The translations under genes and the position numbers were made by a program. Source: Massalongia carnosa (Eukaryota). Taken from it: 64,000 nucleotides of DNA. Below are positions 1 to 64,000 of this stretch, in pieces (positions within the stretch are counted from its first letter, which is position 1; every line of letters begins with the position of its first letter). The stretch covers positions 1,860,001 to 1,924,000 of the forward strand of contig OZ287081.1 in NCBI GenBank assembly GCA_965645245.1, written 5' to 3'. The notes beneath the pieces were generated by a model. The model ran no database searches. It was not told the DNA's origin and saw only the letters and a list, made by a program, of their open reading frames with translations.

Positions 1-936
1 CGTTGCATATAAGGGATCTGATCCTGGGGTAAAGCTTAAGCGCTTTGCCGAGGAAATGGTTATTGCGAACGAGGTGTTGCTCGAACGCTCCTGAAGTGAA
101 CCCAGGCTAAAATAAGCTGTTGGGGGCCTGCCGTCAAAAAGCGATATATCTATCGTGTTTTCTTTGAGGCCATATAGGTGATAGGTGTCAATCCAGGTGC
201 CGTTAATCGATCGACTAGCCGCTAGCCATGTGTATTCTGTAATACAAGATCCTTCCACGTTCAGATTAAGACCTGCAGCATGCTGAAGGCCAAAATCCGC
301 CGCACTAATCGTGTAGGAATAATGTATTTGCTGAACACTCCCAGTCACTCCGGATGTCACCACAGGGCTACTCAAAGTGACCTGTGGAAGCCCCGTGGCG
401 TTGACACTCCCTGCCGCGCGAAGGCTTGACGGTACTCGGAGGGCAAACGATGCGTATAGGGCCGAGTTGTCGAGGTTCTTATTCGAGGGCACGAAGATAC
501 TCGTGGGATCAACCGGTGCGCCGTTCCCGAGGATGAGGAATCGAGGAACATTGATGGATACAACATAGCCCACCGCTAAAAGGGTGGCGGCCGCACACAT
601 CCATAAGACAGCATACCACCTGTCGCGCTTTCTTTTCATGCGGAAAAAGTACTGCGCCATCAGCTTCAAGACCGTAAATGCCGATCCTTGAGAGTTCCAA
701 ATGGCCGCTGAAGCCGCCCCAATGTTTGGACTATGCGCTTTCCTCATAAACGCGGATATTCCAGCCAGGACAAGCAAAGCCCATAGCTGCAAGATCATCA
801 GCTCCATCATTAAAGTGTATGCCGACAGAAGCCTTTTGCCATCTTCCGAGGAAACCGAAACGGCATCTCTGGTTCCATTTCCTATCGGCATGGAAAACCG
901 TTTCCACAGCCTATAAGTTGAGTCGTCCGCCTCCAT
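1..936 (-). CDS. Hypothetical membrane protein (5' part; runs off window start)
   Basis: ATG at 936 opens a stop-free frame to position 1 (MEADDSTYRLWKRFSMPIGNG...LLSAYTLIMELMILQLWALLVLAGISAF...WYAVLWMCAAATLLAVGYVVSINVPRFLILGNGAPVDP...). It has two hydrophobic segments and N-X-S/T sites. It is missing from the ORF track because there is no stop in the window. Confidence 0.7.
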   Translation of the reverse strand, partial: MEADDSTYRLWKRFSMPIGNGTRDAVSVSSEDGKRLLSAYTLMMELMILQLWALLVLAGISAFMRKAHSPNIGAASAAIWNSQGSAFTVLKLMAQYFFRMKRKRDRWYAVLWMCAAATLLAVGYVVSINVPRFLILGNGAPVDPTSIFVPSNKNLDNSALYASFALRVPSSLRAAGSVNATGLPQVTLSSPVVTSGVTGSVQQIHYSYTISAADFGLQHAAGLNLNVEGSCITEYTWLAASRSINGTWIDTYHLYGLKENTIDISLFDGRPPTAYFSLGSLQERSSNTSFAITISSAKRLSFTPGSDPLYAT

Positions 937-1766
937 CTCGCCGAAACAGCAGCTAGTCCGAATGCGGGGAAAATGAAAACGGAAGTAGAAATAGAAAATG
1001 GGGTTGATGCGAGACGGATTAAAGTTGGTGCTTTCGGGGGGGGATACCTGCTAACACGCTCATCTTATGCCACCGCAGCCGCAATTCAACTTACTTATTA
1101 CGAATTGAGCCGCAGAAAAATAGCTCGCAGAGGCACTCACACGACCTCCTTGTGCCCCTTTAGGAGCTGGAGGGTTTCAGGGTCTCAAACCAGCCTGTAC
1201 CGCTACGGCCGAAGACCAGTACGCCCAGAGAACAATTTCAGTCCAAGGATGTGGGAAATAAGAAAGATACGTTGATAGGCCGACCGCGCGGATACATGGC
1301 TACACAATGCTAAGTAGGTGCATGTTGCTGGGTAGGATGCTGTTTCTCCCTTTGACGGGGAGCAAACGACTAAGGACACGGAAGGAGCTACCGCGCAAGA
1401 TATCATATCCCTCATTTTCGAGCTTCGTGACTCCGTCCTTAGGGAGGATTGATTCGTCCCGATTCGCCATCACATTTGGCAGCCAGGTTTCAATTATTGG
1501 GATATGGTGGGACATTTGGGGATACGAGCAGAGGGCAGGCTACACCGTGTGAATAGCTGAATGAATGCACGTGGGGGCGGGATAAGCTGAAGTGATGAAA
1601 GTGATAAAAGTGAAATCGGAGAATATAAGAGGAAGCGGGGTATGGTGGAGGCTGCGGGAGTGGGTTGAAGGGTTGCGAGTGGTCGAGGACCTCGTCGAGA
1701 AGAGTGTAATTCAGTGCATCAGGTAGAATGAAAAGGTCAGTAGGTCTGTATCTGGGCTGCACTGCT

Positions 1767-1855
1767 GGAGAATGATGTGATAGCCAAGCCGGGGTTTGCC
1801 GGAATAGCGGAGAATGATGTGATAGCCAAGACGGGGTTTGCCGGAATAGCGGAGA
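1767..1855. repeat. 42-bp tandem duplication (2 copies plus a partial)
   Basis: ggagaatgatgtgatagccaag(c/a)cggggtttgccggaatagc at 1767 and 1809, partial at 1851. Confidence 0.9.
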
Positions 1856-1860
1856 GTGGG

Positions 1861-2403
1861 CTAGTTCGTGTCAATCTCGTTATATTGCTACTAAGTATGT
1901 TTGGGCTATTGCTCACAGCCCCCGGCCTCGAGAGGGGGACTCGATAAGGGCCTTGCTGTCTACTAATGTAAGACCCTCTCGCAGGCCTTGGGCTGTGAAC
2001 AGACTCCCTCTATCTAAGCGACAGAAGAACTGGAGTGGGTGGGTGGGAAAGAAAACGTTGCAAACAGTGCTATCAAAATGCTATGCTTTTTGATTGTCTT
2101 GAGATGTGAGATGATGAGGGATACCGTCTGGGACCTCCTCTTTATATATCTTCTTCCTATTCTCCTTGTCCTACTCTACCATCCCAGTATGCCCCATCAA
2201 CGCGGCCCATAGCAAGGCATACACAAATCCGAAACCTAACTGTCGTCCGAAGGATCGATGCGGTGCTAAGATCTCTATGCCGTGCTGAGACATCCTTATG
2301 GTGCTGAGACATCTATGCCGTCCGAGAGATCCGTGCGGTGCCGAAATCAAAGCGGGAGCTGTCTCGATTAACGACGCACTAGCTCTCAGCATAGCCGAAC
2401 TAG
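1861..2403 (-). mobile_element. Solo terminal-repeat (A+B) remnant of the Ngaro-like element
   Basis: 543 bp, near-identical to 51151-51693 (one visible SNP, ccgtgcgg vs ccatgcgg); begins CTAGTTCG and ends CGAACTAG; no internal ORFs. Confidence 0.92.
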
Positions 2404-3249
2404 GTAGTACGAAGTAGTTCGGAATTTAACTACTTTTCTTACCAAAAAAGCTTAATTGATTGTCTAACGACAGGGTTCCGACGGATTCGGTGCGTTTGAT
2501 CCACTTGCCATCCATGTTCAGCAGCTCGGATTCCCCCGGAATAACAATGATGGACAGACCTGGACAGACCTGGACAGACAGGGACAGACGTGGACAGACG
2601 TGGACAGACAGGGACGGTCATCGACGCGATTAGCCTCCAAGTCCGTTGTGTAACCACCATCGCATCTGGCTGCAATGTACTACAATATCACCTAATGCAG
2701 GCCTCTGAACCTCCAAAGCCTTCTTAGCCGGCAAGGGAACGTGACGATGGAAGTACAATACTAGCCCTGTCAAGGTCCAGCTGCCCATTTCTGAGGCTTA
2801 TCGGCCGTTAGGCTGCCTTCGTGATGTCCAAACAGTGACAGTCATTCACGCCACTTTTTCTTAGATCCATTGACTTTACTTCCGAGCCTATGAACTTTCG
2901 AATGTATTCAGCTTCGTAAGTGCCTTGTCATGAATCCTTCGGAAGCAAAGCCTCCTTCGTCCTCGACCTGCTAAAGGCAATCTAAACTCGGTTGATGTCA
3001 GGATTGTTTGTGGAGCGGCTGCATGAATGAAAAGAGAGAGCGCAGTGTTGAGATGCCTGGCGATGATGACCAGTGACTTCGATCGTGTGCTTATATCCAT
3101 CGCGTACCTATATCCCGCTACATCAATATCTTTCCCTTTCGTCACCCATTCTGTTCCCAAGTGCATATTTTTTTTATCTCGTAGACTCGCGATCCCTCGT
3201 CGTTTGACATCACCCCCGCTGCCTTGATAGTCACAATCATCACTTTACA

Positions 3250-4430
3250 ATGCATTTTGCACTGGTCTTATTACTTTCGTTGATCACCTCGCCTGTGGCT
3301 ACGCATGGCCTCTCGCTGTTAGACGCACTTCGGCAACATGCGAATGCCTCTCGATTCGCTCAGATGATTGAGAGTGACCCGGAAGTTTCGGCCATCTATC
3401 GCTCGGGATCTGTCCGAACAGTCTTTGCACCAGTGAATAGCGCCCTCACGAGACTCGGAGCTCGAGATACAGACAACCAGGCCGATCTCTTGCGTCAGTC
3501 GGTGAATCGTGAGAACTCGCTTCAGACCCTTCACACGCCTCCGGGGTCCCTTTTGGAGACGAACGATGAGACCGGTAATCTAAACGGACAAGGCCAGGCA
3601 GTGGTAGCGCACCCATCAGACGGACCTACCAATAACACAAAAAGAGCCCTCCTTCCACGCCAGAATGCCAATGCTCCGATTCATCCGATCAAAATCTCAT
3701 CGGGTTTGGGCAACAATGTCAGCATCATACAGGGAGACATTCCGTACGACGGCGGCCTGATTCACATAGTAGATGAGTGAGCTTATGCATCCGCATGCAT
3801 TTTACTCACCGTGCCCCATCTAATTCAGCGAAACAACAGTTTCTTCACGAAGCCGATTACCCTGTCCGCTACCAGCAACCAGACGGGACACTCGCAATTT
3901 GCGAGTCGCCTCGACCAGTCCAATCTAACACATCTGATCGACACGACTCCTTCAATCACATGCTTTCTCCCGTCCAACGCGGCCTTTGTCAAAGCCACTG
4001 GAAATAGTACTCAAACGCCTTCACAAATAGCGAGCCAGCTATCCGGCCATATTGTCACAGACCAAGTGCTCTATCTTCCTCGTCTCGTGGACGGCGCAAC
4101 ATATAGCACGAAAGCTGGCACTACCATTGTCGTCTCGATAAGGGACGGCCGCTATTTCATCAATGGCGCCCAGATTGTGCAAGCCGATGTAATTCTGGAG
4201 AACGGTGTCGCGCATATACTGGACAAGGTATGAAGAATCTTCTAAATTCAGGATTTCCCTATCGTGTCTTCTTATCTTGTCATTTCTGCAAAGTCGCTAA
4301 ATAATTCCATCAATAGATCATTGTCCCCACCCCGACGCCAGCCTCTTTCAGCAGCAGCAGCAGCAGCATCGTCGTCAAACCCACAATTTTCGTTATTATC
4401 ATCAATATTCTTCTTTATTATCTTTTTTAA
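3250..4430 (+). CDS. Secreted fasciclin (two FAS1 domains) protein, probably GPI-anchored; exons 3250-3776, 3840-4227, 4317-4430 (342 aa)
   Basis: Signal peptide MHFALVLLLSLITSPVA; FAS1 motifs TVFAPVNSA, GGLIHIVD, TCFLPSNAAF, NGVAHILDK; GT-AG introns with CTAA branch-like sites keep the frame; Ser-rich linker plus hydrophobic C-terminal tail IFVIIINILLYYLF. Confidence 0.88.
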
Positions 4431-4589
4431 GGTTATAATTAATCAAGTTCAAGATTAACATATACGTTCTTATATCGATAACGTAGATTAATAATAATAA
4501 TCTCTTTGAATTTCAATAGATATATGTCAGGACTCAGGTGTGGAGCGCTAAATCCAACGGCTCTTTCCGACCGAAGCTTCGGAGATAAG

Positions 4590-4873
4590 TGTAACGGGTG
4601 GGCAATAGAAGGCCTACCCAAGTGGTGGTGATGATGGTCTTGATGGCTAGCTAATAGCTATGCTAAATAAACAAGACGAACACAAAGAAAGCAGCAATTG
4701 CTGCAGAGATTTTCTTATAATTCCTTGATCCCTTTACTAACCTTGATGAGGTTAGCTTCCCGCTAAACCCAATGCGCTACCTCCCGCGACGCTAAATGTC
4801 GGGGGTATCGCTTAGCAATCTTAGCAACCTTCTTGTGACTACCTTTCCTAGATTATCCTTATTCACCATGACA
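4590..4873. mobile_element. Solo LTR (284 bp)
   Basis: TGTAAC...ATGACA termini flanked by a 5-bp direct repeat ATAAG (4585-4589, 4874-4878). Confidence 0.72.
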
Positions 4874-5053
4874 ATAAGTTTCTAGAGCCGGATGGAAACT
4901 TCTCGAAGAAGGGCAACCGGGGCATATAGACTTTCACATTCTTCTTTATAGGTAGATTTCTATTCTTCATGCTTAGTCTCTTAGGTAGCTGACTACTATT
5001 CGTCTTTTAGCGTATGCAAAATGATTTGCAATTTCGCTTATGAAAACACATAC

Positions 5054-5521
5054 TGAAGAAGGGTAGTCGTGCGTGCTAATGGAAGGTGGTGGTACGTGAT
5101 GATAGATGGCGAACTGAGCAGTGAACACACACACACACACACAAACGTCTGAATGGACCTACGACTGCATAGACATGAAAAGAACTTGTCAGACTTGGTA
5201 CATCTACTAAGCGAGCTTGATCTCACGTGCTCAGCCCTACCCATTGTATATAGTCAGCCGAAAATTCTGTTGTAGCAAATCAAGGTCTTCCATCATCAAT
5301 ATTCTGTCCTACAGAACTCGACGACTGAACGACTGAACGACTAGTTGATGCACGAAATGAACGTGTCGATGCCTACGTGACACGACGATGATGATGACAG
5401 CGTAGGTGATAGAAGATGATATCTGGAGATGATGAAGAAAACGCCAGCAAAAAACCCGTTTTATCCCCACACAGGCCTGCCATGTCACCTGACTATAGAT
5501 GACACATGTCGCCCCACCACA
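5054..5521. mobile_element. Solo LTR (468 bp) inserted in the left TIR of the Tc1-like element
   Basis: TG...CA termini; 4-bp TSD ATAC (5050-5053, 5522-5525); removing it restores cacataccaccaacatg as in copy 2. Confidence 0.75.
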
Positions 5522-5643
5522 ATACCACCAACATGACCCCACCATTTAAACTCCAAAATCTTAATTTTCCTAGATATTCCCTACACCAAAATCCTAACAT
5601 ATTTTTATAATTTGGTAGACACATATATATATTAATCGTCAAT

Positions 5644-6692
5644 ATGGTCGAATCCCTTCCTTCATCCATGCGATCGCGAATCATTCGATATTTATTCCTT
5701 CATTGGCGACCGGATGCCATACATAGCCAAAGAGGTTCATTGCAGTGTCCGAACTATCTATAATTTCCAAGAGAATTTATTCATGTATGGTAGCATATCC
5801 GCTCCTCGAAAGACGTCATCTAGGTCGCGCATGCAAAACTACTAAAGCCGCCGGCGACTCCTTGATCGAATATCTAAATCGTCAGCCATGGGCCCAACAA
5901 AAGGAGATGGTCTGGTTTCTTTGGGAGGAGTGGGGTATATTCGTGCATCAATCAACCGTTTCTAGGGAAATAAAGAAACGGCGATGGAGTCAAAAGAAAA
6001 GTCAAAGACATGGGCGTAGGAACGACGAATTGAGGGAAAATTGGCATGCTAGCATGCTTAATGTGACTGCAGAGCAGTTGGTTTTCGTTGATGAAACAGC
6101 ATTCAATGAGATGACCGGTTGGAGGATGAGGGCATACGCACCAATTGGCCAACCGGCTCGATACCAGGGGGACATTAGGAGGGGTCATAATTGGACCGTT
6201 CTTCCTGCATATACTGTTGATGGCTATCTGCCATGTACGAGCATTCGGGAGGGGTGGTTTAATGCAGATGGTTTCTTTCAATGGATAACCGACGAATTAC
6301 TTCCATATTGCACCCCTTATCCAGGCCCCCGGAGCGTTATAGTCATGGATAATGCCGCTATCCATTGCAACCCACGCATTGAGGAGGCCATTCGTGGACA
6401 CGGTTACGAAGTACGATATCTGCCCCCCTATTCACCGGATTTCAATCCAATCGAGTTGAGTTTTAGTGTATTAAAGGCTTGGTTTAGAACCCATTATACC
6501 TCAATTCGCTCTGAATATGGGGGCACCTTCGGCGATTTAATTCGATATGCCATCGACAGGAGCCATTGTGACCGTTTCGCTAAAGAGCCCTTTCGTCATA
6601 GTGGTGGGGGTGGGGGGTATATATTCGAGGCCGACATCATTGAATTGGAAAGGGAGCTATATGGGGGTGAGGTGCAAATACATTTTGATTGA
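5644..6692 (+). pseudogene. Tc1/IS630-family DD34E transposase, frameshifted near the N-terminus
   Basis: VFVDETAFN, VIVMDNAAIH, YLPPYSPDFNPIE (34 residues between D and E). ATG at 5644 matches the copy 2 start MVESLPPSMR. There is a +4 bp insertion at 5720-5725 and a +1 bp insertion near 5810 relative to copy 2. Confidence 0.9.
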
Positions 6693-7136
6693 ATTATTCA
6701 ATCTGGACCAGATCTGGACCAGATTTGGGGGCTAGATTTTACATCTGACCTACATCTAGGCTAGAACCCCTGAATCCGGAAATCTTTGCTTAAATTAATC
6801 ACTCCTGAATCTACTCCATGACACAATCGAACTGAGCATCTTGAGAAGATCTATTGATCATTTATAATGTTTATAAATATTGATTACATGATTACAGAAT
6901 CGAGAAAAAAGACTTCATTTGCATGTAAACTAATTAGTAAAACCTCACCAAAAACGGGTGTTTTTGCATAGTGTGATGCTATTCGGCTGTTAGAGTTACG
7001 AGTGTTGATGTATGCAAATATTTCCATCATATTATAAGCATGAAAAAAGATATCGATTAACCCCGAATATCCATAAACGCATAATCCTTCCAACCCTTCC
7101 AACCCTACCTATTTAGCCAATTATTCCCACCTCTTC

Positions 7137-9016
7137 CTATGGCACATCCCCCTCATCAACTCCATGTCGCCATTGCGGTTTGAATATACGGAGATCAGTT
7201 CTGAATGCTCGTGCCCATCCATCAGGTATGCCCAGTTGAATAGCCCGTTTATATATATGTGAGCTCGTTTCTGACATATCTCTCAAATCCTCCAAAGACC
7301 ACATCTCGTTTTGAACAATCTCCTTAACCCCATTCCATCTATCCTTGGCCCTTTGACTCTGCAATGCCTCCCCTTTCCAATTGAGGAAATCCTCCATAGC
7401 AAACTCCTCATCCTCGGGGTTGCATATGGGGCTTGACCTAGTCAACGGTTTCGAGCGAGGCCTTGGTGCCGCAGGGGGTGGGGGGATGATGGGTTCGGGG
7501 ACCGAAGAAGATGATGGTTGAGAATAAACAGGAGGGGGAGGGGGGCGACGAACATTACTCATTCTTTCACCCATTCTTTCCATTTGGTCCATCATCGATT
7601 CCTGCATACTTCCATCGATTGCTTTGTGAATTGCATCATTTCACCCATGAAGCTTTTCGTCTCATCGCGATCTTTTCTGGAATCCTCCCGTCCTTCCTGT
7701 ATTATCGTCTTCCTAGAGTTGAGACCCACCGGCCCCTGTCGTAGTATGAACTTATACAATACTGGTGGTGGATTATCTAGGGAAGCACTGATGTCGCCGC
7801 GAGCGAGAGCCTTAGCCCAATCTCTTTGCAATGTATGAGAAAGATCATAATGAAGCCCATCTTCATCAACGAAACAGAAGTTATTTTGATTCGTACATCG
7901 AGCATCGTGACAAACCCATCGATTCACCAATTGTCTATCAAAATCACCTGCATTAATAAGGATCTCACCTTGATCTCGTTGACGTTCTAATAATTGATGA
8001 GTTCTAGTCCTTCGGCCGGTAGGTGTAGTAATAATAGTAGATGATTCAGTTGCATCTAGTAATATGTCAGGGGGATTTGATTGCTTCGGTTCTTCCATCG
8101 AAATTTCGATCTTAATAGTGATATCTGGCTTCCATTTACGAGATTCATCATCAATGACAATTAGAACCTTTTCCCATTCAGTCTCAGTATAATTATCAAT
8201 GGTTTGATGGACATTCCTGGCCCGATTATGAATGGCCTTAATAATGACGACGATGGAGGTCGTCGTCCATCCTTTAGTATGCCCGTTCCTTTTCTCAATC
8301 TCAGTCTCCAATGTCTGTTCGAAATCCCATATCCTGAAAACGCTTCGTTTTTTAGAACCTAGCGATGAGGTCCATATAACTCTCCCATTGTCACGAAGTC
8401 TAGCATGAACGGTCAACATAGGATCTGATACTAGATCTTCAGCCTCATCTTCCTCAATGTCCGATGTAGTCAATTTGTCTAATTCTTTATTAACCTCTAT
8501 TTCTTCCAGTCGTGGTCGTCGGGCTTCCGGTTCCCCGAATTGATTGACCTCCGCTTCCCATTCTTCATCCTCCCTATCTCGTCTCACTCTTGCTCGCGCG
8601 GCGGCCTCCTTGCTTCTCTCCAAATGTGCACGCCATAACACACGCTCCGCCTTCCCCTCGCGAGTATTGCCGGGAATCTTGGGCGTTTTCATGGTGAATA
8701 CCGGTGTATGGTCGTCACGCGCACTCGGGCGGCGTGGAACCGGGGGGGGTCGAGGTCGAGCATCTAAGGGAGGAAACAATGGAGGGCCTGGAAGACGGGC
8801 GCCGACAGGAGGAGAAGAAGGAGGGTTAGGAGGATTAGGAGGAGGGCTCTCATGGGGACGGCGTGCACCCTGGAGCGGGGTTTGAGGGTTAGGACCAAGA
8901 GGGGTAGGCGAGCTTCGTAGGCGAGCAGGAACTTGGCGGCGACGACCCCCCCGAGTCGGCGCCGGCGGCAAAACTTGGTTAACTGGTCCCTTTTTACTCC
9001 GTCTATTTGGAGGCAT
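7137..9016 (-). pseudogene. Transposon ORF2 (consensus ~627 aa): basic/Pro-rich N-terminus, C-x4-C-x6-C-x7-H motif, possible SAM-like C-terminal domain
   Basis: Track ORFs 7592-9016 and 7137-7607 join if the 4-bp deletion relative to copy 2 (gaaatgcgtatg vs gaagtatg) is restored; motif WVCHDARCTNQNNFCFVDEDGLH. Confidence 0.8.
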
Positions 9017-9138
9017 AATAATTTCTATAGATGTCTACCAAATTATAAAAATATATTAGGATTTTGGTGTAGGGAATATCTAGGAAAATTAAGAATTTGG
9101 AGTTTGAATGGTGGGGTCATGTTGGTGGTATGCGTTTT

Positions 9139-12100
9139 GGTCTCCTTAGCAGCTAAGGTGAGTGCCATATATTCGGCTTCTGTGGATGAGAGGGCAACGG
9201 TTTTCTGTCTCTTTGAGGCCCAACTGATTGGTCCATTGTTCAGCATGAAGACGTATCCGGAGGTGGACTTGCGGTCTTCCTTGTCACCGGCCCAATTAGA
9301 ATCGGAATAGCCCTGTATAGACAAATCTCCGCCACCAAAGGTAATGCCTCTGTCTCTGGTTGCACTGAGATATCTGAGAATCTGCTTGGCTGCCTCCATG
9401 TGTGATTTGCCAGGATTTTTGGCATGTCGGCTGACCACTGAGGTCGCGTAGGCAATGTCAGGCCTTGTTTCTATCATAGCAAACATGATGGAGCCGAAGA
9501 TTGCTTGATACTGTTTAATGTCTGATTCTGAGGCCTGGGATTCATTTCTGAATAGACTGCCTTCTTTCATTGGGGTGGTGGTAGTTTTCGCGTTCTGCAT
9601 ATGAAACTACTCCAGGACCTTTTCGATGTAGGTAGATTGAGATAGTTTGATTGTTCTGTTATCGCGATTTCGTTCTACCTTTAGGCCTAGATAATGACTG
9701 ATTGAGCCCATGTCCACCATCTTGAACGCAATGTTCAGTTGTTTCTTGACTTCAGATATCATAGGAGATCCCTTTGGACCTATGATGTTCAGATCATCAA
9801 CGAAGGAGGTAACAATTGGACCTCTTATTCCTGCCGAAGGAGAGAAGATACTATGATCTGCGTGAAGTTTGGACAGACCCAGCTTGGTAAGTAGAAATTC
9901 GGATAGCCTTTCATACCATAGGCGTGGAGATTGTTTCAGGCCATAGAGAGCCTTGTTCAGTTTGCAGATCATGCCCGCTTTTTCATATCCTTTGGGCATT
10001 TGGACGTAAATCAATTGATCTATTACCCCATACAAGAATGCTGTGACGACATCAAGCTGTTCGATGTCCAAGTCATGATGAGCTGCTATGGCAAACAATA
10101 ATCGGAAGGCCATTGGTTTCACTACGGAGGCATAGGTCTGTTCGAAATCTACTCCGTACTGCTGGAGATAGCCTTTCACCACCCATCTGGATTTGTATGG
10201 TGTGATATTTCCATTGACGTCTCGTTTCAGTTTGTATACCCATTTTCCACTGAGAGCAGTATGATTGGGCTCTATATCCTCGGTTCTTACAAGAGTCCAT
10301 GTTTCGTTCTCGAGAAGACTGTTGTGTTCATTGTCCATGGAACGACTCCAGCTTTCTGAATGTGGACCTTTCATAGCTTGATGGTATGTCTGAGGTTCAG
10401 CTATGTCGAGTTGAGACAGTGCGTCATAGTCTTCCAATCCTGATGATCCTTCCTTTTCCAAGGTTCTGGCAAGAAGAACGAGTGGATCCTCTGTGTCTAT
10501 GTCATCGTATGTAGGAGTATGATTGGGTTCATCTAAAGCTGGGTCTGATAGAAGAGACAATGCGTGTTCTATCTGAGCATGCTTTCTGGGTCTGCCACGT
10601 CCACGTTTTGGAATCGTTGTGGGGGATGAAATGACTGTTGATTTTGATGGAGTGACTATATCGGGAGTCATGATGGCTTCGTATGTAGGAACGTTGGTCT
10701 GGTCTTTGGAGATGGCGTCTTCGTGAATGCGCAGATCTTTGACCCTGATGACCCTGTAGTCCTTTTCCAGAAAGACTCGATAGATCGTGCATCCATCGTA
10801 CCCACACAAGACTCCGCGTTGGGCCCGAGGTAGAAATTTGGCCGATTTGCTGTTGGCGCCTTTGCGTTCTTCCTCATGAATGAGGACATACACGGTTGAT
10901 CCCAACACTCGCAGATGATTCAGAGGAGGTGACTTTGACTCGTAAATTTCAAATGGGGTCTTTCCGGATAAAGCATTTGTAGGTCTGACGTTGTTTGTGT
11001 GAACCATAGCTAAAACCACCTCTGTCCATAGGTAGTCCGGAATGCCTCCTGCAATGATGGTACATCTAGTCATGTCCATGATAGTTCTGCCTGTTCGTTC
11101 AGATACACCGTTTTGTTCCTGTGAATACGGTGCGGAGGGTTCAAACGTTATCCCTTCTTTCAGGAACCAATCATCCGATTTCAGACTTCGAAGTTCTGTG
11201 CCGAAATCAGTTCGAAAGATGTTTATTGGCTTGCTCTTTCCTGTCTTGTTCTGAGCTAGACTGTAGTATGTCAACAGATGATCAAACCATTCGCTCTTCT
11301 TGATGCCTGTATACACATGAGTGTATCTGCTGGCATCGTAGGTGAAGGTAAGGAAGTACTGTTCTTCAAGAAGTCCTGCTGCTTTGATGGGTCCTACTAG
11401 ATCGGAATGAACCCTTTGAAAGATGCCTGTTGCTCTCTCCTGAGGTGTCCGGTTGTATATCTTAGTGGCCTTTCCGAGTTCGCAGGATGAACAGTACCAA
11501 TCTTTGTTCACGTTGTCTGAGTACGACACATCGAGTCTTTTCAGAAAAGCTCGGCAGGTGATCAGGTTTAAATGACCAAGACGCGCATGCCATGTTGACA
11601 GGTCTGTTATGGCTGACGTGTGGTAGACTGATGTGTTCGGCCACTGAAAGGTGCTCTCATCTGTCTGCATAAGATGTGTAGCCACGTCTGGGGCGTCCAA
11701 GGTCTTTAGTACAAAGTTTGTATTGACTCTTGGCACATAGCCTATGATGTTCTGGCTAATCCCGTTGAATAGGGTCCAGTTAACATTTTCATAGTAGATG
11801 TTGTTTTGGTTGAGTAGTGCAAGACTGACGAGGTTCACTGGACACTGTGGAATGAAAAGAACGTTGTTCAGTATTAACACTGACGAGGGTGAGTCGTCCT
11901 GTAGTGCCAACGTTTTCCGGATCATTCCCCTCCCTGGAGACGTGCCATCTGATGTAGATCCTGCCAGACCTGTGGAGCGTGTTATGTAGTTGATGAACGA
12001 CGGCCTGTGATTGCATACGTGCATGTCCGCTGCGCTATCTAGTAGCCAGGTGTCTCTGTTGAGATGGTTGATGGTCATGACCTTCTGTAGAGTGGTAGTC

Positions 12101-13050
12101 ATGACCACTGTGAGTGAACTGCTCACTGTGGGAGTTGTAGTGACTGTGGTGTCTGGAGTTGACGTGGTGACTTCTGGCTTGGAGTTCTTTTGTCTCTTGA
12201 CCCTCCCTGATTCAGCCGTGTCTCCTCTCGCCCGTTTTAGATGGGGGAATTTCTGGAAACACTCATCTGGCCAATGTCGTGTTCTGTTCCTATTTACACA
12301 CTCTGGAACGGTGCAACTTCCGATAGGTGCTCTACCTCTGTTGGAAGCGCTAGTGTGAAAAGCCTTGACAGTTAGGTTTCGTGCATAGGCTATGAGGATT
12401 TTTGTTGTTTCCGAAAGGTTTGTGGTGTCGTGCGTCCAGTCCCTGCGGAGTTGTGCAATGAGCGGGTCATACTTGTCTGTGCAGTTACCAAGCAGCATTC
12501 CCTGAAGTACAAACTCTATGGAGTCGACGTTCACCTTGACCTCTTCGATCAACATGCCCTTGATCTGATTGAAGGCACCGTCATACTCTGAACAGTATTG
12601 ACTGACTGTGTCGAAGTCTCTCATCTTTTTCGTACTAACCCTCAAGATGACATCCGTGATGCTCATTGGTGCCACGTCCTGGAATCTATTCTTCAGAATG
12701 GCCCACATCTCGGCAGCGGTCTTGTTATTGATGAGGTTGTAGTGACATGGTGCAACCAGTCCATGGATGATTCCAATAGCCTTGGTCATCTCGGTTTTCT
12801 GTCTGTTCTTATCATCCCGAAGTTCTTTGACGAGGATGCTGGTAGTAAGACTGGCCGGAGTAAACCCTGATACGATGAGGCTCTCTCTGATGGAGTCCAA
12901 TGAGATCTCTGGTTCGGTTTCCAGAATGGCTGTGTCACAGTTATTCTTCAGCAGAATACCTCTGGTGTAACTAGCCCATGCTGAGTAGTGTTCCGAGTTC
13001 TCTAGAAGGTGAGGCTTCTCTGTGGAACTGTTGATGTCAGGAAGAGACAT
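9139..13050 (-). pseudogene. Copia gag-pol polyprotein (premature stop at 9607-9609, RNase H truncated)
   Basis: Protease WLLDSAADMH; WHARLGH; integrase HSDLVGP...FRTDFGTE...EQNGVSER; RT SFVDDL; RNase H YSDSNWAG. Confidence 0.92.
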
Positions 13051-13699
13051 GATGAAGTCAGATGAAGAGAGTCAGATGAAGATGAAGAAGAGGTCTCTAG
13101 TAAACTTCTGTAGATTGAAAGGTATCTAAGTTTCTGAGATTGGTGCAGGAGTAGGATGTGCACTGGAATGAATGGAGGAGATGGGAATATGTGCTCTAGT
13201 TATAGACAAAACATTTCCCTTCCTTTGTCATCAAACTGTGATGTTCCTTTCTTTGCCACAACGCTTGTACCCTCATGAAAGAACTCTCTTCAGATGGTGA
13301 AACTTTCACTTGGTGGTGTGGAGATAGGGGCTGTCGAAACCACGGTCCGACCGTTCCATTTAATAGGCCGGGCCTGTTAAATGGAATAAGGTTTTTTCCG
13401 GATTCCGAATTTCCCGATTGAGGCGTTCTCCTTAATTGAAGTCTGATTACTCCATCTGTATACGCGTAGACTAGTCTGAAAGTCTGTTAATGAATGATGC
13501 AGCAAGGATCAAACCTTGGAACTGAATTTCCTAAGTCTGTCTCTGGATCAAAGTATGTTGAGTGGTGATGCAGCAAAAGTCAGAATGAAGTCTGCCCTTG
13601 GGTCAACGTCAGTCAATTGATGATTTAGCAGAAATCGGAGTTTCATGAGTGGTCAAGGCCGCGCTGCGCGGTTTTTGAACAAAACTCAGTGAAAAGGTC

Positions 13700-14072
13700 T
13701 GTTCCTGGGTCAAAGTCAAATGAATGATGATGCAGCAGAGGTCAATCGTTGGAACTGGTCCACTGGAGTTCTGTCTCTGGGTCAAAGTCAAATGAATGAT
13801 GATGCAGCAGAGGTCAATCGTTGGAACTGGTCCACTGGAGTTCTGTCTCTGGGTCAAAGTCAAATGAATGATGATGCAGCAGAGGTCACTCATTGGAACT
13901 GGTCCACTAGAGTCTATCTCTGGGTCAATGTCAAATGAGTGATGATGCAGCAGAGGTCAAACCTTGGAGCTAGTCCACTGGAGTCTGCCTCTGGGTCAAA
14001 AGTCAAATGGATGGTGATGCAGCAGAGGTCAAACAATGGAATTGGTCCACTGGAGTCTGCCTCTGGGTCAAC
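13700..14072. repeat. 72-bp tandem array (~5 copies plus degenerate copies from ~13490) in the Copia A leader
   Basis: Unit caaagtcaaatgaatgatgatgcagcagaggtcaatcgttggaactggtccactggagttctgtctctgggt starting at 13711, 13783, 13855 and onward. Confidence 0.9.
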
Positions 14073-14910
14073 GTCATCCTCCGGAGTGCCTCTCAGATAT
14101 TCGGGCATGAGAGCATTCTGATGGTCTGATATGAAGAGAATGTCTTCTGATGCTTGTAGTCTGGCAAAGAGCCTCTCTGCTTATGATGTAGATGATTTCC
14201 ATGCTCTTTCTGATAACCCTTTGTAGGTAGGGAACGCTGGATCAGGTGGCGTTGTTGTTAAACGTCTCTATCTGATTGAGAGGTTGTCATGATGTGCTTT
14301 CACGAAGCTGTTCAACTAGCTAGACTTGCGGGTGCGAATCCCGCCTGATTCAGGTCTGTAAACAAGTAGAGATTTAGTCTTTGCATTGTCCGTCTAGTTC
14401 TTTTCGAGAAAGGATAATGATGCTCAGCTAATGATTTTGCATCGTGATGCTGCGGATAAGAATTGCTTCGATTCCTGTATGATCGATAGCGCCCTTCCGG
14501 GCTCATAACCTGTTGAATAGGTCTATGACTATGGCTATATGACTATGTAAAGATAGGGGCCTGTATGACCATGATGTTAAGGATGCAGAGTTGCTACGGA
14601 GTGCAGAGCAATCTGTTCCCTTTATATTGGTCACCTCTGCTAAGCGAGATGATAATAGTTTATCCGAGCCTCTATGCGATTAGATTAGATCTGATCTTAT
14701 CTAATCTATCGGCTAGGCAATGCTGGTAGAAGTTGAACATTCAACACATGCTTTAACTTTCGCACTTTTTAGCTAGCACTAGAAATTGCATTCGTTACCC
14801 ATACAAGCCCTCAATAGTCATTGTGATCACGTAGAATTGCTCCCCGACTCTGTAGCTATCTTGGCCGAAAGTTATATCGTCCCTTCTGTTGTGGCTGCAT
14901 TGTGGCAACC

Positions 14911-16599
14911 ATGGGGAGCTCTTTTGTCGTGCCCAACGACGCCCCCCCCGATTCACTAGACGAGCATCGTCACTTCCTCACCAATGTGCTTAATAACTTA
15001 ACTAACTGCGAGGCATATCAGAAGCAAAGACCTATGAAGGTTCAGTCTTACACCCCGTTACTCTCCAGTATGCTCAGCCTACTGGAGAAGATGCGCAACC
15101 AGCCCACAATGGATCAGCTCCAAGCTACCATCAACCAAATAAAGAACACTACAGAGCAAACGCTCACTAAAGTCACCTATGTCGAGCGCAAGCAAGACAC
15201 CGCCCGCACAACACCCACCACCTCCTCCGCGGCCACTACTGGCTACAAGAGGACGATAACCTGGGCAGAACGGGCAGCCTTTGCTGCCTCGGCCCCAACG
15301 ATCTCTACGCTTTCGGGGACGTCCATCCCCGCTCCTATACTAGAAGAGAAAGCTCGTGAAATCGTCGTCAAACTGAACAACGAAGCCATAGCAAAGGATC
15401 TGGCCAAACTGGCCTCCTCAGCGCTCAAAGACAGAATCAACGCGGCAATATCTAACGCGTTAAAGGATCATAACAACACGAGAATTCCGACCAATCAAAA
15501 CGCTCCCACCCCCCCTATTTCCAATGGCACAGCCAAGGCAGCAGCCATAGCAATAGCAGCAAGGGTCCTCCCTAGCGGAGACCTACAGGTAATAGTCAAC
15601 AACGCCTCAGACACGGAACGACTAAGAAAAGACACCCGGTGGGCCATCAGGCTATCGAGCAAAGCTACTATAATACAGCCAAGCTTCGGCTTAATCGCGC
15701 ACTTTGTACCGGCTAATCTAAGCATGACAGACATCAAGGAACGCCTCTGGGAGGAAAATAAGTCACATATGCCCGTTAGGAATAGGGTAACAGGAGTAGA
15801 ATGGTTGTCCCGCACGAGTAAGGCAGGAGCCACAGCTAGATCCATGGTGGTATACTTTGAGAACGAATTAGACTGCAATGCCATTTTGGCCTCGCAGCTA
15901 TATTTGGATGGGAGATCTTTCGCGGTGGAAAGACATGTTCCGGAGGCCAGGCTTAGGCAATGTTTCCGGTGCGGTAAGTATGGTCACACGAGCCATGCTT
16001 GCCGACAGAAGCATCAAACATGCTTCAAATGTTCCGAAAGTCACCACATGACCGATTGCAAATCGGTCACTCTCAAATGCAATGCGTGTGGCAAGGAAGG
16101 CCACGGGGCAAGCGCAGAGTCTTGCCCGGAGCGAAAGAAGGAAAAGGCCCGAATGAAGCGGGCCAAAGAAGAAGCTCTCCCCTTCTGGCCTCTCAGGGCC
16201 TCCTCAAGGGAGACCCTAGATGGTCAGGAACAAGAACGGAGCAGTCCGCCGGCATCGACCACGCCGACGGTCACGACAAGCAGTGAGGTGACCCCAGCCT
16301 CAACCCAGGTGGAACAGGGCCCTCGAACGGGCTCTGTACGAGAGAAAGATTGGCAAACCGTGCCAACTCTCCGCAAGGGGAAGAAGCGGGCGCATGGGGA
16401 GGTAGAGCCCCTGGCAGACAACCCCAGTTCTACCAACAGGAGCATGGCACAAGCAGCTTCTAAGAAGGGAAAGAAGAAACCCTCCTCGAAGGCTGTGGAG
16501 GTCTTGAGCGATAAGGAGAACGACGATAGTTCTTCAATGACCACCAGATCGGCAACCCGTCGCTTGCAGCCCAGTACTCAGACAGAAGAGGAACTATGA
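14911..16599 (+). CDS. LINE ORF1 gag-like protein with three CCHC knuckles
   Basis: CFRCGKYGHTSHAC, CFKCSESHHMTDC, CNACGKEGHGASAESC; first ATG at 14911. Confidence 0.92.
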   Translation: MGSSFVVPNDAPPDSLDEHRHFLTNVLNNLTNCEAYQKQRPMKVQSYTPLLSSMLSLLEKMRNQPTMDQLQATINQIKNTTEQTLTKVTYVERKQDTARTTPTTSSAATTGYKRTITWAERAAFAASAPTISTLSGTSIPAPILEEKAREIVVKLNNEAIAKDLAKLASSALKDRINAAISNALKDHNNTRIPTNQNAPTPPISNGTAKAAAIAIAARVLPSGDLQVIVNNASDTERLRKDTRWAIRLSSKATIIQPSFGLIAHFVPANLSMTDIKERLWEENKSHMPVRNRVTGVEWLSRTSKAGATARSMVVYFENELDCNAILASQLYLDGRSFAVERHVPEARLRQCFRCGKYGHTSHACRQKHQTCFKCSESHHMTDCKSVTLKCNACGKEGHGASAESCPERKKEKARMKRAKEEALPFWPLRASSRETLDGQEQERSSPPASTTPTVTTSSEVTPASTQVEQGPRTGSVREKDWQTVPTLRKGKKRAHGEVEPLADNPSSTNRSMAQAASKKGKKKPSSKAVEVLSDKENDDSSSMTTRSATRRLQPSTQTEEEL

Positions 16600-19500
16600 G
16601 TGAATACACCCACTATCTATCCATACTTCAGTACAACTGCAACAAATCCAAGAACACTGTCATGGCGGACTTCCTTCGCAGGGAGGAAACCATGAAATAC
16701 GGCATCCTGGCCATCCAGGAACCCTGGGCGGGGAACCCCTATCAACACACTACGCACAATCCGGTCAAAAATGTTTTCCACCTTCTCTATCCCCCCGAAA
16801 CAGGAGAACAAGAGCTCCCTCCGAGAGTATGCATGTTCGTCAACAAAGACATAGCAAGCGCCTCTTGGAAGGTAACCTTCCACTCTCCCGATCTGATGAC
16901 TTTGCACTTGGAATTTCCTGGCGAAACCCAGCGAGTCATCAATATCCATAACATCTACAATCCCTCCCCCTCTCAGGGAAACTACAGCACCTTGCCAGAC
17001 CTAAGCAAGGCGCTAGAGGTGGAGGGAGAACACATAGTGGTAGGGGACTTCAATCTTCACCATCCCCTATGGACTGGCGAAGACTACCATCATCAACATC
17101 CGGAGGCAGACCAACTACTTGAGATTCTCGATCAAAGCGAGCTAGAACTTCTGCTCCCCCCTGGCACCATAACATACGATCATAGAGCAGCACAGAGCAC
17201 GATAGACTTAACGTTCGCAACCCCCGCAGTGGCTTCAGCCGTACTCATGTGCGATGTGAGAAGAGAGTTGGATTGTGACTCAGATCACTACCCCATTGGC
17301 ACAGCATTCGATACCACCACAGTTAAGAGGGCCATAAGGTCCTCTCGCATGTGGTCTAAGACTGATAGGAAAAAGCTACTAGACACGATGACAGACAAGC
17401 TCCCGGCACCTAGGAGCGTGAGCACAGTTCAAGAACTCGACAACTTGGCCCATGAGTTAGTTGAAGCTATCCAGCACGCAGTGGAGACAGCAGTCCCACT
17501 TTCTAGAGGGTGCAATCATTCAAAACCTGGCTTTACCCCGGAATGCAAAGAGGCAGTCACCCTATGCAGACGTCTCAGGCGCAAGCATAAGGAAACGCGC
17601 TCTCTAGAAGACTGGGAAGCCTACCGAGAGGCGAGAAACAGCAAAAACAAAATCGTACAAAAAGCTCTTAAGACAACACATAGGGACAGGGTAGAGGAGG
17701 CCACCAGCACTCCAGATGGTCTCTGGAAGCTTGCGAAATGGGCAAAGAACAGGTCGACCCCATTCCAAGCCTTCACCCCAACCCTAATGAAAAGCGATGG
17801 CTCCAAAGTGACGGAGGCTTCGGGCAAGGCTGAACTGCTTCGCAGACAGTTTTTTCCTATCCCGGACGCGACCAATCTTGAAGACATCGCCGATTATCAC
17901 TATCCAGAGCCAATCCAATTTGCTCCCATCTCAGCTCGGGAAATAACTAAAGCCATCACAAAGGCAGCACCACTCTCGGCCCCAGGCCCCGACGGACTGC
18001 CTAATAGAATCCTCAGAGATGTGTTACCGCTCATCATGCCCACACTTGTAGCTCTGTATAACGCCAGCTGGGAACTGGGTCATCACCCCAATGCTTTCAG
18101 AGAATCCACCACGGTGGTTCTCAGAAAACCAGCTAAGGCCGACTACAGTTTGCCGAATTCATACAGACCCATAGCCTTGCTCAACACTTTAGGTAAGACT
18201 ATGGAGAAGATCATTGCAACCAGAATCAATCACGCGGTGGAGACCGAGAGCCTACTTCCCAGACTCCATATAGGCGGCAGGCGAGCTAGATCACCCGAAC
18301 ACGCCCTCCATCTGCTTCTAGAGGCCATCCACGCAGCCTGGCTTAACAACGAAGTGGCCACAGTGCTCATGCTGGACATCTCGGGTGCTTACGATAACGT
18401 ATCCCACGAAAGACTACTGCACAACCTACGGAAGAGAAGAATAGGCGGCAACATAGCTAAATGGATCGAAAGCTTCCTTCAGGAAAGGAAAACGACCATC
18501 GCCATGCCTGACTACACCTCGCAACCATTCACCACGAACTTTGGAGTCCCTCAAGGATCCCCTATATCTCCTATTCTTTATCTCTTCTACAACGCCGACC
18601 TCATGGAAGAGGAAGGGCCCAAAAAGATGAACTTGGGCTATGTCGATGACATATCCAAACTAATTATTGGAACTTCAGCAGAACAGAACTGTAGAAATCT
18701 CGAAGCCTCGTTCATGACGAGAGAGCAGAAATGGGCGGACACACACGCCTCCAAATTTGCCCCCGCCAAATTCCAGCTCTTGCACTTTATCAAAGGACCC
18801 TCAGAGACGGATTTGAACCCCCCAGAGAGAGCTATCTCCCTAGCGGGCAAAACCATCAAGCCACAGCATACCGCCACCTACCTGGGCGCCACATTCGACG
18901 ACAAGCTCAAATGGCACGCCCATTTAAGGAAACTGGAAGCCAAAACCTCAAAGAGACTGGGGGCCCTAGGCAGCCTTGCGGGCTCCACATGGGGCACCAG
19001 TCTTGCGAGCCTTCGAAGGATCTATCAAGCCACCATACTACCGCAACTCACCTTTGGATGCTCTGCATGGTATGTTCCCGAGGGCGGATACGGGACTATC
19101 ACGCAAGCAACCGCCGTGCTCAAAGCCGTCAGATCTATTCAGCGACGGGCGGCACTGATCATTTCAGGGGCATTTAGAACAACCTCGGGCCCGGCCTTGG
19201 ATATGGAGCTTCACCTCCTGCCTGGCCGGCAACGCATGGAGCAGGCAGTGAACGAGTCACTACTGCGCATACGTTCAAGCCCCCTTTACGCCATAATACG
19301 TGAGATCCGCGCCTGGACAAGCCAAGCGGACTCCCACTATCGATACTGGAGCCCTCTAGCTAAGCTAGAGTCCCGCTTAATGACTTCGGGGAAATGCCCT
19401 CAACCCTGGCGGTTAGAGGTCATTCTTCCATTCATAGTGGAACCATGGTGGTCTCCCCCCGAAACGCACATTGCTTCCAGTAAAGAGGAAGCAATCAAAG

Positions 19501-20450
19501 AGCATGACAAGATGACATCAGAGCCGAACCAAATAGTCATATACACGGATGGGAGTGATAACCCCTTCGGAGTTGGTGCGGCAGCAGTCATCCCCAGCGA
19601 CAACACACGGGTAGGAACCCGCCTCGGAACGAACAAAGAAGCCACAGTTTACCTCGCGGAACTAGTGGGCATCGACTTGGGACTGGCGGCGGCTATTGCA
19701 CGATGGCAAGGGGAGATAATAACGGTTTTTGCAGATAATCAATCAGCCATCAAATCAGTAGCCGACCCCGGAACTCAATCAGGTCAGTTCATACTACGCG
19801 AGATCATTGGAAAACTCCACGCATGCCGGGAGATGCAGGCCAGAGTCAGACTCTGCTGGATACCTGGGCATATGGGAGTAGAAGGCAACGAGATAGCAGA
19901 CCAAGCAGCAAAAGAAGCATCAGGCTGGTTAGAACATGGCCAGAGTCCCTCCATCACCCACTTCGACTTCCTCGGACACACAGTGAAGTCGGCGATAAAA
20001 CGCAACATGAGGACAATGATCAGCAAAGAATGGGCTGGGGATTGGGAGGCAGAAAAACGCGGACAGATGACGAAAAAGCTCCTCCCCCAGCCCACTAACA
20101 AGGTCTTGCAGCTCTACCAGGGGCTTCACAAGTCAATGAGTTCCACCCTGGTGCAGATGAGAACAGGTAAGATTGGTCTACGCAAGTATCTCTCAGATAT
20201 AGGCCGCACCGAAACGGGCGAATGCCCATGCGGCTTCGGTTATCAAACAGTTCACCATGTGCTTCTGGAGTGCGTCAGGCACCATCGATTGCGCATGGAG
20301 ACTATCTGGATAGGCCGGAAGGTGTTCGATCTCCAAGAAATTTTTAGCACCCCAAGACTGGCCAAGGCAGCATCCAAATTCATGCTATCCTCACGTCTCC
20401 TCGGCCAATTTGGAGACGTGAGGATAGCAACCGAACAATCCACGAGTTAA
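16596..20450 (+). CDS. LINE ORF2: AP endonuclease, reverse transcriptase, RNase H and C-terminal Cys/His motif
   Basis: LQYNCNK, AIQEPW, VGDFNLHH, SDHYPI; GVPQGSPISP, GYVDD; YTDGS...WIPGHMGVEGNEIADQAAK; CPCG...HHVLLEC. Confidence 0.96.
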   Translation: MSEYTHYLSILQYNCNKSKNTVMADFLRREETMKYGILAIQEPWAGNPYQHTTHNPVKNVFHLLYPPETGEQELPPRVCMFVNKDIASASWKVTFHSPDLMTLHLEFPGETQRVINIHNIYNPSPSQGNYSTLPDLSKALEVEGEHIVVGDFNLHHPLWTGEDYHHQHPEADQLLEILDQSELELLLPPGTITYDHRAAQSTIDLTFATPAVASAVLMCDVRRELDCDSDHYPIGTAFDTTTVKRAIRSSRMWSKTDRKKLLDTMTDKLPAPRSVSTVQELDNLAHELVEAIQHAVETAVPLSRGCNHSKPGFTPECKEAVTLCRRLRRKHKETRSLEDWEAYREARNSKNKIVQKALKTTHRDRVEEATSTPDGLWKLAKWAKNRSTPFQAFTPTLMKSDGSKVTEASGKAELLRRQFFPIPDATNLEDIADYHYPEPIQFAPISAREITKAITKAAPLSAPGPDGLPNRILRDVLPLIMPTLVALYNASWELGHHPNAFRESTTVVLRKPAKADYSLPNSYRPIALLNTLGKTMEKIIATRINHAVETESLLPRLHIGGRRARSPEHALHLLLEAIHAAWLNNEVATVLMLDISGAYDNVSHERLLHNLRKRRIGGNIAKWIESFLQERKTTIAMPDYTSQPFTTNFGVPQGSPISPILYLFYNADLMEEEGPKKMNLGYVDDISKLIIGTSAEQNCRNLEASFMTREQKWADTHASKFAPAKFQLLHFIKGPSETDLNPPERAISLAGKTIKPQHTATYLGATFDDKLKWHAHLRKLEAKTSKRLGALGSLAGSTWGTSLASLRRIYQATILPQLTFGCSAWYVPEGGYGTITQATAVLKAVRSIQRRAALIISGAFRTTSGPALDMELHLLPGRQRMEQAVNESLLRIRSSPLYAIIREIRAWTSQADSHYRYWSPLAKLESRLMTSGKCPQPWRLEVILPFIVEPWWSPPETHIASSKEEAIKEHDKMTSEPNQIVIYTDGSDNPFGVGAAAVIPSDNTRVGTRLGTNKEATVYLAELVGIDLGLAAAIARWQGEIITVFADNQSAIKSVADPGTQSGQFILREIIGKLHACREMQARVRLCWIPGHMGVEGNEIADQAAKEASGWLEHGQSPSITHFDFLGHTVKSAIKRNMRTMISKEWAGDWEAEKRGQMTKKLLPQPTNKVLQLYQGLHKSMSSTLVQMRTGKIGLRKYLSDIGRTETGECPCGFGYQTVHHVLLECVRHHRLRMETIWIGRKVFDLQEIFSTPRLAKAASKFMLSSRLLGQFGDVRIATEQSTS

Positions 20451-20818
20451 CGGCAGGCCGGCTCTTGTTTTATCCCGCTCACAGAATAGTCTCTACCATG
20501 GTAGGGCTTGCATGTATCAACACCAAGCACAGGGGCCCAGGAGGGTGGCGTTGGAGTTCTATTTATCGATTTGTCTCAAGCGGTTGGTCCCTCTGTTCGT
20601 GTCTTCTTTTCCCTCTTCCTTGCATTCATAACCCCTTGTACAGCTAAAAGAGTTTTTGTATTTTTGTACTTTCAGCGCTTAGTGCAGCAATTCTGCTCTC
20701 AGCAGACTTAGATACCTATCCCCTGGGACACCCCCCGATGTAGTTTAGCACTCCCGCATAAGGGCCTTCGGCCCTTGGATCGGTGTATGAATCAATCAAT
20801 CAATCAACACATGCTTTA

Positions 20819-23800
20819 GTGGATGCTATCACGTTCTCACAGCTTGAAGCTGCGGCTATAGAGGTTAAAAAAACCGGGAAATGTACCGATTCGACCAATA
20901 TTAAATAGGAGCGTCAGGTTCAGGTAGTGGCCGTCACGACACCACATTCCTTCGCTAAATGCGCGGATTAAGAAATTCATATGAAAGCATTGATGCTGAG
21001 CGATAGAATACCTGTTTTGTGGATTACGATTAATCCATCTGATCTACGCAGTGTTTAGTATTGGTTCTTGCTGGCATGCGATACGAGGACAGTAGTAAAG
21101 ACAATTCTGCAGAAGAATTTGCAAGAACTACAGCAATAATGAATCCAGTAGCAGTGGCTCAATTTTTTGCGGCTACTTGCAGAGGTATTTTTGAGCATTT
21201 ATTGGCCGCAGATTCTGAAGACGGAGGTCTTTTTGGGCCTGTATCAACATATTTTGGTATTGTGGAGACAAACGGCCGAGGAATGTTGCATTTGCATTGC
21301 CTCGTATGGCTTCGCGGTGTTTTTCACATATCAAAGCTACGCAATCAATTGCGTTCCGATCCTGCATACACAACTCGCATGATACAGTTTATCGATCGTA
21401 TAATTAAATGTTCCATTGTTCCTTCAGGAAGGTCGGATGTCCCAAAGCTGAACGCTCCATTAGCCTCTAAATGAGACTGATCAGGAATTCGCCCAAAGAC
21501 TGGAGGATTGATAGCAATCCCGTTGCCTCCAAGTGTCAATTGCATTCGTCGTCTCACAATGCAACGTTCTTTAAATATGGAGCCGCTGCCATCGGCCAAT
21601 GTCGATTTGACTTCCCGCGATCTTGTAACGATCAAACGAAAATGACGGAACAAGGCAATATCGAAGTGTTTAGAAACGTTGTCTGGATCAATCCTTGGTG
21701 TCCAGCATTTGCCTCCCTTATCAGGTCAAATCACGATATCAACTTCATTCCTTCGAATGTTAAAGCCTTGGCTCTCGTACGCTATATAAATAACTACGCT
21801 AGTAAGGGGGACTGCAGTCAAAATCAACGGGTTATGGGGCTGCATTTGTTCGCAAAGCCTTTGAAGATGCAGCAGATAAACGTGTCGCGGCTGGTCATCC
21901 AGAACAAATGAGGATCGTAGATGTTGACAAATTCGCTCTTTGGGCCTTTAATCGGCTCGCATATGATCGAGAAATTAGTGGCCCTCTTTGCTGCTAGTTC
22001 TCTGTTAGATTTGCCCGAATATTTTACCCCGTGCCGGAATACAAAAAGACTCAATCTGTTTGCTCTTCGTCAGAGATTTCCAAAATTGCTCTTTGCAGAC
22101 ATGTTTGAGTCAGATCCTATTGACAAATTTTGTACGTTTTCGTCCATTCAAAGAATTGCCAGTTAGCATGTTTGATCATTATCAATGGAGGGGATCAGAG
22201 CTAGCTCAGTATTCGCTATACGATTATTTCAAACTTATCACAATTGTCAGTGATCGCAATAGGGTCGACGACGATATTCCTTTCGGCAGCGGTCATCCAC
22301 ATCAACAATGTGGTGCGCAGCGTCCTTTAAAAGCATCTTCATGCAGCACTGTGGTGGCTCTGATAGGGTCATTGTCGACAAACGAGGCCGCTGAAGACGC
22401 TATACAGGGAGGCCATCCAGATACAGATGCAAGACAGAATGATCTGGGTTTGATTTAACTCGGTCTATATGTTCCCTGGGATCAACTGTCGAGAAAATTT
22501 CATGCTCATAATGCTACCATATCGTCCTTTCTCAATTTTACCTGGCAAATTTAGTTGGAGGCTACCAAAAATCTTGACGGATATGCGTTATATTGCGCTG
22601 ACAATATTTTACAGATGAGAAAAAGTCAAATAGAATCGAAATTAGATCAAGAACAGCGACGTGCTGCCAAGAATCAGGCCATGGAGATGTCAGTTCGATC
22701 CTTACAAGAAGAAAATGAAACCGGCCAGGCCGATGAAGCAGAAGAATCAAAAATCGACGAATATCTAGGCCTGCCAAATGCTCATACACTTTTGAATGCT
22801 GTAGATATAACTCGTCATCGATGGAGAGAAATGGATGCTGAAAACAGTCGCGGGGTTTCGGCTTTGTCTCATATGCAGCACTCTTTGCAAAAAGCTGACG
22901 ATGAGGGTACTTCTCAAAGCGATTTACGATATGATCTGAACCGATCTGGGGTGGAAACAAATATTTGCTCCTATCTTGACGTCAGTACCAATTTCAGCCA
23001 AATCACAACTGATTTATGGAAGAAGGTGCAAAATTCGGCCAACGCTCAACAGGGTGAATACGATGCTGAAGACAGAACAAATGACTTTAGCGATCATGTC
23101 GAGGCCTCTATACACCGCAGATCTGCTTTAGGGGAATTGGAGCCTGTAATAAATCATTTCATTTCATCAGAACCGATCGTCATGGATCTCAACTGCGGAG
23201 TCTTACTGCCTGATAGTGATTGCAAAAAACTTTCAGATCATATACACACTGTTTTGCTTTTGAATTACTTACAGCGATTGGTTGTCGAGGAGATTCTTGA
23301 TCACGTCATACAAACCAAGGGAAAAGCATGCCTCAGAAGAGAAGATCAGTTTTTATTGTACATCAGAGGTAAAGGAGGTGTGGGAAAAAGTCGAGTCGTA
23401 AAAGCTCTAGAGTTGGGCTTTGCTTTACTAAACAGACGAGCGGAGTTAATAATTACAGAACCAACTGGATGTGCGGCCGAGAGTATTGGGGGGAGCACCG
23501 TACACACAGCGTTGAAGCTTAACACTCGACGTGCAAATGATAGTATATCCAAAATAAATTCATCATGGACTCGGCGATCAGCCCTCGTCGTTGATGAAGT
23601 GAGTATGACTGATCTCAAAATACTCACTGCGATGGATAAGCAATTGCGAAAGGCTAGAGGTTCGGATTTTTCTTCCACCGCTCTCTTCGGAGGTCTACCT
23701 CTTGTAGTCCTTATAGGGGACTTTTATCAATTCGCCCCGGTAAGTGGACATGCTCTTCGGGATGAAGCTGTAGGTGAAGATGAGATACACGGGAAAACGT

Positions 23801-23979
23801 TATGGAATAATTTCACATACGTCATAACTCTCACAGAACAGATGCGTCAAAAAAACGATTCAGTATTCAAGCATTGCTCAAACGAGCAAGGAATGGAGAA
23901 CTCAATCTTGAAGACGTAGACACTCTGAACGATCGAGTCGCAACAAATCTTCAATCACGTGCTTCTATGAAGAACTTGG
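20819..23979 (+). pseudogene. Degenerate Helitron Rep/PIF1-helicase
   Basis: HUH motif VETNGRGMLHLHCLVW; YINNYASK; helicase motifs GKGGVGKS, PTGCAA, LVVDEVSM, IGDFYQFAPV, LTEQMRQ; many stops and frameshifts; both ends lost. Confidence 0.88.
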
Positions 23980-24696
23980 TGTTACGGGGGTTGGAGAGGT
24001 ATGAACGTCATTGAATCACACTAGGCGCTGATCCCGATTCGTCTAGATTGTGTCCCAACATTCCGCAGAGATTAAGGGCTATGGCTGTTATGGCATTCAC
24101 GCAAATCACATGGTAATTTGGTGATGTCAGCGGTTGTTCTCTGTGCTAATCATCGTAGAACATGACAAAGTTCTCGGATCGAGAAGATATGACGCTATTC
24201 TAGGTGAACTTCTGCGCTGGAAAAAGTCAGTCCAGAAAGCATTGGGAAGTAATGGTCAATCAGCTCAGGCTTTGAGTCTTAATTTCTATCCCCCGGTGAT
24301 TTTACATAGGACGTCGCTATCACTTGTAGTGTGTGTTGTCGAGAGCCCAGGATTCCTTCGCCTTGAATGCGTAGTTTAGGTACTCGAAAGCTGATCTTCT
24401 TGTTTTGTTAGTGGTGGATAAAGTTATAGCTCAGCGAGAAGGTACATCGACCGGCATTAGGATCGAGATGGATGACCGCAAAAAGCTGACGTCGGGGTAC
24501 GATGGCCGAGCAAGTCTCGAATCAGTTTGATGACAGTCATGCTTCGACCAGCCAGGTGGTCCGAGAATCCGTCTACAATGCAGCCTTTAGTCAGTCCTCT
24601 CGCCGCTAGTCGTGCTTCAAATCTAACCGAGACCCACAATAGAAGACCCCAGAACAACGGTGTGGCCCGACTCCACTGGTCAGTAATCTCATAACA
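23980..24696. mobile_element. Possible solo LTR joining the Helitron relic and the NLR relic
   Basis: TGTTA...TAACA termini; abruptly ends the helicase frame; flanks are not a clean TSD (cttgg/cattg). Confidence 0.35.
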
Positions 24697-24774
24697 CATT
24701 GGGCCCCCTTGTCCACTATGGACGCAGCCCTTCGATTTACTAGAAGACAAGTGACCACCTAACAGCTTCAATTA

Positions 24775-27352
24775 ATGTACACAGATCATAAAACGGCCAG
24801 CCAATGGATGGTGCCTCGTTTCGTCAGCCGTGTCTATAATAGACGTGGAGAGATTGGGGAGCGCCTTGCTCAAGTGCTCTCATTTGATGTCTTGACGCCC
24901 GCGAAACAGCAACGAGTTTTCGTCATCATCGGTCTCGGCGGTACAGGCAAGAGCGAAGTCTGTCTGAAGTTTGCCGAAGACCATCGAGACGAGTACGTGA
25001 AATTATACGCCTTGTCGATATCCTGCTGACAAGCTAGGTACTAGGGGGTTTTCTAGCTTGACGTTGGGACCACCGCCGCGGCCGAGCAGGGATATATCGA
25101 AATAGGGCGACGGTGTGGTGTAACTGAACCGACCGTCAAAAATGTGAAGTCATGGCTAGCCTGCAGTAGTCAATGGTGGCTTCTAATCCTCGACAATGCT
25201 GATAACCTAGAGATTGATTACTTCGAATATATGCCATCCACTAGAAGTGGCGACATTTTGCTCACTACACGCAATCGAGAATGCGCTACACACAACACCG
25301 TGGGATATGAAACGCTGGATAGTCTTGAGCCTGAGCTTGCCCGGGAACTCCTACTCCGGGCTAGTTGTACGACAGAGACTCGGTGGAAGGAGAAAGAGGA
25401 AGCTGCTATGGCCGTTGTCGAAATCCTCGGGTCACATACGCTTGCAATTATCCAAGCAGGCGCGTTTATTAGAAAAAAGCTGTGCACCCTTGAGCAGTAT
25501 CCGATCATCTTTCAGCAGCAAAAGAAGCAGCTTCTGAAGTTTCACTCAAAGCAAAACCTATCGGTGTATCACAACGTGTACGCGACATTCGAGGTTTCTG
25601 CAGAATATCTTCAGAATTCTCAATCGCCTGAGGGTATGGATGCTTTGAACTTTCTACATATTCTTGCGTTCATGCATAACATTGGAATTTCAGAGACAAT
25701 GTTTCAGAAGGCTTCTGAATATGCCTGCGAGCTCAAGGAGACTGGAACAAGTAATGACGACAAAGTCTTATCTTTATCCGTGCGTCACGTCGCGAGGCTG
25801 CCGGAATATTTTCAGCAGGGGCGGTTCAGCCCTCAAGATCACTTGCGGTGGCGCAGAGCTCGTACAATCTTGGAATCTTTTTCGATCATCACCGTGCAGG
25901 AAGATGACGATTCTATCACTATTGCCGTGCCCTCTGGTGCATGCATGGGCTAAAGAGCGTCAAGACGATCAAAGTCAATGTAGAGCGTGGCAGTCAGCCG
26001 CGACCATCCTTGCGCTATCATGTCAGGGATGGTACTCCTAATGTCCCTTTTTCGTCTTTCTTCAACCTCACGTAGCTTGTGTGAATCACGAAATTGAAGA
26101 ATACACACAGACCATGTCCGACATCGAAGCTGCTCAAATACTTTTTCAACTTGCTTTCGTTCTCTATGTCTTGAGTGATGAGGGCTCGCTTGCTTTTATT
26201 CAATGCATCCGCTTGAGGCTAGAAAATAGATATAGAGCAGACCATGAAGTAGCAATAGTAATGAAAACTATTACTGGGCGTGTATCTCATCATCAGGGAA
26301 AATATGAAGAGGCGATTGATGCCTTTAGAAACGTTGTCGAGTGTAGATGTCGGGCGCAGGCCGAAGATCATCCCGATCGGCTTAATTCGCAGGTCGAGCT
26401 CGCTTGTGCTTATATTACAAATGGGCAAGTTGATAAAGCCGTCGAGCTGCTCGAGCATGTCGTCAAGATTCGAGAAAAATTAGACGAAGATCATCCCTCT
26501 CGGCTTGTTTCGCAGTATGAGCTCGATCGTGCTTATCTCGCAAATGAGCAAGTTGACAAAGCTGTCGAGCTGCTCGAGCATGTCATCAAAATTCAAGAAA
26601 AACTAGCCGAAGATCATCCTGATCGACTTGCTTCGCAACATGAGCTCGCTCGTGCTTATCTTGCAATTAAGCAAATTGACAAAGCCATCGTGCTGCTCGA
26701 ACATGTCGTCAAGATTAATGAAAAGCGGCTGATCGAGGGTCGTCTCGATCGACTTGCTTTGCAGCATGAGCTCGCTAGTGCTTATCTTGCAAATGAGCAA
26801 GTTGACAAAGCCGTCGAGCTGCTCGAGCATGTCGTCAAGGTTAAAAGAAAACGATTGATCGAAGATCATTCCTTTCGACTTGCTTTACAGCATGAGCTCG
26901 CTTGTGCTTATCTCACAATTAAGCAAATTGACAAAGCCATCGTGCTGCTCGAACATGTCGTCAAGATTAATGAAAAGCGGCTGGCCGAAGATCATCTCGA
27001 TCGACTTGCTTCGCAGCATGCGCTCGTCAGTGCTTATCTTGTAAATGAGCAAGCTGACAAAGCCGTCGATCTGCTCGAACATGTCGTCAAAATTCAAGAA
27101 AAGCTGATCGAAGATCATTCCGATCGGCTTATTTCGCAGCATGAGCTCGCTTATGCTTATCTTGCAAATGGGCAAGTTGACAAAGCCGTCGAGCTGCTTG
27201 AGCATGTCGTCAAGATTAAAGAAAGGTTGAATGTAGATGATCCTGCTCGACTTGTTTCGCAACATCTGCTTGTTAAAGCATATTGAGCAAATGGACAAAT
27301 TGACAAGGCGGAAGAAATTGAAAGTAAACTCAGATCGAATCATTTTAAATGA
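24775..27352 (+). pseudogene. Fungal NLR-like NB-ARC + TPR pseudogene (N-terminal domain missing)
   Basis: P-loop IIGLGGTGKS; intron ~24993-25038; Walker B WLLILDNAD; LLTTRN; eight 41-42 aa EDHPDRLASQHELA-type TPR repeats; in-frame TAG where W is expected, frameshift ~25930, stops near 26040 and 27284. Confidence 0.88.
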
Positions 27353-27953
27353 GTCAAGAAAGATTTGTTGTAAATTTATGATAAACATTTCGTGAATCTT
27401 ATAATAAATGTCTATATTAATTATATTCTTATTATTCAATTAATAATAGGTTATTTATCCGAAGGCGTTATGGAAACAATTCACGTCCATAATGTGTATA
27501 ACCCCTCTCCCGCTTCCTATTTATCCACTGACAGTCCCACGACCTTACCGGCGGCTCGGAGCATGCTTAGCGCCGATGCGCATCATATACTACTTGGAGA
27601 TTTCAACCTGCATCATCCCTTTTGGAATGGTCCCTCAAGACCCACACAACACGCTGCTGCTGATCAATTACTGGAAATAATCGATGATGTTGAATGGCGG
27701 TTGCGATTATAGTTATAATGGCTTGTTGGGCTCACTGCCTCATAACGTGGATAGCGGGTAGTCTAATCTTCTCTAGGAAGGTTTTAGGTTTAGCGTGCTT
27801 TGCCCTTCGGTGAAAAGCCTGCTCTTTTCCTTTTAGATAGCTATATAGTCAATGCGATTACCTGCAACCAGAGTCTCCTTTTAACTGGTTATGAGCCCGG
27901 TCAGCAACAAGCTTCCGAACATCAGAAAAGGATATAGCTCTTCGCAAATCGCT

Positions 27954-28135
27954 ATCTCGGCAGCTCGACTACGATTCCTTTAGGTAGGAAGAATCAGCAC
28001 CTCGGCAGCTCCTTACGATTCCTATGGTAGGATAAACCAGCACCTCGGCAGCTCCTTACGATTCCTATGGTAGGATAAACCAGCACCTCGGCAGCTCCTT
28101 ACGATTCCTGTGGCAGGATAAACCAGCACTCCCGG
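27954..28135. repeat. 43-bp tandem array in the Copia B leader
   Basis: cagcacctcggcagctccttacgattcctatggtaggataaac at 27995, 28038, 28081, partial at 28124. Confidence 0.9.
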
Positions 28136-28179
28136 CGGCTTGATACGACGGATCCAACAAGCACAATCAAATATCAAAA

Positions 28180-31100
28180 ATGACAACAATCGCAGACGAT
28201 CTAGCGAAAAGAAGACCCTTGCCCGTTCTGACAAGGGAGAACTATCAAAGATGGTTCGAGCTGGCCGAAATGCATTTCGAAGCGGAAGGCATCTTTCATA
28301 CAATAAGCGAGCCACAGCCCAATTCCTCGTACCTTCAGCAGCGAATGGACAAATTAAGCCTTGATGGAAAAGGAATAGATAAATCAGACACACCTCTCAC
28401 CCCGGAAACCCCAATTATCGATTCGGAAAGATGGAGAAAGGACAACGCTAAAGCATGCTATCTTATAACCATCTGCTTAAGCCAATTCGATCAAGAACGC
28501 GTAAGAGTGATGAAGACAGCGGCGGAAAAGTGGACCTCGCTGTTAAGCAAGTACAACAGCATCCTTCCCACTTCAGGAAGACATTACCTTCAAGAGCTGG
28601 TGTCATATAAAATGAAAGAGAACACCACCGTTCAGGAAGCATGGGGGGAACTTTTGTTGTTGAGAGACAAGGTCGTCATGGCCACACCCACACTTCGAGA
28701 CGCATTTCCCACTCGGCAACTATTCCAATTACTCTTACAATCTCTCCCAGCCGAGTACGCGGTCATTAGGGACGGAATTGATGCAATTGGGGGAGTAGAT
28801 GCCGAAATTGGCATAAAAAGGTTGGAAGACAAAGAAATTCAGCTAACACAGGCGAAAGCAGATTTAGCCTTGCTCGCAAAGCAGAAAGAACAGCGAAGAG
28901 AGCAGCGACGGCCTCTCAACCCATCCAGAAGTCAAAGCACATTCAACAACTCCAGGCAGGAGCGATCCAGACGGCACGAAAGGTCCTCAAGTGCAAAGAG
29001 AGAAACGAAAATCAAGGACAACTCGCAAAAGGGATGCTTAATCTGTGGAGAAGTCGGCCACTGGACCAAAGAGTGCGAATTCTTGGAAAGCACTCGCAGC
29101 CACGTCAGGAGCCTCGCGAAGAAGAAGAAAGAGGTCAATAAAGGCAAATCATCCGTCAAGCGCCATCGGAGCTATCTCGCTGGCGAGTCAGAAGAAGAGG
29201 ACGAGAACGATAGCTTCTCATCAGGCGACAATGACGATGATCTAGATGATCTCGAGGAAACTGCGGCCCTCTCCAGAGAAGCAGTCTGTAAGATTCCCAG
29301 ATCAAAATGGGTAGCTGACTCTGGCGCATCATCCCACATGACTGACAAGCTTCAGCTCTTTAGCGGACCTCTGACAAAGATTAGAGAAAGAAGAATAAAG
29401 GTCGGCGGGGGAGAATTGAGAGCATGTCATCGCGGTACGTGCGTGATCAAGGATGGGCACGGAAATCAGGGATTTCTTTCTTCTGTTCTTTATGTCCCCA
29501 AGCTAGGGGTTAATCTCTTGTCTGGAAGGCGGATGTGCGAGAAGGGCCTCATCGGAAGTTTCGATCAGCACGGGCTGAAGATGCATGACAAGCAAGGCAA
29601 GGAGATCATGGAGGCACGGCAGCGAGGGGGAGTATATATCGTCGAGAAAATAGCAAAGGATCTCGATGAATTCGCATTAACCGCGTCCATGCATCATGAC
29701 ATTGCCTTTCCAAGCAAAGTTGATATTGCATCACTCTCGTCTTCATCAGAGGCGTTAAAGCCGCGCGGCGCGGGTTTAACATGTCCAACAACACATAACA
29801 ATATGGAAATCGAGATTGAGTCAACACCCGCACTTAACCCAACCAAGACGGACAAACACTCTGAAACGTACAGGCTATGGCATCGAAGATTCGCTCACCT
29901 AGGCCGAGAAAAGCTTCGTAACCTGCATAAGGTCACCACCCTAGAAAAGCCTATTCCGGTCAGCAAAGAAGAGGATCACATTTGCGAGGTATGCGCGCTC
30001 ACTAAGCTCACCAATAAAAGAGGCAAAGCGACCGAGCGAAAAACCTCACTTCTGGCTCTGGTCTCCATCGATATTTGCGGTCCTTTGCCTGCCTCTCGAG
30101 AAGGATACACATACTTTTTGGAAATTGTGGACAACTATTCTAGAAAGATATGGTCCATTCCACTCAAAAGGCGAGACGAAGCACCAGGTGAATTGCGAAA
30201 ATGGAGAATAAAAGTCGAATTACAAAGTGCACAAAGACTATTGGCTGTACGGAGTGACAATGCCACCGAGCTGAAGGCTACTCTTGATGAATGGTGCTCC
30301 TCAATCGGTATTATTCCGCAATACACCGTTCCTCATATGTCTATTCAGAACGGAGTCGCCGAGCGAGCAATTCGTACCACCGAGAACTCGGTGCGAGCCA
30401 TGATAAAGGACGCAGAACTCCCAATCGAATTCTGGAAGGAAGCCATGGAAACTGATGCATATCTTCGGAATCGCACGGGATGCGGACCGATCATCGACGG
30501 CTATGCTAGCACACCGGAAGAAGCCTTCACGGGCGTCAAGCCATCCATTGATCACATTAGGGTATGGGGATGCAAATGCTATTCGTACGTCGATCCCAAA
30601 TCGCTACCCGCGGGGGACAGAAGAGACAAGTTCATGGACAGAGGCAGAATCGGAGTCTTTATGGGATATGTAGAAGAGACCACTAAACAGTATCGTCTCT
30701 GGGCACCCGACATGGGAAAAATCATCAGAAGCCATGTCGTAAAATTTGATGAAAATTTAAAAGGTGGCAGCGTTGATTTAAACTTGCGGAAGCAGACACC
30801 CAACGTGCTACCAGAAAGACGGCCAGTAGGAAGACCACAAAAGACAAAAGAAACGAAAATCAGCGAACCCGCCAAATTAGTAGAAAGATTTTCGCATGTG
30901 GAGGTTTCTAGTCAACAGAATCAAACTCATGACCAACCAAACCCGAAAGATGATGTCACTCAAAACGTACCACCAATCCCAACTTCCGAAGAGTCGCCCA
31001 TAGCGAATGATTCAATCCCAGCCGCAGCTGTGCCTAAGGCTAGCACTAGCATATTCTCTCATGTTGCAATCCCGAAGCGAAAGCGATCTGATGAAGACTC

Positions 31101-32847
31101 AGTTCCCGAAGAACCGGCTTTCAAAATACCGCGCGCTTTTCTAGCGCTGTTCGCCGACGATAATAACGAGGATGAAGATGGCTATCTCAAATTCGAATCT
31201 GCCCTATCGGCTGATGCTTCTTCATTTGAAAGAAACATACCCGAGCCTAAGTCTTACAAGGAAGCAGTAAATGATCCGGTGTGGGGGGAACTATGGAAAG
31301 AAGCAGTGAACACCGAGATCAAGGCGCTCATCGGTAATAAGACTTGGAAAGAAGTTGTTCCACCTCCCAAAACGAACATCGTCACCTGCTAATGGGTGTT
31401 TAAAGTAAAAACCAACCTCGATGGCTCATTGGAGAAGTTTAAAGCAAGATTAGTCGCCCGTGGGTTTACTCAAAAATACGGCATCGACTATGAGGACACT
31501 TTCGCCCCCACGGTAAGATCAGATACCCTACGTGCAGTGCTTGCCATAGTAGCGATGGAAAACCTGGAATGTCATCAAGTGGACGTGAATAACGCATTTA
31601 CCCAATCAACCTTGAAAGATGTCATTTACATGACCGCACCGGAAGGAGTAAACGTTGCCCCTGGTAGAGTTCTTCAGATTCTGCAAAGTCTATACGGTTT
31701 AAAGCAGTCCGCCAGAGAATGGAATAGCCGCTGTACAAATGAGCTGACCAAACTAGGCTTCATTCAATGCTCATCTGACCCATGCCTATTCACTCATCCT
31801 AAAAAGGGAATCATCATATTCATGCACGTAGATGACCTGGTGATCGCCTCCAAAATGATGAAAGAGATCGATTGGTTCAAGAAAGAGTTCAATGCTGCCG
31901 TTAGCATCAAGGATCTAGGAGAAGTGTCGAAGGTTCTGGGCATACGAGTAACCAGAGATCGGAAAAATCGAACTCTTCGAATGGACCAGACGCATTATCT
32001 CAAAGATGTGATGGAGAGAACACATATGAGCGCTGACAAACACAGGCCTACCGAAATTCCAATGAACGGCTATGATTCATTGCGACCGGCTGGAAAAGAT
32101 GATAAGCGCATAGATCAAAGAGAATATCAGCAAATTGTTGGAAGCCTGATGTACGCGGCAATTCATACGCGGCCAGATATAGCTTTTGCTCTTGGAAGGC
32201 TAAGCCAATATCTCAGTGATCCAGCTGCTCATCACGGTCATGCACTAAAGACGCTGCTTAGATACGTTCGGTCCACCATTGACATCGGTATACTGTATGG
32301 GGCTGGGGGGAATCATGGCCAAGGCCTCATTGGGTATTCCGACCCAGACTACGCAGCTGATAGGCTCGAAAGAAAATCGATCTTGGGATACGTGTACATG
32401 CTAGGGGGAGGGCCTATATCGTGGATGAGCAGAAAGCAAAAGTCGGTTGCTACGTCTACAACGGAGGCAGAATACATGGCCTTATCAACTTGTGCTAAGG
32501 AGGGTTTATGGCTCGTTCAGCTGATGAAAGACATAGGCTTCGAGAAATATTTCAGTCATAACGTCAATATTCGTGAGAACTTGACGCATCAAGCTGACTC
32601 CCCGATGCGGTTAAAAGGAGATAATCAAGCCGCTATCCAACTGGCAAAAGATGCTCACATTCATGATAGATCTAAGCATATCGACGTTGCCTATCATCAC
32701 ATTCGGGACCTGCACAAGCGAAATCGAATTCAGGTCGAGTACATACCCAGCGGAGAGATGATTGCCGACGGCCTAACCAAGCCTCTAAATAAGCCCATCT
32801 TCAATCGGTTCATTGGTCAATTGGGACTGCAAAAATGGAAAGAGTAA
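28180..32847 (+). pseudogene. Copia B gag-pol with one nonsense mutation (31390-31392)
   Basis: CLICGEVGHWTKEC; WVADSGASSH; integrase SIDICGP...VRSDNATE; TAA replaces K in IVTC(K)WVFK; RT motif reads HVDD. Confidence 0.93.
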
Positions 32848-35800
32848 GGTAGTATCGCACCGCAAGGGGACTGTTGAATGGCGGTTGCGATTATAGTTAT
32901 AATGGCTTGTTGGGCTCACTGCCTCATAACGTGGATAGCGGGTAGTCTAATCTTCTCTAGGAAGGTTTTAGGTTTAGCGTGCTTTGCCCTTCGGTGAAAA
33001 GTCTGCTCTTTTCCTTTTAGATAGCTATATAGTCAATGCGATTACCTGCAACCAGAGTCTCCTTTTAACTGATGATCATAATCTTTCGTTGACACTGCCG
33101 AAAGGCACCGTAACATGGGAAGCAAGAAACACGTCTAGCACGATAGATTTGGTTTTCATGTCAGAATACCTAGTCGAAAGACTCGAACACTGCATGTCCA
33201 GACCAGAATTGAATCAATCGTCCGATCACGTGCCGATATCAACCCGCATCCTACTCGGAAGCGAGCCGCAACCGAAAATCAAACGCAGAGCATGGAAACT
33301 TCTAAACCTGGAAAAATTAAGGGAGGCCGAACGACACGCCCCTATACCGGAGTCTCCCCGTACCACTGCCGAGATTGATGCGTACACGGAATCGATTCAA
33401 AAATTTCTACAAAATGTCATCAACGAAGCAGTTCCATGGGCAAAATCTAGCGAATATGCTAAGCCATTCTGGACAGAAGAATGCAGCATTGCCACCAAAG
33501 CCACACGGAAACTACGCCGCATATGGTCCAGCACGTTAGACCTAACGGACTGGTCTAACTATATGAAATCCAATGATAAAAAACAGAAAATCATTCAAAA
33601 GGCAAAGAGAACAAACTTTCGTCAAGAAATCAATATGGCCACCGAAACGCCTCAGGGACTATGGCGGCTAGCGAAATGGGCCAAAGACAAAAGTCATCAA
33701 TCTAGAGAAGTATCCAAAATGCCGATGCTAAAATTCAATGACCAAGTAGCAGACACGTTTGACCAAAAAGCCGAAATGCTGAAAGGTGTCTTCTTTCCCG
33801 CACCACCACCGGCCGACCTAAGCGACATAGAAGGATCCTTCTATCCTACATCGCCGCACTGCCCAATAATCATCACCAAGTCAGAAGTATCGACGGCCCT
33901 GAGTCGGCTCAAGTCCGATAAGGCACCGGGCCCAGACGGCATATCTAACAGAATACTCAAAGCATGCAGCGAAATACTTGTCGAACTACTAACACCTCTG
34001 TTTCAGGCGTGCGTCACACACTCGTACCACCCGCGGGCCTTCAAAATGGCAAACACAATAGCGCTGAAAAAAATAGGCAAAGGAGACTATACCACGCCGA
34101 AAGCCTACCGACCAATTGCACTGCTCAACACGCTCAGTAAAGTTATGGAATCCATCATTGGATCGAAAATAACCTATCTGGCGGAAAAACACCGGCTCCT
34201 ACCCGATACACAGATGGGAGCAAGGAAGGGCAGATCCACAGAGTCAGCACTGGAACTGCTAACTGAACAGGTTCACACGATTTGGGGACAGGGAAAAGAC
34301 AAAGTAGCCACACTGCTAAGCATGGACGTCGCCGGCGCGTTCGATACGGTATCACATCAACGACTAACGCATAACCTACGGAAAAGAAAAATTCCAAAAT
34401 GGATCACCGACTGGTTAAACAGCTTTCTGAGCGATCGAAGCACCACTTTAGCAATAAATCGAAAAGTCACTGGGCGGTTTGCGGTAAGAACGGGTATCCC
34501 GCAGGGCTCTCCCCTGTCATCCATTCTTTACCTATTTTACAATGCAGATCTGTTGGAAATATGTGATCGACCAGGCAAAAACACAAGTGCCATAGGATTC
34601 GTAGACGACGCAAACATTTTGGCATATGGAAAAAGCACCGAGGAAAACTGCAAAACTCTAGAGGCAATACACAGACAATGTGAGACGTGGGCTTCCCGGC
34701 ACGGATCCGTATTTGCTCCGACGAAGTACGAACTCATACACTTGTCTAGAAATCCCAAAAGATTCAACATGACTGCATCCATCAATATTGCTAGCACCGA
34801 AATTGAACCTAAAACGGACATCAGAGTATTGGGCCTACAAATCGACACCAAATTGAAATGGGGATCGCACGTTCGCAAAACGCAAGAGAAAATGGTCAAA
34901 CAATCCATGGCATTGACAAAAATTTCCACATCAACCTGGGGTGCCACCTTCGCCAAGGCAAGGCAGGTTTACAGTGCCGTGGTGCGTCCGGCCATGACAT
35001 ATGGGTCAACCGTATGGCACATGCCCAAAGAAGTCAAAAAGTCAAAAACGTCAACGAGCAAGCTCTCCGTCATGCAAAACAATTGCCTTCGCACCATAGC
35101 CGGTGCCTTTAAAGCCACTCCCATCTCAGTACTAGAAGCAGAGACATTCATAGCACCCATAGACACGCATCTCGACATGCTACAAGCACAGGCAAGGCAC
35201 CGGCTCCGAGCCGGAGGCCAATTGAAGATCATCTCCTCCGCATGCAACAAAATAGCTGACAAACTTCGAGGCAAGGCAGGTCGCAAACGACTTCAAAAGC
35301 CCACCCCGGGAGAGCTGAAACACATTTGGGCCAAAAGCCTACTGATCGACTCAAAAATAGTTCAACCACCAAAGGCACACCCACCATGGTTCGAAGTCTA
35401 CCCGGCGTGGCACCGCGAAGCTACCGTTGCGGCAACGGCCCGACACAAGCAGATGCAAACAATCAAAGCACGACAAATGAAGGTCTGGAACGACTCGTGG
35501 TGCGCATATCAAAATCGCGTCATCGAACCCTCCATAGCACAATCAGTCCCACTGAGCAAAAAACGGCTGAAAATACACACGCAGCTAAAAAAGGCAGAAA
35601 GCGCTCTAACAACTCAAATCCGCACTGGCAAGATCGGGTTAGCTGACTTCCTTTACAAGCGACGGGTGCCCTCCGTCACCTCACCGGCCTGCTCATGTGG
35701 CTGGCACAGACAAACTCCAGAACATGTAATCATGTTCTGCAGACTTATTGACAATAGAGAACAGATGTTTCGCGCCGCCGGCACGAGCGACTATCAGCAG

Positions 35801-36299
35801 CTGACCAAATCATCAAAAACTCTGAAGATACTAACTGCTTGGCTAATGAAAACAGGCTTATTGAATCAATTCTCACTAGCATCAACATTATTGTAAAATC
35901 AACAATAGTTGAACCTTTCTTTCTTCCTTCTCTTTTCACAAGGCATTACAGTTCCCACACGTCTTTTGCACTGCGTCTCCCGCCCGACGTCGACACGTAG
36001 TCACATCGGACGGGTATCAAGGGACATGGTTTTTACACCTGTGAAAGGTTTTCCATGTAACATAACTTAGATAGCTTTGCCCGCATGGGCCGGCCTACGG
36101 CCGGTGTCATATCGGAGTATGAATACATCATCATCATCATCATCAATAGGTTATTTATCAAAATATTTATCGGTCGTCTTCGATATTCAAACCCGCATAA
36201 GCTAGATCTACAATTATAGTGTTGAAAGAGTTAACTTATCAACGCATCGACGATCGCACAAGCTACAAATCGCATGAGTAGCTTATTGTGGATTTCTTG

Positions 36300-37000
36300 T
36301 TAAGTCGGAGCAGCAAAGCTCTTTAACTTACCTCTCTCAGTCAAGAGCTGCCAACGATCACTCATCATCACAGCACTTGTTTCCTCAAATTCTGACCGCT
36401 GTTTTGCGGATAAGAGTTCTAGCTGTGACCGAGTACCTATGATAATTTTGTCGACGATACGGCATCTCAAAGCTCGCCTTTGCTTGTAGTTGAAAATTTA
36501 TCTGATGAATCAACGACGCAGTGACTCAAAGACTCCAATGAAGATTATTTGAAAATTTTGAATAACGAAACAATTGATATTGTGCATATCAAGCTTAAGG
36601 ACAACAGACAGAGTCATCGTGATTGATTTACACCCTATGACGGCGTTAACGATCTCGTCGCGTTCACAACGTATCCCACTGAGTTCGAATCCATAGATGA
36701 CCTTCCAAATCACATCAAAGGCTGCCCAGTCAAAGTCATCAAAAAGATGTAGATGGGTCGACCGTCGATATAACAGCTTTAGTTTCGAGTAACTAGATCA
36801 ATTTCAGAGTAATGCGGTGCATTTGGGGCGCAGCAAGGCGACTTAGGAAGCTCGTGCTTATCAGTCTTTTCACAAATTTCGAGGAGAGGGCAAAAAGGTT
36901 AGGATTGAATCAAACGTTGTCCTTGGGCTTCGACTTGTGGTGCTTCAGGGCCATGGAGCCCACGATGGGGATGCAACTCAGGACTATGGGGCTATGACTG
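36300..37000 (-). pseudogene. Possible cytochrome P450 relic
   Basis: Manual translation across frameshifts gives LISTSFLSRLAAPQMH...ETKA...DGRP...DDFDWAAFDVIWKVIYG, resembling the C-E helix region of fungal P450s; no heme motif seen. Confidence 0.35.
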
Positions 37001-37199
37001 CACTAGGGCGTCTTTAATAACGCGCAGCACCGCCCTCTTGATATTTTCAGATAAATCTTGAGTAATGTGTTGAATTTCATAGAAGAAGATGTAACTTGTT
37101 GTGTGTCTCGGAAGAAGAGGATGTGTGTGCATGTTGTTGAGAGAAAGAGGAAGAAAACATGACGCGCCTTTTTGTGAGCACTAAACCACTAGTGTGCCG

Positions 37200-39674
37200 A
37201 CTATCAATAATTTCAACATAATGCTGATTACGCCGATGACCGAGATGGTACCCGAGTCGACGCCAGATAATCCGATACGTTGCAAGCCACATGTCAGATG
37301 ATTGTTGAAGAGGGCTTAGGCGACGGAAAAGAAAATGGAGCTGCTCATCATCTTTGCCAACATAATCCTGTTAAAGCCGATGAGATCGTCTTTGAAAGCG
37401 AGAGCGTTCTGTGCAATAATAAGGAAGGTCAAGTTGAAGAAGCCTGATCCTATCGCACATATGATACGATAGTAGTAATTCGGCTAGGGCGAAAGGTAAT
37501 GCCGGGACCGAGTGGAGGTAGACCGTGGGTAGCCGACGAAGGCCGAAGGTCGAAGGGGGGTGAAGTCCAAACAGTCGGACAGGAAGGAGAGAAAAAGAAT
37601 ATAAGTAGGTGGCCTTTTGGCACTCTTCTCCTCACCATCATCATCATCATTGATTCGGAGTTCAGTGTCACGGATTACAACGCTCTAACCTCAGGCAACA
37701 CATGACGTAGTGCTATTCACCTTATCTAACCGAACACGGATTTAGCACTGCTTGTAGCGACATTATTAACACGCGTGGTATGAGCAGTTCAACGACGGTG
37801 ATGAAAACCTGCATTAGGCTTAGCACGGGTATGAGTGTTTATTAACCGGCGATCTGTACATAGCTTTCTTTCTTCATCTTACTAGTTTTCGTACATAGTC
37901 CCTATTAGATTTCTATCTAGGTCGACGTGCTACACAACTAGTAAGATCACTCTAAATCTTGCTATCCCTTGTGGAGGATATAAAACAATCCACCCAACTG
38001 TATGTCAGTCCGTCAGTCAGTCAGCACCCGAAACACGAACCAGATCCGAAATCCTAGGACTATCCTCAGCATATGATAGTAGATCCGATAACAATCCGAA
38101 AACGAACGAAACTGGACTATACTCAACAGAGCTGAGTAAGGAAGAGCGATAGAAATGGCTAGATCCGCGAACGAAACACCCACCTACTATCAACGGGAGT
38201 CTCTCATCCCGCCCATAGATATCGGTGAAGAAGGCCCCGGGGCTGACTCACCATGGAGGATAGAAACAGTACAACATCTTCGGCACTGGGTGCAGGAGGA
38301 TGCCGAAACAGTCTTGGCTATAATACGAGACATGAAGTCAGACTATGAGGTCGTGGTGGAACATAATAAGCTTGTGCTTAGTTTAGAAGATAGTCAGATC
38401 AAAATCAATCGCCAAGCAGGTATGATTGAATACCAGAAGGAAGAACTTGAAGAGGCTCGGCGGATGGCCGCAGCAGCTACTGCACCTGCAGGGAGTAATG
38501 CACCACCACCATTTCCACCTCCACATGACCTGCAGGGCTCCCCTGCACGATCCAATCAGAGCGAAGAATCTTTATGGAAGTCGATGAAACTTCCCGACCC
38601 ACCGGTTTTTATCGATGGAAAAGAACCGAGTATCGATCATTGGTTGACTAAAATGCGCAGCAAATTAGCAGCTAATGAAGACCATATGCCTACCGAGCTA
38701 TTTAAAAAGGCCTATGTGGAAAACCGAGTCGGCGGAGAGGCTATGGGCCATTTGGAACCTCGTCTCCGAAAAAATGCTATCAAACCTTTTCTTACTGCAG
38801 AGGAAATGTTTGATCATTTGGAACGAATTTATGGAGATCCGAACCGCAAACAGACTGCCATGAACCTATTCCGTTCTCTGCGACAGGGTCAAAAGGACAT
38901 CAATACCTTTTGGGCGGAGTTTCAGCGTTTGGCCGCCGAGTTGGATCACAATGAGTCTACCCTAATCGGTGAGTTGAAACACAAGCTCAACCTAGATATG
39001 CGCCGTCAGCTAGCCACCGGCGATCACGAACCAACCGACCTATATGCGTTCGCTCAGCGTTGCCAGCGCATGTATCAGGCTCTGAAGGATGTGGATACGA
39101 ATTCAACGAACATTAAAGCATTCGCATGATTCAGTTTAAAGATTATTGCTTCGTCTACAAGAAGAGTGATGATGCTTATGATGAGCCACGATAGAAGGTA
39201 CACTGCTCACATGAGTGGGCTAGCCTCTTTCGCTCATTGAATTCATGAGCGAGTCAAATGTCAGCATAGAACAGGAGTTTCTGAGTTGCAGAAGTATATA
39301 TTACATAGTAAGATAGAAAGTGAGCACGTAGATGACTTCGAATGTGCAAAAGACGTAAAAGAACGTATATAAGACATTGCGCTGAGTGAAGATGCGGGCT
39401 GAGAGCATTGATCTTTCGCTCTGTTAGAACTCGATGATAATAATGACTAGCCCTAGCACGCCAAATAGTACCAGCAACGCGATGATGCGCCCGTCTCCCA
39501 CAGATATTGGATTCCTTCCCACTGCAGTGCTAAGAGGATAGAGACAACATACGGCATTAGAACCGCGAGGCCGACGAGGTCGAGCGTCTGCTACAAGTCG
39601 GAGGAGGGGGTAGGGGCCCTACTTTCGCGCTTCGGCAGGGTGACAGAGGAAAGTAAGGCGGCGTAGGTGGGGGC
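37200..39674 (-). pseudogene. DHA2 (14-TM) MFS efflux transporter relic, split by the Gypsy fragment and cut by Copia C
   Basis: 39100-39674: DLVGLAVLMPYVVSILLALQWEG...RIIALLVLFGVLGL...RIFTQRNV. 37200-37475: IICAIGSG...AQNALAFKDDLIG...SSSIFFSVA*ALFNNHL. Multiple stops and frameshifts. Confidence 0.7.
37666..39095 (+). mobile_element. Ty3/Gypsy fragment: 5' LTR (37666-37934) plus truncated gag (from 38155)
   Basis: TGTCAC...GCTACA LTR; gag KLPDPPVFIDGKEPSIDHWLTKMRSKL...LRQGQKDINTFWAEFQRL; no pol. Confidence 0.8.
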
Positions 39675-42600
39675 TGTTGGATGTTAGATGATGAGGCCAC
39701 CATCATCATGGGCATCCATCATGAGCCTCGGGAGGTGCCTTGCAAAGTGCCTAAACAAGCAGAGATGGGAGACAAGGTCTGACCGTCAGGGGGACAAGGT
39801 CTGACCTCCTAGATGTGACTGTTTTGTAACTGCTATATAAAGCAGACAAATAGCCCACATAGATAATTACCTTCAATGACAATCATGCTACTATACCTAC
39901 AAAGTGAATTTATATTTCATAGGTTATGAGCCCGGCTCACTTCTACTACGTTTGAATAAGCCCCTACATTGATTGTCAAACAAACTCACCTCCACCTCTT
40001 CCACCTACCTCATTTTATATTATATATATATTCCTTTTCATATCCCACTTCAAAAATCCAAGCAACCAAAGGGACCCTCTTTTTTTCCCCGCTCAGTAAC
40101 CCCTTCTCCTAAGCACGATGGCCAAAGGGGAGAGTCTATACACATTCCCAAAGCTAGTGGGGAGTGGAAACTATAAGAAATGGTCCAGAGAAATGGCCTT
40201 CGCCCTGCAGGAGGCGGAACTTTGGAACTACGTGACTGGTGCTCGGAAAATGCCTCGAGAAATTCCCCCTCCACCTCAAAAAGCTGATGAGACACCCCCG
40301 GAGGAAACAGAGGAACAGCTAGAAAAGCGGGACAAACGGGACCTTGAACGCCTAGAGTTCTCGGAGAAACAAAGGAGAGTAGTTGGTAAAATAGGCAAGA
40401 TGTGCACAGATGACGTGCAACAGGAATTCTTGTCGATGAGAGACCTAGCCAGTGGGGGCATCTGGGACCCGAAGGACCTTTGGGAACACCTGAAAACCCG
40501 ATACACCCTCAGAAATTGGAGTGCGAAATGGAGCACATTCAACCGGCTGGAGGAGATAAACTATGAAAAATGCAAGACCATCGAGGAGTATGGTAGCCTA
40601 GTCAGGGATATCAAGGCCGAAATCACCGACATGGCCCTGACCGTTGAGCACATTGTAGTGCTCAAACTCCTCAATGGACTCGGCAGTTCATTCAACACCT
40701 ACCTGACCATCCTGAACGAACAAGCTCGGCGGGAGGACAAATTCCCGGCGTTGGATGACTTACTAAAAAACCTGGAGGACGAGGAGGCTCGTATGCGCCA
40801 GGACCCTGTCGCCGTAGCTAACATGCTGAAGGCAAAGGGGAAGAAGAACCCCACCGAACAGGGTAAGACCAAATGCAAATGCTGTGGTTATAATCACTCC
40901 GGAAAATGCAGGCATAGCAACGCTACATGTAGGAAGTGTAGTAAGATTGGCCATCTGGAACGCGTTTGTGAAAGCAAAGAAGGTAATGAAACCTCAAACC
41001 CCCAAATAGTTTGTACAATAAGGGAATGTTCCGGGAAAAGAACCCAGGAAACACCGCTTATTTGTATGGCAAATTTGTACCGAGGTCCCAAGAATGCCCA
41101 CGATCTATTGATCGACTCCGGTGCCACCGCGCACATTATATGCAATAAAGATCTCTTTCAAGAAGGGACCTTTCGGAGCGAAAATAGCTGTTTAGAAACA
41201 GGTTCCGGAGAGGTGTTATCGACAGAGGGGAAAGGCTCTCTACTCGTATCACTGGACAATGGAAATGGAGGTGTAACGGACCTCATTTTGACCAACGTCC
41301 TTTTCGCCCCCGACCTAAAATTCAACCTCATCAGCACAATACAACTCGGCAAAAAGGGCATATCAACGTACCTGATGGCGGATGACAAGCCCGCTCAACT
41401 GGTGCATAAAGGAAAGGTGGTTGGACTGGCCAAAACAATAAATAATCAGTATGTTTTGCAGACAACCACTATTAGCCCTACCGAAGCACGGGCCCTCACC
41501 ACCACAAACGGTACAAAGGCCCCTATCCAAACATGGCACGAACGACTCGGCCATCTCAGCTACCCAAACCTCCTAAAATTAAATCATTTAGCCAATGGAG
41601 TCACCATCGAAGGACCCATACCAGAAGAAGTATGCGGCTCATGCATGATGGGAAGACAATAGCGGAAAATAAATCGCACTCCACGAACCCGAGCAACAGA
41701 ATTTCTCGGAATAGTGCATAGCGACTTAGGGGGACCATTTCCACTGACAAGGTTCGGTGAACGTTTTTATGCTACGATGAAAGACGACTTCTCCGGGGTA
41801 GTGTGGATCTACCTGCTGAAAACAAAGGGTCAAACCTTCGAATGTTTTAAGCAGTTCAAGACATGGATAGAAAATCAATCGGGAAAGAAAATAAAGAGAC
41901 TCCGAGCTGATGGAGGAGGGGAGTACACCAGTGGTGACTTCCAGGAATTCCTAAAGAGTGAAGGCATCCAATGGGAGGCCCGGGCACCAAATGTGCCAGA
42001 ACAGAATGGGAAGGCCGAAAGGCAAAATTATACCCTCATGGTCCCCACTCGGTCCATGATGAAGGCTAAAAAGCTCCCAAAGTCCCTTTGGGGGGAGGTC
42101 CTGAAGACGGCCGGGTACATCAAGAATAGAAGTCCCGGGGTTGACGAGGTCACTCCATATGAACGCATGAATAATGCGAAACCCTTCCTCGGCCACATGA
42201 GAACGGTCGGGGCTAGGACGTGGGTACATATCCCAAAAGAGAAGCGCAAGAAGCTGGACGATAGGTCCTGGCAGGGGATATTTGTTGGGTATGAAGGAAA
42301 CAATCAGTATCGAATTTACGATCCTCTCATTGGAAAAGTCCATGTTTGTCGCGATATCACCGTCGACGAAAGCAATATATATGATTCCAAGGACAAAAAG
42401 GCCTGGGACCTAGCCGACATTCCATGGGAGGGAGACGATGATGCTTTGTTTGATGACCCAGATGATTTTGTTGATGAAAACAAAAGTCATAATCAGCCAT
42501 CTTCGTTGTCTCCGAAAACTCCGAGCTCTGAAATATCGAGAAGTTCGGAAGTTCAAAATGAAACGGCCCCACCAACACCACGGATAGTGCTACATCTAAT

Positions 42601-43321
42601 GGGAGTAAATGCTTCGGGGGGAGGCCGAGAAGAGGAGAATGGGGGGGAGAGTGACTCCGATGAAGTGGAGGACATTCCTCGCCAGCCCATCGAACCTCGA
42701 AGATCTGGACGAATAAGGGTCCCCAGTCAAAGAACACTGGAGAACATTCGTCCCAGCATCAACACCGTATTCAGTTCAAACCAGGTCCCGAAATCCCATG
42801 AGCACATGGTGCGGGTGCTAGCAACCCTGGCAGGAGGCGAGGACAATGAGGGCCTCGATGATCCTTTGACACTGAAAGAGGCTATGTCCTCACCACACTG
42901 GGATCAATGGAGAAAGGCCATGGAGACCGAGTATCAATCGCTAGTGGAGAATGAAACTTGGACACTAGAAAGGGCACCGACTGATCGAAAGGTGATCACC
43001 GGTCGCTGGGTGTTCAAAATAAAGAAAGACGGAGATGGGAAAGTACTGAAGTACAAAGCGAGATGGGTAGTTCATGGCTATAAACAAAAGGAAGGCCTGG
43101 ACTACCTCGACACCTTTGCCACAGTGGTAAAACCAGTCTCTTATAAGGCATTGATGGGAATCAGTGTAAAGAAGGGACTGTCCATTCATCACATGGATGT
43201 GGTGACTGCTTTCCTGTATGGCTTCCTAGATGAAAGCCATATATGTCATACAACCCACCTTGTTCGAAAAAGGGGAGAACAAGGTCTGCTTACTACGAAA
43301 GGCCCTATATGGCCTAAAACA
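39675..43321 (+). mobile_element. Ty1/Copia retrotransposon C, 3'-truncated within RT
   Basis: LTR 39675-39921; PBS at 39922; gag-pol from 40118 (CRKCSKIGHLERVC, LLIDSGATAH, HSDLGGP, RADGGGEY); TAG at 41660; frameshift near 43240; cut by the Copia D LTR. Confidence 0.92.
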
Positions 43322-43758
43322 TATCAAAAGGTAGTATAGTAGATAGAGGATAGAACGCTTGCTGTTGTTCTATATAGTGGGAATAGCTAGATTTATAGAC
43401 AATGTACGGTATGCTAGTATTAGACTAGCGATACGTCTAGCCATTAGCGTGCGCCATACTCGTGCGGTAGAAGGTGAGTGCGGCTGAAATGAAGTAACCT
43501 GATTTGTACATTCTAACACTCCCACTCAGGCACTGAAATAGCACTCCCACATGATAAAGAGAAATTCAATAACTCCCACATACTCCAGTATAATATCATG
43601 CTTCCCAGTGGATCACCTGCAGGTGAGTCAGTGTACTCCGCAGGCTAATGCTGCTGGCGATGTACGAAAACACCCCCACAGGCTCAGCTGTGGGTGATAC
43701 TTTTTTTTTTTTTTTTTTTGGGTTAAGGTCGAATTTTTTACGACAAAGGGCTTCTGGT

Positions 43759-46700
43759 TTATTCTAAGCCTAAAGCTTTTCGAAAGACAACAAATTTGTC
43801 CTTTGGTAGGGCCTTGGTTAGGCCGTCAGCTACCTGTTCTTCGGTAGGAACATAGCGAAATTCCACTGATTTGTCTTCGATCTTCTCTCTTTGGTAGTGC
43901 CATTGGATGTCAATATGCTTGCTCCGCGCGTGTGCCTGGGGATTTTTGGCCAAAGCTATTGCTCCTTGATTGTCGCAGTGAATGATGATAGCATTTAGGG
44001 CGAAAGATGTAGGCAAGCAGGCAAGGGCTACAGAGGTGCTCTGGGTTTGGAGAGAGTGTATCCCAGGGACTTGAGGTGCTGAAAGTTGGTCGAGAAGACT
44101 AGACAGCCAGACGGCTTCCTTGGTGGCTTGAGTCTGACCCATGTACTCGGCTTCGCATGAAGATAGGGCTACGGTCGGTTGTCGTTTGGAAGACCAGCTA
44201 ATAGCGCCACTACCCACATTAAACACGAAGCCTGAGGTAGACCTTCGGGTATGATGATCTCCGGCCCAATCCGCGTCAGTGTAACCGTTCAAGGGTTGTA
44301 AGTGACCTTTGTATGTTAACTGCAACGGTAGAGTGCCCTTGATGTATCGAAAGATGCGTTTGACTGCCTTCCAGTGCGTATCGGTCGGGTTCGAGGCATA
44401 GCGGCTGACCACCGATACGGCGTAGGCTAAGTCAGGCCTAGTGCCTAGCATAGCATACATGAGAGAGCCCACCGCTGATTGGTAGCGGAGGCGAGAGTCA
44501 TCTGTGGCCTGATGGCCCTCTGGTGCAGCCTCCAGTCGCCCATCCATCGGGGTAGCCACGGGGTTAGTGTCCCACATGCCATGGTCGCGTAGTACTTTTT
44601 CCAGATAGGCCTGCTGACCAAGGCGAAGAATCCTATTAGCCCGATCCCGAGTTATCGTCATGCCCAGGTAGTAATTGATAGGGCCTAAATCAACCATCGA
44701 GAACTCGTCACTCAGCAGTTTCTTGACACGTTGTATCTCGGAAGAAGAAGAGCCAGTGATGATTAAATCATCGACGTAAATGGCTACGATAACCCCTTCT
44801 TTAACGAAAACGCTAAGGTCGGCGTTGACTGGAACGAATTCATGAGACTTGAAAAAAGTAGTGATCGTTTCATACCAGATTCTAGACGACTGTTTCAGGC
44901 CATAAAGAGCTTTCTTCAACTTGCAAACTCTCGTTGACCCGTCATCCAGACCGGTTGGTTGCTCCACGTAGATTTCCTCGTCCACCCTTCCGTACAAGAA
45001 GGCTGTTTTTACGTCCATTTGGTGGATTTCCCAATCATTGGCTGCAGCGATAGCGAAGATGGCTTTATAGCTCATTGGCTTCACTACTGAAGCAAAAGTC
45101 TCATTGTAGTCAATGCCTTCACGTTGCTCAAAGCCTCTGACTACCCATCGAGCCTTGTAACGAAGAATCTCGCCAGCCGGGCCTCGTTTGATTTTATAAA
45201 CCCATTTGCCTCGCAGGGCTTTGCGGTCCGGGGGCAGGGAGGTGAGGATCCAGGTATCATTTTCGTTGATAGAGTCAATTTCTTCCTGCATTGCCCTTCG
45301 CCAATCCTTTTCCTCCCGACTATCTACGGCCTGTTTATAGGTTTTAGGCTCGTATGGCTCCGGGTCATTGGCTCGAGCAAGAAGAGCCAAAAGAGCAAGC
45401 GGGTCAGGCGAGGGGGCGCGAAGTTTTGGATGCTTAGAGAGAATATCTGCCTGGGACCAAGGCTCAATGGGCAGTTGGTTTGCCAATGCCTCTTTTCCAG
45501 CGTTTGATGGGAGAGGTCCAGTGGGAATTGATTCTATGGATTCATGAGCGTCGACTAAGTCCGTATGAGGGGAGTCCGTATGATGGGTAATTTTTTGCTT
45601 TCTTGTGGGCGGTCCTGACTGTCCAACATGTAGGGCTCTTTTAGTTTGAGAGAATGATAAGGAAGGAGGAGTTGGGGGGTTGTTATCTATCCACTGAACA
45701 TTGGAATAACGCATGACCGCGCCCCGTGGATTTATCATTCGATAGATGTGATCGCCTTCGTATCCTACTAAAGTACATTTGGTGGCTCGTTCCTGAAATT
45801 TCTTCCATCCGGTGGAGGGCTTGCGATTTTGCGCATAGCCAGTCTGTCCTATTATCCTTAGATGTCCTAGTTCTGGTGGGCTGCCGGTGTGAGACTCGTA
45901 GGGGGTGATGGAGCGTCCCGCAGTTGGTTGTCGATTTCTTAGGTAGTTGGCAGTGAGAACCATCTCAGCCCAATATTTGATGTCTAGTTTAGCGCCTTCT
46001 CGCATGGTGCTGGCTAACTTGTGAAGCGTTTGACCTAGGCGCTCGGCTGTCCCGTTCATGGGTGGATTTCCCGGTACGGTAGGTTCCCACTGAATGCCAT
46101 GCTCGTTTCTGAAATTCTCGAAGTCCTTGGAGTCATACTCACCCCCACAGTCCGATCGCAAGCGCTTAATTCGTTTGTCCCCATATTCATTTTGCTTCTT
46201 GTAGTTTTTAAAAGCTTGAAGGACTCCGCTTTTGACGCGCAGTAAGGTGACGTGGGACCGTTTATCGAAATCGCAAAGAAAGGTTACCATATATTTGGCG
46301 CCGTTCAAAGCTTCTGGGAAAGGTCCTTGGACATCACTGTGAATTAAGTCCAGCGGGTGCTTGCCTGGTTGGATGGGGGCCCGGTGTGGTTCTACTTGGG
46401 ACTGAGCGATGGCGCACGGAGGACAGGCGTCTTGGGGCGGGGGCTTGGTGAGGTCCATTCCTTTTGACATGCCAGCGAGCTTGAGAATGTTTTGATTTCC
46501 AAGATGGCCTAAACGAGCGTGCCACATTTTTATCGCCTCGCTATTAATTGCAGCAAGAGCGAGAGCGGCTTCAGAGACGTTCCACATATTCAGGATATAC
46601 AGATTGTTGTCCTGGCGGCGAGCGATAATACCATAGTTCCCGATTTCAATTCCCTCTGGTACAATCTTCAGGGGACATCCATCTCGTTGTAATTGTCCTT

Positions 46701-47883
46701 GGGAGATGAGATTTAGGCCTCCGTCCGGAACGTATAACACATCGAAAAGAGGGAACTCCCGAAGACCCTCGTTACCGGCACACCGCAACATGACGTTACC
46801 TATTCCTTTGGGAATTAATACTCCTCCAATACCTTGAATTGGAGGGCAATCGGATGTCTTGAATGAGGTGAAGATGGAGCGATCGTGGGTAATATGTTGG
46901 CTAGTTCCAGAGTCACAGATCCAGAGCTTAGATATTTTGGTTATATCTGCGGTGGCCATGTAGGCGCAGAAGGCTCCTTTGGTTGAGTCATTGTTTCCGG
47001 TTGGCTTTTGGCTTTGACCTTGACTTTTGGAATTCCTACGACGCTTATTGGACTTACGCTGTGAGTCTTGGTTAACGAGGTGTGGATATTTTTCACGACA
47101 CTCGCTCTCTACGTGATAGTCTTTTCGGCAGTGGTTGCAGAACTTGATGGTCTTGGTGATGATTCGAGAATGGGCTGTTCCGGGTTGAGCTCCTGCTTGG
47201 GTTTGAGCGTTTGAAACAGCTGCCATTGCGATTACGGCCTTATCGCTGGACTTGCTTGGGTTGGTCACCGTGTTTTGGAAATGCTGCATAGCCTGACTTA
47301 ACGTGTGCTTGGGTTCACCCATTTCATTGAAAGGATCATGATCCTGAGCGTATCGTTCGAAATAGCTGTTGTATTCGAAGCCTAAATTGGTATGGAAGCG
47401 ATAGATAAGCCAGTTTTCGTCCAGGCTTAGCTTGCTTGAGAAGGTGCGAAGCTTATTCACCGTGGCGCGAAATTGGGTAACGTAGTCTGCAGGGCTGCTG
47501 CAATCCGATAGGATAAGGTTGTCTAATTTTCTAAAGGTGTCATTGAGGAATCCCGAACCGCGAGGCTTATAGTTTGACTCAAGCAGGTCCCAGGCGACGG
47601 AAGCAGTAGTATGGTCTTCTATATCGGTGTAGGCATTTCCTTCACAAGCTAATCGTAGAGCAGTGCAGGCCTTATCTTGGCCCTTTTTCCATTTGTTGAA
47701 GCCATCATTGGGAGCGTTTGGGCGTGGTGCAGCTTCGGTGTTATCACAATAGATCCAAAGATCTATCATTTTGAGGCAATCTCGCATGGCTCGCTTCCAT
47801 GCTGGATAACCCTCGTGGTCCACTAGCTTAGGGATCCTATCAATAGCGCTATAGGACCCCGATCCAGAGATTTTTTCACTCAT
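43759..47883 (-). CDS. Intact Copia gag-pol polyprotein (1374 aa)
   Basis: CNHCRKDYHVESEC; WICDSGTSQH; WHARLGH; HSDVQGP...LRSDCGGEY; IYVDDL; YTDADWAG...VADGLTK. Confidence 0.96.
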   Translation of the reverse strand: MSEKISGSGSYSAIDRIPKLVDHEGYPAWKRAMRDCLKMIDLWIYCDNTEAAPRPNAPNDGFNKWKKGQDKACTALRLACEGNAYTDIEDHTTASVAWDLLESNYKPRGSGFLNDTFRKLDNLILSDCSSPADYVTQFRATVNKLRTFSSKLSLDENWLIYRFHTNLGFEYNSYFERYAQDHDPFNEMGEPKHTLSQAMQHFQNTVTNPSKSSDKAVIAMAAVSNAQTQAGAQPGTAHSRIITKTIKFCNHCRKDYHVESECREKYPHLVNQDSQRKSNKRRRNSKSQGQSQKPTGNNDSTKGAFCAYMATADITKISKLWICDSGTSQHITHDRSIFTSFKTSDCPPIQGIGGVLIPKGIGNVMLRCAGNEGLREFPLFDVLYVPDGGLNLISQGQLQRDGCPLKIVPEGIEIGNYGIIARRQDNNLYILNMWNVSEAALALAAINSEAIKMWHARLGHLGNQNILKLAGMSKGMDLTKPPPQDACPPCAIAQSQVEPHRAPIQPGKHPLDLIHSDVQGPFPEALNGAKYMVTFLCDFDKRSHVTLLRVKSGVLQAFKNYKKQNEYGDKRIKRLRSDCGGEYDSKDFENFRNEHGIQWEPTVPGNPPMNGTAERLGQTLHKLASTMREGAKLDIKYWAEMVLTANYLRNRQPTAGRSITPYESHTGSPPELGHLRIIGQTGYAQNRKPSTGWKKFQERATKCTLVGYEGDHIYRMINPRGAVMRYSNVQWIDNNPPTPPSLSFSQTKRALHVGQSGPPTRKQKITHHTDSPHTDLVDAHESIESIPTGPLPSNAGKEALANQLPIEPWSQADILSKHPKLRAPSPDPLALLALLARANDPEPYEPKTYKQAVDSREEKDWRRAMQEEIDSINENDTWILTSLPPDRKALRGKWVYKIKRGPAGEILRYKARWVVRGFEQREGIDYNETFASVVKPMSYKAIFAIAAANDWEIHQMDVKTAFLYGRVDEEIYVEQPTGLDDGSTRVCKLKKALYGLKQSSRIWYETITTFFKSHEFVPVNADLSVFVKEGVIVAIYVDDLIITGSSSSEIQRVKKLLSDEFSMVDLGPINYYLGMTITRDRANRILRLGQQAYLEKVLRDHGMWDTNPVATPMDGRLEAAPEGHQATDDSRLRYQSAVGSLMYAMLGTRPDLAYAVSVVSRYASNPTDTHWKAVKRIFRYIKGTLPLQLTYKGHLQPLNGYTDADWAGDHHTRRSTSGFVFNVGSGAISWSSKRQPTVALSSCEAEYMGQTQATKEAVWLSSLLDQLSAPQVPGIHSLQTQSTSVALACLPTSFALNAIIIHCDNQGAIALAKNPQAHARSKHIDIQWHYQREKIEDKSVEFRYVPTEEQVADGLTKALPKDKFVVFRKALGLE

Positions 47884-48487
47884 GATGGAAAGGGTTTATT
47901 GGAAGAGCTTAATGGATTGTCCTTGTTAACGGACTGGCTTGAACTGGTGTTTGGTTTTACCGGATTCCGACGGAGTGCTATTATAAGTGCTTGGTGACTT
48001 GGTTCTGGCTCTTAGATCGAAAGGATCACAGTCGCTGGGCGGTTCTAGGTCCGATTTTGATGTGGACTGACCGGGAGTGACTGGAGGCTCAGGGATGATG
48101 GTACAAAGCAATCCAATTTTGATTGATCTGAGTTATCCTCTAAGAGAAAGCAACGATTTCCGCACTAGCCGCCTGTAATGTATGTTGTGAATCCCGTTCA
48201 AGCCTTGTTGCCGGCCTATTATTTGGTTGAGGCTCTGAGAGTCATTGGATCTCGGCAAGAGTGCCACGTAGGAATGGGGCAGTGATTGATATAATAGATC
48301 TAAACGCAGAAGCAGATGCAGGTGCAAAGATAGATTTGAGGCGTTTAGTTGTGCCTTTGGGGTTGATAAATCGAGAGCGTTTTTTGTTGCTCGAAGCCAT
48401 AATCCTGCAGTCTTATAACTGATACGCAGATGCTGACTATGAATAGAGGGCAAAATCGATTACAGGGAGATTTGGTTTCATCCCAAT

Positions 48488-48811
48488 GGATGTCACATTC
48501 CCGGTTTTTTGTTGGGAACGTAGATCATCCGAGACATCTGGATGTCACATTCCCGGTTTTTTGTTGGGAATGTAGATCATCCGAGACATCGAAGTGAATG
48601 TCACATTTCCGGTTTTTTATTGGAAATGTAGATCATCCGAGACACCTGGATGTCACATTTCCGATTTTTTGTTGGGAATGTAGATCATCCGAGACATCAA
48701 AGTGAAGTGGATGTCACATTCCCGGTTTTTTATTGGGAACGTAGATCATCCGAGACATCTGGATGTCACATTCCCGGTTTTTTGTGGGGAATGTAGATCA
48801 TCCGAGACATC
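48488..48811. repeat. ~52-bp tandem array (6 units as 3 dimers) in the Copia D leader
   Basis: ggatgtcacattcccggttttttgttgggaa(c/t)gtagatcatccgagacatc repeated six times. Confidence 0.9.
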
Positions 48812-49275
48812 GAAACGAAGTGCAAGGAGGTGCCTGTTAAAATATTTGTTAGCGTTCGTTTAGTAAGGGGCAAAGAAGAAGCCGGGCGCCCGATAGTAGT
48901 GCTTAGCCATCTCAAACACTGCCGACTGTTTCATATGTGTCGATTTGTGTCGGATTTTTCTGTAGGAGATTATTCGCGACGGTAATTGTTTGCGACGGTA
49001 AGGAGGCTTGTGTTAGGGTAGGTAAAGTAAGACAAGCAAACACATGTAAAGAGGCGCCCTGCGGCCGGGCTCATAACCTATCAAAAGGTAGTATAGTAGA
49101 TAGAGGATAGAACGCTTGCTGTTGTTCCATATAGTGGGAATAGCTAGATTTATAGACAATGTACGGTATGCTAGTATTAGACTAGCGATACGTCTAGCCA
49201 TTAGCGTGCGCCATACTCGTGCGGTAGAAGGTGAGTGCGGCTGAAATGAAGTAACCTGATTTGTACATTCTAATA

Positions 49276-50398
49276 GCTTCCTCGTCCTCCAGGTTTTTCA
49301 ACAAAGCATCCAGCGCAGGGAATTTATCCTCACGCCGGGCTTGCTCGTTCAGTATTGTAAGATAGGTGCTGAACGAGTTTCCTAGTCCATTCAGGAGCCT
49401 GAGCACAACTATTTGTTCGACAGTCAGGGCCATGTCGGTGATCTCGGCCTTGATGTCCCTGACAAGGCTTCCGTATTCTTCGATGGACTTGCACTTTTCA
49501 TATTTTATCTCCTCTAGCCGGTTGAAGGTGCTCCATTTGGCACTCCAATTCTTTAGAGTGTACCGGGTTTTTAGATGTTCCCAAAGATCTTTTGGGTCCC
49601 AGACTGCTCCATTAGCTAGGTCTCTCATGGACAGGAATTCTTGCTGCACGTCGTCCGTGCACATCTTTCCTATCTTACCAACTACCCTCCTTTGTTTCTC
49701 CAAGAACTCTAGTCGTTCAAGGTCCCTTTGGTCTCTTTTGTCGAGTTGTTCATCTGTTTCTGATGTTTCCTCCGGAGGGTCTCCCTCTTTCTCACTAGGT
49801 TTATTAGGTGGAAGGGGAATCTCTCGGGGCATTTTCCGAGCACCAGTCACATAACTCCAGAGTTCCGCTTCCTGCAGGGCGAAGGCCATGTCTCTAAACC
49901 ATTTCTTATAGTTACCACTCCCCATGAGTTTGGGGAATGTGTACAGACTCTCTCCTTTAGCCATGCCAGAGAAAGTGGTGTAGAAGCAGGGAAGGGTCTC
50001 CCGGTATGGAGGGGATACTAGCAGGGAATATATATATATATTGAAGGATAGGGCAGATGGAGAGGTGGAGGTATGTTTTGACAATCAATGTGGGGGCTTA
50101 TTCGACGAAGTGGAAGTGAGCCGGGCTCATAACCTGATGAATAGTAAAATTCACGTGTAGGTATAATAGCATGATTGTCATTGAAGGTATGGATTATATG
50201 TGAGCTATCTACTTCATTATATAGCAGTCACATTGGAGACCTTTCGGCGACCCTTTTCATAAGGAGTCAGCCGGTCCACTGAATCTCGGTCCCCGGAGGT
50301 CATCTCGGTCCCCGGAGGTCATCTCGGTCCCCGTGGTAGAGTCGCCGAAGATAAGCACTAGATGAATGCCCATGATGGTAGCCCCTACCATCTGACAT
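49276..50398 (-). mobile_element. Copia E fragment (relative of Copia C): LTR 50135-50398, PBS, truncated gag (49964-49276)
   Basis: gag MAKGESLYTFPKLMGSGNYKKW is closely similar to the ORF at 40118; PBS at 50123-50134; 19-bp repeats in the LTR. Confidence 0.88.
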
Positions 50399-51877
50399 TA
50401 CGGAGACATTGAAAAAATTATATGGTAGGCCTCGAAAGTACTCTACTGCTGATGAAGCTGCAGCGGCCAAGAGACGGCAGAGTCGAGGTTATTACCACAA
50501 TCCATCGTGCCCGGTTGGTCTTGCAGGTCCCGTCGACTTTGTTGCCTACGAGCATCTACCTACATCCGATATCCCTAGCGAAACCCTGCCTGCCATTGGT
50601 CTGCGAACCAGCCTCCACATACCAATCCCTCCGGATCGCGATATAGCGGAAGACTGTGAGAAAGAGCTTGAACCCGAAGCATACTAAGGATAATCCCCCT
50701 CAAACTGCAACTCCAAATTCCCTACACGAGGAACCCGAAATCGTTCAACAAGTTGAGAAAATACGCACAGAGGAGGTGACAAATACTGAAGACGCAGACT
50801 ATGATGTGGAGGTCACGGCACGCTTGGAGGAGTCGGCAGCCTATCTCGAGGCAGCAGCAGTACTCCAGGCACTACGAATTGGGCAACAAGAGAGGCAGGA
50901 GAGCAGCAAGGCCGGGTCACCGTATTCTGACTACGCCGCCTAGTAGTTTAGTGATTTGAATCAGCAGCACCTAGACACAACAGCACACCAATTTATAGTC
51001 CACCGAATACAGATATACAACAGGGCAGTTCAGCGCATACTGCAGATACATGACGCAGTCACAGCAGGACTTCCAAGGCTCAGTCAAGTAGCACCAGTAG
51101 TAGACGTAGGACTTCGTTCCCAACGCAGATAAACACGCTATTATCATGGACTAGTTCGTGTCAATCTCGTTATATTGCTACTAAGTATGTTTGGGCTATT
51201 GCTCACAGCCCCCGGCCTCGAGAGGGGGACTCGATAAGGGCCTTGCTGTCTACTAATGTAAGACCCTCTCGCAGGCCTTGGGCTGTGAACAGACTCCCTC
51301 TATCTAAGCGACAGAAGAACTGGAGTGGGTGGGTGGGAAAGAAAACGTTGCAAACAGTGCTATCAAAATGCTATGCTTTTTGATTGTCTTGAGATGTGAG
51401 ATGATGAGGGATACCGTCTGGGACCTCCTCTTTATATATCTTCTTCCTATTCTCCTTGTCCTACTCTACCATCCCAGTATGCCCCATCAACGCGGCCCAT
51501 AGCAAGGCATACACAAATCCGAAACCTAACTGTCGTCCGAAGGATCGATGCGGTGCTAAGATCTCTATGCCGTGCTGAGACATCCTTATGGTGCTGAGAC
51601 ATCTATGCCGTCCGAGAGATCCATGCGGTGCCGAAATCAAAGCGGGAGCTGTCTCGATTAACGACGCACTAGCTCTCAGCATAGCCGAACTAGCTAGTTC
51701 GTGTCAATCTCGTTATATTGCTACTAAGTATGTTTGGGCTATTGCTCACAGCCCCCGGCCTCGAGAGGGGGACTCGATAAGGGCCTTGCTGTCTACTAAT
51801 GTAAGACCCTCTCGCAGGCCTTGGGCTGTGAACAGACTCCCAATCCCCAACATGGAACGACCCGCTTGCGGTGTTGT

Positions 51878-52933
51878 TCAGGACCTAGTGACTGGATTGT
51901 GAGGTTCCGTGGGTAATGTTTGAAGGCGTTTTGAGGCGTTAAGAAGGTAAGTGGGGTGGGTTTGTATGTAAAGCTTGTATGCGTCTGACTTCCATCTTCC
52001 TAGCATCTGAATCTCGTCTTCGGTGAGTCCTGCCCGTCGCGCTGTTGTTGCCGCACCTCTTCTGAACGAGTGGCCAGAGAAATTTCCTATATAGCCCAAG
52101 TTCCTTAAGGTGGATTTCATCGCTGTTGTAATGTAGTCTCGAGTGAAGGACTGACCGTTTTTAAAGAGTGGTGCGGCCGGAGAACTTGGGAATCGCCTAT
52201 ATAAATTTGTAAGAGAAGCTAGTGCACAAGCAACATCGTTGGTAGCCGCAATTGTCAGTGTTATGCCTCGGCGAAAGGGATCGGTTTTGGAGACTGGTAG
52301 AGAGAGCTGTAGGTGATCTGCTTCGAACCTAATAGATTTTCTGGTGAGGTGCCATTGATCAAAGCTTGGGTCTAGTACATCTTGCGTTGTGTAAGTAAAT
52401 TCTCCGGCTCGTAAGAAGCCTGCAAACGCTAAGCAGTACGCCGCATGTAAATTTGCGCCTTTCTCTTTCGTTTGATCAAGACGACTTAGCAATTTGATTA
52501 AGATCTCTCTAGTAATTGGTAACCTTTCACGTTTCTCGGCTTCACCGTTCTTTCGCTTTATGCCAGTAAGGATGCGATCTAACACCGGGTGATGAAATAC
52601 GTCGAGATTACCGAGGCCCATATCTATCTGGCATGATCTTATGCCCGTCAAGTAGCTCTTAATAGTTTTTGGTTGCAGGCGTCGTTCACCCAACGCTGCG
52701 ATCCACGAAGACAGCGTCCGGATGTTGGCTGGAAATGGTGGCGCGTTGAGGTTTACCCTACAGTAAAGAACGTATCCCTTTCTTGCCGTTGTGTATAAAG
52801 ATCTTGTCTTAGTGGCCAGGCCCCACCAGAGGTATCGTGCTGCGATTTCGTCTAGAGGTACCTCACTGTACCAAGATGGGGGTGGATCGCGTCCTATATT
52901 GCTGAGGGTAGAGCCTGAAACTGAGGGATTTTG
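51878..52933 (-). CDS. Tyrosine recombinase (open frame of 351 codons, no N-terminal AUG)
   Basis: Catalytic set FLRAGEF (R), SKTDPF (K), HSFRRG (HxxR), LGRW...AYKLY; the frame extends upstream of the track ORF (RYLWWGLATKTRSLY...PFPA) and overlaps RT by 40 nt. Confidence 0.93.
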   Translation of the reverse strand, partial: QNPSVSGSTLSNIGRDPPPSWYSEVPLDEIAARYLWWGLATKTRSLYTTARKGYVLYCRVNLNAPPFPANIRTLSSWIAALGERRLQPKTIKSYLTGIRSCQIDMGLGNLDVFHHPVLDRILTGIKRKNGEAEKRERLPITREILIKLLSRLDQTKEKGANLHAAYCLAFAGFLRAGEFTYTTQDVLDPSFDQWHLTRKSIRFEADHLQLSLPVSKTDPFRRGITLTIAATNDVACALASLTNLYRRFPSSPAAPLFKNGQSFTRDYITTAMKSTLRNLGYIGNFSGHSFRRGAATTARRAGLTEDEIQMLGRWKSDAYKLYIQTHPTYLLNASKRLQTLPTEPHNPVTRS

Positions 52934-54510
52934 TCAGCCAGTTTCTTCAAAAGTCCTCTAGACAAGAGATCAGCAATATAATTTTCTTTGGATGATATCC
53001 ATCGCGCTTCTATCTGGATATCATGTAATGCAGCTAGCATTGTAATTGCCCGCAGGGCATGCATTGCTTGGCCTCGTATAGAGGTTTTATTCACTCCTTT
53101 CGTGACAGCGTAGCTATCACAATAGAGGATTAAATGACTACCCTTGCATATAGGTAGCCACTTTTTCATAGCTTGAAGAATTGCTGTCATTTCTTTGACG
53201 TTGATATGCTTTGCCCTAAGGTGCGTAGTAAAGCGTGTGCTAAAAGCCTGCCGGGCTGCTTGTATATTATGCAAATTTTGATCCTCGCTGAGGATAAAGC
53301 CGCCCATACCATATGAGCCGGACGCATCTGTCCATATTCTCATAGTATGTCTAGTACGGTTGAGCAGATGTATGCCATTCCATTTAGGTAGGAAATGATG
53401 CCACCATAGAAGATCAGCCCTCATGTCCTTGTTAAGATGGATTAGTTTAGAGGTTACGCTTGCCGTAGCATTGAAAAGACGGCGTAGAAAGGCTCTTCCT
53501 GGTTTTACCACTCTGGCTGCAAAGCATAAGAATCCTAGAAGAGAGTCGAGTTCCTTCCTGGGTATGGCTTTTTTATTCAAAGCTGCCGATACTAGGGTCT
53601 TTGCTTTTAGTAACTTTTCGGAAGGCAAGCGTGCTTCCATGAGCGCGGTATCGATTTCAATGCCGAGGAAATCGCAAGTCGTTCCAGTTCTGTTCTTTTC
53701 GAGCTTGATTTTCATGCCAAGATCTTTACAAATGTTGTGGAAAACTTGATCAAACTTTTCAGCATCTGGTCCGGTGCTGACTATTATTAAAAAATCATCC
53801 AAGTAATGAATAGCGTCTTTCCAACCACAGTTGTACAATATCCAGTTGATACCCTTCGCGAACAGATCAAAAAGGAACGGCGACGTTCTCAGCCCAAAGG
53901 GTAAGTATTTATCCATCCAAAAGGAATCCTGCCACTTGAAACCTAGTAACCACCAATCGCTTTTTGCTACTGGTATGTGGCGAAAAGCGTCCGCAAAGTC
54001 TCTTTTAATAAGAATACACCCTGGCCCGCGTTGCTCAATCAACCTAATGGCTTCGTCGAAGCTGGTATATTCCAGGGAGCCCCAGTCTTCCGGTATGTGG
54101 TCGTTGACTGAGCTACTCTCCGGATACGATAGATGATGGATTCGCCGCCAACCACCGTTAGCCTTTGGTACAAGGCCTAATGGGGAACATATAAAGCAAG
54201 AAGGAATGTTGTTGACTTTCTCCAACCGATTACTAGCTATTTGTTCTTCGAGGTCATTGGTAAGAACTTCCGGTGCCTCATTTGCAGAGGCAAGATTATC
54301 GCTAATAATGAGTTGATGTGGTCCTGTATAACCAACTTTGGCACCGTAGGTGATGATATCGATAATTGTTTGTGTGTAAGTGCGATCCGGGTGATTGGCC
54401 AAATGTTTCTCCCAGCCTTCTTTCTTCAATGGGCCCGGTGGGATCTTTGTTAGATTGTCCGTCAAGGTGTATGGAAAGGACTCCGCGATGGATAAGAATG
54501 GGGCGGTTAG
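52894..54510 (-). CDS. Ngaro reverse transcriptase + RNase H (in frame with gag, no N-terminal ATG)
   Basis: SPLGLVPK, WRRIHHLS, DFADAFRHI, LPFGLRTSP, HYLDDF; WTDASGS, HINVKEM, YCDS, NYIADLLSR; the frame is open directly from the gag stop. Confidence 0.93.
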   Translation of the reverse strand, partial: LTAPFLSIAESFPYTLTDNLTKIPPGPLKKEGWEKHLANHPDRTYTQTIIDIITYGAKVGYTGPHQLIISDNLASANEAPEVLTNDLEEQIASNRLEKVNNIPSCFICSPLGLVPKANGGWRRIHHLSYPESSSVNDHIPEDWGSLEYTSFDEAIRLIEQRGPGCILIKRDFADAFRHIPVAKSDWWLLGFKWQDSFWMDKYLPFGLRTSPFLFDLFAKGINWILYNCGWKDAIHYLDDFLIIVSTGPDAEKFDQVFHNICKDLGMKIKLEKNRTGTTCDFLGIEIDTALMEARLPSEKLLKAKTLVSAALNKKAIPRKELDSLLGFLCFAARVVKPGRAFLRRLFNATASVTSKLIHLNKDMRADLLWWHHFLPKWNGIHLLNRTRHTMRIWTDASGSYGMGGFILSEDQNLHNIQAARQAFSTRFTTHLRAKHINVKEMTAILQAMKKWLPICKGSHLILYCDSYAVTKGVNKTSIRGQAMHALRAITMLAALHDIQIEARWISSKENYIADLLSRGLLKKLADKIPQFQALPSAI

Positions 54511-55665
54511 TCATTGCCTTGATGGGAGAGGCATCGAATTTGGGTTAGAGGGTTGATTTTTTCCATTTGTACAGTCCATCGCCCGATGTTGCTTTCCACA
54601 TTTCTCACACACATGTTGGAATCTACAATATACGGGACAGTCTTTGCCATAGTTGTATTTCTTACAGATAATCTTTTCGCCTGAGGTTTTGAAAGCCGTA
54701 GAATTATCGTCCGGTTTTGCAAAGTAAGCGGACGGTTTCCGCACAAGATGCCTTTCCAAGGAATGGTCCATTTCTTTCCATCCATCCGGGTTGTCAATCC
54801 CGCGAAAGGCTCGAGATTTGTGGAAATTCAAATGAAAGATGCGAACCGAGTCCCAGGTGTAGAAGGCGTATAATGATAGAAGATGGTCCTGATAAGCCAT
54901 GAAGGCTCTCATCAGGTTTATCTGGAGACCGGGGTGTGCAAAGTGTAGTAGTATCATCCAATATACCCCGAGACATCGTATCAAATGAACTATCCCTTTG
55001 ATATCTTTTAAGGAGCCATCTTCTTCTCTCGTGGCGATTTCCAGACCTTCTCCGAGTTTGACGTATCTAGAGTTGGTTTGAACTCCGTCGATGTCGGTAC
55101 ATAGCTTGGTAATGTTGATTGGGTCAAACGTATTCTCGGAGATTTGCTTTATCCATATGGGCTTGATAGTGGGATATTCGTTCATAAGAGAAACAAAACG
55201 AGGATCCATACCTTCTGTATACAATGAGTTTGGTCGATGCGGTGGAAATGATGTCGGAAATAATAGGGAAGGCTGTTGAGCTGAGGCTACTGGCCCAGGG
55301 ACCACGTCTCGGGCACGTGCTTGTTGGGTTTCGATATCCCGCCTAAGACTTACTCTTTCTCTTTCCTCGGCTTCCCTGCGGGACATTTCGCGTTGTGCTC
55401 TAAGTTCAATAATGTCATCAGGGGTGCGAGAACGGGTTTCCGGTATAACAGGCCCTTGTGAGGAGGAATTAAACGCTGAAGATGGAAGAGGAGAAGGTTG
55501 AGGATGGCTTTGAAGGGTTGCCGTGCTGTCTTGTGAGTCGGGTACTTCGACGTCTGGGTTGGAGTTGGCTAGATTTGCCCTAGCTCTAGTTCTAGTACGG
55601 GCTAGAGTGCTGCCTTGTGTGCGGGAGGTAGGCTTGGTGATTCTGTTGGAGATGCGGGTGGCCAT
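54511..55665 (-). CDS. Ngaro gag-like protein with a C-terminal Cys/His finger cluster
   Basis: First ATG at 55665 (MATRISNR); CKKYNYGKDCPVYCRFQHVCEKCGKQHRAMDC. Confidence 0.88.
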   Translation of the reverse strand: MATRISNRITKPTSRTQGSTLARTRTRARANLANSNPDVEVPDSQDSTATLQSHPQPSPLPSSAFNSSSQGPVIPETRSRTPDDIIELRAQREMSRREAEERERVSLRRDIETQQARARDVVPGPVASAQQPSLLFPTSFPPHRPNSLYTEGMDPRFVSLMNEYPTIKPIWIKQISENTFDPINITKLCTDIDGVQTNSRYVKLGEGLEIATREEDGSLKDIKGIVHLIRCLGVYWMILLHFAHPGLQINLMRAFMAYQDHLLSLYAFYTWDSVRIFHLNFHKSRAFRGIDNPDGWKEMDHSLERHLVRKPSAYFAKPDDNSTAFKTSGEKIICKKYNYGKDCPVYCRFQHVCEKCGKQHRAMDCTNGKNQPSNPNSMPLPSRQ

Positions 55666-56111
55666 TTTTGGAGGAGAGGGATTTGAATAGAGTAAATTTA
55701 AGTGTAGTGGTTGTATAAATTTGAATTGGGTGAAAAGAAAACGTTGCAAACAGTGCTATCAAAATGCTATGCTTTTTGATTGTCTTGAGATGTGAGATGA
55801 TGAGGGATACCGTCTGGGACCTCCTCTTTATATATCTTCTTCCTATTCTCCTTGTCCTACTCTACCATCCCAGTATGCCCCATCAACGCGGCCCATAGCA
55901 AGGCATACACAAATCCGAAACCTAACTGTCGTCCGAAGGATCGATGCGGTGCTAAGATCTCTATGCCGTGCTGAGACATCCTTATGGTGCTGAGACATCT
56001 ATGCCGTCCGAGAGATCCATGCGGTGCCGAAATCAAAGCGGGAGCTGTCTCGATTAACGACGCACTAGCTCTCAGCATAGCCGAACTAGTGAAGCCTTTG
56101 ACAGGTGTCGT

Positions 56112-56424
56112 TGTTGGATGTTAGATGATGAGGCCACCATCATCATTAGCATCCATCATGAGCCTCGGGAGGTGCCTTGCAAAGTGCCTAAACAAGCAGA
56201 GATGGGAGACAAGGTCTGACCGTCAGGGGGACAAGGTCTGACCGTCAGGGGGACAAGGTCTGACCGTCAGGAGGACAAGGTCTGACCGTCAGTGGGACAA
56301 GGTCTGACCTCCTAGATGTGACTGTTTTGTAACTGCTATATAAAGCAGACAAATAGCCCACATAGATAATTACCTTCAATGACAATCATGCTACTATACC
56401 TACAAAGTGAATTTATATTTCATA
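56112..56424 (+). mobile_element. Solo LTR of the Copia C family
   Basis: Matches 39675-39921 but has five rather than two copies of a ~22-bp repeat; flanks gtcgt/gtcga (TSD with one mismatch). Confidence 0.9.
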
Positions 56425-57120
56425 GTCGATTCTAACCCTACTTCGCCCACTTCACGCCCATCTCCAAGCATTGTTATATCTACACCTACGCTCTCGGATC
56501 TTCATCAACCTGCTGGATCCGTCGAAGCACCATCACCCGTGCCTTCAAGAGAACCCCCCTAGGCCAAAGTCCACAACCAGCAGTACAGCAGGCACCGCGT
56601 AGCGCGCAGAGTTCACACATCGCAAATCCGAGCCCCGATCAACTAGAGAGCATCCTCTAAGCTGGCCAAGCAGCTACGTAAATTCCGGTGCTGCACTCAT
56701 GAGCAGCATACCGAAGCCGATCGCCAGCATGAAGAACACCACCAACGCCGAGGTGTGCAAGCGTTGTTGGTTGAGTTGTGATAGCTAAATGTAAGGTGTC
56801 CTTGAGAATTACATGAAATGGAAAGGCGGTCGTGTCACTCGATTCTGCCGGAGCACCAAACCGCGCTAACCGAATTCGGGTTTTTTCCTTTATTTCTCAT
56901 GTGAATCCTAATCCTAACTACGAGAAGTAATCGATCATGCGATGTGAATGATGTTATCATGCGATGAGATCATGCGCTGAGTAACTTAAACCTGTCATTG
57001 ATTTTACATTCTTAGCTGGCGTTCTGGTGGATTGTATTGATGTTTTCTGGTGTCACGTACCGCGTCGTGCGCGTTAACCAAATTAGGGTTTTTCCTTAAA
57101 TCCCTCATTGTTCAGAGCTA

Positions 57121-60100
57121 TTAGCGTATGCAAAATGATTTGCAATTTCGCTTATGAAAACACATACAACCAACATGACCCCACCATTCAAACTCCAAAA
57201 TCTTAATTTTCCTAGATATTCCCTAATCGTGCCAAAACACTAAACCCTAACCGAGTCAGGGTCTAGTGCCCGACGGTCAACTGACGCATACAGTCTACTG
57301 ACGCACTTTTCCTATTTTCACTACCATTTACACCACTTCGTTCATCTACCACCACATGCCTAACTCATATTCTAATAAGGAGGATCAAATTGTCGATGCT
57401 ATAAACGCGTGGAACACGGTTGAATTTCGAAGTATACGCGCAGTAGCCATTTGATTTCGATGTCGACATTCGTACGCTTCAAAGACGACTTGCTGGAGGG
57501 GGTTCGCGCATCGGTCGATCTGGCCCTAACAAGGCCTTATCTGATGAACAAGAATTGGCCCTTTGTGAATATATTGTGATGCTCGATCAAGCCGAACAAT
57601 CAGCCAGGTTTTCAATGGTTCTGGGGGCTGCTAATTATCTACTAAGAGAAGCTCATTTAGACGCCTCCATCCCCCCCCCTCACGTCAGCGAGGCCTGGAC
57701 CAAACGTTTCCTCAATCGTCATTCTCAATTTTTCAAGCGAAAACACAAACCTCTGGCCGCTGAGCGAAAACACGCGCACAATGCAAAGGACAGGCTCGAG
57801 TATTTTGAAGCATATCGAACTGCGCGAAAGACGCGGGGAATAGCGGAAGAGGACGTTTGGAACATGGATGAAATGGGCTTTCGAATTGGCTGTGACAGGG
57901 CTCATTGGGTTATATCAACTCACTCCAGAAAGCCCTTGCTATTGACAGATCCAGATAATAGAGAATATGTCACCTCGTGTGAGTGTATTAGTGCTGGGGG
58001 GCGAAACATTCCCCCCATAGTGATTATAGCGGGGGTTTTGATTCTCGAAAAGTGGACACAACAAAACGATCTGAATGACGATGTTTTGTTGACTACTAGT
58101 CCTACCGGCTATTCCAATGATGATTTGGCTATTGATTGGTTGAAACATTTCGATAAACACAGTCGAAAGGGTCAGGTAGGGGCCTGGCGTATGTTGATCA
58201 TGGACGGGTATGGATCTCATATGACATATGAGTTTTTTACATATGCCAAACGAAATCACATTGAATTGTTTCGTTTGCCTCCTCATTCAACACATCTCAC
58301 TCAGCCATTGGATGTAGGATGTTTTCAGCCGTTCAAAAATTATCATTCCGAAGGCATTGACGAGATGGTGCGACTCGGAGGGGCAGATTTCGACAAACTG
58401 GATTTTTGTCCATTTTTCAGCGCATGCGAAATCAAACATTCACCTCATCTACCATATTATCGTCATTCAGAAACACGGGTCTGGTGCCTTATAACCCCAA
58501 TGTGGTAATTCGAAAGCTGGAGGAAATTCAAACTCGGAGACTTGCTACCCCCCCACCTTTGTCAGCCCCTCTGCTCGCCAGAACGCCCCGCACGACTAAA
58601 GAGGTGGTTGAATATGGCTTACACCTTCGAATGAGTTTGAATAAATACAACGTGCTGGACAATGAATGGGATTGTCATGTGAATCGATTTGTGAAGGGCT
58701 CTACTTCCAATGCGCATGCACGTCAGATTATTGAGCGGGACCTTCGAGCCAGTCAACAACAGTCCATCGCGAAGGCGGCCCGTAGAAAATTGGATGGTAA
58801 GGTCGCCCAGAAGGGAGGGGTCATAACTGTAGGAGATGTACGGGCCAAAAACCTCGAAACGTTGTCAGAACGAGGTGGAAAAGACCAGACTGGCCTATGA
58901 ACGTGCCACACTAGCTGCTGAAAAGAAGCAGATTGCCCTGGACAAAAGGTATAAAAGAATCGCTAGATCAATGCCCAGACAAGCGAAGCTATTTTACCAG
59001 CGTCATAATCAATCAGTTTCTGCATAACCGTTGTTGTCCTCGATTTGTAGCAGAAATGGTAGTGAAAATGGGAAAAGTGCGTCAGTAGACTGTATGCGTC
59101 AGTAGACCGTCGGGCACTAGACCCTGACTCGGTTGGGGTTTAGTGTTTTGGCACGATTACACCAAAATCCTAACATATTTTTATAATTTGGTAGACATCT
59201 ATAGAAATTATTATGCCTCCAAATAGACGGAGTAAAAAGGGACCAGTTAACCAAGTTTTGCTGCCGGCACCGACTCGGGGGGGTCGTCGCCGCCAAGTTC
59301 CTGCTCGCCTACGAAGCTCGCCCACCCCTCTTGGTCCTAACCCTCAAACCCCGCTCCAGGGTGCACGCCGTCCCCATGAGAGCCCTCCTAATCCTCCTAA
59401 CCCTCCTTCTTCTCCTCCTGTCGGCGCCCGTCTTCCAGCCCCTCCACTGTTTCCTCCCTTAGATGCTCGACCTCGACCCCCCCCCGGTTCCACGCCGCCC
59501 GAGTGCGCGTGACGACCATACACCGGTATTCACCATGAAAACGCCCAAGATTCCCGGCAATACTCGCGAGGGGAAGGCGGAGCGTATGTTATGGCGTGCA
59601 CATTTGGAGAGAAGCAAGGAGGCCGCCGCGCGAGCAAGAGCGAGACGAGATAGGGAGGATGAAGAATGGGAAGCGGAGGTCAATCAATTCGGGGAACCGG
59701 AAGCCCGACGACGACGACTGGAAGAAATAGAGGTTAATAAAGAATTAGACAAATTGACTACATCGAACTTTGAGGAAGATGAGGCTGAAGATCTAGTATC
59801 AGATCCTATGTTGACCGTTCATGCTAGACTTCGTGTCAATGGTAGAGTTATATGGACCTCATCGCTAGGTTCTAAAAAACGAAGCGTTTTCAGCATATGG
59901 GATTTCGAACAGACATTGGAGACTGAGATTGAGAAAAGGAACGGGCATACTAAAGGATGGACGACGACCTCCATCGTCGTCATTATTAAGGCCATTCATA
60001 GTCGGGCCAGGAATGTCCATCAAACCATTGATAATTATACTGAGACTGAATGGGAAAAGGTTCTAATTGTCATTGATGATGAATCTCGTAAATGGAAGCC

Positions 60101-61732
60101 AGATATCACTATTAAGATCGAAATTTCGATGGAAGAACCGAAGCAATCAAATCCCCCTGACATATTACTAGATGCAACTGAATCATCTACTATTATTACT
60201 ACACCTACCGGCCGAAGGACTAGAACTCATCAATTATTAGAACGTCAACGAGATCAAGGTGAGATCCTTATTAATGCAGGTGATTTTGATAGACAATTGG
60301 TGAATCGATGGGTTTGTCACGATGCTCGATGTACGAATCAAAATAACTTCTGTTTCGTTGATGAAGATGGGCTTCATTATGATCTTTCTCATACATTGCA
60401 AAGAGATTGGGCTAAAGCTCTCGCTCGCGGCGACATCAGTGCTTCCCTAGATAATCCACCACCAACATTGTATAGGTTCATACTACGACAGGGGCCGGTG
60501 GGTCTCAACTCTAGGATGACGAGAATACAGGAAGGACGGGAGGATTCCAGAAAAGATCGCGATGAGACGAAAAGCTTCATGGGTGAAATGATGCAATTCA
60601 CAAAGCAATCGATGGAAATGCGTATGCAGGAATCGATGATGGACCAAATGGAAAGAATGGGTGAAAGAATGAGTAATGTTCGTCGCCCCCCTCCCCCTCC
60701 TGTTTATTCTCAACCATCATCTTCTTCGGTCCCCGAACCCATCATCCCCCCACCCCCTGCGGCACCAAGGCCTCGCTCGAAACCGTTGACTAGGTCAAGC
60801 CCCATATGCAACCCCGAGGATGAGGAGTTTGCTATGGAGGATTTCCTCAATTGGAAAGGGGAGGCATTGCAGAGTCAAAGAGCCAAGGGGGGCCTGCATA
60901 AGGGGTGCAATATGGAAGTAATTCGTCGGTTATCCATTGAAAGAAACCATCTGCATTAAACCACCCTCCCGAATGCTCGTACATGGCAGATAGCCATCAA
61001 CAGTATATGCAGGAAGAAGGTCCAATTATGACCCCTCCTAATGTCCCCCTGGTATCGAGCCGGTTGGCCAATTGGTGCGTATGCTCTCATCCTCCAACCG
61101 GTCATCTCATTGAATGCTGTTTCATCAACGAAAACCAACAGCTCTGCAGTCACATTAAGCATGCTAGCATGCCAATTTTCCCTCAATTCGTCGTTCCTAC
61201 GCCCATATCTTTGACTTTTCTTTTGACTCCATCGCCGTTTCTTTATTTCCCTAGAAACGGTTGATTGATGCACGAATATACCCCACTCCTCCCAAAGAAA
61301 CCAGACCATCTCCTTTTGTTGGGCCCATTGCTGACGATTTAGATATTCCATCAAGGAGTCGCCGGCGGCTTTAGTAATTTTGCACGCGCGACCTAGATGA
61401 CGTCTTCGAGGAGCGGATATGCTACCATACATGAATAAAGTCTCTTGGAAATTATAGATAGTTCGGATACTGCAATGAACCTCTTTGGCTATGGCATCCG
61501 GTCGCCAATGAAGAAATAAATATCGAATGATTCGCCATCGCATGGATGGAGGAAGGGATTCGACCATATTGACGATTAATATATATATGTGTCTACCAAA
61601 TTATAAAAATATGTTAGGATTTTGGTGTAGGGAATATCTAGGAAAATTAAGATTTTGGAGTTTAAATGGTGGGGTCATGTTGGTGGTATGTGTTTTCATA
61701 AGCGAAATTGCAAATCATTTTGCATACGCTAA
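57121..61732. mobile_element. Two-gene Tc1/IS630-like transposon, copy 2 (inverted, internally deleted, pogo insertion in its TIR)
   Basis: Complete bipartite TIRs ttagcgtatg... and ...catacgctaa flanked by TA; ORF2 59213-~60887 (+); transposase 61567-~60888 (-); ~1-kb central deletion relative to copy 1. Confidence 0.9.
57226..59157 (+). mobile_element. pogo/Fot1-family DNA transposon with a frameshifted DD35D transposase (57356-59027)
   Basis: ~105-bp TIRs atcgtgccaaaacac...; TA TSD (57224-57225, 59158-59159); WNMDEMGF, LIMDGYGSH, QPLDVGCFQPFK. Confidence 0.93.
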
Positions 61733-61791
61733 TATCGCGGTCGCTAGTCATCTCTAAGACTTCGACTGCTCAGCGTCACTCTTCCCCGATC

Positions 61792-62098
61792 ATGCCTTCT
61801 ACGGAGCCATTGAAAAATCCAGGTGGTAGGCCTCGAAAGTACTCTACTGCTGATGAAGCTGCAGCGGCCAATAGACGGCAGAATCGAGGCTATTACCACA
61901 ATCCATCGCGCCCAGTTGGTCTTGCAGGTCCCGTCGACTTTGTTGCCTACGAGCATCTACCTACATCCGATATTCCTAGCTACACCCTGCCTGCCATTGG
62001 TCTGCGAACCAGCCCAGACATACCAATCCCCCCGGATCGCGATATAGTGGAAGACTGTGAGGAAGAGCTTGAACCCGAAGCATACCTAACCCAGGACA
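61792..62098 (+). pseudogene. Unknown repeated ORF family X, copy 2 (5' part, cut by LINE 3)
   Basis: MPSTEPLKNPGGRPRKYSTADEAAAANRRQNRGYY..., similar to 50399-50700. Confidence 0.6.
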
Positions 62099-62099
62099 A

Positions 62100-64000
62100 C
62101 CTAGCACTAGAAATAGCATTCGTTACCAATACAAGCCCTCAATAGTCATTATGATCACGTAGAATTGCTCCCCGACTCTGTAGCTATCTTGGCCGAAAGT
62201 TATATCGTCCCTTCTGTTGTGGCTGCATTGTTGCAACCATGGGGAGCTCTTTTGTCATGCCCAACGACGCCCCCCCCGATTCACTAGACGAGCATCGTCA
62301 CTTCCTCACCAATGTGCTTAATAACATAATTAACTGCGAGGCATATCAGAAGCAAAGACCTATGAAGGTTCAGTCTTACACCCTGTTACTCTCCAGTATG
62401 CTCAGCCTACTGGAGAAGATGCGCAACCAGCCCACGATGGATCAGCTCCAAGCTACCATCAACCAAATAAAGAACACTACAGAGCAAACGCTCACTAAAG
62501 TCACCTATGTCGAGCGAAAGCAAGACACGGCCCGCACAACACCCACTACCTCCTCCGCGGCCACTACTGGCTACAAGAGGACGATGACCTGGGCAGAACG
62601 GGCAGCCTTTGCTGCCTCGGCCCCAACGATCTCTACACTTTCGGGGACGTCCATCCCTGCTCCTATACTAGAAGAGAAAGCTCGTGAAATCGTCGTGAAA
62701 CTGAACAACGAAGCCATAGCAAAGGATCTGGCCAAACTGGCCTCCTCAGCGCTCAAAGAAAGAATCAACGCCGCAATATCTAACGCGTTAAAGAATCATA
62801 ACAACACGAGAATTCCGACCAATCAAAACGCTCCCGCCCCCCCTATTTCCAATGGCACAGCCACGGCAGCAGCTGTAGCAATAGCAGCAAGGGTCCTACC
62901 TAGCGGAGACCTACAGGTAATAGTCAACAACGCCTCAGACACGGAACGCTTAAGAAAAGACACCCGATGGGCCATCAGCCTATCGAGCAAAAGCTACTAT
63001 AATACAGCCAAGCTTCGGCTTAATCGCGCACTTTGTACCGGCTAATCTAAGCATGACAGACATCAAGGAACACCTCTGGGAGGAAAATAAGTCACATATG
63101 CCCGTTAGGAATAGGGTAACAGAAGTAGAATGGTTGTCCCGCACGAGTAAGGTAGGAGCCACAGCTAGATCCATGGTGGTATACTTTGAGAACGAATTAG
63201 AGTGCAACACCATTTTGGCCTCGCAGCTATATTTGGATGGGAGATCTTTCGCGGTGGAAAGACATGTTCCGGAGGTCAGGCTTAGGCAATGTTTCCGGTG
63301 CGGTAAGTATGGTCACACGAGCCATGCTTGCCGACAGAAGCATCAAACATGCTTCAAATGTTCCGAAAGTCACCACATGACCGATTGCAAATCGGTCACT
63401 CTCAAATGCAATGCGTGTGGCAAGCGCAGAGTCTTGCCCGGAGCGAAAGAAGGAAAAGGCCCGAATGAAGCGGGCCAAAGAAGAAGCTCTCCCCTTCTGG
63501 CCTCTCAGGGCCTCCTCAAGGGAGACCCTAAATGGTCAGGAACAAGAACGGAGCAGTCCGCCGGCATCGACCACGCCGACGGTCACGACAAGCAGTGAGG
63601 TGACCCCAGCCTCAACCCAGGTGGAACAGGGCTCTCGAATGGGCTCTGTACGAGAGAAAGAATGGCAAACCGTGCCAACTCTCCGCAAGGGGAAGAAGCG
63701 GGCGCATGGGGAGGTAGAGCCCCTGGCAGATAACCCCAGCTCTACCAACAGGAGCATGGCACAAGCAGCTTTTAAGAAGGCAAAGAAGAAACCCTCCTCG
63801 AAGGCTGTGGAGGTCTTGAGCGATAAGGAGAACGACGATAGTTCTTCAATGACCACTAGATCGGCAACCCGTCGCTTGTAGCCCAGTACTCAGACAGAAG
63901 AGAAAGTATGAGTAAATACACCCACTATCTGTCCATACTTCAGTACAACTGCAACAAATCCAAGACCACTGTCATGGCGGACTTCCTTCGCAGGGAGGAA
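62100..64000 (+). mobile_element. Degenerate copy of LINE 1 (runs off window end)
   Basis: Aligns to 14773 onward; ORF1 frameshift near 62990, deletion near 63420, CAG>TAG at 63879; ORF2 start at ~63908. Confidence 0.93.

Follow-up and report, generated by a model that had tools for sequence, protein, structure and literature searches.

Tc1/mariner is the textbook minimal transposon, with one gene and two repeats, and gene-transfer tools in wide use are built on it. In PIF/Harbinger elements, the DDE transposase is accompanied by a separate, element-encoded Myb/SANT-like DNA-binding partner, which is needed alongside it. According to two published sources, classical Tc1-like elements carry a single gene (PMC13469147), and the IS630-Tc1-mariner elements consist of a transposase between TIRs and may hold additional ORFs (PMC7325037). 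The former source describes the Dici family of the fungus Diutina catenulata, IS630-Tc1-mariner elements with DD34E and a duplicated TA, and calls their possession of more than one CDS unusual for the superfamily; of the three CDSs, the first specifies a 143-146-aa product whose function is unknown, the second the transposase (473-477 aa), which falls in a clade beside Gambol and Hiker, and the third a relic transposase of 347-398 aa (Nat Commun 2026, PMC13469147). The latter describes the ciliate TBE/Tec elements as IS630-Tc1-mariner elements with DD34E, three ORFs and ~700-bp TIRs, and Tec as having a site-specific recombinase (PMC7325037).

We analyzed a 64,000-nt stretch of the Massalongia carnosa genome, hereafter the window, which harbors two copies of an element with very probable membership in a fungal Tc1/IS630 (DD34E, DDE_3) cut-and-paste lineage, ~3.3-3.7 kb long, with two convergent genes between ~160-200 bp TIRs. 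The gene content of this lineage is a ~347-aa transposase and a ~630-aa protein of an uncharacterized family, ORF2. The element has the DDE_3 domain, DD34E spacing, a putative N-terminal HTH region, TIRs and, at copy B, TA in common with classical Tc1-like DD34E elements, but differs from them in the second gene of 627 codons, which takes up over half the element's length and is maintained in all of its lineages, in the length of the TIRs and in the AA..AA flanks that replace TA in three of seven two-ended elements. The single-gene norm assumed by the original prediction is typical elsewhere, as PMC13469147 states, though not strictly defining, and does not extend to the two conserved genes found here.

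The closest published parallel is Dici, which is likewise fungal and has TA, DD34E and multiple CDSs; by its description, the three-CDS Dici is set apart from the present element, which has two genes, a 347-aa transposase and a 627-aa ORF2 not derived from a transposase. DD34E and extra ORFs are also found in TBE/Tec, but these elements reside in ciliates and, as described, have no counterpart of ORF2. The two-protein working logic is similar to that of PIF/Harbinger, whereas the transposase superfamily and the target duplication differ: the transposase is DDE_3, and Pfam detects no Myb/SANT-like domain in ORF2 or 44 homologues. In the literature, searched mostly at the abstract level, we found no account of Tc1-type elements that carry such an ORF2. 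A second large gene kept under selection across diverged families would show that even Tc1/mariner can evolve a two-component system, and the element would provide a tractable case for how DNA transposons are aided or held back by accessory proteins in fungi with strong genome defences.

Two copies of the element in the window

Copies A and B are mutually inverted, ~98% identical and represent the same DNA transposon (Table 1). Positions 7343-9071 of copy A match 60888-59158 of copy B with 98.3% identity over 1734 nt, and 5519-6330 match 61693-60888 with 97.4% over 813 nt. The original prediction placed a DD34E transposase and a convergent ORF2 within shared TIRs in both insertions; both insertions are located where it put them, but the right end of copy A is truncated and does not form a complete TIR. 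The target-site duplication of copy A is therefore unreadable. Copy B is flanked by TA/TA, and the seven two-ended elements comprise three with TA/TA, three with AA..AA and one with mixed flanks.

Table 1. Positions of the two element copies and their parts in the window.
Feature	Position	Strand	Description
Copy A	5007..9150	+	Transposase on +, ORF2 on -; right end truncated (end at ~9150)
Copy A transposase-side TIR, outer 47 bp	5007..5053	+	Tip TTAGCGTATGC; 100% match to both copy B ends
Foreign insert in copy A left TIR	5054..5518	.	465 bp, TG..CA, flanks (C/A)ATAC
Copy A transposase-side TIR, inner part	5519..5634	+	I8: 5522-5634 vs 9019-9131, 94%
Copy A transposase gene	5644..6692	+	DDE_3, DD34E; 347 codons once +4 bp (~5718) and +1 bp (~5809) are discounted
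Spacer between the two stop codons, copy A	6693..7136	.	444 bp
Copy A ORF2	7137..9016	-	Undamaged form 627 codons; lesion splits it into 474- and 156-aa ORFs
Copy A ORF2-side TIR	9019..9150	-	Outer ~33 bp gone at junction with truncated Ty1/copia element (~9150)
Copy B	57121..61732	-	Inverted vs copy A; TA at both flanks
Copy B ORF2-side TIR, outer part	57121..57225	+	I9, I14, I16; inner part resumes at 59158-59210
Nested pogo/Fot1-like element in copy B ORF2-side TIR	57226..59157	+	DDE_1, HTH_Tnp_Tc5; 106-bp TIRs (I10); TA duplication
Copy B ORF2	59213..60888	+	Frameshift near 59480; 3′ end gone at deletion junction (60888)
Copy B transposase	60888..61567	-	N-terminal 203 codons and frameshifted remainder; 3′ end deleted
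Copy B transposase-side TIR, complete	61577..61732	-	Complete TIR

The TIR is ~158 bp long, and its arm pairs are 98% identical over 107 nt (I9) and 94% over 113 nt (I8). The 12-mer at its tip, TTAGCGT[AG]TGCA, occurs within the window at 5007, 57121 and 61732 only. In copy A, the transposase ATG lies 9 bp from the end of the inner TIR, while the ORF2 ATG in the window is 3 bp from the inner end of its TIR; in the window and the relatives alike, each gene starts no more than ~30 bp from the inner TIR end. The near-identical TIRs thus form the entire 5′ flank of one gene each. A poly-G run of variable length is located at 6727-6729, inside the copy A spacer.

The segment 5787-6692 matches Pfam DDE_3 (PF13358) with an E-value of 8.5e-30 and 104 bits, against a cut-off of 28.6. 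P0175, an intact relative with 82% identity, served for the numbering of the catalytic residues: in an alignment of 60 sequences, E269 does not vary at all and D148 and D234 hardly do, and the 34-residue spacing from D234 to E269 confirms DD34E. HTH_32, HTH_23 and HTH_33 match the transposase pieces of the window below the Pfam cut-offs, and PF13565 is assigned to P0175 in precomputed annotation. With a putative HTH region of its own and a basic stretch, KKRRWSQKK, the transposase may bind DNA and enter the nucleus unaided, a point against a cofactor role of ORF2.

In both copies, ORF2 and the transposase are read towards each other. The 1877 nt from 9016 to 7140 plus 4 missing nt amount to 1881 nt, which gives 627 codons, and the homologues P0004 and P0005 have open frames of 632 and 633 aa at 49-50% identity. 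This length agrees with the original prediction. Both copies are defective and their damage differs. We scored the indels of copy A against contigs from four other public runs, in which the undamaged states were found; the 4 bp (GCAT) missing from ORF2 after 7609 are present in the contigs of all four. The 465-bp insert resembles a solo LTR in its TG start, CA end and (C/A)ATAC flanks, and in three of the four runs (X1-X3) contigs join ~5049 to 5522 without it; contigs of X10 show low-depth joints across the insertion site. In copy B, a ~1012-bp deletion corresponding to 6331-7342 of copy A has removed the 3′ ends of both genes, and the pogo/Fot1-like element nested in its TIR does not belong to the two-gene family. 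One run contains more strongly diverged copies with an excess of C>T (26) and G>A (39), so the family does encounter a RIP-like process.

Nesting is frequent in the window, as seen from the pogo element in copy B, the LTR-like insert in copy A and the copia junction, and this could suggest that the two-gene appearance is a composite artefact in which ORF2 stems from an unrelated second element nested in an ordinary Tc1 element. Such an origin is already contradicted and scarcely credible: no repeats or duplications bound ORF2 alone, its ATG lies close to the inner end of the TIR in the window and the relatives, the same layout is seen in lineages at 40% ORF2 identity, and ORF2 is unrelated to the transposase. 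The last comparison (hhalign probability 1%) also ruled out ORF2 as a relic transposase like the third CDS of Dici.

Linkage and selection of the two genes in related loci

We searched metagenome contigs with a 6-sequence ORF2 alignment and obtained 20 related loci, all from one related set of records. An ORF2 homologue is arranged tail-to-tail with a homologous transposase in 19 of the 20, or in 12 of 13 distinct insertions after loci with identical flanks were merged. In those 19 loci, the transposase is encoded on the opposite strand downstream of ORF2 and shows 53-70% identity in the best segment; the gap between the genes is 21-101 bp where the ORF2 match reaches the gene end, and 1278 bp in L018. 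TIRs of 160-200 bp surround both genes in L002, L004, L009, L011, L013 and L015, and shorter arms were found in L005, L010, L016, L018 and L020. The loci with both ends have the same tip (TTAGCGTATGCA), and TTAGCGT[AG]TGCA is common to them and the window. Four lineages with transposases up to 42% different have retained the position and orientation of ORF2 and its TIR-adjacent ATG. Every metagenome copy examined has frameshifts or stops.

Beyond these loci, six of 22 ORF2 homologues lie on contigs exactly as long as one with a listed transposase homologue (3704, 4016, 3149, 3756, 3163 and 9829 bp), which is circumstantial evidence for wider linkage; host breadth past the 20 loci rests on these matching sizes and two named homologues. 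The 98%-identical ORF2 cluster has eight members on eight contigs, and the wider protein family has 262 representatives. This family, which has no Pfam model, would gain a concrete biological setting from the element.

The two genes are inherited as a pair across lineages. Pairwise identities of ORF2 and the transposase are correlated (Spearman 0.84, 87 non-independent pairs), with 40-55% identity for ORF2 and 58-85% for the transposase between lineages. ORF2 is under purifying selection between lineages, with an omega of ~0.17 that is approximate because dS is saturated (>2): L002 vs L010 gave 0.17 for ORF2 (472 codons) and 0.09 for the transposase, and L005 vs L013 gave 0.17 and 0.04, respectively. 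Within lineages, ORF2 omega ranges from 0.23 to 0.69 in 10 of 11 pairs, and the eleventh, L009 vs L015, gave 2.13 at a dS of just 0.022. Copies A and B of the window gave 1.39, as expected for dead copies. The dS of ORF2 is lower than that of the transposase, a sign of recombination between elements that weakens a simple co-divergence reading.

These data bear on whether ORF2 is a passenger, that is, a host gene picked up a single time by an ancestor of the element with no role in the life of the element. One named homologue, from a Dothideomycete contig of 261 kb, bears the annotation of an ordinary hypothetical protein, and the genomic context of the large wider family comes from the closest lineages only, both of which would fit a captured host gene. 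Yet a useless gene should decay, whereas ORF2 is constrained between lineages, retains open frames of 627-633 aa at 50% identity, has kept its place, orientation and TIR-adjacent ATG in four lineages, and is multicopy. We therefore consider the passenger reading distinctly unlikely. The recurrence of the two-gene layout in diverged relatives suggests instead that ORF2 is a working part of the element. The original prediction had argued for an integral ORF2, and it gains from the linkage, the shared TIRs, the correlated divergence and the low omega obtained in the between-lineage comparison that it had proposed; unlinked single-copy host genes, the contrary outcome it had named, are contradicted by the related loci. 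In annotation, the ~630-aa members of this family that appear as 'hypothetical proteins' in assemblies of fungi and lichens should count as transposon genes.

Possible role and predicted structure of ORF2

As to function, we tentatively favor, at somewhat less than even confidence, a nuclear protein that associates with itself and acts as a transposase-binding cofactor. The TIRs would double as matched promoters, so that both proteins are made together; the very basic N-terminus would bring the ORF2 protein into the nucleus, and the protein may self-associate via a beta-grasp/PB1-like domain, a 59-residue helix and a putative SAM-like C-terminal domain. Bound to the transposase as a cofactor, it would serve to assemble or tether the transposase complex on the long TIRs or to set its dose there, and it would resemble the partner protein of PIF/Harbinger in logic, not ancestry. 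Taken together, the two-gene lineage and this cofactor mechanism make up the best explanation, which falls just short of an even call.

Complex prediction with P0175 and residues 95-632 of P0004 scored 0.51 (runs 0.54, 0.51 and 0.00), and the best of three controls scored 0.08. At least 2% of contacts are common to the runs and the pLDDT of the partner is at least 55; no interface is reported. Of 78 solved complexes, 51 attained the pass mark, as did 2 of 108 mismatched pairs, while passes at 0.60 or under comprise 5 of the 78 solved complexes and all four passing mismatches (of 180). By this benchmark, a pass of this size is wrong in most cases, save where the guess was likely beforehand, and the model lends weak support to binding between ORF2 and the transposase.

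The same weakly supported contact is consistent with a negative regulator that binds and sequesters or doses the transposase, limiting host damage and prolonging the survival of the family. The matched 5′ flanks of the two genes suggest a fixed stoichiometry, and the modules of ORF2 are of an oligomerizing, scaffold type. In multicopy families, however, single-copy selection for restraint is weak, and a copy lacking ORF2 is still restrained in trans; because restraint acts in trans, the linkage in nearly all distinct insertions is hard to explain in this way. We regard a regulatory role of this kind as quite unlikely.

Alternatively, ORF2 may take no part in transposition chemistry and act as a counter-defence factor against RNA silencing, heterochromatin or repeat-induced point mutation, a role that we consider rather unlikely. 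Accessory anti-silencing genes occur in plant Mutator-type elements and offer a precedent. ORF2 is conserved and selected in a transposon, yet has no recognizable DNA-processing domain; it evolves faster than the transposase, like many arms-race proteins, and the family meets a RIP-like process. On the other hand, many copies are mutated regardless, no similarity to any known suppressor was found, and the weak predicted contact with the transposase better suits a cofactor.

The cofactor reading has a more far-reaching form, in which a widespread, so far undescribed Tc1/IS630 clade of filamentous ascomycetes including lichen-forming fungi encodes an ORF2 (PB1-like, CCCH knuckle, long helix, SAM-like) that binds the transposase and is required for or directs transposition. 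This would be the first obligate two-component Tc1/mariner system, but we consider this form doubtful.

The AF2 model of ORF2 is confident (mean pLDDT 87.7) and comprises a beta-grasp/PB1-like domain, a CCCH zinc knuckle, a long helix rich in Met and, at the C-terminus, a domain of five helices. The motif C-x4-C-x6-C-x7-H is present as originally written, in a zinc-knuckle module at model residues 139-232, and C170, C175, C182 and H190 are invariant across 20 sequences; the Met-rich helix, also foreseen, contains 11 Met in 59 residues. The pI is 12.0 for the first 110 residues, 6.0 for the zinc module and 5.1 for the C-terminal domain; as the latter two are not basic, direct DNA binding by the folded domains is not suggested. 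A helix-turn-helix or helix-hairpin-helix reading of A-x3-G-I-P-D-G-W-A-R was dropped, since its domain is acidic and no HTH protein is prominent in the structural matches.

Pfam returned zero matches above the cut-off for the three ORF2 pieces of the window and 44 homologues, with three sub-threshold rows (Adaptin_binding, MEIOC and EMC3_TMCO1), and a sequence profile search of the PDB returned low-complexity rows only (best E 0.038). Foldseek with the whole model against the PDB gave no row at E <= 0.001 (best E 6.5e-3); its top rows, beta-grasp domains from staphylokinase and from superantigens of staphylococci, reflect fold topology only. Nothing was found in the BFVD viral library at E <= 0.001. 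In the wide VIA search with the whole model, the long helix dominates the rows. Residues 1-110 of the model superpose on PB1 domains, which appear in many rows, with Z-scores of 7.1 and 6.6 over 85-90 residues (rmsd 3.6-3.7), the best being 9ejl_B (Z 7.1, 85 aligned residues, rmsd 3.6). All structural matches of ORF2 are below Z 8, which may indicate a mere common arrangement, with sequence identities of 10-19%; the relation to PB1/beta-grasp and SAM domains is one of structural likeness only, with no Pfam match. Searches with the whole model, the first domain and the C-terminal domain thus point to no convincing solved relative.

The C-terminal domain modelled alone has a pLDDT of 84.9. Foldseek gave no row below E 1 for the isolated domain, and its 101 aa matched three longer proteins, all without Pfam domains and with no other domain context. 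The best VIA match has a Z-score of 5.5, and tankyrase SAM aligns with Z 5.2 over 62 residues (rmsd 3.0), so that the putative SAM-like C-terminus is a structural lead at noise level. In the ESM Atlas, the nearest clusters are Basidiomycota hypothetical proteins at 0.90-0.92 and a SAM-named cluster lies at 0.78, both taken as leads only.

Layout and damage of the two copies

The two insertions in the window are damaged copies of a single transposon in which, as had been claimed, a DD34E transposase gene and a second gene, ORF2, are convergent. Copy A is 98.3% identical to the reverse complement of copy B over 1734 nt (7343-9071) and 97.4% over 813 nt (5519-6330) by BLAST. The transposase matches Pfam DDE_3 with an E-value of 8.5e-30 and has weak HTH matches ahead of this domain. 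It is classified as DD34E because the catalytic residues D234 and E269 are 34 residues apart in an alignment of 60 relatives (numbering of P0175, an intact relative).

The elements end in inverted repeats of ~158 bp beginning with TTAGCGTATGC, and TA is found on either side of copy B. In the whole 64-kb window, the 12-mer TIR tip is present at the three surviving element ends and nowhere else. The original observation that shared TIRs bound both copies holds except at the right end of copy A, where the TIR is incomplete: its outer ~33 bp are gone at the junction with a truncated copia element. The 3′ end of the latter is cut exactly at the same point, which marks a deletion or illegitimate recombination junction. 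The left TIR of copy A carries a 465-bp TG..CA insert, which is itself repeated because its contig depth exceeds that of the element in other runs. Among the public sequencing runs with contigs aligned on copy A, X1-X3 contain an insert-free contig joining ~5049 to 5522, and X10 shows low-depth joints over the same stretch.

The two copies have different lesions. In copy B, a pogo/Fot1-like element is nested within one of the TIRs, a ~1012-bp deletion spans the 3′ ends of both genes, and a frameshift lies near 59480. Small indels in copy A were called against contigs from four other public runs, which contain GCAT behind 7609 and are devoid of 4 bp at 5718 and 1 bp at 5809; accordingly, ORF2 of copy A is 4 bp short and its transposase gene has gained 4 bp and 1 bp. 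With the 4 bp put back, ORF2 spans 1881 nt or 627 codons, the length anticipated from the differing lesions, and the undamaged transposase comprises 347 codons. The whole window is a transposon nest with few host genes.

Features of the window and of the ORF2 model (window positions unless P0001 residues are indicated)
Feature	Position	Orientation	Description
Copy A	5007-~9150	opposite to copy B	two-gene DNA transposon
Copy B	57121-61732	inverted relative to copy A	same DNA transposon
Insert in copy A left TIR	5054-5518		TG start, CA end, flanks CATAC/AATAC; resembles a solo LTR with 5-bp duplication
Ty1/copia-type retrotransposon	~9150-14000	minus strand	pol ORFs 9607-13050 and 9043-9600
Nested pogo/Fot1-like element	57226-59157		inserted at TA within copy B TIR; ORF 57579-58508; DDE_1 and HTH_Tnp_Tc5 domains; 106-bp TIRs, 97%
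Long repeats beside both copies	14773-16406, 62101-63718; also 1857-2347, 51147-51637, 55734-56033		97-100% identical
Fasciclin-like ORF pair	3208-4233		example of host genes
Tandem array	26356-27402		123/126-bp units, at least 7 copies
Tandem array	13695-14053		72-bp units, 5 copies
Alpha/beta domain	P0001 1-110		AlphaFold2 model
Long helix, knuckle hairpin and two helices	P0001 139-230		AlphaFold2 model
59-residue helix with 11 Met	P0001 233-291		AlphaFold2 model
Disordered Pro-rich linker with conserved SSPI motif	between 59-residue helix and C-terminal domain		AlphaFold2 model
Five-helix domain	P0001 336-423		AlphaFold2 model

Linkage of ORF2 to the transposase

A word-indexed protein search with ORF2 retrieved eight proteins, among them the open homologues P0004 and P0005 (632 and 633 aa, 49-50% identity) and the homologue P0007 (554 aa, 43%). 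An exhaustive HMMER search expanded the family to 262 cluster representatives at E ≤ 0.001, and 127 of these reach ≤ 1e-10. ORF2 contains no Pfam domain, and none of the 44 longer family representatives has one above the cut-off. Two homologues have named sources, a Pyrenula sp. MAG and Polyplosphaeria fusca. The window's stretch is also present in runs from seven studies labelled as lichen, soil or biocrust metagenome and as three coded organisms, and a cluster of 98%-identical ORF2 proteins has eight members from eight contigs.

An ORF2 alignment of six sequences, used to scan metagenome contigs, yielded 20 loci. In 19 of these, tblastn with the window transposase places a homologue downstream of the ORF2 match and in the opposite orientation, which puts the two genes tail-to-tail; identity in the best segment is 53-70%. 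The gap between the genes is 21-101 bp where the ORF2 match runs to the gene end and 1278 bp in locus L018; L014 alone lacks a transposase match, being a 5′ fragment cut short after ORF2 residue 336. As identical flanks reduce the 20 loci to 13 distinct insertions, the linkage amounts to 12/13. Both genes lie inside inverted repeats of 160-200 bp in six loci (L002, L004, L009, L011, L013 and L015), and shorter arms were found in five (L005, L010, L016, L018 and L020), the elements with inverted repeats spanning 3.3-3.6 kb. The TIR tip of the related loci is identical to that of the window, and the remaining TIR has diverged. On both sides, the ATG of each gene is located at most ~30 bp past the inner end of the TIR. 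A two-gene layout produced artefactually by nesting of unrelated sequences is thereby essentially excluded.

Six of 22 ORF2 homologues reside on a contig of the same size as one bearing a transposase homologue among the 120 listed (3704, 4016, 3149, 3756, 3163 and 9829 bp, five of which correspond to about one complete element), a circumstantial sign that the linkage may extend to ORF2 homologues of 26-39% identity. In L016, L017 and L019, a second, more distant DDE_3 fragment (~11015-11850, other strand) adjoins the two-gene element. Among the seven elements read at both ends, three are flanked by TA/TA (window copy B, L004 and L009), three have AA at each end on one and the same strand (L011, L013 and L015, with different insertion sites), and one is mixed. 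The AA-flanked elements are unexpected for a TA-specific superfamily.

Selection, recombination and published relatives

The loci fall into three lineages in addition to that of the window, between which identity is 58-85% for the transposase and 40-55% for ORF2. The pairwise identities of the two proteins are correlated (Spearman 0.84 over 87 non-independent pairs). Using Nei-Gojobori omega on query-anchored codons, we obtained for ORF2 and transposase, respectively, 0.17 and 0.09 between L002 and L010 and 0.17 and 0.04 between L005 and L013, with dS between lineages saturated. Within lineages, ORF2 omega was 0.23-0.69 in 10 of 11 pairs; the eleventh, L009 and L015, gave 2.13 with a dS of just 0.022. 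The value of 1.39 between window copies A and B fits decaying copies, and all metagenome copies carry frameshifts or stops. From the loci, omega values, homologues and protein clusters, we therefore conclude that ORF2 is a multicopy, transposase-linked and selected gene, so that the prediction of an integral component is supported; a passenger without function is very unlikely. The two genes, each starting just within one of two near-identical long TIRs, are co-inherited and both under selection.

The dS of ORF2 is lower than that of the transposase in several within-lineage pairs, and L010 and L013 are mosaic, with 96-98% identity over the first ~1 kb (the TIR-proximal half of ORF2) and 79-92% over the remainder. 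Both patterns in the sequences suggest that related elements have recombined or undergone gene conversion with one another. In X10, from one coded organism, the copies aligned to 4900-9300 are more diverged, with 251 of 638 aligned contigs at 90-95% likeness. C>T (26) and G>A (39) are over-represented among the changes, which resembles the signature of repeat-induced point mutation.

The window element agrees with Tc1-like elements in DDE_3, DD34E and TIRs, but departs from them by its two genes; TA flanks copy B, and the elements read at both ends are divided between TA and AA, with one mixed. Multi-gene members of the superfamily include ciliate TBE/Tec (PMC7325037) and a 2026 addition from fungi, the Dici family (PMC13469147), whose three CDSs encode a 143-146-aa unknown protein, a transposase of 473-477 aa and a relic transposase; neither, as described, encodes an ORF2 counterpart. 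The passages considered from a survey of fungal cut-and-paste transposons (PMC5751038) mention no such two-gene element, and our literature search found no description of a Tc1-type element with this ORF2. The second gene of the window element encodes a member of an uncharacterised protein family.

The ORF2 protein and its possible role

AlphaFold2 modeled the family protein P0001 (428 aa, 98% identical to the window) with a mean pLDDT of 87.7 from a 101-sequence alignment, and the anticipated Met-rich helix is present in the model. Upstream of this part, the window and P0002, another family member, encode a Pro-rich stretch with a pI of 12.0, in agreement with the proposed basic N-terminus, followed by a charged segment. 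R139, L164, C170, C175, N177, C182, H190, W201 and G229 are invariant in a 20-member alignment (P0001 numbering); hence the C-x4-C-x6-C-x7-H motif noted originally is a family signature. The first domain matches PB1 and other beta-grasp domains with a best Z of 7.1, which according to the tool may reflect a common arrangement. When modeled on its own (pLDDT 84.9), the C-terminal domain has no clear structural relative (best Z 5.5, within the common-arrangement range); its weak matches include SAM and helix-hairpin-helix domains. A PDB profile search by sequence with ORF2 found no relative. ORF2 as a degenerate transposase was ruled out (hhalign probability 1%).

The two TIRs may serve as matched promoters, and the basic N-terminus might direct ORF2 into the nucleus. 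The PB1-like, long-helix and SAM-like modules are elsewhere of self-association kinds, and ORF2 could be a scaffold working together with the transposase. A DNA-binding role is disfavored because no folded domain is basic, all being neutral to acidic, and because the transposase already brings an HTH region and a basic stretch of its own. We tentatively favor ORF2 as a positively acting cofactor that would bind the transposase. That ORF2 counters host defence instead is rather unlikely, and a regulator by which the element limits itself is unlikely. For the favored cofactor, complex prediction of P0175 with P0004 residues 95-632 scored 0.51 (runs 0.54, 0.51 and 0.00) against 0.08 for the best of three controls, with at least 2% contact agreement among runs and partner pLDDT of at least 55; in calibration, passes at ≤0.60 comprised 5 of 78 solved complexes and all four passing mismatches (of 180). 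This prediction slightly nudges toward a contact between ORF2 and the transposase.

Follow-up and report, generated by a model that had tools for sequence, protein, structure and literature searches.

Conserved splice signals suggest a Gag-recombinase fusion in a Ngaro-type retrotransposon of Massalongia carnosa

How a retrotransposon expresses a tyrosine recombinase (YR) whose reading frame overlaps that of the reverse transcriptase (RT), and which often has no start codon, has not been worked out for the DIRS, Ngaro, PAT and VIPER elements. The portions of the YR retrotransposon literature covered here, including those of Muszewska et al. 2013 (PMC3783388), describe the YR ORF only as possibly "frameshifted". 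The question arises at a locus of Massalongia carnosa within a 64,000-nucleotide stretch of contig OZ287081.1 (positions 1,860,001 to 1,924,000; hereafter the window, numbered from its first base), for which a first-pass annotation had proposed three tiers of expression: Gag ending at its own stop codon, RT made by readthrough of that stop, and YR made from a spliced transcript. Comparison with related elements supports the spliced Gag-YR reading, and we consider it likely that the recombinase is made by splicing the front of gag onto the YR frame that has no start codon of its own.

The element occupies positions 51151-56089 on the minus strand, as do all features described below, and is an intact Ngaro-type YR retrotransposon. 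Its split direct repeats follow the order required of Ngaro, A1 - internal region - B1 A2 B2: the 5' repeat A1 (55734-56089, 356 nt) is 100% identical to A2 (51338-51693, 356 nt), and B1 (51694-51841, 148 nt) is 100% identical to B2 (51151-51298, 148 nt), which lies 39 nt from A2 and ends the element. Contig sequences diverge to other DNA at about 51150 and about 56093. The element is young, and four sets of contigs aligned to the window are near-identical to it, with a single T>C at 53222. One of these sets (X2 only) contains three joints within RT, each flanked by 29-35 nt and away from splice signals. A joint between 55212 and 52920 is reported in none of the four sets, whose kind is unrecorded and which have no bearing on RNA. 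A second Ngaro family (P0002) resides on the same large contigs as this family.

Three ORFs make up the internal region. The gag ORF (54511-55665; ATG at 55665-55663, stop TGA at 54513-54511) has a Cys-rich C-terminus and no Pfam match, and RT is preceded by homologous gag ORFs in the loci compared below. It is followed by the RT/RNase H ORF (52894-54510), which matches the Pfam families RVT_1 (2.9e-14, above the cut-off) and RT_RNaseH (6.8e-08). The YR ORF has 1484 homologues; its match to Pfam Phage_integrase (E = 4.6e-4, 20.4 bits) falls under the cut-off of 27.1. In an alignment of 24 YR sequences K216, W314 and Y322 do not vary, conservation is 90% or higher at R175, H288 and R291, and all six catalytic residues are present in the window. 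No Pfam match to a methyltransferase, a protease or a DDE integrase was found in the three ORFs.

At the RT/YR junction, the anatomy that had been described before was confirmed throughout, sites and coordinates alike. The YR frame opens at 52933, directly after a TGA at 52936-52934, and overlaps the RT/RNase H ORF, whose TAG stop is at 52896-52894, by 40 nt in the +2 (that is, -1) frame. The first methionine of the YR frame is residue 105, so that more than 100 codons pass without one. The TGA that opens the frame is itself part of GCTGAC (52933-52938), a candidate branch site with its branch A at 52934. At a distance of 13 nt from this A stands the AG of the proposed 3' splice site, a CAG (52921-52923) that would be cut after its G; a second in-phase AG follows 6 nt downstream, at 52916-52915. 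The proposed exon 2 (51878-52920) would carry the recombinase, with YR homology starting from RDPP (52891) and a stop codon at 51880-51878.

The matching 5' splice site is a GAAG|GTATGG in gag, confirmed with its GT at 55211-55210 (AAG|GTATGG, 55206-55214). Use of these two sites would remove a putative intron of 2291 nt (52921-55211) that contains the gag core and almost all of RT/RNase H; the corresponding intron in 19 relatives measures 2255-3072 nt. The coding part of the proposed exon 1 (55212-55665, 454 nt) comprises Gag residues 1-151 plus one nucleotide, and encodes a basic N-terminus and a charged helical stretch. Both sites are in phase 1, as had been claimed: the junction codon G+TT reads Val, and the Gag(1-151)-YR frame runs uninterrupted through 498 codons until the natural YR stop. 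Within a single copy the phase match alone is a one-in-three event, and the support beyond chance comes from relatives. Of four GT[AG]NG[TG] hexamers in the gag ORF, only GTATGG is in phase 1. Some features count against the splice. A perfect GTAAGT lies upstream of the proposed donor, at 55353-55348, in phase 0, and would give an out-of-frame product with this acceptor; the window donor departs from GTAYGT at position +6; and fungal introns are typically far shorter than 2.3 kb.

The signals were followed across 80 elements (79 of 80 metagenome loci plus the window), which fall into 53 clusters at >=85% nucleotide identity; because clusters share ancestry, the counts given here are not independent events. 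Relatives in the signal comparison have YR identities of 36-56%. A branch motif, [AG]CT[AG]A[CT], was found at the RT/YR junction in 45 of the 53 clusters, followed, mostly after 12 nt, by YAG (overall pattern RCTRAY-N(~12)-CAG). In every one of these 45 clusters the G of the acceptor AG is the first base of a YR-frame codon. This region also encodes a conserved peptide of the RT tail, (I/V)(A/T)(D/N)xxPQ(L). Synonymous positions were compared in 41 cluster representatives, with the site anchored solely through the alignment of RT proteins. Within the branch site, the third base of the Ala/Thr codon is T in 39 of 41 clusters (entropy 0.33 bit). Third-base entropy at the invariant RT residues Ala513, Gly480, Leu486 and Ser517 is 1.76-1.95 bits, and the nearby Ala528 is encoded by GCA in 20 cases, GCC in 7, and GCG and GCT in one each. 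At the acceptor, Gln530 is CAG in 37 of 37 clusters and never CAA. One cluster (L037) retains the CTAAC motif in another codon register, where CTA ACA reads Leu-Thr.

A similar picture emerges for the donor. At the aligned position of Gag, xGT followed by A occurs in all 22 cluster representatives, the next codon ends in G in 19 of 22, and the codon after it begins with T in 22 of 23. The encoded residues vary (G/S, M/T, Y/F/S/C/L) and the flanking codons are unconserved, the site being a phase-1 R|GTAYGT within a variable Gag linker; in contrast, the conserved Gly237 of Gag has a third-base entropy of 1.93 bits. The best-scoring donor is in phase 1 in 18 of 21 clusters, with two ties and one contrary case. 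More distant lineages (L003, the L008 family, L076, L040, L006 and L001) also carry a phase-1 G|GTA at the homologous place. In L003 the exon 1 has only seven codons, so a splice there would mainly donate an AUG. Donor, branch site and acceptor are thus all kept in relatives at the nucleotide level, synonymous positions included, which favours the splice.

An AUG at the start of the YR frame in other copies would have pointed the other way, and none was seen in same-family copies. Across the wider set, an ATG between the acceptor and the YR domain is absent from 34 of the 45 clusters; the 11 that have one are distant relatives, and there it stands one codon before the domain. Even this ATG is inconstant within a single cluster, in which L041 has Met and L066 has Leu. 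The two closest relatives known from protein only (P0002 and P0003) were called from an "M" 13-14 residues before RDPP. These calls and the 11 clusters with an ATG count against the splice.

From the signals, their phase, their conservation at the nucleotide level and the lack of alternatives we infer the Gag-YR splice, and three other explanations have to be weighed against it. A -1 ribosomal frameshift in the 40-nt overlap, following readthrough of the TGA, could yield a Gag-RT-YR polyprotein without splicing. Nearly all relatives do have YR in the -1 frame relative to RT, and a canonical heptamer is present in the L008 cluster (A AAT TTA, 6 nt ahead of the RT stop) and in L027 (C CCA AAA). 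These two are, however, the only ones among 45 clusters in which an X XXY YYZ heptamer falls in the stretch from the start of the YR frame to the YR domain, and the window's overlap contains none, as the first-pass annotation had stated. For RNA folding around the overlap z is -1.66, with 12 of 200 shuffles folding as well, and the RT-frame tail past the junction ranges from 0 to more than 1000 nt. Frameshifting would also leave the conserved GT donor in gag and the synonymous constraint on CTRAY and CAG unexplained, and we regard it as improbable. A slightly smaller chance goes to translation of YR by itself from the unspliced RNA, through a non-AUG start such as the ATA at 52897-52895, reinitiation after the RT stop, or an internal entry site. 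The ATA (Ile13) overlaps the RT stop as A-TAG and coincides with an M in the protein calls of some relatives (P0009 has MGRDPP, the window IGRDPP), and the 11 clusters with a true ATG just before the domain fit such a start. Yet this position is M, L, I, F, R, Q or P among relatives, even within a cluster, and an "M" reported by a gene caller can mean TTG. Moreover, the RT stop is at no fixed distance from the YR start, so a coupling of stop and restart is not conserved; ribosomes would arrive there only after rare readthrough of the gag stop; and the conserved splice signals would again go unexplained.

Least probable of the three, in our estimate, is that the donor- and acceptor-like motifs are chance or a by-product of coding, with YR present only as a 247-aa product from Met105, or not made at all and supplied in trans by another family. 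The RT-tail peptide encoded by the motif region could be read in this way, and the second Ngaro family on the same large contigs could be a source of such a recombinase. Gene callers did start same-family proteins at Met105 (10 of the 13 members of the P0001 cluster); the called start of the 271-aa member of that cluster corresponds to TTG in the window. The 104 residues ahead of Met105 nonetheless show conservation throughout the family (as in RDPPxxWY, ARYLWWGLA and KTIKxYL), so that a Met105 product would miss a conserved domain. A coding by-product also does not account for synonymous positions that are fixed where splicing needs them and random next to them, for the register change of CTAAC in L037, or for a donor that forms an island of nucleotide conservation in an unconserved linker.

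Returning to the Gag-YR splice, the middle tier of the scheme can be examined at the gag/RT boundary, where the window has a single in-frame TGA followed by CTA, with a gap of 0 and in frame 0. The same single-stop layout is present in L001, L003, the L008 family and others, and fits the predicted readthrough gag-pol. Other relatives appear, from their sequences, to join gag to RT by removing a short intron, with the gag stop codon lying within the 5' site of that intron (C|GTTAG): the intron length modulo 3 equals the frame offset in 9 of 9 clusters. We count this short intron as an independent use of splicing in the lineage, which lends support to the gag-YR splice. A short intron joining RT to YR was also considered and rejected, as a moderately good GT of the right length class occurs in only 8 of 43 clusters, none of them conserved in both position and quality.

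Further evidence comes from two proteins of one cluster, P0018 (513 aa) and P0121 (on a 28-kb contig), in which a Gag-N-like stretch is directly and contiguously followed by YR. Residues 78-150 of the window Gag align with residues 32-110 of P0018 at 34.3 bits, a score reached by none of 2000 shuffles, and the similarity ends at Gag residue 150 of the 151 in the proposed exon. Searches with the whole of P0018 and with its residues 1-137 returned neither a second fusion nor a partner Gag; P0018 is the sole fused protein found in this way; the database contains no other partner for its N-terminus, and a single rearrangement event could have produced it. When 1.84 billion representatives were searched with a profile of Gag-N from the large subfamily, 94 matched, of which 27 continue into the Gag core and none into YR, a result that counts against the splice. 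The nearest protein clusters to P0018 are mostly from Basidiomycota and 388-497 aa long, a lead from a cluster listing without sequences.

Taken together, the unspliced full-length transcript would serve as genomic RNA and as the Gag mRNA, and ribosomes that occasionally read through the one in-frame TGA would make Gag-RT/RNase H. In a fraction of the transcripts, the host spliceosome would join 55212|55211 to 52921|52920, removing 2291 nt. Translation of this mRNA from the gag AUG would yield a protein of about 498 aa, made up of Gag residues 1-151, the Val at the junction and the whole recombinase, so that joining the gag AUG to YR would supply the start codon missing from the YR frame. The recombinase would also gain the same N-terminal module as Gag; since the module has a basic and a coiled-coil-like stretch, it may plausibly serve nuclear import or bring the recombinase into the Gag/cDNA complex. 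We see about even chances for a broader programme, in which basidiomycete-type Ngaro elements express everything via the host spliceosome with all donors and acceptors in phase 1. Unspliced RNA would give Gag; removal of the 96-140-nt intron, whose 5' site holds the gag stop, would give Gag-RT/RNase H, a step replaced by readthrough in the window's lineage; and removal of the 2.3-3 kb intron would give Gag-N-YR, with the shared N-domain as a tether between the recombinase and the Gag/cDNA complex. From time to time a spliced RNA would itself be retrotransposed, and this would leave behind Gag-N-YR genes that have no RT, P0018 being an example.

Other retroelements are known to use host splicing to set protein ratios or to join reading frames. 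Foamy-virus Pol is made from its own spliced mRNA, and further cases are the env mRNAs of gypsy-type elements, the spliced gag RNA of copia and the intron of Ogre. To our knowledge, YR elements are not among these, nor does any of them join an N-terminal domain of Gag to the integrating enzyme. In avian sarcoma/leukosis virus the 5' splice site of the env mRNA lies a few codons past the gag AUG, and env borrows the gag start codon and first residues. L003, with its seven-codon exon 1, would be a close analogue, the differences being that the virus is a retrovirus and its downstream gene is env, while in Ngaro it is the integration enzyme that would be joined, with a shared domain of 80-210 residues in most elements.

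Among YR retrotransposons, the window element agrees with Ngaro (DIRS order) as described in the covered sections of Muszewska et al. 2013 (PMC3783388) in its order of gag, RT/RNase H and YR, its lack of a protease, DDE integrase or methyltransferase, its split direct repeats A1 ... B1-A2-B2 and the offset of its YR frame from RT. Those sections, on which the comparison rests, describe no expression mechanism, splice or Gag-YR fusion. DIRS-1 of Dictyostelium, in the covered parts of Malicki et al. 2020 (PMC7192593), is likewise a YR retrotransposon with overlapping ORFs and a mode of YR expression that is not established; unlike the window element it has inverted repeats with an internal complementary region and a methyltransferase, and only an artificial marker intron is spliced there. 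Natural splicing of a YR retrotransposon finds no mention in the parts covered of PMC7192593, PMC8547959, PMC3783388, PMC4157794, PMC6681497 and PMC13465315. The spliced Gag-YR is probably real, and would then be a novel form of subgenomic splicing in retroelements.

If true, a conserved splice would explain how the YR ORF can do without an AUG, how the ratio of Gag to RT to YR is set, and why the stop codon that opens the YR frame is constantly located inside CTRAC. It would also predict a new protein species, the Gag-N-YR fusion, and would give annotators a rule for YR genes in fungal genomes, which gene callers now truncate at an internal Met.

The element under study (minus strand, 51151-56089) is an ordinary tyrosine-recombinase (YR) retrotransposon of the Ngaro group, with three minus-strand ORFs: gag (ATG at 55665; no Pfam match), RT and RNase H (Pfam RVT_1 and RT_RNaseH; TAG stop at 52896-52894) and, third, the YR (frame opening at 52933). 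Its repeats follow the Ngaro order A1 ... B1-A2-B2, the A copies (356 nt; 55734-56089 and 51338-51693) and the B copies (148 nt; 51694-51841 and 51151-51298) each being 100% identical. All three reading frames are intact, so that this is a young copy. Near-identical copies of 51100-56100 occur in runs whose labels name four different organisms, and the contigs of one run (X3) reach a word depth of ~21,000 across the element, which we read as pointing to a high-copy, recently active element. The closest protein-atlas clusters are mostly from Basidiomycota. The window is crowded with other transposons: three polyproteins of copia type, a pair of LINE-like ORFs, one of which includes RNase H, and one DDE transposase of the pogo/Tc5 type together occupy 9607-13071, 16530-20450, 28144-31392, 32978-35896, 43759-47895 and 57447-58508. 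About 115 nt beyond the element's 5' end, 56204-56313 holds four overlapping 44-nt copies, 22 nt apart (22-nt period, GGGGGACAAGGTCTGACCGTCA).

The first-pass annotation had proposed a splice fusing Gag residues 1-151 to the YR, and its reading of both ends of this putative intron was borne out. The YR frame starts directly behind a TGA (52936-52934) inside GCTGAC, overlaps the RT frame by 40 nt in the -1 frame, and has its first Met at residue 105; no X XXY YYZ slippery heptamer lies in the overlap. The candidate acceptor is a CAG ending at 52921 with a branch-type A 13 nt before it, and the candidate donor in gag is GAAG|GTATGG (GT at 55211-55210). Exon 1, counted from the gag ATG, would be 454 nt long and end in phase 1, matching the acceptor, and the predicted joined frame (junction codon G+TT) is open for 498 codons up to the normal YR stop. 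Among four donor-like hexamers in the window gag only GTATGG is in phase 1; a perfect GTAAGT (55353-55348) is in phase 0 and would give an out-of-frame product with the YR acceptor. The branch site and acceptor lie between the arms of a perfect 11-bp stem (52970-52980 / 52895-52905, minus strand; UAUAUUGCUGA / UCAGCAAUAUA), which ends in the RT stop; compared with shuffles, the junction region as a whole was not significantly structured (z -1.66; 12 of 200 shuffles fold as well).

Relatives with DNA were collected by a metagenome scan (80 loci with YR identities of 36-56%, the majority preceded by gag and RT). Together with the window, and leaving out L079, whose YR match begins at residue 65, they gave 80 elements in 53 clusters at at least 85% nucleotide identity. 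The branch site and acceptor are conserved in these sister elements: at the RT/YR junction, 45 of 53 clusters have [AG]CT[AG]A[CT] followed by a spacer, usually of 12 nt, and YAG. The TRA of the branch motif serves as the stop behind which the YR frame opens, and a YR codon begins with the G of this AG. In the other eight, the copies are truncated or degenerate, or the site is a variant (L068 with GAG, L076 with CTAAC-N4-CAG, L040 without a canonical branch site). Since the motif doubles as code for the RT-tail peptide, we tested synonymous sites in 41 cluster representatives, with codons placed by RT protein alignment alone. Third bases of invariant RT residues are randomised (entropy 1.76 bits at Ala513, 1.94 at Gly480, 1.90 at Leu486 and 1.95 at Ser517); the branch-site Ala/Thr codon ends in T in 39 of 41 clusters (0.33 bit), and the acceptor Gln codon is CAG in 37/37. 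Between branch site and acceptor the codons vary freely: Pro is CCA 27 times, CCG 6, CCT 3 and CCC 2, and at position 528 (Ala in 25/41) the four-fold codons end in A 20 times, C 7, G 1 and T 1. L037 keeps CTAAC in another codon register. Here the constraint acts on the nucleotides themselves, and precisely on those that a spliceosome reads.

The donor, compared in cluster representatives aligned on the Gag of locus L052, is likewise conserved: GT is kept in 22/22 although the encoded residues change (G/S, M/T, Y/F/S/C/L). The codon after xGT begins with A in all 22 and ends in G in 19, and the one behind it begins with T in 22 of 23, the donor in these relatives being R|GTAYGT in phase 1. The 15 codons upstream are unconserved at all three positions, and the third base of the conserved Gly237 has an entropy of 1.93 bits. 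In farther lineages, too, G|GTA in phase 1 stands at the homologous place: GTATGG in the window, GTAATA in L003 (where exon 1 supplies just 7 codons + AUG), GTAATG in the L008 family and L076, GTAGGT in L040, C|GTACGT in L006 and GTACTA in L001. When donors ahead of the Gag core are ranked by score, 18 of 21 clusters have a phase-1 site at the top; two are ties, and L076 goes the other way. Joined frames, computed for 20 elements, are open through a full-length YR in 12; the others stop early within the YR, as degenerate copies would. Thirteen codons past the donor, L052 gag codons 222-224 (GAG AGC GCA) and their homologues have unusually low third-base entropy (0.27, 0.90 and 0.83 bit), and in some elements a preceding GT creates a second phase-1 GTGAGA; this stretch may enhance splicing or serve as an alternative donor.

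Other routes to the YR can be weighed in the same elements. An ATG between acceptor and YR domain, from which translation could start anew, occurs in 11 of 45 clusters, inconsistently within one cluster (L041 vs L066). Among the best 120 of 1484 YR homologues, a 13-member cluster 100% identical to the window YR has no AUG at the start of the frame: ten members are called as a 247-aa product from Met105, and the called start of a 271-aa member falls on a TTG in the window, so a gene-caller 'M' is not necessarily ATG. The missing AUG is therefore a family trait and not a defect of the window copy, and the 104 residues before Met105 must be translated, because they are conserved across the wider YR family. 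The ATA at 52895-52897 (minus strand; YR-frame Ile13) overlaps the RT stop as A-TAG, and its position is Met in some relatives' called starts ('MGRDPP', in the YR homologue P0009).

Frameshifting would have a canonical slippery heptamer in 2/45 clusters (the L008 family and L027). In the former (L008, L009, L011, L012, L013), A AAT TTA lies 6 nt upstream of the RT stop in four of five, L013 having only C CCA AAT, and the RT stop lies directly behind the acceptor AG (CAG; TAG in L009); both frameshifting and splicing are therefore possible there. Stop-restart coupling is not conserved, since the RT-frame tail beyond the junction ranges from 0 to >1000 nt, and a short RT-YR intron was rejected, no conserved donor being found in relatives.

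Splicing may extend to pol. In a large subfamily sharing a Gag-N domain, the gag stop lies within C|GTTAG, with GCT[TC]AC-N9-12-[ACT]AG 96-140 nt downstream, and excising this gag/RT spacer stretch joins gag to the open RT frame in 9 of 13 clusters (loci L018, L022, L025, L038, L043, L044, L049, L065 and L075). In all 9 of these the length of the candidate intron agrees, modulo 3, with the frame offset between gag and RT (1 or 2 in three of them), and spacer stops in four clusters exclude readthrough. Given these motifs, lengths and stops, this lineage seems to splice pol too, the C|GTTAG stretch being a candidate for gag-pol fusion. The window differs in having a single in-frame TGA-CTA between gag and RT. 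At 54483-54513 (minus strand), directly behind the gag TGA, CTAAC, 20 nt and CAG|AG form a phase-1-compatible acceptor that could link the 55211 donor to RT in a Gag-N-RT fusion; no conservation of it was found in L001 or L003.

In two YR homologues, the 513-aa P0018 (from NCBI and Logan) and P0121 (encoded on a contig of 28 kb), the YR is preceded by a stretch that resembles residues 78-150 of the window Gag. The P0018 match scores 34.3 bits vs 25.4 for the best of 2000 shuffles, and ends one residue short of the proposed exon end. Retrotransposition of a spliced RNA would be expected to leave such a layout, seen here at the protein level. Protein searches found no partner Gag for P0018 and no second fusion, and 0/94 Gag-N-bearing representative proteins continue into YR.

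We consider it likely, from the sequence comparisons, that the YR is made through the Gag-YR splice. A full-text literature search, with the founding Ngaro papers outside its reach, found no such splicing described for YR retrotransposons. The proposed device resembles retroviral subgenomic splicing, its nearest counterpart being the env mRNA of avian retroviruses, which borrows the first codons of gag.

Follow-up and report, generated by a model that had tools for sequence, protein, structure and literature searches.

The polymerase of the retrotransposon presented here is most plausibly expressed by programmed readthrough of one in-frame stop codon, which would yield a Gag-RT fusion; judging from sequence, we regard this as the best explanation and give it a probability of roughly three in four. 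Since many distant relatives share the layout in which a single stop separates gag from an RT in the same frame, occasional readthrough is the probable route to the polymerase. The proposal that this element makes Gag-Pol by readthrough, put forward in the initial sequence-only reading, gains support from two observations: copies and relatives retain the stop, and stop-CUN is enriched in 26 families of junctions.

The element is located at 56089-51151 on the minus strand of the window (the whole 64-kb stretch of DNA analyzed). It is a fungal Ngaro-type YR retrotransposon with gag, RT/RNase H (RH) and YR ORFs and split direct repeats, in agreement with its earlier identification as a YR retrotransposon. 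The repeats, all on the minus strand, are ordered A1 - internal region - B1 A2 B2, as in Ngaro elements. Specifically, the 5' terminal repeat A1 (55727-56089, 364 bp) has a 99.45% identity with A2 (51330-51693), and B1 (51694-51841, 148 bp) a 100% identity with B2 (51151-51298), which forms the 3' end of the element. RT and RNase H are encoded by one pol-like ORF (54510-52897), also a feature of Ngaro, with Pfam matches to RVT_1 (residues 153-286, E-value = 2.9e-14) and RT_RNaseH (residues 388-476, E-value = 6.8e-8). No other family was matched by Pfam in this 538-aa ORF, which stops soon after the RNase H domain; a DNA methyltransferase domain was not found there, and its absence sets Ngaro apart from DIRS1-like elements. 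Neither rve (DDE integrase) nor a protease was matched by Pfam in the ORFs of the element, which carries, like Ngaro, a tyrosine recombinase in place of the DDE integrase and no aspartic protease. The same set of gag, RT/RH and YR ORFs with split direct repeats and no methyltransferase is given for Ngaro/DIRS elements by Muszewska et al. (2013, PMC3783388). With repeats 99.45-100% identical and open RT and YR ORFs, the element is by all appearances young, intact and recently active. Its surroundings within the window are a nest of decayed transposable elements.

Concerning gag, the ORF at 54514-55665 (minus strand, ATG at 55665) has 384 codons and no Pfam match, and it is homologous to the upstream ORFs of related loci as well as to the proteins P0002 (E-value = 9e-76) and P0003 (E-value = 6e-65) and to proteins of lichen fungi. 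Its translation contains a C-terminal zinc-finger module at 54571-54666 (minus strand), in which Cx8Cx3Cx3H is followed by CxxCx4Hx4C. In most class-A relatives the upstream ORF closes with this module. The upstream ORFs of the related loci are gag homologues, and most of them terminate 5-25 aa past the zinc knuckle.

The minus-strand junction reads ...AGG CAA TGA CTA ACC GCC CCA..., where the TGA (54511-54513) is the proposed leaky stop and the CTA (54508-54510) its immediate 3' neighbor. The RT/RNase H ORF (52897-54510, minus strand) continues in the gag frame for 538 codons up to a terminal TAG (52896-52894), which confirms that the gag TGA is followed by CTA and an open frame, as first noticed. 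It was likewise correct that RT has no N-terminal AUG: the first in-frame ATG past the stop (53914-53916, minus strand) is codon 199 of the RT ORF, and the methionines of the fused frame are found at residue 378 and next at 584. Because the 198 codons that follow the stop include no AUG, the first Met comes beyond RT motif A, downstream of the 'LIKRDFADAF' motif; the start given to this ORF by the ORF lister was a TTG at 54465. Conservation in the RT ORF sets in with the peptide SIAESFPY (54469-54492, minus strand), which begins 7 codons past the stop, and since the S/A-E-G/S-F-P-Y motif is conserved among relatives with 45-54% RT identity, the stretch just after the stop appears to be translated. 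One in-frame stop followed by a region without a usable start is the arrangement of gag-pol-type readthrough, while gag and RT, sharing one frame and not overlapping, do not fit a -1 frameshift, for which pol would overlap gag in the -1 frame at a slippery heptamer. The 120 nt from the stop were predicted to fold no better than their shuffles (MFE -21.1 kcal/mol, z +0.86), so that in the window the short context would by itself have to determine readthrough efficiency. The single Rfam match fell below threshold and is attributed to chance, and the junction itself had none. Finally, 'TGACTAAC' at the junction was considered as a branch point and rejected, as relatives have no consistent CTRAC before the stop and no YAG close behind.

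A sense codon at this position in other copies would have marked the TGA as a private mutation, and the stop is kept instead, which favors readthrough. The gag protein cluster has 18 members; among the 15 listed, at least nine are distinct full-length variants of exactly 384 aa, one of them present on 20 contigs. A unitig of run X1 (54442-55206) and a contig of run X5 (54322-54592) both carry the TGA with 0 differences, these being the two runs with coverage at the junction (X7 and X8 had none), and X5 comes from a second organism. The gag relatives P0002 (41% identity) and P0003 (38%) terminate at the same aligned column as that of the window. The stop is thus shared by copies and diverged relatives and the frame is maintained behind it, as readthrough predicts. 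These data leave hardly any credence for the view that the TGA arose by nonsense mutation, in a copy or family that is dead and has any RT activity supplied in trans. Such decay might be suspected from the decayed elements in the window and from the gag-cluster members shortened to 157-349 aa, but a dead copy would predict neither a stop common to so many full-length variants, to a second organism's run and to gag relatives at 38-41% identity, nor the same layout in 26 junction families, nor nearly identical repeats beside intact RT and YR ORFs. In the search for a near-identical fused Gag-RT protein, the junction region was compared with proteins of 507-1616 aa and gave five matches, none of which covered the gag side or spanned the junction. 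Two of the 285 proteins fetched, P0174 (1202 aa) and P0188 (1252 aa), gave one alignment across gag and RT at ~30% identity; the gene-calling method behind these distant proteins is not given, and so they speak neither for a sense codon nor for a stop that was skipped. A scan of viral contigs for relatives returned 74 pattern matches, 0 of them confirmed.

Gag and RT could also be fused at the RNA level, if an intron spanning the stop were spliced out. Fungal introns are short, and a gene model of Peltigera leucophlebia (P0004) does pass from gag-like into RT N-terminal sequence; in this model, however, unrelated sequence stands in place of the zinc-knuckle region, as a decayed copy would be expected to show. 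The window holds 0 GTRNGY..YAG candidates of 40-300 nt that span the TGA and keep the frame. Moreover, an NPN..P..R tail is conserved before the stop and SIAESFPY 7 codons after it; with conserved residues on either side lying a few codons from the stop, there is no room for an intron, which makes splicing highly improbable.

The comparison was extended to 85 loci, namely the window and 84 relatives with RT identities of 32-54%. At 29 of them, grouped in 26 junction families, a zinc-knuckle gag lies in the RT frame with exactly one stop before RT, an in-frame gag being counted from at least 150 codons. With multi-stop loci included, 37 of 61 informative loci have their longest upstream ORF in frame with RT (one third expected, P = 1.1e-5), and judged by these relatives the same-frame gag-stop-RT arrangement exceeds chance. 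A different frame is used by the longest upstream ORF at 24 of the 85 loci, several of these being close sisters of in-frame loci in a quick tree. The different-frame overlap usually described for DIRS/Ngaro ORFs thus does occur among the relatives. In the close pair L016/L028 the junction has TGA in one and TAA in the other, an exchange indicating that a stop is kept, and purifying selection acts on the flanking gag (dN/dS 0.20) and RT (dN/dS 0.12).

The main competitor of readthrough is separate translation of RT, with no fusion. The RNA for it might be subgenomic, spliced or transcribed from an internal promoter, or ribosomes might enter in an IRES-like way, begin at a non-AUG codon (e.g., the TTG at 54465) or reinitiate once Gag is terminated. 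Several features of the relatives would suit it. Some Met precedes the RT homology in 17 of the 26 families, the linkers past the stop evolve almost neutrally (dN/dS 0.6-0.96), and a clade of more than 20 relatives has a Met where, in the alignment, the window has the codon just past its stop. At L008 this Met sits 12 codons past an in-frame TAA, so that reinitiation may be the RT route in that clade. A precedent could be seen in Tca2, whose gag-pol junction gave no readthrough in a Saccharomyces cerevisiae reporter and held a cryptic promoter instead (PMC2194720). Separate translation does not, however, predict the same-frame bias, nor that 29 loci keep the RT frame open as far as the gag stop, nor the CUN enrichment described below. 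It also sits poorly with the conserved SIAESFPY in a window with no AUG for 198 codons, and with the nine of 26 families that have no Met before the RT homology, six of which have linkers that run for 47-175 codons past the stop and contain neither stop nor Met. On balance we find separate expression of RT unlikely, with readthrough preferred.

The sequence around the stop offers a further line of evidence for readthrough. The junction stops of the 26 families are TGA in 17, TAA in five and TAG in four. Position +4 is C at 19 of 26 junctions (background of C-first codons 28%, P = 3e-6), and the next codon is CUN at 14 (background 7.7%, P about 1e-9) and CUA at seven (background 1.3%, P = 4e-8), although these binomial P values, based on backgrounds from 24045 codons, overstate independence because the families are interrelated. 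As a control, the ordinary stops of RT ORFs have C at +4 in 2 of 19 cases and CT next in 1 of 19. The use of TAA, known as the tightest of the stops, by five of the 26 families counts against readthrough. The CAA before the stop, described as favoring readthrough in yeast, is present in the window but is not general, occurring in two of the 26 families only. According to a 2014 study (PMC4207609), efficient readthrough in Ustilago maydis and HeLa cells needs no more than UGA with CU(A) behind it, and UGA outperforms UAG and UAA, with the first two downstream bases counting most. The initial description of UGA-CUA as a leaky context in fungi and animals is in line with that report. The UGA-CUA of the window and the CUN enrichment over the 26 families are both what a poorly terminating context would present.

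We infer that some ribosomes pass through the UGA, and the following steps are proposed on that ground. Most ribosomes would halt at the UGA (54513-54511) and release a 384-aa Gag ending in its zinc-knuckle module. A small fraction would insert an amino acid at UGA-CUA and continue in frame, and the product of this continuation would be a Gag-RT/RNase H fusion of 923 residues. The expected outcome is a high ratio of Gag to polymerase, as in gammaretroviruses with UAG readthrough.

The tyrosine recombinase ORF may call for a second step. It is located at 51881-52933 (minus strand, stop-to-stop), has its first Met at codon 105 and, lying in the -1 frame relative to RT, shares 40 nt with the RT end. 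Its translation shows residues that we take to be an R...HxxR...Y-like motif, and it matches the Pfam family Phage_integrase with an E-value of 2.2e-4 and 21.5 bits, which is below the gathering cut-off of 27.1. A YR homologue is present downstream of RT at 64 loci, 58 of which have it in the -1 frame relative to RT, and this conserved placement points to a second expression step. A passage of PMC3783388 likewise mentions that the ORF encoding YR may sit in a shifted frame with respect to RT, with an overlap between them. Each RNA could then undergo two recoding events, stop-CUN readthrough from Gag to RT/RNase H and a -1-frame event (frameshift or splice) from RT to YR, so that Gag, Gag-RT and Gag-RT-YR would be made in graded amounts. 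Such a recoding scheme would be the first one described for tyrosine-recombinase retroelements; we put it forward tentatively, as a possibility with the odds somewhat against it. If it is true, ~26 diverged readthrough signals from fungi would become available as a natural panel.

To our knowledge, polymerase expression in tyrosine-recombinase retrotransposons is essentially unstudied, and most cases of the minimal UGA-CU(A) signal known so far concern peroxisomal isoforms of the host and a small number of viruses. A full-text literature search, whose scope stopped short of the founding Ngaro papers, returned no description of Gag-RT readthrough in Ngaro/DIRS, as had been supposed at the outset, and none of the papers covered presents the gag-RT junction as an in-frame leaky stop. 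If the conserved leaky stop is real, YR retrotransposons would obtain much Gag but little Pol in the manner of some retroviruses, using a minimal UGA-CU(A). Gene callers split or truncate such elements at the stop, and annotation pipelines should therefore join both ORFs. Apart from this, the 26 diverged junctions (TGA, TAA and TAG; CUN, GGA and others) form a comparative set for the determinants of fungal readthrough.

Among known systems, murine leukemia virus also has gag and pol in one frame with a single stop between them. There, a UAG with a 3' pseudoknot lets a minority of ribosomes make Gag-Pol, which sets the ratio of structural to enzymatic proteins. The window differs from this type, which combines UAG with a stimulatory structure ~8 nt downstream, in having UGA and no significant fold; unlike gammaretroviruses, the element also has a tyrosine recombinase and no protease or DDE integrase. 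Among the relatives, a TAG-GGA subfamily (L005, L006, L007, and L052) resembles murine leukemia virus more closely, with a predicted stem just past the stop that is supported by one compensatory pair among four sequences. In U. maydis the identical UGA-CUA signal is sufficient without downstream structure in a basidiomycete (PMC4207609); there a short targeting tail is added to a host enzyme, whereas in the window a 538-residue polymerase would be added to a capsid-like protein. Finally, the Ty1/copia element Tca2 (pCal) of Candida albicans has an in-frame gag-UGA-pol with a putative pseudoknot (PMC2194720). Tca2 is an LTR element with such a putative structure, whereas the Ngaro junctions have instead the UGA-CU context, which has been validated experimentally (PMC4207609).

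The gag and RT/RNase H ORFs of the Ngaro-type element lie on the minus strand in one frame, interrupted by a single stop. Translation of 55800-52894 in that frame gives a gag ORF that opens with an ATG at 55665 (MATRISN...) and runs for 384 codons, followed past the stop by 538 open codons, still in the gag frame, and a terminal TAG at 52896-52894. The junction reads ...AGG CAA TGA CTA ACC GCC CCA..., with the TGA at 54513-54511 and the CTA at 54510-54508. In Pfam the downstream part matches RVT_1 (E = 2.9e-14) and RT_RNaseH (E = 6.8e-8), and no family was matched by the gag part. The ORF listing starts RT at a TTG (54465); the earliest in-frame ATG past the stop is codon 199 (53916-53914), beyond the stretch LIKRDFADAF, which we take to be RT motif A, and the conserved peptide SIAESFPY begins 7 codons past the stop. 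The sequence-only reading had described an in-frame gag-TGA-CTA-RT layout without an N-terminal AUG for RT, which the window sequence and its translation bear out as written. Programmed stop-codon readthrough, which would yield a Gag-RT fusion, is our preferred explanation, with a probability of roughly three in four.

Self-comparison of the window revealed split direct repeats on the minus strand in the Ngaro pattern, namely A1 (56089-55727), after which the coding region follows, B1 (51841-51694), A2 (51693-51330; 99.45% identical to A1) and B2 (51298-51151; 100% identical to B1). A third ORF at 52933-51881 has a weak Phage_integrase match (E = 2.2e-4, under the Pfam cut-off), and its homologues were found 3' of RT in 64 loci, the window counted. 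No methyltransferase, protease or DDE integrase was matched by Pfam within the element. Judged from its sequence, the Ngaro-type element is young and apparently intact. Its closest named gag relatives belong to the lichen fungi Peltigera leucophlebia and Pseudocyphellaria aurata. The element is inserted in a nest of other transposable elements, of copia, LINE-like and Tc5/pogo type (9607-13050, 16596-20450, 28180-31392, 32984-35896, 40118-43339, 43759-47883 and 57555-58508), which holds several copia-type polyproteins (one encoded by an intact 1374-aa ORF), two LINE-like ORFs (endonuclease and RT) and one Tc5/pogo-type DDE transposase. A 555-bp solo fragment at 1857-2411, 99.3% identical to the B2-A2 block (51147-51701) and with no adjoining coding region, may be a remnant of inter-repeat recombination or a truncated copy.

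The view that the TGA is a nonsense mutation in a dead copy is contradicted by the stop being common to other copies and relatives. The gag cluster at ≥90% identity in the protein collection has 18 members; among the 15 listed, 9 are exactly 384 aa and the rest are truncated (157-349 aa), while one 384-aa variant is present on 20 contigs. With a sense codon there, the product would be about 923 aa. Fused Gag-RT was sought among proteins of 507-1616 aa, the query being residues 265-505 of the read-through translation with X in place of the stop, and the gag side was covered in none of the 5 matches. Four public sequencing runs were compared over 53700-55300, the junction being covered by X1 and X5, not by X7 or X8. 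X1 contributes a 765-bp unitig (54442-55206) and X5, a run from a differently labelled organism, a contig (54322-54592); both carry the TGA and show 0 differences along their length, which is weak support because contigs can hide rare variants. In the protein relatives P0002 (41% identity) and P0003 (38%), gag ends in the same aligned column as in the window, the tails before the stop being ...NPNSMPLPSRQ in the window, ...NPNYIPTGRRE in P0002 and ...NPNLQPVSRRE in P0003. Whether other copies carry the stop or a sense codon, as the sequence-only reading had asked, is answered in favor of a stop that is not private. A private nonsense mutation was rejected on the 384-aa variants, the fusion search, the two runs and the P0002/P0003 endings.

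Relatives with DNA were retrieved by RT alignment, giving 80 metagenome loci and 4 from bins labelled bacterial, with RT identities of 32-54% to the window. In each of the 85 loci, window included, the RT frame was traced in the 5' direction as far as the nearest stop, and ORFs of ≥150 codons were sought upstream of RT. An upstream ORF in the RT frame with exactly one stop between (class A) was present in 29/85 loci, and 6 more had this layout with the contig ending less than 150 codons upstream (class A?). The longest upstream ORF was in the RT frame with more than one stop between in 8 loci (class B) and in another frame in 24 (class C); 10 were without an upstream ORF of 150 codons (class D) and in 8 the RT ORF ran off the 5' end of the contig (class E). 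The RT frame thus holds the longest upstream ORF in 37 of the 61 informative loci (A, B and C), where one third would be expected (binomial P = 1.1e-5). BLASTP against the window gag identifies the class-A upstream ORFs as gag homologues (E from 2e-42 to 1.9; below 0.03 in 26 of 28 relatives), and most of them end 5-25 residues past a zinc-finger module resembling that of the window. Six junctions aligned in one frame present a zinc knuckle, a short tail, the stop, a linker of 2-22 residues and a conserved RT N-terminus (S/A-E-G/S-F-P-Y ... GPL ... W ... HPD). The one-stop architecture is found on both deep branches of a quick tree of 52 rows, from which 33 of the 85, with an RT frame broken within 350 residues, were left out.

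Certain class-C loci are near-identical to class-A sisters (L077 with L083, L082 with L017) or, like L020 and L030, lie near one (L021), which suggests decay and not a different design. Others may use a genuinely different route, for example L024 and L025, where RT is in the -1 frame and shares 55 nt with a 569-codon gag. The start of the RT ORF is likewise overlapped, over 278 nt, by an out-of-frame gag of 564 codons in L032, so the way in which gag and RT are joined may have changed within the group. The relatives L081-L084 and P0142 are Ngaro-type RT/YR elements from metagenome-assembled genomes that bear the labels Acidobacteria, Bacteroidetes and Chloroflexi; the contigs concerned are short and most likely fungal sequence misplaced in bacterial bins.

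Grouping the 29 class-A junctions at ≥85% identity over ≥150 nt gave 26 clusters, in which the stop is TGA in 17, TAA in 5 and TAG in 4. The +4 base is C in 19/26 and the codon 3' of the stop is CUN in 14/26 (CTA 7, CTC 4, CTT 2, CTG 1), while TAG-GGA occurs in 2/26. Against a background of 24045 codons from the same gag and RT ORFs (CUN 7.7%, CUA 1.3%, C-first 28%), the enrichment is marked (binomial P of 1e-9, 4e-8 and 3e-6, respectively), these values overstating independence because the clusters share descent; the bases flanking the stop are not alignable between most clusters. Leucine codons just past the stop are CUN in 14/14, compared with 77% of leucine codons overall (P = 0.027), which points to selection acting on the nucleotides after the stop rather than on the residue. 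The terminal stops of the RT ORF, taken as a control from 19 loci of this set, have +4 C in 2, CT next in 1 and TGA in 6. The upstream CAA, stressed initially, is not general (2/26); the codon 5' of the stop is AAA or AAG in 11/26, and the second codon past it, counted by eye, is CCN in 11/26.

Independent initiation of RT, through an internal promoter, a non-AUG start or reinitiation, predicts neither the frame bias, nor an RT frame that stays open as far as the gag stop, nor the CUN enrichment, and in the window there is no AUG for it to use. We consider it improbable, although it has a precedent in Tca2 of Candida albicans, whose in-frame gag-UGA-pol junction gave no readthrough in a Saccharomyces cerevisiae reporter and harbors a cryptic promoter (PMC2194720). 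It also draws support from more than 20 relatives that start MPSSL.F.SEGFPY, their Met falling in the alignment opposite the codon just past the window's stop, and from L008, where the aligned Met sits 12 codons past an in-frame TAA. No Met precedes the RT homology in 9/26 families, the window among them, and 6 of these 9 have stop-free linkers of 47-175 codons. Splicing across the stop is unlikely as well, with 0 frame-preserving GTRNGY..YAG candidates across it and a peptide conservation that on either side ends only a few codons short of it.

The close pair L016/L028 has TGA in one and TAA in the other, the stop thus being retained, with dN/dS of 0.20 in gag and 0.12 in RT. Linkers after the stop are almost neutral (dN/dS 0.6-0.96), as expected for disordered Ser/Thr/Pro-rich spacers, and so offer no protein-level proof of translation. 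The 105-codon linker of L016/L028 has a pS of 0.076, compared with 0.35-0.37 in the flanking gag and RT coding sequence, possibly through nucleotide-level constraint or recombination.

Downstream, the final 40 nt of RT (52933-52894, minus strand) are shared with the tyrosine recombinase (YR) ORF, which begins at 52933, is shifted to the -1 frame relative to RT and contains no Met ahead of codon 105. YR is in the -1 frame in 58 of the 64 loci with RT and YR matches, where the two ORFs overlap by 22-1084 nt and in most cases no Met precedes the YR homology, and this conserved arrangement suggests that YR expression would need a further recoding or splicing event. Canonical slippery heptamers were found only in the loci with 22-nt overlaps L005, L006, L007 and L011 (C CCA AAT, A AAT TTA) and, as other heptamers, in L024; the window's RT-YR overlap has none. 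In 9 of the 15 loci listed, all with overlaps ≤85 nt, the -1-frame stop lies within a conserved CTAAC/CTGAC, and the 6 of those 9 outside the 22-nt group have a CAG 8-9 nt further on. These motifs could be an intron branch point and acceptor, as an alternative to recoding.

Gag-pol readthrough as such is classical. A full-text literature search found no description of it in Ngaro or DIRS elements; the founding descriptions (Goodwin and Poulter 2004, Poulter and Goodwin 2005, Poulter and Butler 2015) may already mention an in-frame stop. In the papers on tyrosine-recombinase elements that were searched, the sole relevant statement concerns the YR ORF, which may be frameshifted or may overlap (PMC3783388, PMC3266345, PMC6681497, PMC9210276). 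The predicted RNA fold in the 120 nt from the window's stop is no better than shuffles (z = +0.86) and Rfam gave no match at the junction, so the window junction is consistent with a signal of the short-context type. In the TAG-GGA subfamily a stem is predicted immediately 3' of the stop (L005:2968-3087, L006:2932-3051, L007:2956-3075, L052:2932-3051), with one compensatory pair in only four close sequences, too few to judge, and this subfamily may use a structure-assisted readthrough signal. Its junction resembles the murine leukaemia virus junction, which is UAG GGA. For the short-context type, Stiebler et al. (2014, PMC4207609) report that UGA followed by CU(A) suffices for efficient readthrough in Ustilago maydis and HeLa cells, and that readthrough is lower with UAG or UAA and depends most on the first two bases downstream; the window carries exactly the same motif, UGA-CUA.
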